From Antedon mediterranea (Eukaryota > Animalia > Echinodermata), in the NCBI RefSeq assembly GCF_964355755.1, contig NC_092673.1, forward strand, positions 30,687,648-30,751,647: 64,000 bases of DNA, read 5' to 3'. Shown here piece by piece: positions 1-64,000 of the stretch. Below the pieces are notes generated by a model, which saw nothing but the letters and a program-made list of their open reading frames with translations, was not told where the DNA came from and ran no database searches. A program made the translations under genes and the position numbers. Position 1 is the first letter of the stretch; every line of letters starts with the position of its first letter.

Positions 1-495
1 TAAAATCACATGTTTATAACAAAAATACCACACAAAAAACAGTAAAGAATAGCATGTCTCATGACCTACTTATTTCATGTGTTCTCTCATTCATTCATTT
101 ATTAATATAATTTTGATATTACAAAATTAATCTTGTGTTTTACTGTTTAAATTAATTAATAATTTAATAATATAGTTAGGGCCTAGGCCTAGCTAGCTAA
201 TTAAGCCTTAATTTAACTAAGCTAGGCCTACAATACAACAATAACAAACAGCGCAGACTAGGCCTACATATTCATGGAGAAATAATATTTCTCAACATTA
301 TTCTCCCTTGACATAATATTAATAATATGCAATCAATGCTTTTTTGCTGTGACCAACGGGTCGAATTGACCTGGCACTGCACTGATAGACCCAGACATCC
401 GTATTCTGCCTATTGTCTCTGCTTTAATTGGTAATTATGGTAGGCCTTCGTCGGGTTGGCCCTTTAATGTAGATTTCACCTATTATTGAGCTTAC

Positions 496-556
496 CTTGC
501 TGGTACTGAACAAAAGTAAGTGAGACTGGTTTCCAAATAACACTATCTTCAGCCAT
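496..556 (-). CDS. DOLPP1: First coding exon of a dolichyl-pyrophosphate phosphatase 1-like gene; remaining exons lie left of the window
   Basis: ATG at 556 gives MAEDSVIWKPVSLTFVQYQQ(G), followed by a phase-1 donor G|GTAAG at 495. It resembles the DOLPP1 N-terminus (WRPVTLTHVEYPAG) as recalled. Only 20 codons are visible. Confidence 0.6.
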
Positions 557-881
557 GATTTATCAAAATAGTTCTCACTGTGACATAACAAAATACATAA
601 AAATGTCAGGGAGGGGTAGCCTAGCCGCCGATCCGCGACGTGGATGATGGATGGCCTTTTTTCCATCCAACAAAAATTGACTAAAGACGAAAAATTTTTT
701 GTTTTGACTACAGAAATGTCAGTCTGCGCCGTTTGTGTTTCATTTTTTACATTGAGCCACAATTCATTCTTGTGTGCACGGGGAAAACACGGTGAAATAA
801 TACGTGTCGAAGTGAAACAGATTGTCAGATATTTTACTGAAAAAAGTCACAGATTTCGTTATTGAAATAAAATCTTTAGAA

Positions 882-3800
882 ATGGGGCGAACAATTTATG
901 CCACAGATCAAATAAAAAACATAATAGAATCTAATCGTGAAGATCCTCGTTCACTTAACGTAGGTTTAATTGTAGGCCAAATGGTACGTATAAATAAGCA
1001 TGCGAATTCTATCCAACTTGGTCGTTCCTCCTCTAAACGGAGTCATTTCGGCCGCCAGTTATGAACGACCGGTCATACTAATCTACGCCCGGTAGGTCTG
1101 TGTGTTATAAACTGATTAAGTACGTACATGTATTAACATGCTCTACTAGGCCAAGTGGTAAATTTTATTTAATATATAGTTTTCTTTCCAGAAACCAGTT
1201 AAAGTCAGTTAAAATATTGGGCGCTAGTTCCGTTTCGCACCTGTCATTTATTTCAACTCAAAATTTGTTTAGTAACTTTATCGTAAGTACCACACCTTAG
1301 AATTAGGCCTCAAAAATACTTTTACGAAGAAGATCACACAAAAAGTATTGAACATGGCGTATGCGAAATTCACGAACAGATGTGCGAGAAACACGTCATC
1401 AATTTAAAGGATTTATTTGTTACTTTTTGTGTGATCTCCTTCGTAAAAGTATTTTTGAGGCCTAATTCTAAGGTGTGGTACTCACGATAAAGTTACTAAA
1501 CAAATTTTGAGTCGAAATAAATGACAGGTGCGAAACGGAACTAGCGCCAAATATTGTTATATACTTTGATTTTCATTCGTCACATATTCTAGACTCACAA
1601 TAATGTGTTAAAAAAATCCACATCATTTTCAGTTTCAGAATAAATCTAATCAGTATTTTGACAGTTTTTCACATAAAAAATGTATCAAATGTGCAATATC
1701 ATTTATTTTAACATTAAATATTATGTTAGCATGTACATAAAACCATATACCAGGCGATATTTGGTCCTGTTGTAAGTCCTAGTTGACTATTGTTCTTTAC
1801 CGCACACACAATTTACGCAATAATATTTGTTATCTTGTACTGCTCACTAATTTTATAGGTAGAAAAAAACCATTAATTGCACCTTCTTTTTTATAATATA
1901 GAATGATTTTGGGAAGGATTTTGCCATGATGTTAGTTCCCACACCAAGTCCAGATGGAGGTGATAGTAACACGGAAGTTATTGATGACCAGTGGCTTGCT
2001 CAACATTCTATACAGGTCATACATGAGAACCCCTTTTAACACTACAGGCAAATTTAGGAGTAGCGCTTCTCCTATGCCTGGCCCCAACTCCCCCCGTTAT
2101 GGCTTTGGCTTCCCTATTTCCCCCTTCCCCTACAGTAGCTTCACCTCTGCCTGGCTTCCCCTATGCCCGGCTTCTCCTTCCCCTATGCCTGGCTCCTCCT
2201 TCCACTATGCCTGGCTCCTCCTTCCCCTATGCCTAGCTCCTCCTTCCCCTATGCCTGCCCCCACCCCCTCCTTCCTCGCCTGGCTCCCCTCTCTCTTTGA
2301 CAGCTAAAATGAATTATGAACTACTTTTTGATGTCTATTTTTTAACAGACTATTATTAATATTGTGGGGTGGGATGTCCCCTGTACAGGGATTGGCTGTG
2401 TATTAAGACATATACTCTAATTCCCCTTGAGAATAGGGTCCCCTGAATAGGGATGTTCCAAGAGAAGTATTTTAGTAATGTTCATTAGCATCCATTCACA
2501 TTAATAAAAAAAAGAATATAATTTTTTATGCAATATTCTAAATAATAATTGTTTATTTTATTAGGTGTCACGAATGATGCTAGGTGGAATGAAGGTGATT
2601 GGTGTGTTTGTCATATGTACAACCTCTGAGCTTCTTAAGAAGATACAACCAAAGCTACGTCAGGCTGTGTTTGCTATACACAAACACATGAAGCGAAAGC
2701 AGATAATAGAGTTAGAAGACAGAGTCACTGATAGGATTTTGCTACAGGTCTCGAGTGTAGGCCAAACCAAATCGTATCCTTTATCCAACAAGCAGTTTGT
2801 TACCATATTTGGGTATATCACTACCATATTTGGGCACATCAAACTAGTTTGATAGTGTAGACAGAGCTTTTAATACTGTATCATCAAACATCCAGTATAT
2901 TATACTGTATGATGGTATAGAGCCCTGCATAAAAAATATTTAAACTCCTGGATGTGAAACTGAATCTTATTTTTTTTATTTGGCCTATGCAAGAAGAATC
3001 TACCTATATCATGATGATGGTTTAATACTAACTCTTCCAAATTTTAAAACCAAAGAACTTTTCCAATCTGATTTTGGGCCATCTGAAAATAATGTCAGCA
3101 AATTCACAGTTTTACTACTACTATTAATATACCAGTGGCCATATTCACCAATCACACTTAAGTCCCTTAACTCAATAAATATTTAAGTATTCCCTTAAAT
3201 TGTATTCACTTAGATAGGAGATTTTAATTTAAGTGTAAGTATTTCCCTTAGCCTAAACTTTGAACTTTGAACTTTGAACTTTATTGTATCTCTTTTAAAT
3301 CAGAGGCACAGTCTCAATGAGATGTGCAACAAGTTTACAGTGAAAAATAATACATACACACTTAAATATAAATACAAAACAAGAAATTAGACATAAGAAC
3401 AAAATAACAAAAAAAAAAAAAAAAAAATTTAAGAAAACTGAGACAGATTAAATACTAAGAAAATGAATAAATTAAGTTTGAGAAGGAATTGTATTATATA
3501 TATCATTTCGTGTGTTCCAAGCCATGGTCAGAAAAATTTTACAATGTTTGTCGAAAATAATACTTGCTAATTCGTATACATCATGGGTCAATTGATTTGG
3601 TGTAATTTTAAATTCATTATGGATTTCAAGATCATCGAAGACTTAACCAATGTTTCTAGCATTACTTGTAGAAGCATTGATGTAGCTGATCCAAATAGCA
3701 CATTGAAGCACGCTGACTGGAAGTATCAAAGCTCCATCAGTTGTAATATTGCAACTACTCAGCTTCAGGTGGACTTAACAATACCGCTCACTGTACAAAC

Positions 3801-6006
3801 GGGAAAGTCTGCCTTACGCAGAGACCTTAATGTAAGTAAGGTTGCAGATTCTGATGGGGAATTCAAGATTCAATATTTTTACATAAAATTATTATAATTG
3901 ATATATTTTTCATCCAGAACTTAGAAACACAATAAAACACAAAAACGAATTAGCATTTTTTTTCTGAAAACGTAATTTTCTTTGTTCATGTCATGTCATT
4001 AACAAAACTTAGTGGCAGTGGCGTAACGAATATTAGCACTCACTGGCTAAACCCAGACAAGAGCATGAGCAGGGCACTAATGCAACTACACAGGGTTGAA
4101 GGGCCCCTTAGGAGTTCTAAACCAGGGGCCTTTTCCCCTGCGTTACATCACTGCTTAGTGGAATTTAATATCTAATTGGGTAGCCATATTAACTTGACTA
4201 GTACCTATTTATAGTCCTGATTTAATGGATGAAATTCTCATTAAAGATCTCTAATAAAAATCATTGTCATTATATTAATCATGATTAGACTTACAGTATG
4301 TTTTTATTATTCACCTTTTTTAGAATGGTCTAGTCCCATTTTTAAATTCAGTCAAGCAGGCAATGGCAACAATAGATCAACAAATAAAATCGGGAGAAGA
4401 ATTATTTGAATCGCGTTCATCCAAGGTAATATTATTTTGATCTAATTTAACTTTCATGGTATGAGCAGTTAATAAATCAATCTCAATCAACTCACCAAAT
4501 TTATCCCAATTCTAATTTTGTAACATGAACCGAATTGTGATGAACAGCAAAGGCATTTTATTTATTGTATTTGCATTTCAGCCAAAGTCTGGAAAGAAGG
4601 CAGCTGTTACAATCCCTGCAGTGCACACTCATACACTAGAATTGTTCGCTAAAAAGGTATGTTTTACCATAGTAAAGTATACAGTTTATTTTTAAAAGCA
4701 GAAGTGAGAACATGCTAAAGCACCATTTCCTCTACTTTCTTTCATAGGTGTGTGACAATTATGAAGTTACAAAATCTAATTGTGTAGCCAGTTTACGTTT
4801 ATCGGGGTGTATAGAATGTCGTGCGTACCTCAACAGTAAAGCCACTGTAGATGACGCCATTCAGGTACAGGTTACTTAAAATCTAAATTAATATTATAAA
4901 CAAAGCAAACACAATTTGAAGCACACTTAAGCTCTATCTGCACTATCAAACTTTATGTGACAAAACAATGTGATGTGCCTATATATATAAGTTAAATTTT
5001 TGTAATATTTTTAATTTCACTATTGTAAGGATTACTCAGTGTTATTAATTAGAGAAAATTTGAACTTTGACCCTTGACATATAGGCGTTGAAGGAGGATG
5101 CAATTAGAAGTATGCAGGCACGATGTGATCTTTTAGTTGATGAACTTGCACAGGACCAAGATGATGCTGAGGGTAATTGTAATTTATCATCATGAATATT
5201 TTTAGGTTTTGTATCCAGTGTGAATGGGCTACTACCCAGTGGTCAAGGGAGGCATTTATTTAAAGCGGGGCATTTATTTGATATCCTTAGCTGAATGATA
5301 TTTCAATATTTTTGTTTATTTTTCAGGTTTTAATAGAATTACTATACTACCTACAAGGGTGTTTTCTTCTATGCCTGATGTATCAATTGATGTCTGTGAC
5401 TACATGTTCCCTGATGAATCGGCTATGGACTGTATAGAAAGATTTTCCGAGATTCTTGGGGTAGCAGTAACTGAAGACATGTTAGACATGGAGTCTGAAC
5501 CTCTACCAGGTTAGTACAGTGAGGCTTAGGCTCTTTGTTTAGCACTCCTATGTGGCCCTCAAATGCTGGGTATTGTAGTGGGCTGTTCATGCTGTGTGTT
5601 TAGCCAGTGAGTGCTCATAGCCGTTACGCCACTGGGTTAGTAATTTTGTTTTGAATCCTAATTTAATGGCACTATATAACAATTATAGTTGGGAATTATA
5701 TTAGGTCACGTTTTTTTGTGCAGATACTGACAGTCTAAAGCAAGAAGCTGACCCCAGTGCCAAAGAAGTGCCAACAGAAATGAGTGATAGTACACCTGAG
5801 GCTAGCCCATCTAAAAGAGGACAATATATAGGTAGTCAATTATTTCTTAATAATATGGTTGCACATTTACATTAGCTGGTATAAAACTTTTAAAAAAAAT
5901 ATTGACATTTTCTTATACAATTTATTTTATTGCAGCTGCTGCAGTCAGCATGTCAGGGGCTTTGATTGCAGCATTAATGTCATATCTAACACTATCCAAT
6001 GATTGA
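882..6006 (+). CDS. ODR4: ODR-4 homolog (ER membrane GPCR maturation factor), 11 coding exons
   Basis: Exons 882-983, 1902-2015, 2565-2773, 3660-3831, 4324-4425, 4582-4656, 4748-4864, 5085-5172, 5327-5509, 5724-5831, 5936-6006, all GT-AG and in frame. Motifs MGRTIY..GLIVGQ, DDQWLAQHSIQVSRMMLGG, ITCRSIDVADP..ADWKYQ, LPTRVF..CDYMFPDE, and a C-terminal hydrophobic anchor. Confidence 0.9.
1220..1548. mobile_element. Fold-back MITE with about 128-bp TIRs and 8-bp TSD (Merlin-like)
   Basis: GGCGCTAGTTCCG...CGGAACTAGCGCC near-perfect inverted arms. AAATATTG lies on both sides (1212-1219, 1549-1556). The superfamily is inferred from the GG terminus plus 8-bp TSD. Confidence 0.85.
2067..2292. repeat. 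Degenerate pyrimidine-rich minisatellite (CCCTATGCCTGGCTCCTCCTTC-like)
   Basis: Repeated ccctatgcctggc motifs in ODR4 intron 2; accounts for ORF 1954..2307. Confidence 0.75.
2774..3659 (+). other. U12-type (minor spliceosome) GT-AG intron in ODR4
   Basis: 5' splice site GTATCCTTT, branch-like GACTTAACC at 3640-3648 about 11 nt before the AG, and no polypyrimidine tract. Confidence 0.85.
3255..3490 (-). mobile_element. Probable 3' end of a CR1/L2-type LINE with (AAAGTTC)n tail
   Basis: The minus strand ends ...AGAGATACAATAAAGTTCAAAGTTCAAAGTTCAAAG after a T-rich 3' UTR-like tract. Confidence 0.4.
4016..4153 (+). mobile_element. hAT-like MITE
   Basis: TIRs CAGTGGCGTAACG / CGTTACATCACTG with perfect 8-bp TSD CTTAGTGG. 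Related copies at 5517-5634 (reverse) and about 8238-8420. Confidence 0.85.
5517..5634 (-). mobile_element. hAT-like MITE, same family as 4016-4153
   Basis: Ends CAGTG...CGTTACGCCACTG with 8-bp TSD GGTTAGTA (5509-5516, 5635-5642). Confidence 0.8.
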
Positions 6007-7202
6007 ATATGAAATGCAATGGATCTGTCAGAGAGTGTCACAGGACAGGATACCATAAATGTGGCTTCCAGTGGTTAATGATATACATAACACATGTAGA
6101 ATACGCCTCAGTGGTTACAAGATATTCACACAAGAGATGCAACATGTGTTGGAGGATGCCATCTCAACAGATTTGATCATTCTTGCAGAGATAACTAAAG
6201 AATTCTATATATTGCTGATGTGCCTATACTGTATGTACACGATGATGTGTCATATCACTACCATATTTAGGAACGTCAAACGAGTTTGATAGTCTAGACA
6301 AGGCTTTAGAGTTCCCCTATTTGCTATTATATGTACACCAAGATGTATATAGAAAAATGCAGAAAAGCATTTATCTTTGTATGCCTCTCTAACTCACTAC
6401 ACAGTATGATATTGCTTATTGCATTTATTTTTCCTTTGTAACTCCTGTACCGTTTGGCAATTTACTCGATATAAATTTGTACTGTGCATTTATTATCACA
6501 AAATAAATAACACTTATTTTTCTATAAAAATATCTTTATTATCAAGCGTTTTAGTGGAAGAGTTTTAAATACAATATGTATATGAAGGATTAAAGATTAA
6601 TATATTGAATATAATATCTATAAATAATAAAATGAAAACTAAATAAACACACAGACTTCTATTGTTATAAATGTATTAAGTACAGGATATGATCAATGCC
6701 ACAAATTGACTCAAGTAGACTGGAAGAAAATAATTATGTTTGTACCTTCAATTCCTGAAAATAGAAATATGTATCTTAACATTTGGATGCCCCTTGATTG
6801 TCATGGATCATGTCAACGTGCTGCGTTTTTCAAAGACATTTTACTGGCAAGCAAACGTGTATTTTATAACTACAATACTGCAAAGTAGCGTTGCGTTCGG
6901 GAGCGAAGCAATTGGTCAGGTTTGTGCAAGACATTTGACCAATTATGGATGGTCTTTTATGGATTCCATTTCCACTTTGAACCTACATAAAAATTCTGTT
7001 TTTGTCATACCAACTATATAGGAAACATGCCTGGTCTTAATTGTATAACTACTGCATGTTATTGGTTGGCAATACATCTGACTAATAATGCATGTCTTTT
7101 CATAATTGTGCTCAACTACTCTTTTTTCTTTACAGAATTATACTTAAGCAGGTTTCCTACTCATCTGTTCCATATAAAGTAATATTATTATTCTACATAC
7201 GT

Positions 7203-7416
7203 AAGGCCTACATATAGACCCTGAAACATATTATTTTAAAGATGGTGTTCTTCTGACGCACGTATTAACCACTGTGTTAAGATCAGTGAAACTCGCATGT
7301 TTTATACACAGTATTACTATCTTCTAAAGCCTACATATAGACCCCGAGACATATTATTTTAAAGAGGGTGTTCCTCTGATGCACGTATTAACCACTACTG
7401 TGTTAAGATATGTGAA
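7203..7416. repeat. Two-copy direct repeat (period about 123 bp) downstream of the MLLE gene stop
   Basis: GCCTACATATAGACCC..CATATTATTTTAAAG..GCACGTATTAACCACT..GTGTTAAGAT occurs at about 7203-7290 and 7326-7416. Confidence 0.75.
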
Positions 7417-7546
7417 TTCACTCTATTCATTGTCATTATGTCCTGTGCAAATGCATCAGACCACTATCCTTCGTTCCATCAGAAGAAATTTGACACATTT
7501 CAGGTTTAAAGTAGCTAAAAACATCCTCAAACACAGCATTACTCTG

Positions 7547-9314
7547 TCAACTTGAAGTGTTCAAGAGAGCCTTGTACGCCATGTCTACCTTCTCCTTAAG
7601 AAGCTGCGGACAGGTTAGCAAAACCTTTAAACTTTCGACATTCATTTCCAACAGCATTCCTGTAAAACATAAATAATGAAACTACACAAGCAAGAAATAA
7701 AAGAGAAAGAAATTTCACTCATGCATGCTTGTTCATCTTACTAGTTTTTCATTTGACCAAAAACTGGATCAGAAAAAAAAAAATATTTACCTGAAAAAAT
7801 GTAATTTAAACAAAAAAATACTGTCAGACAATGAGTTTTTGGTTAAAATTAATTGTTTAAATCCTATTAAAAGTCTGATTTTATTAATCTTAATTAATTT
7901 TCGTGTTTTTGGGGGACAATACATCTTTAAGAAAAAAAAGATCATAACAAACCTGTTATCTTGGCAGCTAAATCTGGATATATTTCAACTACTTTATCAA
8001 ACAACTCCTCCCCAATCTCATCCTTTCCTCTATCTGTCACCTGTGATCTGTTTTCATTATTGTCTAGACACGCCTTGGCTTTACTTATGGCAACGTCAAG
8101 GTCTTTATTGGACAACAGCAATTTTTCAATCACATCACAATCCAATTCTAGCAGCATACCTGAAAATGAGCAATTTATATAATAATAAAAGTTTACAGAC
8201 GGGTACCTGGTAGGCTAAAAAACAACTATGTTGATTCAGTGGCTTAACGACTGTGAGTGCTCACTGACTAAACCCAGGGGCCCCCAAAGCTTATGGGGGA
8301 CCTGTGCAGTGCCCAGGGGAAAAAAAAGGAAAAATAATATGTCAACAATGGCTAAAAACACCCAAGGCCTCCAGCGTTGGAGGGCCACTTAGGGTTCCTA
8401 AACCAGGAGCTTCAGTCAGGGATGTGCTGATTGCTAGTTATTATTAAAGCCATTAAAATTATTTATGTTTGTTTTGCTTTACCACGGACGAAATATAAGG
8501 AGGGTTATTTAATTATCAATGTTGTTCTAAACAATAGAAAAACTGTGTATCCGGAACTACCCTTTAAGTTTAATGTATATAGTGTATATATATAAATCCA
8601 AAGGCAAATTACTGAAAAAATGACAATGCTGTGGGTATCAGTGGCTGGATCTCAATGGAGATACAAAAATAAAAGCGAAAAGCTAAATCAAAACGAGAAG
8701 TAAAACAGCCAGAAAAGTTAGAAGAGCTTTTGGGCAACACTAGCCCTTCATCAGTGCAACAGTATATAACAGTTTACCAGTAATTTTTGCACAATTATCT
8801 TGTTCTTGGTCTTCTACCCGTTGATAGAGTTTCTCTGCGAGTTCCTCATTATCAAAACTTTTATAATCAGAACGTCTACAGATAAATAAAAAAGAATTGA
8901 TTTATTTTTTTACAACCAACAGTGAAACATCATTTAAAAAAAAAATAAAAACGTATCAATATTTTATAAAAAATAGAGTAGAATGCCTCATTTGGGACAC
9001 CTTTATTCTGTGGACACTTCTCCATTAACTCAGGAAACACCTAGGCCTAGTAGGGTAAAGGTGCTGGTGCATTTTTGGCATCTTTAATATAGATAGGGGT
9101 TCTACCTTTTCAAAGCACCCTGTGCTGCCTTTACTTGAACCTGGAGCAATTTCTTGTCCTGTAGAATTCTTAGTACCTCATTGTTACCCATCTCCAGCAA
9201 CATCCCCGTCACCTGCGCTGCCTCATCTGCTGTAATATTTAGGCTAACAACTAGCGAATACAGGTGGTCACCAAGGACGTCCTTACGCTCTGGAATTGCA
9301 CCACACTTCTGCAT
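7547..9314 (-). CDS. Stand-alone triple MLLE (PABC) domain protein, 208 aa
   Basis: Exons 9314-9106, 8875-8778, 8159-7953, 7659-7547 (627 nt, GT-AG, open frame). Three units: KDVLGDHLY..QVTGMLLE, NEELAEKLY..KITGMLLE, KDEIGEELF..KITGMLLE. An in-frame TGA lies 3 codons upstream of the ATG. Confidence 0.88.
7745..7930. mobile_element. Partial TTAA-ended (Kolobok-like) non-autonomous element
   Basis: Ends GGGGGACAATACATCT-TTAA. The internal sequence recurs at about 30390-30500 and 53085-53250. Confidence 0.5.
8716..8760 (-). ncRNA. Minimal type-I hammerhead ribozyme relic (Penelope-like element/retrozyme)
   Basis: Minus strand GTTGCA-CTGATGA-A-GGGC-TAGTGTT-GCCC-AAAA-GCTC. The core is intact except that GAAA reads AAAA. 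Confidence 0.6.
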
Positions 9315-9894
9315 TCTTATTCAACTTAGTATTTAGCTGTAGAGAGTGTAGTAGTTTGATTAGTAGAGTTGAGGCTGACAATTAATTATTTTCGTTTACA
9401 TTTTTATCTTCTTTATTCTTTAAATTCTCCTAACTAAACTAAAAGCAAAATAAAAAAAAAAATCTCTTTCTATTTTTAATATAAAATAACTTTTTATACT
9501 ACATGGTATAATTATTATTTTCAAATAAAATAAAATGTAAGCCGCATCTTTTTATATTCATCTAGGCCTGGCTAACTATGGGTTCAGACCCAAAACAGCC
9601 TGACCCCCGAAAGACTAAAAAGTCCCGCAATCTCGACTCTGTCTGGCCGGCTCTGGGTGGGTGTGGTGGGCTAGCCTACTACTCTAGTAGCTAGACTAGG
9701 CCTAGGCCTAGCCTAGCCTAGTGCTAGCCTCTACTTTTTTATACAAGAAATCAAAATCCCGAAATTAATAAATAACACGGATACACTTCAAAAAATCAAT
9801 AAACAACTTCTACAATTAAGTGACTAAATCGGTCACAGTAAAATCCTTTTATTTATGGTGTTTTGTATAAAAGGTCAAGAACGAATCTATGAAC

Positions 9895-10200
9895 ATGGAG
9901 GTGGCCATTTTGAAGACTCATCACTTCTCGAGTTCTCGTATAAATCTGAATGAGCAAAAGGTTTGACACATAAATACTTAGTATTCTGAAATATTTGAAA
10001 TAAGTACAGGGTTGCCTTTAATAATAAAACAAATCAAAAAAAATCTTTTTTACACAACTAGTATAATTTTCTAATATTGTAAAACACTTAATTTAACGCA
10101 AAATGTATATAAGAACTACTTTTGTTGTGGATTAATTCATGTTCATGTAGCGCCCTCAATAGACCGAATGTCTTTTTCTCGTGTAATTTGGCGAAAGTAG
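9895..10200. promoter_or_regulatory. Putative bidirectional promoter for the MLLE gene (-) and RPL28 (+); RPL28 non-coding exon 1 starts with a pyrimidine tract
   Basis: TCTTTTTCTC at 10171-10180 is followed by donor G|GTAACG at 10201. A YY1-like AAAATGGC lies on the minus strand at about 9904-9911. TSS positions are inferred. Confidence 0.6.
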
Positions 10201-10774
10201 GTAACGTGTGGTAGATTTCCAATTAAAACGTTAAAATTAAGGAAAAAATAAAGATATATAAACACATTAGTATATATAAAAAGGCTTCAGGATATCTGAG
10301 CATTCTTAAATTATAACTTAAATATCATAATATAGATTCTATTGCCATAAACACATAACTAAATGCCAGGCTAGCCGATCATAAAAAAGTTCATTATTCA
10401 CTGCCGACCAGTCGCCACACAAACCGTGACAGTTTAGTGTCTGCCTATCTGCTAGCCTGGCTACTTTTTTTTCGGATGTGTATAGCCTAGCAAATGTTAT
10501 GTCATTGTCACTGTGTTGATTGATACAAGGATAAGAGTTCAAAAGCATTAATGAGGCCTAGCTAGAACTACTAACTAAAAATGTAAATTTGTTACGGTTA
10601 TTATTAATTTTTTATAAAATATTAAAGAATAATACAGGGGTACAGGTACAGTAGAGACTCTACTAGACTATTTTAAGTTCTTCCTACAATATTATGATTG
10701 TTTGAATAAAGTTTACAAGAAACATCTGCAATTATTTTCATTTATTGTATTTTTTCTATTAGCAACCATTAAAC

Positions 10775-11860
10775 ATGTCTGGGGACCTGCAATGGATGAT
10801 TGTCCGTAACAATTCTGGAAGTCTTCTAAAAGGACTCAATGGCACCACATTCAGCACAGAGCCAAACAACTTGTTGAACCGAAACTCAAAGAAGTACAAT
10901 GGTTTCGTCAACAGGAAGACAGTTGGCATTGAGGCTGCTAAAGATGGAAAGGGCGTTGTACTGGTTACAAAGAAGCTTAGAGGTGCTCCATTTTATTCTG
11001 TAGTGTTTAATTGGCCTAGCTTGTATGTTTTTGGATCTCTTGGTTACATACCAGTATACCAGATTGACTCCAAAACCAATGGATGTATTGGGCAGTGTAT
11101 CCGCAGCCAAAATTATTGGTTAATTTTTTTACGATTTATCCGATAATTATCCGATTTGAATGAGATAATTATCGGTTAATTTTTCTCGCGTGGAATTGGT
11201 TAAACCCCCTTTCCACAGACAGTTTATCGGTTAATTTTTGGCCTATGATACAAACAATTGGAAATTTTTATATTAATAAAAAATATATAGTTAAAAATTG
11301 CATCACATTTTTAAGATATTAATTGCTGTAATAAATGACAATGAAGTTCACTTATGCAAATGGACACATGTTTGCAACAAACATGTCTTCTATGTCACAT
11401 CACTATATACGTATTCTTTATTTATGTATATTTTGTTTGTTTTATTGCCTCTTCAGTACGCAACAAGCCTTCAAAGTGGTACCGAGAAGTTACATTAAAG
11501 AAGGATTCTCGTCGCGCCCTCACAAGTATCAGGCATGAAATTAAAAAGCATGGTTACAGACGAGACCTTAAAATGGTACGTTCATAAAATAATGACTCAA
11601 TTACCAGGTTCCAAAAGTATTAAAACCATTATTGTGTTGATCCTAATTCTAATTAACTAACACTGTCATAAGATTTTGTATGTTTTTTTGTTTTCCGTAC
11701 ATTGAGAAATTAATAATTTTTCTGTATTATATATTTTAAAACCTCATTTCTCATTTACTATTAACAGGCTGCCCTGAGACGAGCAAGTGCTATTCTCCGC
11801 AGTCAACGACCAGTAAGCACCGGCCGAAAGGCAAAGACGCCCCGTGGAGCCAGAAAGTAA
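10775..11860 (+). CDS. RPL28: 60S ribosomal protein L28 (eL28), 139 aa
   Basis: Exons 10775-10982, 11457-11575, 11768-11860. [49 protein letters not shown]. Confidence 0.96.
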
Positions 11861-13686
11861 AATGTCATATAAATAACAAGATTTGATAAATGGAGTAAAA
11901 CCATGAGTGGAAAAAAATAAAAAGAAAAACTTTTAATTGATTTGTGTTGTTTATTGTTTTCTATCAAAGGGGTAACATTTGCATAAAATATTATCAGAAT
12001 TGAGAAGAGAAATATGAAAAGGTGTAAGATTTCAGATTTGGGTGGTTGGAACTATTTGTGAGCGAATATAAGCTGTTTTCAATGATGAACTTTTAAAATT
12101 TGGCATCACCTTTTTTTTCAATTCAAATTGTCTATATCTTTGTTCACACACACACTGTACTACTGTGGTTGAGTGTGCATAAAATGGGTTTAAGCTACTT
12201 GCACACTTATTCCGTTGCATGAAATGAAAGACTGTGCTATTTTGTTACATAATAAATATAACATTTTAGAGAATTTAATCTATCATCTCTTATCGAAGCT
12301 GATAGTTGCATTGGACATACTGTAGTAATAAGCCATTACAATTTAATTTTAACTTCTATCTCTGTAAATTATACCACACATGTTTAAACGCACAATGGGT
12401 TAAGCCAATTAACTACAACTTTGATAAAATGTGTAGTTTCAAAAATTGGTTTTACCGTACCTACCCTCTTCGATGAACCGTAATTTGTAAATGTCGCCCT
12501 CTTTATTGATTGAACTTTTTGACGATGCTGTTTTTTTCTGCTGACGATTGGATTACACATGATTGAGGAGAAAAACAAAACAATCGACGTGTACTGTGTG
12601 CTGCCCAGTGAAAAGAGACAAAAAGTACGTAAATATTAGGCCTGATGTTAGACTGAATAAGTGCAATAATGACGGCCAAATTGATGTTTTAACATGTGCT
12701 AATTATTGCAAAGATTGTAGTTAACGAGTGAATAACAGGTTAGTAATTATTTGCTTTATTTTTTCGTTTTTTTTTATGTCAGCTAGGCTAGGCCTAGGCT
12801 AGTAGGGCCTAGCTAGGCCTAATGAGTGGTGGTGTTCTAGGCTACCCTCGTGCTGGAAAGATAGGAGACTGGACTATCTTAATAGAAAGTATGCAGTCTG
12901 GTAATGAGTTGTGATGTATCACATGCAATCATTGAATCACAAGGGCATTGCTATTTCCTATGTTTTCAGAATTTGTAAAACTTTTTGTCAACATTTTATT
13001 TCATTTGAATAAATAAACATCTAGTCTACTGTATGTATGATAAAACAGTGTATTTACTAATACTACCCTTAATTAGCCTTCTAATTATATAATTTAATTA
13101 AAAGATTGGACGTATGCCCAGGCCCACAACATACAGTAGGCTCCTACTTAGTTAAAAAATATGAGACAAAATTTTATGAGGGGGACGTGAAAATTTGTTT
13201 TTATTTGGACTAATCTTAAGTAATAAATGTAGAAAAGTTCAATCGTATAATATTTCGTTTTAAATAGAAAATATCATTTAGACAAAAATCATTGATTGTG
13301 AATAGTTGTTTTGAAAGTTTCATCTACCTGTCACAAAGGATTACAGTACCTCAGCCTGGGGAATGACTCACACACCAGGTTGTTTGTTCGAGGTCAGAGG
13401 TAGTTTTTTTACAACTCAATGTGCGATAAACAACGACCAGACTACATGTCATGCTCCTAACCGTTCATTTTGCACATGCATGGATATTGGAATGTGTTTT
13501 GCCCCGTACCTTGATTTACCCAGGTTTTATGGTTTCTAGGTCCAAGCGGCAACCAATGACACATCGATTGACCTGACCTAGGTCGGTCGTCGCAAATGTA
13601 ATGCTCCCACATCTATGAAACCATGATGATACATTGATATTTATATTTTTTTTTTGCAGAGTGTTATTTGAGGTAAATTTGGAGCC

Positions 13687-16600
13687 ATGGGTTTTTTGCA
13701 TCAACTCCGACTACTACTATGGAAGAATTTTGTATTGAAGAAGAGAAGTCCAGTAAGTTGTTAATAATACAATAGTTCAGTTTAGTAAAGCATAAACAAT
13801 GGTCTTCCTTCTTCGATTATTAAGATATTTCCTCTTAATTTAAACCAATTAATGTATTCTGATGAGCACATCATCATCATCATTTCATCAGTGAAAATAA
13901 TGATGGATATTATAGAATATATTAATATATATTTTTTTGTTACTTTTGTAATATAGTCACCCCAATACCAGAGAGTTAACACTACAGCCTAATTAACATA
14001 CTTATCTTTAATCAGGCAACACCTATTGTTGTGTCTCAATGGTGTTTTGATAAATTTGCAATCTACTGTACTATATTGTAATTTAATAATTTAAATATTA
14101 CAAACATAATGGTTAATTACTGTAGAGTTATTATGGTACAGTATTAAAGGGGGATTCTGGGTTTAAAATTGCTTTTAAATATCGTTTATTTATTAAATAA
14201 AAAATATAACAATTTATAGACATGTCAGAATGAAGAAGTAATAACGAGAAATTAAAAAAATTAAATTTCATATACATTTGAGGGTAAATTCATGGAAAGT
14301 CTGTTTTTCAGAAGCTTAGGGAAGCTCATTAATTCATGAGACATTTACAAAATCACGTCATCAGTGGATTCCAAACTCGCGACGTCAAGCTTGTACGTTG
14401 TGTTCTCTCTCCTCTGTCAAACGACGACCACCCGATCATTGTGAAATACATTTTTTGTAGATTTTCTAAGCTAGGCCTAAAGTGTAATAATAACAGTAGT
14501 AGCATATATTTATTTGACATTTAATGAAATACAAAATTTAGTACAGATTACGGAGTCATAAATAAATTATATTATTTTTATACCTCGAATAGTACAGATC
14601 GTCTATCGGCTTCACGTACTAGGCTAGGCCTAGCCTAAATCATTTTATTCATGGGTAAGAGCCATTTCTGACTAGGGATTCCATGCCACGATGGCTACGT
14701 TAAAACATTGGGGCCATCATGGGCCTAGCTAGCCTATTACTAAACGATTGGCCCATACATAACAAAACTCAGTGGATTCCAAACCCATCCTATCAACCAA
14801 ACTCCTAAACAATCTAAACCTAAAACGTTCTACAAAAATCGGCTGTAAATATTGAGGCAAAACAAGGTCGGATCGCCTAGTTTACTCTCCAAAAAAGCGG
14901 ATACTGCATCAAGCAAGTAGACCGGTAGTAGGAAGGAGACCTAGCTGATCCGGCCCAGTTAAAAATTGAGCTAGCTAGTGTAGTAGTAGACCCTATGCGA
15001 ATTGATACTACCAGGCCTTTTACTATAGGCTACACTTGTTAAAAATAGCAATACTTATGTTTACAAATATTTCAACTCTCTCATTCGAGCTAATACCATT
15101 CCGGTAGGTCGAGTCGACCTTCAATCAAATACTGTACATCGTTCATGTTGTGATTATAGACGGGGTATACTCGACCCGACCAGTTTGGTATTGTATACTG
15201 TATCTGCTTATCACGTGACGATGCCAAGCATGCAGAGAGAGCACGTGTATCGTCGTCTCGCTCTCCTCGCTCAGCAGGAATGTATACGTTACGCTTCATT
15301 GATTATGAAGGCTTTCCCTAAGTCAGTGCAAAAATCGGCAAACGTAAAGTGCAAACATATCTAATTTTTCACTGTTTTGATGGATTTTCATAGAAAATTG
15401 ACTTTATAAATGGGAAGACCGACTAAAATTACATCAGATAAGTATAATTTTACAAAAGTAATTGATGGTTAATGATAACGAGTCGTCGGAAGATTGACCA
15501 TTTCACGAATTTCCTATTCTGTAACCACAGTGTGATTTTGCCGTAGCTGCACTTGTAATTTGGCCTCATTTCACAGCCTTCGTTCTACTTCACTGGGCGT
15601 TTATATAAATTGAAACTTTTACCGTTCAAGAGACAAACAAATATATTTTACATTTTTTACTATTCATTTTAAACCCGGAACCCCCCTTTAACAAATTATT
15701 ATACTGTACTAAAGCTCTGACTAATATCAAACTCAAATATGTGACAAAACAATGTGACGTGCCCATATGGACATGATGATGTCATAAAACTACCATATTA
15801 TATTACAGTAATATTTTTTAGTTTTTATATCTTTGTTAATTTTTTATTTTGTATTTACTGTTTGTATTGTTTGAGGGTCCCTAATGATCAGCTTATGCTG
15901 GATTGATCACCCTCATAAATATTGTTCAAATAAAATAAGTAAATAAAAAAATCACTACCATATTTGGGCACATCACACTTTTTTTTTGTCAAACTAGTTT
16001 GATAGTGTAGAAAGAGCTTTCAGTTTTTTTTTATCACACATTTTTCTAGTAGATCATAATATTTTCTATTTTCAGCAGAATGATGACAGTAAATTTCATT
16101 GGTATATGATTTACTTTGATGTACAACACATAGTACAGACTATTGTCTTGAAATAAAGTCTCTGACAATTCAGATTACAATACTAGGCCATCTGTTTGCC
16201 CATCACTGGATGTTATTTCATGGTCAAATTTTATTTAATTAGTAGTATTGTTTTTCGTTTTCCTTGTCTTATTTTGTTCTAACTTTATCCATGAATTAAT
16301 TAACAAATAAAAAAGAATTTGAAATAATATGTCCTAGTTACAGTATATTCCCACCCTCTACATGTTTTAATTGTTAAAGGTGTATCGAACAAAAATGATA
16401 AATAAAGGATAATAAAAAAATGACTTGAATATGCCATTTCACAGTTTTAATAAAGCTAATCACTCCCGTAGCCGTAGGAGAAAAAAAAACTTAAAAAATA
16501 ATGTTTTCACTTATAAAACGACAGAATGACTGTTAAATTCAACCAAAAACCATTGATTTCCAGTCAATTTGGCAATGTTTTTCTTTAAATTACATTTTTT

Positions 16601-19600
16601 TGGGTAAATGATTTTTGAGATTTATCACATTTTTTCGTCAAAGTAAAAACTATCATTTGACATTAAAATGGTATACTGTATATTTCAAACAAATTATTTT
16701 TTTTCAGAGGGAAAATATCTTTTATTTATTGATGATGTAATCCCACCGAACCATACTTTTTGCTAAATTTCTCAGTTTTTTTAATGCTAAATACATTTCT
16801 CATTTAATCTTTCTATATTATGTTGAATTAAACCATAAAGGAATCATTATCTTCATGTTAAGCGTTAAGTATACATAATATTTTAAAATTGTTTAATATG
16901 TAAACATTCAAATTATTTGATAAACAAAGTTGATAAGTCGTTGTTTACTCCTCAAACAATCTGCTTTCTTAGTAAATAAACCAACTGAACCATTAAAATG
17001 TTTGACCATTATGTTAAAATATTGCATGTTGCTTGTTTTAATAAAAAGTGTCCTTTTTTTATAGGGGTGTCCATTAAAGTTTTTGACCATAAGGTTAAAA
17101 TATTGCATGTTGCTTGTTTTAATAAAAGTGTCCCTTTTTTATAGGGGTGTCCATTAAAGTTTTTGACCATAAGGTTAAAATATTTCATGTTGCTTGTTTA
17201 AAAAAAAAAGTGTCCCTTTTTTATAGGGGTGTCCATTAAAGTGTTTGACCATAAGGTTAAAATATTGCATGTTGCTTGTTTTAAAAAAAAGTGTCCCTTT
17301 TTTATAGGGGTGTCCATTAAAGTGTTTGACCATAATGTTAAAATATTGCATGTTGCTTGTTTTAAAAGAAAGTGTCCCTTTTTTATAGGGGTGTCCATTA
17401 AAGTGTTTGACCATAAGGTTAAAATATTGCATGTTGCTTGTTTTAAAAAAAAGTGTCCCTTTTTTATAGGGGTGTCCATTAAAGTGTTTGACCATAATGT
17501 TAAAATATTGCATGTTGCTTGTTTTAAAAGAAAGTGTCCCTTTTTTATAGGGGTGTCCATTAAAGTGTTTGACCATAAGGTTAAAATATTGCATGTTGCT
17601 TTTTCAAGAGAAAGTGTCCCTTTTATAGGGATGTCCCCCAAAGTGTTGACCATAAGGTTCAAATATTGCATGTTGCTTTTTCAAGAGAAAGTGTCGCTTT
17701 TATAGGGATGTCCCCCAAAGTGTTGACCATAAGGTTAAAATATTGCCTGTTGCTTGTTTCACCATAAAATGTCTGCTTAATACTGTAGTGGGGCGTCCCC
17801 TGAATAGGAGTTGGCCGTAGGGTAAAGCATTGTGTGTGTATAAACTCTATATTTTCAGAATTCGAATAAGGATTGAACTACAGTATACAGTAGTTACCAT
17901 GTAGAAACATACTTAATGTAATGGTCATCATAGTGTAGGTCTGAAGCATGTCAATAAAATACAATTTAATATAATACACAATTCAATAAAATTTACAATA
18001 AAATACGAAATTACAATACAATAAAATATAATACAATTACCATAATAATGTATAATACAATGGCAATAATAAATATCAATATAAAAGGTATACTATATAA
18101 CTTTTCTGTAATATGGTAAATGCTTATGATAGCTACAGTAGCTGATTAATAGTGATACTGTACTTTGTTTTCTTTTCTACTCTACATCACTCTCAATATG
18201 AGTGAGACGTTCTTCTCCATGTAGAGTTACTCAAATCTAGCACTAGTCCAGTTGTTGATTAGAAGTACAAACAAACAAAAACATATAAATAAACACTATT
18301 AATTATCATGAATTTTATTGTCGGTTTTGAAATAATTGTTGTCAGGTAGCCATTTAATAGCAAATGTTAATACCATTAATTATTGTATACGCATTTTGTG
18401 CTTTTTAACATGTGTTTTACTATATTTTTGGACTGTTATTTTATGGAAGTCAGAGTTGAAGGGTTAACGCCATTTCTGGTGATAGTGGGTTTTCCGCGTT
18501 TGATTGACCCTCCTCAGCAGTCCACTTCTTTTGTGTTGTCTGCTTGTTCTTGTTTTCTGAAAGGAATACATAGAAAAAAAAATAAATGGAAATAAAATAA
18601 AAGGTTTGAATCCATCTGAAAACAATTTTTATGTAAAAAAACAGAATAATTAAAATATAATAAAAGCAAAATTGTATTATGTGATATCATCTTTCTCAGA
18701 CAACAGAATAGCAAAAATAAAACATCATATACCTGGTGAAAACAACAATGGAACGTAATGATTATGTAACAGTTACCATAGTGCTTGACATCTCAACAAC
18801 AATGCCTTTGATTAATAATTGCCTATTGTTACCAATGCTCTGTTTACATAGCTTAATCAGTTAACTATTAATTATTACCATGCAGCATTATTGAACAATC
18901 AATTATTGAGAAGAAGCCCTTTAGGGTAATGCAGTCAATTCTCCCAAAACCAGACCCTCTAAAAACCTGAAGCTCTCCCAATACCAATTATTCCCAAATT
19001 AATTTTTACCATTAGAAACAAATTCCGAATACAAGACTTTCCAGAAAACCAGAAATATTTGACCAGCACAGGTGTTCGGTATTGAGAAAAGTTGACTGTA
19101 TATTCTTCATAAAAGGACACACTAATTTTCTACAAAAAAAACTTTTTTAATATTTGATAATTGATTTATAAAAGTTACATCATCTGTACGGTATTCACAA
19201 TGTTGGATAATTCTGACTTCTCAACTACTGTATCCTTTAAAATCGCAGGAATTTGTTACAATTGTCTGCCTTTTGTTGAATGTTGTGATTTAACTTGTTT
19301 AACTGATCAAACAAAAATTTGTTTAAAATGAAATCCTAAATTAAGAAATGTATGTTTATATTGCTATAATCCAAAACTGTAAGCTAACTGTAAGCTAAAC
19401 TGTAAGCTAAACTGTAAGCTAACTGTAAGCTAACTGTAAGCTAACTGTAAGCTAAACTGTAAGCTAACTGTAAGCTAACTGTAAGCTAACTGTAAGCTAA
19501 ACTGTAAGCTAAACTGTAAGCTAAACTGTAAGCTAACTGTAAGCTAAACTGTAAGCTAAACTGTAAGCTAACTGTAAGCTAAACTGTAAGCTAAACTGTA

Positions 19601-22600
19601 AGCTAAACTGTAAGCTAACTGTAAGCTAACTGTAAGCTAAACTGTAAGCTAAACTGTAAGCTAAACTGTAAGCTAAACTGTAAGCTAAACTGTAAGCTAA
19701 ACTGTAAGCTAAACTGTAAGCTAAACTGTAAGCTAAACTGTAAGCTAACTGTAAGCTAAACTGTAAGCTAAACTGTAAGCTAAACTGTAAGCTAAACTGT
19801 AAGCTAAACTGTAAGCTAAACTGTAAGCTAAACTGTAAGCTAAACTGTAAGCTAAACTGTAAGCTAAACTGTAAGCTAACTGTACGCTAACTGTAAGCTA
19901 AACTGTAAGCTAAACTGTAAGCTAAACTGTAAGCTAAACTGTAAGCTAAACTGTAAGCTAAACTGTAAGCTAAACTGTAAGCTAAACTGTAAGCTAAACT
20001 GTAAGCTAACTGTAAGCTAACTGTAAGCTAAACTGTAAGCTAAACTGTAAGCTAACTGTAAGCTAAACTGTAAGCTAAACTGTAAGCTAAACTGTAAGCT
20101 AAACTGTAAGCTAAACTGTAAGCTAAACTGTAAGCTAAACTGTAAGCTAAACTGTAAGCTAAACTGTAAGCTAAACTGTAAGCTAAACTGTAAGCTAACT
20201 GTAAGCTAAACTGTAAGCTAAACTGTAAGCTAAACTGTAAGCTCCATGCTGTAGACGGAGTGTGAATTGAAAGACCTGAACTGGACTAAATTGTTAAATG
20301 GAGTCATAAATCAATAACCAAAACATTCATTGTTTTTCTGTTTCGCATCATGAGTATTGTGCAATAAAAAATTGCGAAATGATTTAGACTTTATACATTA
20401 TGTGTTTTTAACAATTATCATACCATCATAAATTTGAACTTTTTATGTAATTACTTTGTAACTGGAGTTTCCTGCCAAGAGTAAATTGATCATAAAATGT
20501 GTAGTTTCCTTCCTGTTAAGATAAATTTAAAGTACTGTAGAGTTTGGTATAAAGTATGTTTTCTTATTGCCTGTTCAGACCAGAGTTTTCTTTCATTGTT
20601 TGTATGCAACATACATAGGTCTCTGAACCAGAAATGTTTTAAAACTCTTGTTCACACCATGGAGGTAACCAACATGCCTTAACAATGCAATTCAAACATA
20701 CAAGCATACAGTTTGAGTGAAAACCATGGTAAAACTAAAGCTTGATTCCCACTAGGACGCAACGCAAGAACTAAGCGCAACTCAAGTGAAGAAAATTTGT
20801 CCATAAATTTCCGGATAACATCTCTTTGTTAAACTCCAGGTTGGCACTTCTGTTTCATTTGACCAAAATGCAATCTTCTCATTGCCGACAGAAGTCTGTG
20901 ACTTGCAGACACCAGTTCTCTACCACTGGCAGCCAGAAGTCTACCTATCATTGGCTGCCAGTTGATAAATTATTAACTGTTTCTAATGTACCGTATAATA
21001 GTATTGTACATAGGAATATTTTATTTGGTTATATTAATCAAACAGCAGTGGGTTACTGAACTTTACAGATTTCATAAACAGTTGAAACTGTATTTTTTAT
21101 TTGAATTATTTATATTATTTATTTTTTTCCCATAAATTTCTCATTTTCACAGCATTTCTTTCTTTTTTTTCGAAGTGCTTATAAGTAAAAACTCGCTTAT
21201 TATACCTTATACCATTATACCAAACCAGTTCTTCTTAATGAAAACTGACTTCACAAAATCATTGTTTTTTAAAGAACAAAGATGATTTGTTTTGATAAAT
21301 TTGTTAGAAAGAACTTAGCTATTGAACAAATATTAGAGTTTTCAATTAACCCTATAGTTTTGACAACTTTTTTTCAAATTAGGATTTATCACCACTAAAT
21401 AACCTCTGCTAAAATCTGTATTTCAATGTTATTTTGAATGTAAATATTTTAGACCACTTTAATCGCAATATTCAAAGCACTTCACATTATTAACTCACTC
21501 ATTGGATCAAACACGTATGGACACTCCCATAATGTTGCAGTCAATAAGCGCAATTGTGTTTAAACAATACCACCAGGTACCCAATTGTACACTTACCAGC
21601 TTATTATATGAACACACAAGTATGCTGTGTCGCATGATGATCATGCCATCATTGTCATTGGTCTGTGATGTGTGTCATAACATATTGATTATCAATTACG
21701 TAAACCAAGTCTATAATTTACATATTTTAAATCATATTTGTAGTTAATAAATTGAAATATGTTCTATACTCCCCTGTCATAATAATTATTTAGTTGCACA
21801 GGGCGGATTAACAGAGATAAGCTTGAGTAATTAGTTTAACTCTGAACTGAATACATTCGCCTTTGGTATCTCTAATGTAAATCAGGGCTGCTCTTATTTT
21901 ACAAATTGTTATGCCTGAAAATGTAATTCAATTATGTTTTTAATTCAATAAAATTGAATTCTAAAGTAAAGTGAATGAATGAATACATTTGATTGTCAAG
22001 AAATGGGTTAAAATCTCATTTCTTACGTTGCTGAAATTGAGAATTCAAAATTTAATACAATTTTACATCATATGTTGATAATCGGCATTCCAGCATTGTT
22101 AAATTGTGACTCTATGGACTGCGAGTGTGTGTGAAGTATGGCAATCAACTATCCATGGACTTCAATTAATTTTGTCTATCCTTCCTGTACATACTTTTCA
22201 AGTATAAATTCTCATAAGCTTTAGGCTGCAATACACATCTCATAGCACCTACAGTACACACACAGACCAATAAAAAGGGTCTTGTGTTCGTGAAGACAAT
22301 AAAACAACCTTTCGTTTTGGGACAGTAGACAGAGAATGAACATTGAATCAACAAATGGTTTAGTGGTTATGATGTCCAAGCTACCAATCCAATGGTCCTG
22401 GGTTCAAGTCCTGTCATGTCAGGAATTTTTCTAATGACAAATTACAACCCCACTCACAAATAATTGTAAGAAGACTTTGTTTATATATAGAGAATCTTGT
22501 GTATGTTTGTCTTGTGATCAGGATTGCCACCTTTAAGAAAGATAGTGAATGAATTCGCCTAATGGTTATACTTGGTAATTTGCCTAAATATTAAAAGAAA

Positions 22601-25600
22601 AAAAAGGAAAAAAATATTGATCCCATGAGGCTTGTTCAAGCTTAGTTATTCACTCCGGTAAGTCCATGAACTACCCACCAAAGTTAGCGATATCTTGTCC
22701 ATGAAGCTAACTTTACCCGGGTAAACTAAAAAACCAAAACAGGCCTACACACATGCAGAGATTAGTCTGTAGAATTACTGTTTTATTCATCTACCGTCCT
22801 GAAGCGAAATTTAAGGAACATAGTGGGCCTTTTTACTTTCAGAACCTCTACTGTATACCACATGCTTCTTTACTAACCAGTGCCTTGATAGATATAGCAT
22901 CCAATTCCTACAATTACAATAGTGTACTAGTAACCCTAACCTATACCAAAATGTTGCATCACTTTCAATTTCATATGACCAATTTAATACCTTTAGCTAG
23001 GTAGTACTAAGTTGTTTTTAGAGTTGAATGGACTGTTAACATCTACCACAGATAAAAAATGCAAATTGTAACTTGCAATATAAAATGATATTTCTTTCAA
23101 ACATTAATCTGCTCCCTAATAGTAATATACAGAATTTACTTATTTTTCTTGCTATGTAGAGTAGCAGTACAAAAACCATTGTTTTGTTATACTAATCAAG
23201 TATTGATTTTTAATGCTATTTCAGCTCCCCTTTATTTTTTCAATTTTATTATTGATTTTAACAACAATCGTTTTCTTTCATTTATTTTAGATGGTTGTTT
23301 TGTTTGAGCTTACAATTCCTATGGTTCTATTCTTTATTCTGCTTTGTATTCGTGCCAGAAATCCCTCCGAGCCAAGAAAGCAACGTAAGTATAGCTATTA
23401 ATAACAGGAGTACATCTCCTTTGGAACAAAGCTCCGTTTACACTCAGTCTACAAATCAAAACATATTTTAAGTGGTACTTCAGCCATAAAACCTGCTTTT
23501 ATCCACTTTACTGGCTATTGAGTAACTCCGTGCAAATCAGCAATTGGATTGAAGATACCCTTGATCTTGAATAAATATGTATTCTAATATAGTAGAGCCC
23601 CTTCTTTAGGGCACCCCTATTTAGAGGACACTGTTAAGGGGGAACTTTGTTGGGAACCAAAGTTATCCCCATAGGCTTTCTACAGTATTTCATATTATAC
23701 ATAATATACAGCCATACAAAAAAGCACTTTTTACAATACTCTGTAGTATTTACCTAATTGACTACCCACATCAACTTAACTTTTGATATTGCAAAAGTTT
23801 CACTATGAAAGAAAGGGCTTACCTGTTTTTCAAGTGTGTACATATTTTCCATTTATTGCACACATTAATAATTCTTAAGCCTTTATACTTGAGTTGACAG
23901 AATCACTTAATCAGGTTATAACCCTCTCTGAATCTATTTCAATGATAATGAGGTCTACACTGTATGTATGTAGGTCAAGTGATTTAGATAAATGTACAAG
24001 GTCATAGACGATTTTAGTTATCTGTTAGATTTTGAATAAATTAGATAATATATTCAGCATTACAGGTGGTTTACCCAGTCAACTGTTCAGTGTAGTTGTG
24101 GCTTGGTGGTTATGATGCTTGTTTATCACTCCAAGGGTCCTGGGTTCAAGTCCCGTCACATGTCAGGATTTTTTTCTAAGGACCAAATTACTCCACTCCC
24201 AAAGACTTGTAATAAGACTTAAGTAGAGCATCTTGTATATGTTTGTCTTGTGAACCTCTGAGGGTCCCTAATGATCAGCAATAGCTGGATGGATCACCCT
24301 CATTAAATATGGTAAAAAAAAAAGAAAAAAAAAAAGTAACTTGTACCCCGACATAACCAGCCAGGTACTAAGGTACCCATGTACAGTACAAGTTCTCAGA
24401 TAGATTGTGCATACATTAGACAATGTATTCAGGATTACAGGTGGTTTACCAAGACACCTGTACTTGTTTTCAGACTAGACTATACTTTCCAATCATCCAG
24501 GTACTTAGAATAGATACTCTCAATAACCTCTAATGCAAGTTATTAATAGTTGATTTATTTTTCGAAAATTGTGCAGTGAAATCAAATACGTTTTATTCTT
24601 ATCTACTGCAGTATAGTTTGCTAAATTAAACAATTATTATTTTTCTCAAGTTAATATTTAAGGAATGTTGAAGGTCAGAGGATTTGTTTTTTAAATAGCT
24701 TTAAATAAATTAATTGACTGAGAGTTTACACCTTTCTGCTGATCAGCAAAATCAACAGCTGAATGAGTGTACAGTATAAATCCACCATTTCATAGGCCTT
24801 ATAAAAATACAAGGCCTTCTTAATACTGTATGTTGTACAAATTATAGACTGACATACAGTATTTATACTGACATATTTTGCAAAATACAGTACTTCATTT
24901 TATAAGCAAACACTTTTAATACATTTTAATGTTTCCGTATACGGTACAGTAAGCTACTTATTTTAGGAAAAGCGTACTGTTGTAGTAGTAGTGTTAAAAT
25001 AGTTTTAATGATTTTAGCAGTCAATATGGAGTGTGTGACCCAAGTGCTATCCCCCGTCCCTAGTTATTATGGATAAGATTAGTTTGGGGGCTGGTGCTAC
25101 TGGAGAACATAACCTGTAATTTCAAGTTGTTAGTACTGTTTATGTTGTTTTGTTTATCAATTATAAAAGTTGTGCAAAATAATATTTAATTGCATGTAGA
25201 CTAGTTCTGCTGGTTGCACTTTGGTCTCTGCTTCTCTTATTTGGTTAAATGATAATTTATTTATTTATTTTTTTTTTTATGTAGGCAATACAAATGTTAA
25301 AGATGGTAATTATATTGGTAGATTATGTCGTCATATAATTCATTTTTTTTAGATATTTTCAACTGTAGCCTTACAATTTAAATGTACTTTGAAAGATATT
25401 ATATATCAATTTTATTATATTGTGTTTTTAAGTATATTTTATTTAATCAACCAACCTGTAATTGGTGCCTTGTACTGTTGGTTGTAAGAATAAAGATTAG
25501 ATTGATTTTGTATAATTTCATACAACTATTAAATATTATTTACAATTTTGCAATTAACATGTTGGTCAATATTATTATGGTTACTACTGTACATTCTATT

Positions 25601-28600
25601 TTTAGACGTAAAATGGCCTTCTAAAATTGTTTTAAACGTCGTCACAGTTGCTTTCTACTCTATGTCGTCAAATCCCACATCTCTAAATGACGTCATCGAG
25701 GTTTTATCTGGATAGCTTTATTGCGTCCAACAGAGGGTGGTAATGCAGGTTTAAATGACTGACTAATAAAAGCACGTTCAATACTGTGTAATTAATGCTA
25801 ATAGTAAAAGCAACTAAACTGATCAATATTAATACTAGAATAACAACACAATTTTAATAAAGTATTGAAATGCTTTGTACTCATATGAAACATGCTGTAT
25901 AAAATATTTATACAGTTTTAACTAATGGTACATACAGTTACTAAATTCAAAATGCTAAGAAATTTAATTATAAAATAGAGTTTTAATTATTGTTATTATT
26001 TAAGGTATATTTATTCAAACACAGAAATCATACAGGTAGGCTGAAATGAGTACAATTTTGCAGATATAAAATCTTTGGGAAGTTTCCAATATTTTTTTTG
26101 ATTTAAATTAAAAAAATTAATTCTCCTGATTGTTTTGGTTTTTAATAAAACATCTAGAATGTTACTACATTTTTTTTTAGGCTCCTTATTATTATTATTA
26201 TTTTTTTTTTTAAAACTAAATAGGCTAAAATGTATGCATACATACCAACATTATTTTAACCTAATTTTACTTAAAGACCCCTGCAATTTTGGACGTATTT
26301 TGGAAAATAATACATATATATCACTTTAAAAACATTAAACCATGTCATTCCTTGTCTTAAATGTACGTTTTATGGTAAATTATGATAAAAAGTGAGAAAC
26401 AATGCACTACCTAAGTAGCTCGCGGCGACCGACCTCTCGTGGACGGTCTTAGGCCTAGCCTAGCTAGGCTTAGTTTTGTAGGCCTAGCTGGTAAACATCG
26501 GTAACATACGAACATCATACGCTAGCTATATACCTAGCCTGACGTATTGTCTTTCTATTTTTGCCAGACTCCGTTAATACAAATTGGGGAAAAGCCGGTA
26601 TTTTCGCTGAAAAGTTAGGAGTCTTCCATTTGTTTTAATTTAATTTATAATTTTAATTTAATTTATTCGACTTCTCACTAACTCAGTTAGTGAAGGATCT
26701 GGACCAACAGGTGGTAAACACCTCTAAAACGGTCCAGTCCCAATTTGCACAGTGGCTGTGTGTGACAGTGGCTGTGGTTGTGTGGACTAGTACACCGGGG
26801 TAACCCCCTACTCGTCTCGAAAGATGTACTAGGTTCTTTAAAGTGCGCATGAGCTATGTGTACACTGGACCTACGGTTTATAGTCCTTATCCGAGAAGAC
26901 TCGTTCTACCACCAGAACCATGGAGCGAGTGAGCCTCGAACCCTTGCCGATGTTATGGCTACGTAATTACGGTTCCACTGTCTTAACCGCTCGGCCACTC
27001 GCTCACTCGCTTATTTGGCCTCACGATCGATCAAAAAGTGGTCGAATTACAGGTGAAAAACAAAAATATCAATCCGCGCGCAATGCATTTTGGGATTTAT
27101 AGCGGGCCGCTATAATTATTAGAATCGACTTATTTTTCACATTTTTAACCGTTTAAAGACGAAAAAAGTTATAGCAATAGGACCATATAGTATTATTTTT
27201 ACATTAAATATAGTTTGTGCTCTTAAATTAGATCTAAAAAACGTAGGGAAGGGGGCTTTAATTAAATAAAATTCTCTAAAAAACATGATACTACTGTCTT
27301 TTTTATTAATAGGAGTCTTTTTCGTGCCAAGCTTACCTGGATAAACCAACATTAACCTTTCTCTCCAAAGAGAGGAATAGGAAAGAATACCATTTTAATA
27401 TAAATTCCACTCATCAACGATTATTAATTGTATTTTACAGAGTACTTTGTTGCCCAGCCTTTACCGTCAGCAGGTGTGGTGCCGGTCCTTCAGCAGTTCT
27501 GTCCCAAGACCCACAGAGACAACTTTGGTTTTCCTAATTATCCTAATGCTCAGTAAGTCTACTCTCTGAATATCATTTCATGCACATCTATTACAGCAAG
27601 TTTACTAGCCATTTTAAAGCTCTGTCTACACTATCACACTTTATGTAACAAAAAAATGTGATGTGCCCATATATGGACACAATGATGTCATATCAGTACT
27701 ATATTTGGGTATATCACTACCATATTTGGGCACATCACATCTCGATTTTCTTGTCAAACTAGTTTGATAATGTAGACAGAGCTTTTGAGGATGGATAAAC
27801 TATTGTTGCAGACAGACAAATGAGCGTAAGTACAACCTTGGCCCCAGGGTGCCCCTTAGTCTTGGTACCATGTTTTTTAAATTAACAAATTTAAGAACTA
27901 ATTATAACCAGAAGTTAGTCCAATTTGTCTTGATGTTTCACTAATTGTTGTAACCTTTAGAGAATGTTTGTTCAATTATAACATTAATTTCATATAGGGT
28001 GAAACCTTTCCTGCAAGAGATTTACCAGGTCATCCAAGACAATGACCTTTACCCCCAAGATTACCGCATCTCGGATTTGGAGAAGATGCCGGAAGCCTTG
28101 CAAGATTTACTTACAGATTATAACACAATTGAGAATCGGTTTGCATTGGCACCAGGTCAGTTACACTTAGATTTTTACATATTTAATTATTAATTTTTTT
28201 GGGGGGAGGGGGTCGTTTTTTTCCATTTTTATGATTTATCAAGGTTATAATGTTGTGCATATTAGAATATTTATGTGACATAATTGTTTCCAGTAGTACT
28301 AGTGAATATATAGAATCCCTACTTTACGGATACCGTTATTCAGGAGAACAGAATTCATAACAGTATAATGATCTAATTAAAACCATAGTTAATGTACTTC
28401 CACAATGCAACCTGCATCAGCTTTGGTGCAAATTCGATATTTTAGGTTGTTTTTGTTGTTTTAAGTTTTTTTTTAAGCTGCCATTGTTAATTTCCTGGTA
28501 AATTTGTTTTTCTTTTTGTATCTGGCTGGATGTACTATCTGAAATAAAGAAATGAATGAATAAAAAATGAGAAACAAATGAGGGAAAATATATATATATT

Positions 28601-31600
28601 ATTATATCATAACTGCTTAATATTTTGCATAACTTTTTTGCAGGTTTTGTTTGTTTGCCAATCTTTTGTTTTCATATTTTTTTAGAAATATCAAGCTCAT
28701 AAAATTCTGTTGATTGATATCAAAATATATGACGTAAATTGTTCTTTATTTAAGTGATACAATTATACATTACAATTTTTTTTTATTCTTCTCTTTGTTG
28801 TTCGTATTAAAAATTAATAAAAATATATATCAAGATTATGAACGTTAATATCATAATATGAAAAATTATTAAAATGTACTTTAAGTGATTAAGTATATTT
28901 TAAGTATAGTATTACAAAGGGAATATATTTCATTTTGGAATTAATTACAATTAATATTAAAAAATCTCTGAACTAGATATTGTAACCTCTATGCTGAAAT
29001 TAAAAACAAAAATAAGTATCAACTTCCAACCTTATTCAATTACACACTACTGTATATAGCCTACCTATTATATGATATGTTTTAAATGCATGTAAATTTC
29101 GGGCTGGCAAATATCACCAGGGCTAGTAATATCTCCAGCTATCTTGCCCATGAGCCCCGTGACAAAAAATCACTTACGTAATTTTTATTTAAATGGTTTT
29201 TTTTTGTTGCAGATTTGGATGTGATTTCAATTTTAAACGATCCAGCAGCATTTGAGGATTACCTCGTTAGCAACTTAAGTGTACCTCAAAGTGATGCTGA
29301 TGAAATTATACACTCACAGATTAAAACTCAGGAAGTATGTTAATCTACATTGTAAAGCTCTGTCTATGCTATCAAACTAGTTTGTCAAAACTATGATGTG
29401 CCCAAATATGGTAGTGATATTCCCAAATATTCTATTGATATATGACATAGCACATAAAGTTTGATAGTGTAGACAGAGCTTCAGACAATATAATCATTAT
29501 TGTTATATATTTTACATTGTGTTATCCGAGGACAGGGGACACTTTATGTGATATATGAATGAGGGGCAGTGTATATTGGAACTAGGGCCAACCACTATTC
29601 ACAGGAAACTCCCATTAAGAGGTCACTCTAGAGGTCTACTGTATCAACAACAAAATCATTAGGTCCGCCATTCTACATATCAGTTAAAATGTGGTTCTAT
29701 ATGTTCTTGAGTGGGTTCAAATCCTAACCGGAAATTACCAGAGTAATGCAAACATCTGACCAATGAACTAGCTCCATGATGCAAAGCTACTATAAAAGCT
29801 CTGCCTACACTGTCAAACTAGTTTGACAAAAAAAGTTTGATGTGTCCAAATATGGTGGTGATGTGCCCAAATATGGTAGTGATATGACATCATTATGTCC
29901 ATATATGGGCACATCACATTTTTTTTATCACATACAGTTTGATAGTGTAGACAAATCTTTAAAACAGGGAGTTAGTAGAAGTAGTTATTAAATTATACAT
30001 TTTCTTTTTTTAGATTTTTCGTTTACTCTATGGAAATCCACCAAGGCCAGTTATCGATGATCCATCCGGAATCTACAATTATTCTCATTTTCAAACCGAT
30101 TTCAACTACCGTTTGTCCGGTATCGATAACGGTATGATGTATCGACCTTATCCGGCGGAATACATCTACAGCCCTGAAGGTCTTGCGGACGTTTTGTCGT
30201 GGACTTGGGGACTTAAGAGAACGCACGCCTCAATTAGAGAGCAAATCAAGCAACAGGCCGATAATAATTCGGTGTCTTTCAATGCGACAGATGTGATTAA
30301 AGATTTTGAAGTAAGTCATTGAAAAAATAATGAAAACTATTTTTTTGTTTATATATGCCATTTTAATGTCACATTAAATAATTATTCAATTTAACCACAA
30401 ATTTGATTGTAAAAAATATTTACCTGAAAAAAACTGTATTTTAAATCAATAAATACATCAAATTGTCTGTCAGACAATGAGTTTCTGGTTAAATTTAACA
30501 ATTTATTTTATTCTTTTATTTTATAAAGCACTTATATTTGCTATTTGGCTTTTTAGTCAATAATAATTACAACTAAACGCTTTGCACCTATTATGATACT
30601 CAGTTAAGTGTACTTTTTATTGGATTTGGAAGATGGAAACATGTGTATAAGCTGACACTTTCAATTCACATAAATAAATTTGTCTATTGGAAAGTAGGCT
30701 TTAAGCTCTGTCTACGCTATCAAACTAATTTGACAAAAAAAGTGTGATGTGCCAAAATATGGTAGTGATATGACATCATCATGTCATATATGGGCACATC
30801 ACAATTTTTTGTCAGAGCTTAACTGTATGAAAATAGTTTCTCTATTCAAGTGTTAAACATTATATGTACAGTATATACTTTAACCGATTATTTACTGAAG
30901 GTATATAAACACACAAAATTACAGCTAAAACAAAACTGTTACCATTAAATTGTTAATTGTTAACTTTTTTTTCGATTGCATTTAGGACTATTTAATAAGC
31001 CCAGATGGCTTGCAAGATATTGCATGCAATAAGGGAGATATTTCTCAAATATTCAATACCTCTCAAAGCAATATAACCGTAAGTTTGTAATCTGGTAATA
31101 TTTTGTTCTGAGAATCAGTTACTTTTAGTAAGAATCAGTTACAACTTAGACCCCATTTACACTAACGATTTGGCCCTGGGTCAGTGTAAAGAGTAAACAC
31201 TCTATAAAGTTAGGCCAGCCCTGGGCCGGATGCGAAACTGGACCACCTTTGATTAGGTCTACGAGTTCCTTTTACGTTTGGACCGACTTGTGCATTTAAC
31301 CATGACTAATGGCTTTAGAAAATGAATCCTCATGGCCATCGTTTGGAACGTTAGTGTTAACATGCTTGATCAGGCTCAAATGAATTATTTAGACCCGATC
31401 CAGGGCCAGCACAGGACCCAATCGTAAATGTAAATGGGGTCATAGATTGGTGATTGTCGTGTAATTCTTTTTTTCATAGGGTGCATATTTATCAAGGCTA
31501 TGTAATGAGGAAGGAGCTGAAGATGTGTTTGAAGAATTCTCTCAAGTTTTACATGGTCAACTGAATGCACAGAAAATAGCTGAAATGGTAAGTTAAGTAA

Positions 31601-34600
31601 ATTGGAAAGATGATGATGATGAAATTGAAAAGGATTATGGAAAGTGGCAAAAAATGTGAAATGATTAGGGAAAAGTGGGAATGAAAAAGGATGTTATACA
31701 AATCAGAAGAAAATGTTGGAAATAAGTATAGAAACATTCTATTGGGGAATAGGTTTGGAAAATTGGAAAAGAATGATAGAAAATGTGAAAAATGGGAAAG
31801 GTTGGTGGAAAGTGAGTAAAAGGGGAAAGAATGATAGAAAGTGTGAAAGGATGTTGGAAAGTTAAAAAAAATGGGAAAGAAAGTTGGATATATTGGAAAA
31901 ATATATAGAAACATACACAAGAGGAAGTTGGTAAATGGATATTGAAAAAAAAAATAGGAATGTGTAGGAATTGATATAAAAAGATATCAATACCATGCAG
32001 AAAAATCTCATTATACACACCTACACTACCAGACATATTCAGATACATGTTTATTTTTTTTCTCCATGCCAGATGTATGTATTGACAGAGCTAGTAATGC
32101 ATAGCATTCATAGCCTGCTCATATAAAACTATTAAGTGTACAATAAAAAACTTATGCTATAACACTTGCAGTTGAGAGGTTTTCAATTGAGAGTCACTAT
32201 TATATATGCTTAATCTTGTTCAATTTTCCTTTAATTGTATCTGAAAATTAAAGTGTTAAACTGTCTTTTAATTGATTCAACCTTTGAATGCCTCTTAAAT
32301 ATTGAATAGGCACTACACATTTTAATGGCAGTCACAGTTAGAAGTATATTCACTGTGAAAGGTTATATAATTATACCGAGATACTGTTTACATCAATGGG
32401 AATACGGTTATTCATTGATGTTGGACTTTAATCAACGATTAGTTTCCCGTCTAATGGAAAATTAGAAAATTCATCATTACCTCTCTGTCACCTGATTGTG
32501 AAATTAATTTAAAAATACATTTTTTGCAACAACAACAATTTCCTTCCTAACCTGATTTATGTTTCTTCCATTGTTCTTACAGATTTGTTTTGAACATAAA
32601 ACTAACCTTGAATAAGGATTATTTTTAAGAGAAATTTCAAACCATTACTATTGTTGTATTTTTCAGTTAATATATTCTAAATTATTATTAAGAATTCCTG
32701 ATATAATATATTTTGAAAAATTAATTACAATCAGAGGATTACTTTAAAAAAAATACATTTTTGATTATTTATATTGTGTATAGTGAAAATTGTTGCAAAT
32801 ATTGATTAATATTGTTTTTTATTTTAATTTTACTTTTCTTTCAGTTAAATGTTTCATTGATTGATGTTTTAAACACAAGACAATATGCGGAAAAGGCATT
32901 AGCTGATGTAAGATGGCGCATTTATTTATCTAGGCCTTTTATACCAAATTCATAGAAAATCTTACAAAATAAATTGTGTAAAAACGTTTCTATATCATAG
33001 ATGTAAAATATCAGAACATAAAAACTCATTACATACTCCTCCTATAAAATAGATGTAAAATCGCAGAACAAGTTGATAGTCTATTTCGTGCCTGGCTCAC
33101 CTGGATAAACCGACATTGACCTAATTTTCTCAGAGGAGAGCACTACAACTTGAATACAAACTCTTTAAATACCCTTATCACACAGTGATACATTCCATGA
33201 ACTGTATAACATAGATGTAAAATCACAGAACAAGTTGATAGTCTATTTCGTGCCAGGCTCACCTGGATAAACCGACATTGGCCTATTTTTCTCCAAGTAG
33301 CGCGCTACAACTTGAATACAAAAAATTCATTAAATACTCTAATTACAAAGTGGTACATTTTATGAACTGTATAATATATGTAAAACCACAGAACAAGTTG
33401 GTAGTCTAATTTTCGTGCTCTTCTGTAGCTTACCTGGATAAACAAACATTGGCTTATTTCTGAGAAGAGCGCTACCACTTGAATACATAACAAAACACCC
33501 CAATCAGATCGTCTTTGTACACATTCTATATGTAATCTCTTTTTTTACTTGTTTTTCTCAGTTTCAAAAATTTGCTACATTTGAAAAACACCTTTATGAC
33601 TTATATTTGTTGGCATCCAAATTACCGGAAGGTAGTTGTCCTAAACCACCAGCACCAACAACAACAGATCCAACAAATGATGATGATGTGGAATCCACAA
33701 CATCCTCTGACGAAGTCACTGACAGTCCGTCACCAACAATGCCAGTACTAACAACGAGTTACGATGATGACAATGACTTGTTATATAACGAATCGGATAT
33801 AGATAACGATATTTTCACCACCACACCATCAGGGACAACGATGAAGATGATACCGCTAAAAAAAGCTAAAACGATAAAAGACAATAAGGATGATAAAAAG
33901 ACTGAAAAGAAGATAAGTCCGCAAAAGAAGAAACTGCTTAGATTGTATAGGCTTTGGGCAAATTTACAGCCTGTATTGTGCGGGAAGAAAGTGCGAACTG
34001 CTACCGATGAACAGCTAGAAAGAGGAGATCTGAAATCTCTTGGTTTTGATAGTCATCAGAAGAGGAGCTTTGAGATTCTCGTTCATATTCTTTTCAGTAA
34101 CCCAAAAATTCTATATGCACCAAATACCACAGATGTAAATTCTGTTATTAATCAAGTAAGTACACAAGAATTGAAAAAAAGAAATGAAATGTACATCAAA
34201 GCCTTTTTTCCACTAGGTGAATATATTCCCATGAATTGGACAAACCTATGTTTTGATTGGTTGCACAATTTTAACGTCACAAAAAAGTAGATGAAAATAT
34301 TAATATGCTTCTGCATTAGTCAACATTTTCCAATACATTTCCTTCTTGGAAAATATGATTTACAGAACATTAATTCAGATTTATTATCAGTGATTAGTAT
34401 GTTCAGTGTATAGCTGGACCTCAATTATATAAACTAGACTCTAGACTAGAGTTTTTCAACAAATGGTTGAACTTATTTCCCACAACTTTTTTCATTTTTC
34501 TAAACAATTTTGCTATTTCCTGTTTTTGTCTTCTTCTTTTGTTTGTAGGCTAGTGATTTTATCTTCCTGTTCAACAACATGACCCATTTATCAAATGTTT

Positions 34601-37600
34601 GGTTGAATGTTTCAAAAGACATCAAAATTCAGCTCCAAGATAACAGAACAGAGAGGGCGGTTGAGTGGATGGCAGTTGTAAGTATTTGATAGCTAAAAAA
34701 ATAATTAAAAAAAATTGAACAAATGATAATTTATTATGTAAAAATGTAATATGATTTGATTTTGTTATTTTAAATCCTTTTTCTCATTTAGATGCAAAAA
34801 GAGCTTTACGAACATCCGCTGTTTTTTCCAAATGTCAGCCTGGACATATTTCCTCGTAATTACATAAACAACTCCACTTACAATGCAACAGCGGTGTTAC
34901 TCAATGAGTTGAACACTATCGATAATGCTGCATGTGCCTGGCTTGAGATTGCATCATATTTCAACATGGACATCTTTAAGCCATTTCCAACTGAGGAGGA
35001 CCTTGTTAATTACGTTCTACACGAGGCCACTGCTGATAATGTCACAGTGCTAGCAAGTAAGTTTTGTACTGTAATGAATTCGTATTTATATTGCACTTTT
35101 TACAATAATCATTTCAAAGCGAAGTACAACGATTTTCATCTCCTTTTCATTTCATGTTGCCAACAAACTGCCCCCAAGGCCAGGGACTAAGATGTACCAG
35201 TTCACTGGGTTAGCCCCTTACTTTTCTAAAAGAAGGGCTATGTTCTTTGTGCATTTGAGCAAGATATGTCTTAAAGCTCTGTCTACATTATCAAACTTGT
35301 TACTGAATCGGATTTGTTCTATAAAATAATTTAATTATTAATTTTTTTTCTCCCCAAATAAGATGTTATTTTCCATGTGGATGAAAATGGTAATCTACCA
35401 CCACACACAATCTACAAGATCCGACAGAATTCATCGTTCACAGATCGTACAGATTTGATTCGCCGACGCTATTGGACACCTGGCTCCAACCACCATAACA
35501 TTCTCGGCTACTACACGTATGGGTTTGTGTGGATTCAGGATCTTATTGAGAGGGCGATCATCGACACGAAAGTTACAAGAAAGATTACAGAGCCTGGGAA
35601 CTATGTTCAAGAATTCCCATATCCTTGTTATAGACATGATAAGTGAGGATGCTATTTAAAAACATCACATTGCTTGTGTGGTGTTGTTTCAGTCTAAGCT
35701 AATAATGAAATAATGAGAATATTAGCCAAATATATATATTTATATATATAATATCTATAAATAATAAAGAGAATATAATAGCCAACTTGCATAAGATGTA
35801 CCAGTACACTGGGTTAACCCCTTACCTTTCCAAGAGATGGGCTGTATTTTTTAATGTGCATTTGAGCCAGATATGTAAATATATATTCACTCCAATTTTT
35901 AATCAAATGATAATTACTAATTTTTATTTCTGCCATCAACCTGATATAATGTGAAGAACGCTATTTTTTTCTAATAAAACTTTTTGTTTTGTTTTTTCCC
36001 CAGATTTTTATTTACAATTGAGCACATTATGCCGATGGTAATGATGATATCATGGATATATTACGTGGCCATGTTGACACAAAGTATAGTTTATGAGAAA
36101 GAAAAAGGACTGAAAGAGGTAATGATAATTCTAATAAACTATTATAAAAACTCTTGCAACTGGAATCTTTCTCTATTAATATATAGAAGAACCCCTCCTT
36201 TGGGACACGCATATTGAAGGGACAACCCTATTCAGAGAACAACCCTATTCACACGACAACTTCATTCAGATGACAACCCTATTCAGAGAACAACCCTATT
36301 CACACAACAACTTCATTCAGATGACAACCCTATTCAAAGAACAACCCTATTCACACGACAACTTCATTCAGATGACAACCCTATTCAGAGAACAACCCTA
36401 TTCACACGACAACTTCATTCAGATGACAACCCTATTCAGAGAACAACCCTATTCACACGACAACTTTATTCAGATGACAACCCTATTCAGAGGACATCCC
36501 TATTCAGAGGACACTTCCCCATAAAAAAAATGAGGGGAAATACTATATGTTTTAACACTACAGCCAACCTCTACTCAGAAGATACCCCCATTAAGGGGAC
36601 ATTTTGTTGGGTCCCAAAAGGTGTCCCCCTAATAGACACTCTACTGTATTGTCTTCAGAAATCATGTGCAAATGTAGTGGAGTTGTAGCTTGGTGGTTTG
36701 CCTTCCAATCCCAAGGTCCGGGGTTCAATCCAGACCTAGTGCCATCCAGGGTTGTAAACTCACAACTCTTTCAACTCTACTCCCTAAGCCTCAAATAAGA
36801 CTTTGTTTATAAGCAAAATAAATTATAAGAGTTTATCCATCCTGTAATTGGCAAATTACCCACTGTTGGATGCGTATGAAATAACAGAATAGAAAGTAAC
36901 AAACATTGTTTTCATTTTTATATTATCAGGTCATGAAGCTTATGGGTTTGAGCAATGCAGTACATTGGGTAGCTTGGTTCATCACCAGTTTCTTTGAGAT
37001 GTCAATCACTATTGTGGGCGTGGTCTGCATCCTCAAATATGGAGAGGTGTTAGTCTACAGCAATCCAGTCATTGTGTGGCTTGTTTTGATTACATTTTCT
37101 GTAGCCACAATTAGCTTTTGGTATGCATTATGTGCCTTTTTGAAAGTATGAAATATTGCATTAAAATAATTGAATTCGCTAGAATCCCTCAGGAGACACC
37201 TCTATTAACCAGACATATTCCCACGAAGCAAGGAGCAATATGGTTCAACACTACACTGGTCTACAGCTAACTTCAATTCAGACAAAACCCCTATTAAAGG
37301 GACATTTTGTTTCAATTCTGAGTGTGTCCCCTTAATAAGGATTCTACTATATTCAATTAATTTATAAGTTCAATTAATATAGTACTTTACTATTACTGTA
37401 TGTTTTGCGAACGCTCCATTCTCTATCTAAATAGACTGTCCGCATGGTATTGTTGAGGGAGCTGTTACTAAAAGAATGTTACTTATTAATTAAACATAAA
37501 CTATATACTTCAATTGTAATCTGACTTCAGCCCTCAAAGAATTCAGAATAGCCTTTCTAAAGAGAAGTCGATAGAAATCTTTAGGGAGTATGGAGACAGT

Positions 37601-40600
37601 TTTAGTAACTCTTGCCTCCCACTGGAACTGGCATTTGTCTGTATATTCTCTGATAACAGGAAGTGATCCTAATAACCACATTTGTTTTTCACTGAATAAA
37701 GCCACCTGTTGTTATTGAGACATTGCCCTTGTAACTATATCAGGTCAAAGGTTACCAAGAACATTGTAAAATAGAAGAATCAAAATCAACCAAAGAAATA
37801 AAAGTCAAACCGCTCCTTTGGAGGGTACATTTTAGTAAGGGGACACTTTTATTTAAAACAAACCAGGACAAATATAGTATGTTTTAGCATTACAGTATTA
37901 ACCTTTATACAGGGGACACCCCTATAGAGGGAACACTTTGTTGGCCCCCGAAAGTGTCCCCTTAATAGGGGTTCTACTGCAAATTATATTTAATTAATGT
38001 TGCATTAATTCTTGTTCTCATAGTTTCATGGTTAGTGTTATATTCTCCAAAGCAAAGTTAGCAGCAGCCTGTGCTGGTATTATGTACTTTACAAGCTACG
38101 TTCCTTACCTGTACATTGGTATCAGGGAAGAAACCGCATTTCAAGATATATCTGTGATTGGGAAGAGCCTTGCTGTGAGTACTCCCTCATTCCTCCATTC
38201 ATTCCTTTATCATTATAATATCATTCCTCTTATCAATATATTACTTTTGATGTTCAATGAATCCATAATGTTGTGCAGCTGTAGCTTGGTGGTTAATATG
38301 CTTGCCTTTCAATCCCATGGTATAGGATTCAATCCTGACTTAGTGCCAAGGTCATAACTCAAGACCCAAAACTACTCTACTCCCTCAGCCTCAAATGAGA
38401 CTTGGTTAATAAACATGATAGCCATCTGGTAATTGTTACTTTAAGCTCTCTCTACACTCTCTCAAACTAGTTTGATAAAAAATAAGGTAGTGATATGCCT
38501 AAATATGTATTGGTAGTGATATGATATTATCATCTTGTCCATATATGGGGACACCACATTTTTTTTTGTCACATAACGTTTGATAGTGTAGACAGAGCTT
38601 CACTGAGCTCTCTGGGGGACAGTCCTTAACTGAAGAGGTCTTCCAGTATAAAGAAGAAATAATGAAGATTCTGTTAGATACTGTATGTATGAAATGTATA
38701 TACTTTTTAATAAATATATAACATTTGTCTTGTAAACCTTTCAATATAGTCACTACTGTCAACGACTGCCTTCGGACTTGGTTCTAAATATTTCGCACTC
38801 TATGAAGAGGAGGGAGTTGGAGTGCAGTGGAGTAACATACATCTTAGTCCAGTTGAGCAGGATGAGTTTAACCTGTTGAAGGTTATTTGCATGATGTTGA
38901 TAGACGCTTTTCTCTATCTCGTTCTCACCTGGTATATTGAGGCTGTACATCCAGGTATGTCAATAGTTATGTAATATTCACACTTGTGGTTTCCATAATG
39001 AACTGGTAGAGTAGTTAGCATAAGGATGTGATTTATGCAAATGCCTTAAGGGCAATTTAGACAGACGAGCGGTAACAGTAATAAAAATATAGAATCTATG
39101 TTGTTATTCTTGATGACCACACATGACGATGCGGACGGGCGGTTTCCACACAGGATAGATATAAATTCTTTTTTGCTTCTTTATCTTTTTCTACAGGATC
39201 TTATGGCTTGCCCAGACCGTTCTACTTTCCCTTCCAGCGGTCCTACTGGTTTGGAGACTCTACCAGCTCTTGCTGCTTAGGCTCAACTAACAAGTACACT
39301 AATCTATCATTGATGGACGATGACCAATCGTTTGCTATGGCTGAAGCTGGTCAAGGTATGGTCAAAATCTTAATGAATACCAGTGGAGTATCCAGAATAT
39401 TGAAACTGGGGTGAAGTGTGGAGTCCTCTAAATCCTTGACAATTTCTTTTATAATCGTTACCATTGACACATTACTGTTTTATTTATTCTTAAAAATTGA
39501 TTTTTAATCAATTTAAACAAATACCATTTAAATAACTTTCTAGGCCCACATATGGAACCAGAGCCATACCACTTAAACATGGGTGTGTCCATCAAGGGAC
39601 TCACTAAAGTGTATAAGACAGGGAAGAAGCTAGCTGTCAACAATCTTAGTCTTAACTTGTATGAGGGTCAAATAACGTCATTCCTAGGACACAACGGTGC
39701 TGGCAAAACCACTACAATGTAAGTAGGCATGTTCTTGGAAAATAATTCTCACCTGAAATTTATCTATTATATAAAAGGTATATTTTTTGCTTAAGTCAAA
39801 TTGTTGAGATTCCTTAAGTGACTTTATTTATCGAACCAGTTAATTATTTGTATATGTTATTTTTTTATAGGTCCATACTCACAGGCTTGTTCCCTCCTTC
39901 ATCAGGAACAGCTACCATATATGGAAATGATATCCGCTCGGATATGCTGAAAATCAGGAAAAGTCTTGGAATGTGTCCGCAACATAATGCACTATTCGAC
40001 AAGTAAGTATTTTAATTTTTTTTTATTCTAATCATTGGATAAGATTCATTCATATATTATATTCATTTATTTAAAATTTAATTTATTTAAATAAATATTC
40101 CAAATAAATATTGCATATTTATTTTATTTAAATGAATATTCAATATAGATATTGCATATTCATTTAAATTTAATATAAATATTGCATATTCATTTTATTG
40201 CAATAAATATTCAATATAAATTTTGCATATTCATTTTATCGAGATGAATTTTTTGTTTTCGTTTATTAGATTGACGGTTGATGAGCATATCTGGTTTTAT
40301 GCAAGACTAAAGGGAACACCAAATAGCTGTATTAAAAGTGAAATGGACAAGTAAGAATTAATCTTTTCACAATTGAATCTTTGTTGGTTACCAAAGGTTC
40401 CTCCTAAATAGAGGTTGGCCTTGTATATGTATAGCTCCTTGTTTTCGAAAGGAAGCGTTCTGTAGCAATCTCCTGAGACTTTTAAACCATGTCACAGGCA
40501 ACAGACCATTTGCAAAGTCAAGATTGTAAGCGGTTCTCAGACATTTAAAGCAGCAGCATTAACATATGAATTAAAGTTCCTTAAAATGATATTGATGATC

Positions 40601-43600
40601 CTTGATACTTAAATTTGGAATTGGAGTATTATTTCTTTATAGAGTGATTGGCGATATTGGTTTGATTAAGAAGCGAAAACAAAAAGTAAAGGGGCTGTCT
40701 GGTGGAATGAAAAGAAAATTATCTGTAGCTATCGCATTTGTTGGAGGATCTCGTACAGTTATTCTGGATGAACCAACCTCTGGTGTTGACCCTTATGCCA
40801 GACGAGCCATCTGGGAGCTGCTGCTAAAATATAAAAGTGGTGAGTGTAAAACTCTGTCTACACTATCAAACTAGTTTGACAAAAAAGTGTAATGTGCCCA
40901 AATATTCTACCATATATACCTATTATATGTTATATTTTCTACCATAGATATAAATTCAATGCTAAGCCAGAGCTTGTTATTGGTCTTTAATTAAATCAAT
41001 TAATGTATTTTTTTTTCAGGTCGTACCATTCTTCTCTCAACGCATCACATGGACGAAGCCGATCTACTTGGCGACCGTATTGCAATCATCTCACACGGAC
41101 AATTAAAATGTTGTGGTAGCTCTCTGTTTTTAAAAGCAACTTTTGGTGACGGGTATCGACTGACACTTGTTAAACGACGATCAGAAGTTGATGATGAAAG
41201 CACAAAAAGTGGTAATTAATTTTAAATACTTTAGACACTTTTGACACCCAACAAAGTGTCCTGTTAATAGAGGTGACCCCTGAACATGGGTTGACCTTAG
41301 TGATTAAAGATTATACAATAGAACCGCTATTAAGAGGACACCTTCAGGACCCTTCAAAGTGTCCCTTTAATATGGGTGTCCCCTGCATAGGGGTTGGCTG
41401 TAGTGTTAAAACACATGTCATTTGTTGTTTGTCTAACCAGAAAGTGTCCCTTTAATATGGGTGTCCCCTGCATAGGGGTTGGCTGTAGTGTTAAAACACA
41501 TGTCATTTGTTGTTTGTCTAACCAGAAAGTGTCCCTTTAATATGGGTGTCCCCTGCATAGGGGTTGGCTGTAGTGTTAAAACACATGTCATTTGTTGTTT
41601 GTCTAACCAGAAAGTGTCTCTTTAATATGGGTGTCCCCTGCATAGGGGTTGGCTGTAGTGTTAAAACACATGTCATTTGTTGTTTGTCTAACCAGAAAGT
41701 GTCCCTTTAATATGGGTGTCCCCTGCATAGGGGTTGGCTGTAGTGTTAAAACACATGTCATTTGTTGTTTGTCTAACCAGAAAGTGTCCCTTTAATAGGG
41801 GTTTCTCTTGAAATGAGGTGTCCACTGTGTAACCCCACTTTTGTTTCACAAGAAAGTGTCCTTTTAATAGGAGTTTTTCCCAAGGAGGGGCTCTCTTTTT
41901 GTCAGTAACTTATTTGTAATACAGCATGTATTTCCTTTGCTTATTTATATACAAAGGATACCTACAATAATGAAATAACTGGCCTATAATAATGGACTTT
42001 CCGCTCTTTTTTGACAATTTGTTGACTTTACTTTCATAGATACATCATCAAGTGATCCTGTAAACACATCCAGAGCCTCGGCTTCCTTCCAGTGCAATAC
42101 CTCAGAGGCAGCGGTTACAGAGTTTATCAAATCTTACATCAAAAATGCAGAACTGGCATCAGAAACCATCCAAGAGCTCACCTACATCCTGCCATCAGAT
42201 GCGCAGAACAAAGGCATGTTTGAGAAGTTCTTCAACAATCTGGAGGAAAATCTTGTTGCTCTGGAGATTTCCAGTTATGGACTGGCAGACACATCTCTGG
42301 AGGATGTTTTCCTGAAGGTGTCTGAGAAGTCTGGAGCTAACAACCCAAGTAAGTTTTCTTTTATGCATCATTCTCCAGTTGTGCTCTCAAATTAACTCGT
42401 TTGTGAATCAGGCTATTGCTCTAGGCCTACTGACAGTCAGTCACCTCTAAACAAGGCCAGTAATGCCTGCAACATGCACTAGCCTAGGGGCCTACAAGAT
42501 CCTATTTACAAGCTATGTTGTTTACCACTTACCATTACCGTTCATCTGTGTAAACTCACCTTAATAGAAATAATACATTGTTATTTCTGTTTCGACAGCT
42601 GGCAAATTATTTTTTAAATGAATGAAATACACATTTTTTTCCAGAAATGAAATATGAGAAAAAATCTAGCTCATGGTTTGAGCGGTTCTTTAACAGAAAC
42701 AGCAAGCCGCGAGAGATGGAATTAACAGATGTGAATGAAGAGCCAAGCACATCATCCTCCTCATCTTCATCATCAATTGAAGATGATGATATGCCTCTTA
42801 TAGATTCAGAAGAAAGCTCACCTCAAGGTATTTGAACAGATAGAATCCCATCTTTCATTTTTTGAAGTCGTATCTGCATAGATCAATAACTCTGCCATTT
42901 TTACATTAGACACCTCTCTAAAGGAAAATGAGATTGTTTAAACACACATCGTTGTCCCTCTATTGTGATGCATAAACATATCTAAAAAACGAATATTCAT
43001 ATTTTGAAATAATTTCATTTGGATCCTAATGTTATAGCAGAGAAATTGTTCTTTTTCGTTGATCAGGAATGTTAATAGTTTGGTTTAACAACACTGTTAA
43101 TTGTTTTTCTTGCTTTGTTAAAACCATCAACAATATACTTTTTAAAAACCTTTTACTTTTTGGTCAATGAGTTTTTTTTAACCTTTCAGAAGAAGTTCAC
43201 AAAGAAGATTTCGACAGTAATAACATGACAGGATTTCTGCTGTTCATGAACCAGTTTCATGCCCTCTTTGTCAAGCGACTACACCACATCAAACGCAACC
43301 GTAAAGGGCTTTTTTCACAGCTGCTACTTCCTGTGTTTTTTATTTGCGTTGCCATGACTGTTGCTCTTGCAGCGCCACTCATGGGTGACCTACCACCTCT
43401 AATTCTAACTCCTTCTCAATATCACCCACTTACAAACCCAAGAGGAAATTTCATTCCACATGCAAATGAAGCGTTGAATTCGCATCAGAAAGAAAAGATT
43501 CATCGTTCGAAATACGGTGATGCGATGCCTTCGCAACTCGTGGACACTTTGAAGATGCCAAGTGGTGTTGGCGCAACATGCGTGGTGAAGACCCCATTCA

Positions 43601-46600
43601 ACAGTACCCTCGACAAAAAACTGAAGTCGCTGAATTACTCATCAAGCCTCAACTTGATGGATACATATTACGATTTGATGTGCAGGCGGTCTTTCAAAAA
43701 GCCTCATGCGCTTAAGAACTATGTTCCAGAACCGCCGAAGCCAGCAACAAAATACTCCCCTGTACTGCAGGGTAAGACCCTAATTTTTCTTCTAAAACTC
43801 TGTCTACACTATCAAACTTTATGTGACAAAAAGATGTGATGTGCCTCTGTATAGAAATGATGATGTCATATCATTACCATATTTGACCATATCACTACCA
43901 TATTTGGGCACTTTTTTGTCGAACTAGTTTGATAGTGTAGACAGAGCTTAAGATTGGTTTTGTTTCTTGGTAGTTTAGATATGTTAATCACATCTTCACT
44001 ATGTTTTCTATATTACAGACAGCAGAACAACAAAAGAATTTGCATGTCTTTTCACAAGTCATAGATATGTTTTTGTCATCACATGCATGACGATAGTAGA
44101 AATATACATAACAACTAAATAGTTGACATAAGGATTTTTATAAAAAAATTACTGAATCCTAGAGTAATCTTGAAAGCAGTGTAATGTGCCCAAATATGGT
44201 AGTGATGTGCCCAAATATGGTAGTGATGTTCCCAAATATGGTAATGATATAACATCATCATTCACATATATTGGCACATCATATTCCTTATTTTAATTTT
44301 TTATATATATTATGTGCATATGCATAATTTATGTGAGACCAAACTCCAGTGAAATAGGCTCACCTGTTGCACATTCAATTGCTTGTTCCTCCTGATAGGT
44401 TCACATCATCAGCCAATTATACCAGCAGAGCTCTTTCTTTTACCTTACTACCAGGGGTGGATTCAAGTGAGCCCGGGCACCCTCTAAATTTCACAAATTG
44501 AAATGCAATTAAGTTCAGCACTTCATTTCTCAACTTTTAAGCCCTAGGCGCGCCCCCCCCCCCCCTTATTTCAAAATCCTGGATCTGCCACTGACTACCC
44601 CTCTCTCCCTCTGTACCTAGTAAGGTAACTCTCTCCTTGCCTTTACTCTTATTTATTATCATTAATTTTGTTGATACTAATTACTTTAGAAAGCAGGATA
44701 ATGAATAGTACCTACAGTAAGTACACAGAGTACATTGTGTTGCTATTTTGAAAAATGCGTCATATGTTGTGTAACGCTTCTAACAAAACACTAATTTTAC
44801 AGTAGAAATCTTTACACCTGCAAACATAATAGAATCATCCATTATTGTTTTTAATAATGTAAAAGAATACATTTCTTCTTTTAAAAAGGATTACTCCATT
44901 GTTGTTTTAGGGGTGTTTGTATAAAATTGATACCATGATTGATGAATTATACTTGCTTAATTACCCTAATCATAGAGTATAAATTATTCTTAGTAATATT
45001 ATTCCATGCCCTAATGGATTAATTATTAATTAATAATTTATTTTTACAATTGGTTATATTTTAAACAGCCTTGTTATGTTATTATTTGTATATTCTGCTT
45101 TGTTATTTTAGATAGATAGCATAAAATAAACAAAAAAAAACAATTATTTGTTAAAGCTTTGGGGAATGTTTTGCCCTAATTAAATTCTATAAATTGGACA
45201 TTCTTCTTTTATCGCTACATAGTTAATATTATGATAGCATTTTGATGTTGTTAGCCGACCATAGCCGATGTTGCTTTTTTGAGAAACTCAAAAAATATCT
45301 CTGTGATTTATCTCTAACATAACATATTGCAAAATAATGTAATAATGGTACTGTACTTCACATGCATATATTTTGTATCTTATTTTTCTCATTTTTTAGC
45401 ATAAAATAATATTGTTATTCATACTTATTAAAATATATTTAATTGATAGATAAACTTTCTTTTGATTTTGATAGGTGGAGCTGTACGCGAGATTACATGC
45501 GTTTGTTCAGAGGACAACACCGGGTTTAGTTGTCCGCCGGATGTCGGTAGCCCATACCCCGAAAGAACAAAGGTGATCACAAGTGATCAAATGATGAATG
45601 TTGATAGACGGAATATCACACGTTACTTGCTTTATACTACGAACAAGTATAGGTTACACAGGTAGATATGGTTGTATAATATACAAACTATTGTTCTTTG
45701 ACTTGTCTCTGTGTTTCACAACCATCAAGTCACTTTTTCATTCCCTACCTTCAATGGTACTTGCCTGTCCCCTTCTTTGATAGCCCCAAAGGCACTTGCC
45801 CCTTCTCTTCTTCAACTGTCCCAAAGGTGCCTATCCCCTTCTTCGATAGCCCCACAGACACTTGCCCATCCCCTTCTTCGATAGCCCACAGACACTTGCC
45901 CATCCCCTTTCATCGATAGTCCCAAAGGTTCCCATCCCCTTCTTTGATAGCCCTTCAGACACTTGCCTATCTCCTTCTTCGATACCCCCACAGACACTTG
46001 CCCATCCTCTTCTTCGATAGCCCCACAGACACTTGCCCATCCCTTTTCATCGATAGCCCCAAAGGCACTTTCCCTTCCCCTTTTATCGATAGCCCCAAAG
46101 GCTCTTGCCATCCCCTTCTTCGATAGTCCCAAAGACACTTTCCCTCTCTTCTTCCTGGACTGGATTCCTGCATGTTGATGCTAATTCTTATTTTTCTCTG
46201 CTAGGTACGGTGCTTTTTCAGTTGGTAATATACGTGACTATGTACCAACGGCGTACCAGGATATGTCAGCACCAGAATACCGCAAGATAGCTGTTAGAAA
46301 CGCTGCAATTGTAAGAAACATCATTTATTTCCATATTTTGCCATTTCGTAATGAAAATAAAAATTAAGTGTAGGCTATATTAAATACAGATATATTTCAG
46401 TCATGTCGATAAAAATCATTTGTACCTGAATTTGACCATGTTTCTTCATACATACTCCATTCATAGGCATTTCACAATCACAAGGGTTTTCACAGCATGC
46501 CTACCTACATCAACGTGCTCAACAACCTAATACTACGAGCGAACCTTAACCCTGAAATCCATGGCAACCCGGCAGGATATGGCATTACTGCCATCAATCA

Positions 46601-49600
46601 TCCGATGAATAAAACAAGTTATAATATCGAAAATGACTATATGTAAGTAAAATTTTAAGAATTTATTTTTTGCATTTGAGGTGGGTGAAAACAATACATT
46701 ATGAATGCTGAGAAAGAGCTTCCCACTTCAATATCAGAATCTGGTGTATCACAATAGCACAATCTGATTGAGCATGTGCAAACATTCTATTTCTTCTACT
46801 GATTCACACTCTTTGGTAGCCGATTCTTGAAACTGTACCTATAATTTTTCCAGTATCATAGGAAATTTCTTTGATACTACATCACATATGATATCTGTAT
46901 CATAGGCTCTAATTTTTTTATACACTTGATACTATGATACTGTCCCCAATTATAGGTACAGTTTCAAGAATCAGTTATTAAAGAATGTGAATCAGTAGAA
47001 GACATTGAGTTTTTGTGCATGCTCAATTAGATTTTGCTATTGTGATAGCTTTCGCAACTACACCAGGTTCTGATATTGTAGTGGACATACAACGCAATAT
47101 GTGGATATACAGTACAGAGGTTCTCTATACTGTATCTCTATGCTCCAAAGGGCATCTTTAGAGTGTAGTGAAGTCAGAGTCACTAGTAATATCACTTTTA
47201 TCTTTTCAGAGTACAAGAAGGAACCAACATGGTGATTTCTATATTCATCATTGTTGCTATGTCGTTCGTCCCAGCCAGTTTTGTTGTTTTCCTTGTTGCA
47301 GAGAAATCGTCCAAAGCAAAACATTTACAATTTATTAGTAGTTTAAACCCAGTGGTCTACTGGTCTTCAAACTTTTTGTGGGACATGGTAAGTGTGATGA
47401 TCGAGTCAAATGGCTGAGTGGGTTAGGCAGGGGGTGCCAGAAACCATAGCCAAGTTTAAGGCTTTTCCTGTGCATAGTACTGCTGTTAGAACAAGAACTT
47501 CAGATCCGGTGTACACATCATGTGCTTTAAATAACCAAGTGCATCTATCGGAAAAGAAGGGAAGATGAAAGTTTTATGTGCTGTCCACACCTGTGCGATT
47601 CAGCTCAGTTAGGCTGCAAGACACAGGGAATTAGCCCTACCTAACATAAAAGTGATATGTAATGGTGATAATTAACACACTCTAATGCACGTTTAGCTTT
47701 CGGTATAATAACCACTTACTTTTATACTAATTCATTGTTTGAATTAAAATATTTCATTTCATGTCCATCTTGTATTTTAGATGAATTATATGGTGCCTGC
47801 CAGCTGTTGTATCCTTATCTTAAAGTTATTCAACATTCCAGCTTACGCTTCCGAAACAAACATGCCAGCTGTTATTATACTCTTCCTTCTGTACGGGTAA
47901 GTCACAGGTGTAACATCAGGTGTTATATACTATCACTTGCAGAAGTGTATATTTGTATATTGTCTGATTAACTTGGTTTGAGTGATGGGATTGGTCAAAT
48001 CATCTCATGTGACTTGTAAAAATGTCAGGTGTGACAGAAGTACTTACATAATCAAAGTTTTTTTAACAAAGTCGGTCTTGGGGAGTGGAGTTCACTTGCT
48101 AAACTATTATTAAATTGTCATTCAATTCATATATTTCTTTTCTTTTTTTAAATACAAATGTCATTTGTAATCAAAAGATTATTTCCTCAGACTCAGTTTA
48201 CTTGTGCTTGATCTACCTATTGTACTAATTTCTATAACAATTGTTTTTTTTTGTTATCAGGTACTCTATCACTCCAATGATGTACCCTGCCTCATTCTAC
48301 TTCAGTGAATCAAGTGCTGCTTATGTTTTTCTCATCATTATCAATCTGTTTACCGGTATCACAACAGTCATTGCCAGCTTTATGTTAGAGCTTTTCAATT
48401 ATGATGAGGTACTGTACATAACACCAGTTCACACAGTATTCTTCACACAGAAATAGAAATATTTATATACATACCATTATGTAAGACTATATGCAGCTCC
48501 AAAGTGGTTCAACACCACTTGTTTTAAATGGTTTGCTGAATGTTTTTCTCACTACAGTAAATTCAGTGGTTAACATCTTTGCCTAACAATTTCAAAGTTT
48601 TTGGTTCAAATCATTTTTGAGTACCATTATTTTCTTATTGCTTATAAAGCACAATACCTTATTATTTGATATACTTTAGTTGCTAGATGATGATTCTGTC
48701 TAAAGAGAACATTTTGGCATAAAGTGTGCATTTATCTATACTTGAGCTGGAATCACTTCTGAAAAAAACCAAAACGCACCCTGTTAGCGCAGACAGATGG
48801 TCCGTGTAAAAGAATACTTACAACGTGAAAAGAAACAAATAATAATTAGTTTATATTTCATACAGCATGACATGTTTTATAAGACAAATACTTTGCTATT
48901 ACGAGATTGATATGTCAATATGATATTTATTCATTTAGGAGCTGAAAGAAGTCTATGAATTTCTCCACAAAGCATTCCTAATGTTTCCCAATTACTGCCT
49001 CGGTAAAGGCCTCATGGAATTGGCATACAATGAATTTTTGAATGAATATTACTACAAAATAGGTAAGAATCTTATCTTATAATATGACTTTAAGTTCTGT
49101 CTACACTATCAAACTTTATGTGACAGAAAAATGTGATGTTTTCATATATGGACACAATGATGTCTATCACTACCATATTTAGGTATATCACTACCATATT
49201 TGGGCACATCACACTTTTGTCAAACTAGTTTGATAGTGTAGACATAGATTAAGGCTGTAGTGGAGTTTTAAGTCACACAAATTTTCTTGTTGTTAATCAA
49301 TTTGTTGTTAATTTGCAGGGGAAGACGATAAGGTGAAAATGCCATTTGAGTGGGATGTTATGACTCGTATGTATGTTATTATGGGAATAGAAGGCCTAGC
49401 AGCTTTTATATTCACAATTTTGTTAGAGTACAAGTTCTTCATCAGACCATTGTAAGTGTCATCGAACAAACGTCGATAATGTTTATATTTTAAATTATAG
49501 CTCTATATAATACATATAATATATATATAATACCCATAACCTCTTGGGCTCTATCAAACTACAGTAGTTTGACTAAAAAAAGTGTGATGTGCCCAAATAT

Positions 49601-52600
49601 GGGAGTGATATGAAATCATCATGTCCATATATGGGCACATCACATTTTTTTTTCACATAAAGTTTTATAGTGTAGATAGAGCTTTGAATTGAAATTTAAA
49701 AGATAGGACATTATTTAAAGAATCCTGGATCTGGCTCTGTAATATATATATTAATAAATGCATTAAACATATATTGTCTTTAAAATTTATCTCTTCCTCA
49801 AATTTTCCACCTGTCCCTCATCCCTTCACCGAGTTCCTCATATTTATAATCTAACCATCTATGTTGTACCTGCAGCAGAAGAAGAATTGGACGAAAGCGA
49901 GGTACAGAGGAAGAAGACGAGGACGTTGTGGCTGAACGCCGTCGCGTTTTGAGTGGAGAAGCAAACGAAGACCTTCTACGTATTGAAAACCTTACCAAAG
50001 TAAGTGAACTAATCTGTATCAACTTTCTCTCTGTATGCATTTTAAATTAGCATGCATTAAAATAGGGAATTTGAGACCTTTAGTGCCTTTAAAGCTCTGT
50101 CTAGACTATCAAATTTTATGTTACAAAAAAATGTGATGTGCCCATATATGGACATGTTGATGTCATATCACTACATATTTAGGCATATCACTATCATATT
50201 TAGGCACATCACAATTTTGTGATAGTTTGATCGTGTACACAGAGTTTAAGGACATTATTTTTCTGTCTTTATTATCATATAGTGAATTCAATCTTCTCTT
50301 TATACACTTCTCCTTAAAAGAACAGTCCTTCATGATGTCATTGATACATCTTTTCAAAATTAGTTTTTTTTAAATTTATGGTTATTTTAAAAAAAGTATA
50401 TGTAAATGGGTCACTGTAGGCCTACTACAATGTTTGTAAATACTTAGTTATGAAATGTAATATAGGTTCAACCAACTGTAAAATAATATTTATAAATGTT
50501 ATGTAAGTTTTGTTCATGTTTTTTTATAGGTTTTTAAATCTAGATACTTTAGTAAGCACTATGCAGTAGATAGGTTATGCCTAGGAGTTCCCCAAGGCGA
50601 GGTAAGTTTTAACATTTTCAATTTAATATCAGTCTTTTGTAAATGGAATAGTCTAACCTCCATTTTAATATTACATCAAATGATCTAGTAAGAAATTTTC
50701 TTATATAAGTTTCAAATTTGATTTTACTCAACCCTCCAAGTCTAATCCTTGAATTGACTTAATTTTATGTACCTAAGTGCTTTGGACTCCTTGAATTGAC
50801 TTGTGTTTTATTTTATGTACTTAAGTGCTTTGGACTTCTCGGTGTTAATGGTGCTGGAAAAACAACAACATTTAAAATGTTGACGGGAGACCAAGCAATA
50901 TCAAAAGGGGATGCTTTCTTAAATGGAATAAGGTAAGTAGCACACACCTTAACTAATAGAATCCAATTCCTGTAATGTGTTCAGTACACTGCATCATATA
51001 AGTTAAATTCATTCCCAACAAAATTGACCATCAACTATTTAAGCTTGAATAAAACTAAAAATGAGGAGATTCTGGAGAGTGAGCCTCGTTGTGTTCACCT
51101 ATGAAAGGTTACTTGCATGACTGTGATATGACTATCATCTCACCACCCACAGCTCAGTCCCAAGGGACGTCTTGGCCACCTGAGAGGGTATTGGTTTGAC
51201 AGAGTACTTTCCAGTACTGGCACTTTCTGCCCAAGGTCCGAGGACTTTCCCCCAAGTCAAGCTTGGATAGCAAGTCTTCCAGGGATCTCTGTTGAGGGCC
51301 TAGGTGCCTGTTTATTATATCCCTTACTTAACAGCCAATTGATATTGAATAGGTGTTGAAATTGGGTCTTTTAGATTTTTTTTTTTTTTTTTGACATTTT
51401 TTTTCTCCGTCTCAACGTTATTGTGTTATTGTATTATTTTATAAAATATGTGACTACCTTTGTAAAATATTTAAGACGTTTTTTATTTTGTATGAATTTC
51501 CTTTTCAATATTATGCAAATCAATACAATAAATATATTTAAATTTGTATTCTTTAGTTTTGGTTATGAATGCACCTTGCAATCAAATTTAAATACATGTT
51601 AAAAAACTTCCCACCTTTAAATTCATACATGTTACATGAATTAATATTTGTTTATAGGTCAAATGTCAATGTTGAGAATGCTCATGAATATTGCTAATTA
51701 ATATTCATGAGGTTACTGTTGCAACTGGAGATTGGGGGAATAATTCGAATAATTAATATTCATAATTTCTATTGCTAAGGATTGTTTGGTTGTATATTTG
51801 TATTAATATACTTTACGCTTTTGATGAATATATATGTTATAATTAATTAATTATGATTAATGAATTTTCATATTTTATTGCAGCATATTAAAGAATCGCC
51901 ATGCTGTTTATCGTTGTATTGGTTACTGCCCTCAGTTTGACGCTCTTTTTGAGGAGCTAACCGCTAGAGAACATCTACATTTGTATGCACGACTGAAAGG
52001 TGTTACCAAGAAGTCAGAGAACAAGGTGAACAGATTGAACTTAAAAAAAACATTTCATCAAAATAATGTTAAACAATTAAGATGACTATAGCGAGGCATT
52101 TAATAAAAAGGCAAACTGCCTTAAAATGTAAATGTGACATGTTTCGAGAAACTATTCTCATCATCAGAACACTGTAAACAATGCCTAGAGTGCTTATATA
52201 CCAATAGGACATGTGTATGTAAATGAGTAAGTAATTAGCATAATAAAACAACAAGGAATGTAGGCAACAACCAATCGTATGACGTTTCACCAATATACAT
52301 GGAATTACATCCCATACATTTAAATTAAACAATTATTAGAAATGTTAGTGTGGCCTACTGTCATAACATGTGACATATATTGTCTTCTTCTACATCATAG
52401 CTTGTGGATTGGGCCCTCAGAAAACTAGCTCTAGTGCAATATGCCGACAGGCCTGCTGGTACCTACAGTGGAGGAAACAAACGCAAACTCTCAACAGCTA
52501 TTGCCCTTATAGGGCGCCCTCAAGTTATATTCATGGTATGTAGAAAATAAATAAATCCTTGAATTTATCTAAACTTGTATTTGGTTTCTTTCCATAGTAA

Positions 52601-54763
52601 ATAAAATAAAACTAATTTATTTTTTAAGTAATTTAATTAGATTGATATTTTATTGTCGATGATATTTATCATATATTTATTATTATTATTTTAATATTTT
52701 TAGTACAAAATAGATACAATTAGAAGCATTTATAAATCAAATATGAAATTGTTAGAGATTAGAATATTTTTTATGATCATTTATTTAATTTATAAGGAGA
52801 TGGATATCTATGTTGTTTTTGTTTGCTTTTAATTTTATTATGTTTTATTTATCAATGTTAGGATGAGCCCACAACCGGCATGGATCCGCATTCAAGACGA
52901 TTTCTATGGGATTTGATACTTAATATCATCAAGGAAGGAAGATCAGTGGTGTTAACATCACATAGGTAAGGTCGCTTAAGGTCACTTAAGGTTAGGGTTT
53001 TAAGGTTGTAAAGTCCCCCAACACCCCCTACATACATTCATTTTAAAAATATATTATCCCTTCCCCCCCCCCCCCCCCCCAGTTATTCATTTTGACCAAA
53101 AATTGGATCAAAAAAAATTAGTTAAATAACTGTAATTTAATGAAAATGGATTTTTGGTTGTATTTAACTTTAATTAACTTTATCAATACTACAAAATGGC
53201 TTATTCAAAGATTGATGTTGTTTTCATTTCTTATCTTTTTGTGGGGCAATACTCGAGTAAAATTAATTAATTTACAAAAAAAGTAAAGTATTTAGTTATG
53301 ACTTTTCAGTTTAATGTGTTTTTAAAATTTCTCTCACATAGTATGGAAGAATGCGAAGCTCTTTGTGGACGTCTTGCTATCCTTGTAAACGGCCGCTTCA
53401 AATGTCTTGGTAGTATACAACACTTAAAAAATAAGTTCGGCGGCGGTTACACAATAAGCATCCGTGTCAAGGGTGCCCACACAGCTCCTGTTAAACAATT
53501 CTTTAAAAGTGAATTCTCCGATGCCGAACTAAAGGTTTGTATTGTGACTCGTTGAGTCAGTCTCGTCTGTGTTTATATGAGTCACATGATAAAGCGATTA
53601 ACAATGACAATACGAATGCGTATTGCAAATGAGTTTGTTAATTTTTTTTGATATACCCATTTTTGTGGTATTAAAATTACCAGAACTATATTTGAAAGGT
53701 TTTAAACTACATTTGAAAATGATCTGCCATCTTAGTTTTCATATGGCAGCCAAAATAGTGTCCAATTTCTCCACTTATATCCACCTAACCTGTGTTTTTA
53801 TGTTTGTTAGTTATAAACATTTTTGCAATTGCACGCATCCATACACATGGGGTATCAATTTCAATCACAATAATAATAGTACTGGAAAATGTTGAATCTA
53901 CATTTGAAAAGCATCCTGGGTAATCTTTGCTAGTCATTGATATGTGTGTGTTCTTTTAGAAACTAATATTTTGTTTTTGTTTGAAGGATGAACATCACAA
54001 CATGTTGCAGTACGGAATAATACTAAGTAATACGTCACTAAGCAGGCTGTTCTCGCGGCTAGAAAACATGAAAACGGTCCTGCAAATTGAAGATTACTCC
54101 ATCAGTCAAACCACATTAGATAATGTAAGAAAATGTTACAATCTTTTAAGAAAATTGCCAACCATTCTTATTTTTCAAATAAAACACTCTAATAAGAGCC
54201 CACTCTCTCTATTAATAGACAACTCCTCCCTATTAAGGGATCACTCTCCCTATTAATGGACCACTGTTAATAATAGACTCCTCTCTAATAAAAGACCACT
54301 CTCTTTATTAAAGGACCACTCTTTTCTATTAATAGAAAACTCCCCTCTATTAAGGGACCACTTTTATCTATTAAAGGACCACTCATTAGTCTAAAGCTTA
54401 TAAATTTCCTATAACTTTAACATTAAAATGAGTTAAAGTTAATGTTTTAAAATTAAGAGGTCGAGTAATCCAAACATGTTTTTTATTTTGTAGGTGTTTG
54501 TAAATTTTGCAAAAGAACAAATGGGACAACTGGATGATTTCGTAGACTCAAATAGGGAGATGGTGCTAGATTCAAATGTACAGCTGCAGAATCTTGTGAG
54601 GACTGGTAGTAATGGTACCATTGATCTGGAGTATGATGACGATGATGAACAACTACTGCAGATGTTTGGACAAGAAGAAGTTGAAATAGTAAGAGAATCC
54701 CCCCCCCCCACCCTTAAGATGAAGCTCTCCCCCGCCTCCAACACACACACACCCTTAAAATGA
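13687..54763 (+). CDS. ABCA2: ABC transporter subfamily A member 2-like lipid transporter, 43 coding exons
   Basis: N-terminus [22 protein letters not shown], plus [19 protein letters not shown] and [11 protein letters not shown], match ABCA2 as recalled. NBD1 [24 protein letters not shown]; NBD2 [24 protein letters not shown]. Exons: 13687-13752, 23291-23384, 27441-27552, 27998-28155, 29213-29334, 30014-30310, 30986-31078, 31480-31587, 32845-32907, 33562-34155, 34549-34677, 34792-35056, 35363-35642, 36004-36118, 36930-37120, 38024-38174, 38750-38954, 39197-39355, 39544-39718, 39871-40002, 40270-40350, 40643-40839, 41020-41211, 42040-42348, 42645-42827, 43190-43771, 45475-45661, 46205-46310, 46467-46642, 47210-47387, 47781-47896, 48261-48408, 48939-49062, 49319-49451, 49876-49999, 50530-50601, 50826-50932, 51884-52025, 52401-52535, 52862-52965, 53342-53534, 53987-54124, 54494-54763. 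A probable 5' UTR exon ends near 12738. Confidence 0.93.
14148..15687. mobile_element. 1.54-kb non-autonomous DNA transposon, TTAA TSD (Kolobok-like)
   Basis: TTAA-AGGGGGATTCTGGGTTTAAAAT ... ATTTTAAACCCGGAACCCCCCT-TTAA. No transposase ORF. Confidence 0.8.
15712..16019. mobile_element. Harbinger-like MITE interrupted by a retroposon 3' tail
   Basis: MITE halves at 15712-15797 and 15951-16019 flank an insert ending GAGGGTCCCTAATGATCAGC..GATCACCCTCATAAAT..A-rich tail. Confidence 0.75.
16990..17760. repeat. About 81-bp minisatellite, about 9 copies
   Basis: Unit ATAGGGGTGTCCATTAAAGTGTTTGACCATAAGGTTAAAATATTGCATGTTGCTTGTTTT..AAGTGTCCC. Produces 27-aa periodic ORFs in three frames. Confidence 0.95.
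19374..20243. repeat. (AAACTGTAAGCT)n 12/11-bp tandem array, about 870 bp
   Basis: Directly visible and nearly invariant. Confidence 0.98.
22355..22613 (+). mobile_element. tRNA-derived SINE
   Basis: A-box TGGTTTAGTGG, B-box GGTTCAAGTCC, body shared with the copy at 24090, A-rich tail. Confidence 0.75.
24090..24335 (+). mobile_element. tRNA-derived SINE with LINE-like stem-loop tail
   Basis: TGGCTTGGTGG / GGTTCAAGTCC boxes, 3' GAGGGTCC..GATCAGC..GCTGGAT..GATCACCCTC, then poly(A). Confidence 0.8.
26275..27257. mobile_element. TTAA-flanked Kolobok-like element carrying a nested SINE
   Basis: TTAA-AGACCCCT ... AGGGGGCT-TTAA; imperfect TIRs and a CpG-richer interior. Confidence 0.55.
26750..27008 (-). 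mobile_element. tRNA-headed SINE with a Deu/Nin-type central domain
   Basis: Minus strand GTGGCCGAGCGGTTAAG..GGTTCGAGGC, then CGGATAAGGACTATAAACCGTAGGTCC..GCACTTTAAAGAACC..GAGTAGGGGGTTACCCCGGTGT. Decayed copies at about 35190-35270, 35795-35875 and 47405-47590. Confidence 0.8.
27618..27783. mobile_element. Representative full-length copy of the dominant about 165-bp Harbinger-like MITE
   Basis: TIR AGCTCTGTCTACACTATCAAACT with T/A-rich 3-bp flanks. Full or partial copies near 2800, 4930, 6230, 15712, 29355, 29797, 30703, 35274, 38443, 40850, 43795, 44180, 49093, 49548, 50093, 56063, 56434 and 56642. Confidence 0.9.
31149..31441. mobile_element. MITE with TIR GACCCCATTTACA (Harbinger-like)
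   Basis: GACCCCATTTACACTAACGATT ... AATCGTAAATGTAAATGGGGTC. Confidence 0.65.
31590..31960. repeat. Degenerate purine-rich repeat (GGAAAGAATGATAGAAAGTGTGAAA-like)
   Basis: Strong G/A strand bias; accounts for the F/S/L-rich minus-strand ORFs. Confidence 0.65.
33048..33490. repeat. Three-copy tandem repeat, about 165 bp
   Basis: ATGTAAAATCACAGAACAAGTTGATAGTCTATTTCGTGCCAGGCTCACCTGGATAAACCGACATTG occurs three times; a solo copy lies at about 27315-27372. Confidence 0.85.
36220..36510. repeat. 51-bp (3 x 17-bp) minisatellite inside a pogo/Tigger-like MITE
   Basis: GACAACCCTATTCAGAGAACAACCCTATTCACACGACAACTTCATTCAGAT, about 5 copies. The element ends GTGTCCCCTAATAGACACTCTACTGTA near 36648. Confidence 0.9.
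36677..36865 (+). mobile_element. tRNA-derived SINE, second subfamily (another copy at about 38272-38435)
   Basis: GTAGCTTGGTGG..GGTTCAATCC..ACTCTACTCCCT.AGCCTCAAAT.AGACTT is shared by both copies. Confidence 0.7.
41356..41800. repeat. 85-bp minisatellite, 5 copies plus a partial
   Basis: AAAGTGTCCC starts at 41356, 41441, 41526, 41611, 41696 and 41781. Confidence 0.95.
45760..46150. repeat. About 36-bp degenerate minisatellite
   Basis: TTCGATAGCCCCACAGACACTTGCCCATCCCCTTC-like units, about 10 copies. Confidence 0.9.
46746..47048. mobile_element. Decayed fold-back element (arms about 115 bp)
   Basis: TATCACAATAGC..GATTCTTGAAACTGTACCTATAATT..CAGTATCATAG pairs with CTATGATACTG..AATTATAGGTACAGTTTCAAGAATC..GCTATTGTGATA. 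Confidence 0.8.
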
Positions 54764-57700
54764 AGAAACCCCACCCCCTCTTTTTTGTAAACACAAGATA
54801 CTTTACAAAAGTAACAAAATAAATTCATTTACAAAATGTTCAGCCTTGCTTCCAAAATATTTCCACTTTGTTAGTTTAGTTTGACCCATGACCTTTTTAG
54901 TCAAGCGTGTACTATTCAAAAATGAAACTTAATATGTCATTGTATGTTTTATCATTTTTTTTTTAATTCAATAGTATATAACGAGGGTGGTCCATCCACG
55001 TTAAATATTGTAATAAATTTTTTTTTAATAAAAAAATCATATCTTTTTTAGAATGCTCGATTGACATTTAACTTTGAAGAGCTTGCAGAATCTTGTTGAA
55101 GTCTGTCCAACACGTTCATCATTTCAGCATAGGTTCTAAACTTGTGTACATAATTCTTCCATTTGTCATAGTTTAAGCAGTACTCTACTCCTAATATGGG
55201 TTTAATTGTTACTAGACTTTATAAATGCTGTGATTGGTCAAGAAGCTTGACTAGTGTCAAACAGCGTTTACTGGCGTCAAATAGCACGATTGGTCGTTAT
55301 GATATACTGACTAATCAACGTGTATAAATCTGATCTGAGGAACATTCCAGTTTGGCTTCAGCCACATCCAAGAGTTTGCATTCTCTCTGGCTATCTCCCT
55401 CCTGGACTTTACCAAGATCACACTATGTTTGGTCTGGCTATCTCCCTCCTGGACTTCACCAAGATCACACTTCAACTATAACATTAACTATTTGGTGGCT
55501 TTGCACTACAGTGCTTGTTCGACGAAAGCAAATTTTGATCAATCTTAATTATTCTGTAACAGTAGGTCTCCTTATTAATTGATTTTTCACTAAATTGAGG
55601 TTGATGTAAATTTAAACATCTTAAGTGATATAACAGTACTTGAATTTAACAAGTAAATAAAACATTAATAGGTTCATGTTACTATGTTTCATAGTCCCAT
55701 TCCATTAGCAATAATAGTAATACTTAAAAGCGAGTGTGCAGGGAATTAAAATGTCTTCCTTAGAATTGTGCTAAAAAAACACAAGGCAACAAAACAGATA
55801 AAACAATAGACAGACAGACAGACTTACCGTGTGAAAATCATAATGAATGTAAATATTTCTTAAAGTTTGATTATACTATTGTTACATTAGTGAGATTTCG
55901 TTTTGGGAGAGTAGATGAAGTTACCAGACCGTGACAAGTGGAAAGTGTATTGCGGATCCACGTTCCATAACCGACACAGTAAATTACCGTCATCTATTGT
56001 GCGAAAACAAATGATTCTATTTACTAAAAACTGTGCATACAGACAGTGTGATGGATATTCTAAAGCTCGGTCTACACTATCAAACAAGTGTGATGTGCCC
56101 AAATATGGTGGTGATGTACCCATATATGACATCATTATGTCCATATATGGGCACTTCACATTTTGTTGTCACATAAAGTTTGATAGTTAGACGTTAGATA
56201 CTGTATATATAACATCATATTCTGTAATATAAGATAGTTGTATTATTAAATTATTTTAATTGATAGAACTTATTTATTATAATTAGTTTACACAAAGGAA
56301 TATTTAAATTATAAGTCATTCTTTCTTTAGTCTGAAACAATGTTAATATGTATGTACATTGTTCTAAGGAAAGGTCAAGGGTCAGTTTAGTATCGAGTTT
56401 CAACAACAATAACAATATTAAATTAGCTTTCTTAAGCTCTGTCTAAACTATCAAACTAGTTTGACAAAAAAAAAGTGTGATGTGCCCAAATATGGTAGTG
56501 ACATGACGTCATCGTGTTCATATATGGGCACATCACCTTTTTTTGTCACATAAAGTTAATAGTATAGACAGCGATAGTGGCGTTAGAAATTCCAACATTT
56601 ATATTCGGAAATTGAGACTTCCTTAATTCTTTACTATTCTAAAGCTATGTGTACAAACTTAATGTGATGTGCCCATATATGGAATGATGATGTCATATCA
56701 CTACTATACTTGGGCATATCACTACCATATTTGGGCACATCATACTTTTTTTGTAAAACTAGTTTGATATTGTAGACAGAGTCTAATAAATTTGATAACT
56801 TCTGTTTGGTCATCCACCGAATTTAGAATGTCTTTTTTTTTTCTGCAGTGTATTTTATTTTGTCATTCTCTACGTCATTTGTGTTTAAATACAAATATCT
56901 CAATAATGATTTAATTATTATTAATATTTAATTATGTAATTTGTTTCATTGCTTGTTTTTTTTTAAAGTAAAGTATAATTTAAGAACCATATAGTTTAAG
57001 TTCATGTCAATATAACTTGTTTAAAATAATTCCATTTTAAGTTGCCGTATACCATACCATTGTGTGGATTTATTTAATTATTGTAGTATTTTACGTACTA
57101 TAGACGTGCAATTAAAATGAATAGCAACTTAATTCATTATTTCGTTAAACTATTTAAATTAATAAACCATTTATCTAAAAATAGTTATTTACTATTAGTA
57201 TTATATTATCAATAATCATATGGTTACATTTGTATAACGAACAGTAAGATAGACATTAAACAGTGTTGATTTGTTGTGAATGGTATAATATATACAATAC
57301 GATACTGTAGGTATGTTATTTATAACATACTAAAACTAGATAATTGGATGGGGAATATTGAGGAAGCTATTGTGCTATGAAAATTGTGAAGATATGGTCA
57401 CATGAAGGAAATAGTTTAATTCCGCCATTGGTAAACATAAAGGGATCATGTCAACATTTATTCTACTGCAATAACTACATGTTTTATTGTAAAAAACAGT
57501 AAACAGTTTTGGTTGTTCGATTGTAGACGTTTATGAGGCAGTTAATGTAATAGACAATGTGTATGATTATCCATAAACAATTGCGTTGAAAGTTTAAAGA
57601 GTAGACAACATTTTTGACATGGTTCCTAAAAGTAATCGATTCTCATACTATAATGTTACGGCGGAAGAGTGAACTTTTCCCTGATAATGTGTACTATCTG

Positions 57701-59609
57701 TTGATTGTCAAAAGCACTGTATAAATGTGTTAACATTAACAGAGTTATACAGGTACAGCCCCGGGTACAGGCTATGAGGAAAAAACATAAACTGCACTAT
57801 GTCGACCATGTTGTTTGTTATTGTAGTAAACGTTTATTATATTTCACAATTTGAAGAAACACTAATAATATAATAATCGTAATATTACTATAAATATAAA
57901 CATTTGTTTTTTTGTAGCGAAATTAACTAAGGCATTGGTATTGTAATTGTATATTGGAGATATGTAAGCCTAATTTATTTTCTGTTGAACTTTCAAATAA
58001 ATTATAACTGTCCAATGATTGGTTATCACTAGGACACAGCGGAAAGACATACGCGCAACGCGTGTGATTTAGCCAATCACAAGTGACAGCTCCGATGCTC
58101 TGTTGCTTATGATTGGTCAACTTACTTGCGCTGAATGTCATGAATCTTAGTGACAACTATTAGTTTTATGATTGGTGCTAATGTTAGTGATGAGGTAAAT
58201 GGGTTTGGTTTTCATTGATGCTGTTCATCTTTTTGAAAGAAAAAAAAATTAAATTAGTTTCTGAGAGAGAAATAAATTTTTGCGATGAAATGAAATATGT
58301 TGTTTCTCTATTACGTATGGGCCATATACATGAATGCTAACTTTAAATAATATAATAATATATTTTTATGCTAAGAAGAGCATTTTAGTAGAAACAAGTT
58401 TATACTTCAGCATAATTGGATCAGCATTATAAAATGGAAAATGTTTTCTTTTCCAATTTTCTCCGTCGTTTAACGCTTATCCCGAAGAGATCATCCGAAA
58501 ATGTATAACGATTTGCCAGATTCGGCTCCATTGTTTTGTAATATTTCTGCTTAGTACGCTACCCTAGACTATTTACCTGACGATTACCCCTTCATTGACA
58601 ATGTAACAAAATGGAATAACCATATTGATAAACAAAATGATAATAAAAGTGACAATGCTTTGATAATTATTCATCGGGGTGGGTGGGGGGGGGGGAGGGT
58701 AGGCTGGGGTGAGTAAGAGAAACACCATTTTTTATACCAAATATCCCACCTCCCTCCACCTCTATTATATAATGGTCGATCGTAACGGTTTTGTAGGCCT
58801 ACATGACCGATGTGATAATATAAAGCATTAAAAAACATGATCTTTCTAGGCTGAAATGCCCTTTAATTCACATATTTGGTTCGATTCGAGCGTATTGTCA
58901 GACTATTGATTGTTTACCTAACGGGTTGACTTCATGTCAACGGCCAACTTATAAATAGGTTTCTTTCCAAGAAAGAAATCAGCTGAGTTATTGTTTCCGC
59001 GATAACACCTTTGTGATATAATTTGTTTTTCTGATGCTATATATATAATAGGAATAACCTAAACTTCAATTAATATACATATTGACGTTTTCTTGTGGAG
59101 AAGTTACGTCGACATTTCTGGGTGTGTCAAATATTATTCATTTATATTAGGTAATGTATATTACTTTTTCCAATATTGTTTCAGCGTAATATGTCAAAAA
59201 GGGATCTGGCTATGTATTTTAAGACCGCTGACGGTGTAGTATTTAGGTGACCTACCCAACACAACCACTTATCCGTAATATACGGTAGTAATGTTGTTGT
59301 CGTGAAATTACTATTGTATAATAATTGTACCATGACTGGCAATATCTTCCATGGTTATACGGTTGTACCCATGCGTCTAGTACAGCAACAAGTGTAGTTG
59401 TATAATCCTAACTCAACTATCATTAGGCGCGCCTAAAAGGCATAGATATACAAAATAAGCAAATTGGAGATCTCTATTTCTCTTCTTTTGGTCATCATCC
59501 TTCCGTTTAGTTTACAAATATAATTTATATTAAAGCTATTAAAAAACAAACAAACTGAAACAATGATATCAATGTATTTTGTTATAGCCTATCTATACAA
59601 TAAGACGAG

Positions 59610-61022
59610 ATGGCAGATTCTAAACTCTACGAATTCCGAAACTTGAAATCTACTCTGAGTAAACTCTATGACGGTGAAAGGTACTTTTGGTTACGATTAT
59701 GTTTGTTCGATCTCTTAAGTGTGGGTGATGTTACAAATCCAGATTCTATTGGAAACGATTTATTTAATGCTCTTGAAGACAGAGGTTTAATCACACCGAC
59801 CAATGTTAACATTCTTTTAGAGATAGCGAAGCTAACAGAAATGAATGATGCTGTAAACCTTGTGAAAGGATACATAAATGACAACAGAGTTCCGAATACA
59901 GATGAACCAAAGTTGTCCTCTTTCCGGATACAACTTTTCAAAGCTATGAGACAAGTTCACCCAGGTGCATTGAGAGATCTTATCGCCTACTACGGACTAG
60001 GACATTATAACCTAAAGAATATTTGGGACGTGGTTCTGAAACTGGAGATCGACGTAATTCTAGAAGATGAACCAGATAAAATAGAAAGATTTGCAAACTG
60101 TCTAGGACCAGCTGTCAAACGAATCCTTCTTGTTACGGGTATGTATAAGAAATTAAGCTAGTCTACTTTTAAAAGGAATATTATTCAAAACTATCTATTT
60201 GTTTGTAATTGAAGAATTACAAACTGACAAAACTATTAATCTGAATCATTTAGTTAGCAGTAACTGTTTACTTTTTAATTATAGGCAATACTGTAAATAA
60301 CAGGAATAGATGCGTATCATCGAGTAACCAATGCGAACCAAGTGAAGGTAAAATTTGAATTATTTTTAATAGAAGAATGAAAGTAGAAAAACAAAAGAAA
60401 GTGATGGAATGATAACTGAAAATGTTTCTAATAGTTTTCTGTGCCTTTGATAATGATTTCAATAAAACTGTTTGTGTGTTTTCTTCAATCCGTAGGTACA
60501 GATCTCTCGGAGGATGATTTTAGACAGTTAATTGCGGATTTTGTGCAGTGGTATGATGAACGTGGTCTTCTTACCAAGCTAAAAGTTCTATACATATATA
60601 TTTTAGGCGACGTTCAAGCATTGAAAAGGGTTACCAGTACAATCGATCTGTTAGCTCTTTTAACCGAGCCTGGGCTATTGAGCCGAACCAACTTTTCTAT
60701 CCTGTATGATACTTTAAAAGTAACTAACCAACTTGGATTTGAATCACCTGTCACAAAAAAGCTTCCGCTTTTCAAAGATATCAAGAACCGTGATCCAGTA
60801 ACATTTTCACCACACACAATCAAGATTTTTAATCTGGGAAAGGATCTTAGTGATTCAGATGTAAAAACTCTTGATGGGCGATACAACTTCCCTGTCCTTA
60901 AGAAGTATGAAGACAGCTGGAGTTTGATTTTGGATTTTGAACCGAGAGGGCTGCTGAGTGAAGACAAACTCGATGAAGTTAAGGGGGTGTTAAAAAGGCC
61001 TAGACAAGAAAAAAGATTTTAA
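59610..61022 (+). CDS. Protein with four death-effector-domain (DED)-like units and no caspase domain, about 372 aa
   Basis: Exons 59610-60138, 60285-60347, 60496-61022 (phase 1). DED-like motifs DLFNALEDRGLITPTNVNILLEI, LSSFRIQLFK..WDVVLKLE, DFRQLI..DLLALL..GLLSRTNFSIL, FSPHTIKIFNLGKDLSDSDV..WSLILDFEPRGLLSEDKL. A 5' UTR donor lies at 59151. Confidence 0.72.
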
Positions 61023-61544
61023 TTTTTATATTGTGTAGGCATACAATGTAGATATAAAAACTTTATGATGGGCAACGAACTTTAATGTCCTTAAAGAGTA
61101 TAGAGACAGATCAGCCCTGGAAAACAAATGGAGTTTGATTTTCAGATGTTAGATGAGAAAAAGGAATTTACTTCTTCAAGGTGTTTGTCAAAATTATATT
61201 TATAATGTTAAAGGGCTTAAAACAATAAAATGTAATAAACAACAACAATGATATATAATAATTATAGGATGGCTAAATGGAACCTTAGTAATGTGCAAAG
61301 AAATCGTCTTTAACTAAAGGGGGCAGGAATAGACTCTTTAACTAGATTTTAAAAGGTGTGTTGGTAATTTCTAATAGTTTATTTTTCATTTATTAAATTT
61401 ACTCAAATGTTAGGCCTAATCCTACTGCAGTAGAAATTGTAATTCTCATTAGTGACAATCCTATATTTTAAACATAATCGCCGTATCCAATTTGTTTTGT
61501 AAACGGAAGAGTTTTAAATAAATAAATTTTGTTAAACCATTTTT

Positions 61545-61632
61545 GTTGTTTAGCCTACCTTATTACAGAAAAGACAAGATACTCATGATTCTATGACGGT
61601 AAAAGGTACTTTTGGTTACGATTATGTTTATT
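61545..61632 (+). pseudogene. Deleted relic of the first coding exon of the DED gene
   Basis: TAGCCTA..AAGACAAGAT then CTATGACGGTAAAAGGTACTTTTGGTTACGATTATGTTT, matching about 59585-59705 with an internal deletion. Confidence 0.75.
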
Positions 61633-61636
61633 CCGC

Positions 61637-62292
61637 TTCATTTACACAACATGGAATAATTATATTGATTACAGTGATCTATTGATTGATTTATATTATT
61701 TATTATTTTATAGGCTAATTATTCAAAGAAAAGAAAGTGGCCGTTTTCGTAAACAAATAAATTACAGGGCCTATTATAACAACGGTGGTCTTGTCTATAA
61801 TGTTAATGATAAATTATTATTATTTAATGTAGCTTCTGCTTCATTTACAATGCTAACAACATGGAACAATTATATTGATTACAGTGATCTATTGATTGAT
61901 TTATATTATTTATTATTTTATATACTAATTATTCATAGTACCACTGTAGTAGATGAAGAAAGTGGCCATTGTGTTTCCCCCGTTTTTGTAAACAAATAAA
62001 TTACAGGGCCTATTATAACAATGGTGGTCTTGTCTATAATGTTAATGATAAATTATTATTATTTAATGTAGCTTCTGCTTCATTTACAATGCTAACAACA
62101 TGGAACAATTATATTGATTACAGTGATCTATTGATTGATTTATATTATTTATTATTTTATATACTAATTATTCATAGTACCACTGTAGTAGATGAAGAAA
62201 GTGGCCATTGTGTTTCCCCCGTTTTTGTAAACAAATAAATTACAGGTCCTATTATAACAATGGTGGTCTTGTCTATGTAATGTTAATGACAA
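61637..62292. repeat. 239-bp tandem repeat (about 2.7 copies)
   Basis: AAACAAATAAATTACAGG starts at 61751, 61990 and 62229. Confidence 0.92.
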
Positions 62293-62760
62293 AGTTATTA
62301 CTTTTATAACGCAACAGACTCAATGATGCGCTTTTGTTTTGAAAAATGTAGCCAGCTACTAAAAATCACATCGCAACAAAATGTTAGTACTCAGACGTTG
62401 TTTGTTGATATTATATGTCGTTTATAATGAATGAACATGGGTTCTTTATGTCGGGATGACCGAGACACAACTGGTGCTGACTGGGGTTCAATTAGACCGA
62501 TCCTTGGTTAGCGACGAAGGCGTATCCCCTTACTTCGGTTTGGTTTTTTTTTTTTTTTTTTTTTGCATGGTTGGAATTCCCTTTTTTTCGTATTAATTTA
62601 TGTACAGTGCTTAGAGGTTTCACAACATTATTATTATTATATGTTTATAACGCTAAAATGCAACCATAAATATGTTTTTTCTGCGAATACCTACAATCGA
62701 ATACGCTTTATTATTATTTAAAGGTTTCGATATTATTATTTCACCGTGTTTTTTATACCA

Positions 62761-62949
62761 ATAAATTATGTTTTTTTAAAGCTATAATTAAACTGAATGG
62801 AAAATCCCGTATTGAAAGTGATCGTACTACCACTAGAATGATATGATGGAATAGCCTTATTAAAATATTCAAATTCTAGCACGATCACTTTCAATACGGG
62901 ATTTTCCATTCAGTTTAATTATAGCTTTGAAAAAAAACCCATAATTTAT
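62761..62949. mobile_element. Fold-back MITE-like inverted repeat (arms about 65 bp)
   Basis: AAAGCTATAATTAAACTGAATGGAAAATCCCGTATTGAAAGTGATCGT is followed by its exact reverse complement. Confidence 0.8.
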
Positions 62950-63911
62950 AAAAATATAACAGTGTTATGATAATTATTCATCGCGTGAGAAGTGGGAGAA
63001 ACGCTTTGTTAGATTTAAGCATACCGTTCTGTCAACTTGTTGATTATTTACATAATCGATGGACGATTATATGATTATTATCAACGTTCAACCTATAAAT
63101 ACACTAATTTCCTTCTATGAAATCAGATGTTTATAGTTTTTCCGTGATAACTTTTAAGTGGTTTACTTTTGTGATAGGCCTATAATGTGTTTTTCTGAAA
63201 GGACCCTATACATTATAAATGAAATAGCCTAAAATTGAACTTGTACAATCAATACATATTGTTGCATACGCTGAAGTACGTTTTCTTGTGGAGAAGATCC
63301 GTCGCCATTTAGGGTGTCAAATAAGCTAGTGCAATCATTATTATTGACAGGTAATGTATAACGTAATGTATTTCAAATTTATGTATTTGATTAATGCCTA
63401 TTGTTGATACAACATGATTTCATTTACCTAGGCCCTATATGTCTCTAGTGACTTATCTAACAATCCATAGCTAGTCCTATTTATATATTCTGGGCTATTA
63501 TTGTTTAATCTCAATCTCTGTCATGATCCTTTGATAATTGTATAAACTATAAAAAAAAAAGACGAAAATGGGCTAACGATTGCTTTGGAGCTATAGATTA
63601 GTTTCAATCATTTCAACTGTACACCACTGTACTTGATTAATGCATATTATTGATAGACCATTGCATTTACCTATAGGCTTACAGTATTGTGACTTACCCA
63701 ACAATTCATAGGCCTATATATTATATTTGTATTATCTCTTTCATGATCCTTTCATAAATTGTATAAAATTGCTTTGTTCTTTTATGGTCATCTTCCCACA
63801 CGTTTCCAAAATATACAAAATTAACTATTAGGCCTAAACATGAGCACTATGTGAAACCAATGTTCTGTAATTGTATTCTTTAGCATATCGTAGAAAACAC
63901 AACACGACGAG

Positions 63912-64000
63912 ATGGCAGAGTCTAAACTTTACGAATTCCAAAACTTAAAAGCTGATCTCAGTAAATTCTATGACGGTGAAAGGTACTTTTGGTTACGATT
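63912..64000 (+). CDS. 5' end of a second paralog of the DED-like gene (cut by the window end)
   Basis: MAESKLYEFQNLKADLSKFYDGERYFWLR versus MADSKLYEFRNLKSTLSKLYDGERYFWLR. The upstream UTR exon and donor (63351) are also duplicated. Confidence 0.85.
   Translation, partial: MAESKLYEFQNLKADLSKFYDGERYFWLR

What the first reader, a model, noticed from the sequence alone, without database searches (positions are those of the whole stretch)
7547..9314. Stand-alone triple-MLLE protein: candidate multivalent PAM2 scaffold or PABP decoy
Seen: a spliced, intact 208-aa ORF made of three MLLE domains, each keeping the (K/Q)(I/V)TGMLLE signature. It has no RRM or HECT domain, an in-frame stop just upstream of the ATG, and under 900 bp to the RPL28 start, so there is no room for extra domains. 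Known: MLLE domains are characterised in PABPC (with RRMs), UBR5 (with HECT) and fungal Rrm4 (RRMs plus multiple MLLE). They bind PAM2 motifs of eRF3, PAIP1/2, PAN3, TOB, GW182, ataxin-2 and LARP1/4. Inference: an RNA-free trivalent MLLE protein could cross-link or sequester PAM2 proteins and so tune deadenylation, termination, miRNA silencing or granule assembly. I know of no characterised animal protein with this architecture.
Basis: partly seen in the sequence, partly recalled or inferred. Interest (0 to 1): 0.88.

Follow-up and report, generated by a model that had tools for sequence, protein, structure and literature searches.

The report
Overlooked animal MLLE-only protein family

Summary
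Four exons on the minus strand (9314-7547) give a 208-aa protein of three MLLE domains and nothing else. It is identical to an uncharacterised Antedon mediterranea record, and an RNA-like contig carries the exon 3/4 junction.

It is not a crinoid oddity. MLLE-only relatives occur in echinoderms, hemichordates, amphioxus, lamprey, sharks, coelacanth, ray-finned fishes (Danio, Takifugu), molluscs, a brachiopod, a nemertean, bugs, corals and an anemone. Their domains group by position (A, B, C) across protostomes and deuterostomes and apart from PABP/UBR5-type domains, so the array is old. No tetrapod is among the 120 listed of 372 hits.

Antedon domain 3 keeps the PAM2 pocket residues scored; domains 1 and 2 are retuned. 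Complete cnidarian members begin with a myristoylation-like MGxxxS.

The papers read name only PABPC, UBR5 and Rrm4 as MLLE proteins; nine searches found none on this family. Best reading: an RNA-free multivalent adaptor or competitor for PAM2-type motifs (0.5). The scan had not noted this family, only an unrelated single viral MLLE.

The parts
9106..9314 (-). Coding exon 1 (209 nt): ATG and most of MLLE domain 1 (type A)
   Evidence: (MLLE E 2.4e-16)
8778..8875 (-). Coding exon 2 (98 nt): first half of MLLE domain 2 (type B), ending within the Gly codon of KITG
7953..8159 (-). Coding exon 3 (207 nt): second half of domain 2 and first half of domain 3, ending within the Gly codon of KITG
7547..7659 (-). 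Coding exon 4 (113 nt): second half of MLLE domain 3 (type C, most PABP-like pocket) and TGA
   Evidence: spliced junction 7658/7952
8876..9105 (-). Intron 1, 230 nt, GT-AG, in the linker after domain 1
8160..8777 (-). Intron 2, 618 nt, GT-AG, holds high-copy repeats
7660..7952 (-). Intron 3, 293 nt, GT-AG, skipped in an X1 contig
9315..9803 (-). 5' leader of at least 490 nt, continuous with exon 1; in-frame stop two codons before the ATG; four upstream ATGs, one opening a 20-codon uORF at 9561
6429..7546 (-). Probable 3' UTR; contiguous with the spliced contig down to 6948; AATAAA at 6540, 6494 and 6429 (end inferred)
10775..11860 (+). Neighbour, head to head: RPL28 (context, not part of the gene; end approximate)
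2565..6004 (+). Neighbour, tail to tail: ODR4-like gene exons (context; ends approximate)

Best explanation
The gene encodes a 208-aa protein of three MLLE domains with no RNA-binding or catalytic domain, a member of an old animal family, and it likely works as a multivalent adaptor that holds several PAM2-type motif proteins at once and so competes with poly(A)-binding protein for them. Shown: gene structure, three MLLE domains only, family range, and position-specific domain types A-B-C kept across bilaterians. Predicted: three four-helix MLLE folds on short linkers. Inferred: domain 3 is a canonical PAM2 site; domains 1 and 2 read PAM2 variants with other affinities, as the MLLE domains of Rrm4 do. 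Inferred: lacking RRMs, the protein cannot sit on poly(A) itself, so it would draw clients (eRF3, PAIP2, TOB, PAN3, ataxin-2, GW182 types) off the tail or bridge different clients. Avidity would favour clients with several motifs or oligomeric ones.
For: Only MLLE-type families pass Pfam cut-offs in 19 of 19 family proteins scanned. 57 of 70 representative hits scanned are MLLE-only. The range runs from corals to coelacanth and teleosts. Profiles trained on deuterostome domains assign 22 of 25 protostome domains to the right position, and 36 of 44 the other way round. An AU test rejects a crinoid-specific triplication, p 0.013. PABP/UBR5-type domains lie on one side of a branch, support 91/83. 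The AlphaFold2 model has mean pLDDT 91.9 and matches solved MLLE domains at 0.5-0.9 A in the top rows, with Z 12.0 to the UBR5 MLLE. T582, G583, L585/586 and E587 are nearly invariant in all domain classes. 25 of 29 family proteins have at least one domain with both the F567/K580/L585 triad and the Phe pocket (contact residues from PMC2854688; triad from PMC11347130). K606A does not weaken PAM2 binding in PABPC1, so the type-B Ala there need not disable the site (bioRxiv 2026.01.10.698208). Rrm4 is a precedent for a three-MLLE platform with unequal domains.
Against: There are no binding data. Rrm4 MLLE3 closely resembles Pab1 MLLE yet does not bind PAM2, so sequence likeness does not fix the ligand. 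In Antedon only 1 of 3 domains meets all criteria, and only 15 of 29 family proteins have such a domain (the Leu-pocket criterion is my own and probably too strict). Gln560 is mostly Asp/Glu, and K580 is kept in only 11 of 25 type-B domains against 26 of 26 PABP/UBR5-like ones. Teleosts and Amia lack domain C, gnathostomes carry an extra N-terminal domain, bugs have a decayed domain A, and cnidarians have 4-6, so no fixed trio is required; this fits simple avidity as well as division of labour. PAM2 proteins are far scarcer than PABPC1 in human cells, so competition needs high level or avidity, and neither was measured. The trees rest on 64 columns, and classes B and C are not single clades.
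Confidence: 0.5

Rival explanations
1. Pure decoy: the domains are interchangeable sinks that titrate PAM2 proteins away from PABPC, with no bridging role.
For: There is no effector domain. Domain number varies from 2-3 to 6 and whole domains are lost. PAM2 proteins are limiting relative to PABPC1. Giant-virus contigs carry single MLLE domains without RRMs.
Against: Position-specific signatures are kept across the protostome-deuterostome split, for example Ala606 in 24 of 25 and Lys/Arg609 in 24 of 25 type-B domains. A plain sink would not need this. It would also have to outcompete abundant PABPC.
Confidence: 0.2
2. Membrane tether: the family began as a lipid-anchored MLLE array that ties PAM2-bearing mRNPs to membranes, an animal analogue of the fungal endosomal Rrm4/Upa1 link.
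For: Complete members of Acropora, Montipora, Pocillopora and Porites begin MG-x-x-x-S just before domain 1, Actinia begins MGNFVG, and several unnamed members have the same kind of start. The N-myristoylation consensus is recalled, not from a call. There is a fungal precedent for MLLE/PAM2 links to endosomes.
Against: The Antedon protein begins MQKC. Bilaterian members passing the pattern were not seen. No predictor of myristoylation was run. Cnidarian domains do not sort into A-B-C (mostly C-like), so their orthology to the bilaterian gene is less certain.
Confidence: 0.12
3. Other ligands: the domains bind non-PAM2 motifs, for instance the PAM2-like motif in the UBR5 HECT domain or MKRN1, or unrelated proteins, and act outside poly(A) control.
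For: The closest structural representative is the four-helix UBR5 MLLE. MLLE domains differ sharply in specificity. Q560 is mostly acidic and K580 is often replaced.
Against: The Phe pocket is kept in 16 of 22 A, 20 of 25 B and 17 of 22 C domains. UBR5 MLLE also binds classical PAM2 motifs.
Confidence: 0.15
4. Annotation artefact: a fragment of a longer PABP or UBR5 gene, or a decaying duplicate.
For: Databases name some relatives 'hyd-like' or 'polyadenylate-binding protein'. Junctions 1 and 2 were not displayed directly. dN/dS was not computed.
Against: In-frame stop before the ATG; continuous leader; no Pfam hit in 57 upstream frames; 72% identity over all 208 aa to Anneissia and the same architecture in many phyla.
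Confidence: 0.02

Closest known systems
Fungal Rrm4 (Ustilago maydis), three-MLLE binding platform
   Same: Three tandem MLLE domains with unequal pockets, one main and two altered.
   Different: Rrm4 has three RRMs and a seven-helix MLLE3 that binds PAM2L. This protein has no RRM, has four predicted helices per domain, and is animal. No common origin of the arrays is shown.
[quoted passage not shown]
   Same: Fold (rmsd 0.5-0.9 A in the top rows), KITGMLLE motif, and the Phe pocket and FKL triad in domain 3.
   Different: PABPC1 has four RRMs and one five-helix MLLE. Here there are no RRMs and three domains; Gln560 is acidic, His617 is lost, and the domains fall outside the PABP/UBR5 group in the tree.
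UBR5/EDD/hyd MLLE domain
   Same: Four-helix MLLE without the first short helix; best representative match, Z 12.0, rmsd 1.1 A over 61 residues.
   Different: No HECT, UBA or UBR domain. Database names such as 'E3 ubiquitin-protein ligase hyd-like' for the fish relatives come from the shared domain only.
Giant-virus single-MLLE proteins (undescribed; L017-L022)
   Same: MLLE without RRMs.
   Different: One MLLE fused to other domains; viral; no sign of belonging to this family.

Membership tests
MLLE domain (Pfam PF00658) | Profile match above the curated cut-off | tested here: met
   Three stretches, 152 bits against a cut-off of 27
MLLE domain (Pfam PF00658) | Four- or five-helix MLLE fold | tested here: met
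   Predicted model, pLDDT 91.9, four helices per domain; matches to solved MLLE domains
PAM2-binding MLLE | Pocket residues G563, E564, F567, K580, T582, L585, L586 | tested here: inconclusive
   All kept in domain 3; domain 1 has Q at 580; domain 2 has A at 563
PAM2-binding MLLE | Measured binding of a PAM2 peptide | not testable with these tools
PABPC | N-terminal RRMs | tested here: not met
PABPC | MLLE groups with PABP MLLE domains | tested here: not met
   16 PABP/UBR5-like domains form one side of a branch without family domains, support 91/83, 64 columns
UBR5/hyd | HECT, UBA and UBR-box domains | tested here: not met
Rrm4-type | Three tandem MLLE domains | tested here: met
Rrm4-type | N-terminal RRMs | tested here: not met
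Rrm4-type | Seven-helix MLLE3 | tested here: not met
   The model has four helices per domain, and the linker leaves no room for two more
Bilaterian MLLE-only family (undescribed; defined here) | Two to four MLLE domains only, in A-B-C order, with Ala606 and Lys/Arg609 in type B | tested here: met
Bilaterian MLLE-only family (undescribed; defined here) | Orthology by conserved synteny | not testable with these tools

The most novel reading that the evidence does not exclude
A fourth class of MLLE protein, present in the cnidarian-bilaterian ancestor and apparently missing from tetrapods, forms an RNA-free switchboard for the PAM2 network. Each domain reads a different motif variant, so the protein sorts and cross-links deadenylation, termination and silencing factors away from poly(A) tails. 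In cnidarians a myristoyl anchor ties this network to membranes, as the Rrm4/Upa1 system does in fungi.
Probability: 0.25. Interest if true: 0.85.

Novelty: new variant of a known kind. Interest (0 to 1): 0.66.

Why it matters
The papers read here state that MLLE domains are described only in PABPC, UBR5 and fungal Rrm4 (PMC9249222; 'the two MLLE-containing proteins' of humans, PMC12852828). How many PAM2 proteins share one site on PABPC is an open question. A conserved RNA-free MLLE array in sea urchins, fishes, molluscs and corals would add a regulator that acts on that competition directly. It has gone unnoticed because it is labelled uncharacterised or mislabelled hyd/PABP. Members exist in Danio, Takifugu, Strongylocentrotus and Aplysia, so it can be tested at once. 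Its three diverged domains are also a natural panel for the MLLE binding code.

Tried and rejected
Whole genome: none is held, so there is no synteny, no comparison with Antedon's own PABPC or UBR5, and no copy number.

RNA: no listed holder is on record as RNA. X1 behaves like RNA because its contigs skip introns. Contig depth cannot rank expression and was not used. The stricter second laying did not lay the exon 1 contig and showed no new junction.

Complex prediction with a PAM2-like peptide from L016 was not available, so there is no verdict either way. The peptide would have been a stand-in from an unknown host and a textbook pair. No PAM2 motif was found in the window's six frames. The one match among proteins fetched by then (P0296) was judged doubtful and not used.

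dN/dS was not computed, because no orthologous coding DNA was obtainable. X1 shows three exon-1 differences among the rows displayed, one silent and two replacements; that is too few, and 63 rows were not shown.

Tetrapods and lungfish: none among the 120 listed of 372 hits. 252 were not listed and only the 7986 best candidates were scored, so loss is a hint, not a result. One unnamed vertebrate-like protein (P0298) could not be placed. Flies and nematodes were not seen among named hits and were not tested.

Literature: searches listed no paper on this family. Six locus ids gave 0 papers. One search was uninformative because its terms let MLLE be absent. PMC4566254 is not held. Subscription journals and supplements were not searched; expression tables there may hold these genes.

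Other blanks: the bacterial promoter scan is not applicable; Rfam found nothing in 5500-12500; the Atlas structure search gave nothing above its bar. My first reading, that Ala606 disables type-B domains, was dropped. Foldseek E-values on the whole three-domain model were weak (best 0.05) although probabilities were 1.0.

Full report
1. The gene. On the minus strand one set of GT-AG boundaries gives an open frame: exons 9314-9106, 8875-8778, 8159-7953 and 7659-7547, 208 aa. The product is identical to an NCBI/UniRef record, 'uncharacterized protein [Antedon mediterranea]', a feather star. Pfam finds three MLLE stretches, E 3.3e-45, covering 93% of the protein by my own profile. An in-frame stop lies two codons before the ATG. 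Run X1, whose contigs skip introns, joins exon 3 to exon 4. Another contig runs unbroken from 9803 to the end of exon 1 and leaves 201 letters, the length of exon 2 plus 103 bases of exon 3; the next contig starts two bases further on. Junction 3 is thus seen and junctions 1 and 2 are inferred. 57 of 61 upstream minus-strand frames were scanned and none matches Pfam. The neighbours are an ODR4-like gene (tail to tail) and RPL28 (head to head).

2. It belongs to a wide family. A search with the protein returned 81 hits. The named close ones are Anneissia (72%), Amphiura, two sea urchins, Glandiceps, four sharks, Desmophyllum, Actinia, Lottia, Aplysia, Biomphalaria, Arion, Lygus and Apolygus. 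Cluster look-ups added Montipora, Pocillopora, Porites and Acropora; Acanthaster, Branchiostoma, Saccoglossus, Narcine and cyprinids; and Amia, Petromyzon, Lingula, Lineus, Laodelphax and Argonauta. A profile of 12 chordate members gave 372 hits. The 120 listed include Callorhinchus, Latimeria, Polypterus, Huso, Lepisosteus, Danio aesculapii and Takifugu, and no tetrapod or lungfish; 252 were not listed. Nearly all are 'uncharacterized' or 'PABC domain-containing'; some are mislabelled hyd-like or poly(A)-binding protein. 19 of 19 family proteins scanned pass cut-offs only for MLLE or the related PABC_AtC3H46. Of 70 of the 150 listed representative hits, 57 are MLLE-only. The other 13 carry RRM, PHAX, F-box, kinase and similar domains and look like separate fusions or merged gene models.

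3. The array is old and its domains are distinct. In a tree of 104 domains (64 columns; Porites, Acropora and several multi-MLLE outgroup rows left out), 16 PABP/UBR5-like domains form one side of a branch (91/83). Type-A domains need 2 changes, type B 2 and type C 7, against about 20-23 for shuffled labels (quick tree). Support is modest and deep forks are open. Profiles built from deuterostomes place 22 of 25 protostome domains in the right position, and the reverse gives 36 of 44, with 8 going to the PABP profile. An AU test rejects holding the six crinoid domains together (p 0.013), so this is not a recent triplication. A concatenated tree recovers crinoids, hemichordates, gastropods and gnathostomes, with the deeper order unresolved. 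Gnathostomes carry an extra N-terminal domain, teleosts and Amia lack C, and bugs have a decayed A. Cnidarian members have 4-6 domains, mostly C-like, so their orthology is probable but less sure. Database isoforms hint that the intron inside KITG is shared: the Lottia model has an insertion there, a Heptranchias isoform skips from one ITG to the next, and shark isoforms start at MLLE. This is inference from protein models; coral central domains lie in one unbroken frame.

4. Structure. AlphaFold2 on a 40-sequence alignment gives mean pLDDT 91.9 and pTM 0.52: three four-helix domains, the last helix of domain 2 continuing into domain 3. The bowfin member has looser linkers (pTM 0.30), so the domains are probably beads on a string rather than one rigid fold. 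Foldseek ranks PABP and UBR5 MLLE domains first, rmsd 0.5-0.9 A in the top rows. VIA-align gives UBR5 MLLE Z 12.0, Leishmania PABP1 11.8 and Rrm4 MLLE2 10.8, well above the unrelated rows at 7.0 or less.

5. Pockets. Contact residues were taken from passages of PMC2854688 and the binding-dead F567A/K580A/L585A triple from passages of PMC11347130. Numbering was mapped through a PABP-like protein fetched here. Antedon domain 3 keeps all scored residues. Domain 1 keeps the Phe pocket but has Gln for K580; the X1 contig has Lys there. Domain 2 keeps the triad but has Ala for G563, the position altered in Rrm4's accessory domains. Across the family the Phe pocket is kept in 16 of 22 A, 20 of 25 B and 17 of 22 C domains, against 26 of 26 PABP/UBR5-like ones. 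Type B has Ala606 in 24 of 25 and Lys/Arg609 in 24 of 25, and Gln560 is mostly Asp/Glu in A, B and C. A preprint (10.64898/2026.01.10.698208; abstract and passages) reports that K606A leaves PAM2 binding unchanged and K606Q doubles affinity for eRF3a. These changes are therefore more likely to tune than to abolish binding; Antedon domain 1 has Gln at 606.

6. Mechanism. Shown: an RNA-free array of MLLE domains, conserved with position-specific surfaces. Inferred: it binds PAM2-type motifs, with domain 3 canonical and domains 1 and 2 retuned. Without RRMs it would draw clients off PABPC or bridge them (0.5). A plain decoy (0.2) fits the variable domain number but not the conserved differences. 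Other ligands (0.15) remain possible, since Rrm4 MLLE3 rejects PAM2 despite its likeness to Pab1 (PMC12852828 passages; PMC11572963 passages). Complete coral members begin MG-x-x-x-S and Actinia MGNFVG right before domain 1, which resembles the N-myristoylation signal (recalled). This suggests a membrane tether in cnidarians (0.12), but Antedon lacks it.

7. Known and new. PMC9249222 (passages) states that besides PABPC1 only UBR5 and Rrm4-type proteins are described with MLLE domains. Exact-phrase searches for multiple or tandem MLLE domains and for MLLE-containing proteins listed Rrm4 papers and a few that mention the PABC domain in other contexts (listings only). Six locus ids gave no paper. 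PMC12787238 (passages) added nothing. The protein fails membership of PABPC, UBR5 and Rrm4 but works most like the Rrm4 platform without its RRMs. The scan's index holds no look-alike and one note on an unrelated viral single MLLE.

8. Verdict. A real, ordinary-looking gene that turns out to represent an undescribed, ancient animal family built from a well-known domain in a central pathway. New variant of a known kind; interest 0.66.

Noticed in passing
Cnidarian proteins P0027, P0092, P0122, P0148, P0163; unnamed P0198, P0203, P0243, P0277, P0300, P0307: They start MG-x-x-x-S/A/G directly before the first MLLE domain, like an N-myristoylation signal; bilaterian members do not.
   Followed up: partly
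L017-L022 (viral contigs, three of them named GVMAG): Single MLLE domains without RRMs fused to various other domains.
   Followed up: partly
L001-L016 (metagenome contigs): An exact PAM2-type decapeptide occurs in 16 loci; several frames look viral by eye (not tested), hinting at PAM2 mimicry; L007 has two overlapping motifs.
   Followed up: no
P0200, P0260, P0266: Unnamed proteins with a PHAX RNA-binding domain followed by three or four MLLE domains, another RNA-binding multi-MLLE architecture.
   Followed up: no
P0209, P0224, P0250, P0284, P0257: Multi-MLLE fusions with MIF4G plus RRM, F-box, kinase, Cid1 poly(A) polymerase-associated or Bmt2 domains; some may be merged gene models.
   Followed up: no
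window 9215: The X1 contig has Lys instead of Gln at codon 34, the K580-equivalent of domain 1; Anneissia has Gln.
   Followed up: partly
window 9315-9803: A long AT-rich leader with four upstream ATGs, including a 20-codon uORF at 9561, suggests translational control.
   Followed up: no
window 9803-10201: The leader end and the inferred RPL28 start lie under 400 bp apart on opposite strands, a possible shared promoter region (and sequence).
   Followed up: no
window about 30000-54800, + strand: A multi-exon ABCA-type transporter gene.
   Followed up: no
window 59604-61019, + strand: Frames with weak death-effector-domain matches.
   Followed up: no
window about 7800-7930, 8270-8420, 8560-8760: High-copy repeats inside introns 2 and 3.
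   Followed up: no
window about 17200-17700, 19600-19900, 36180-36700: Tandem repeats that give long spurious frames.
   Followed up: no
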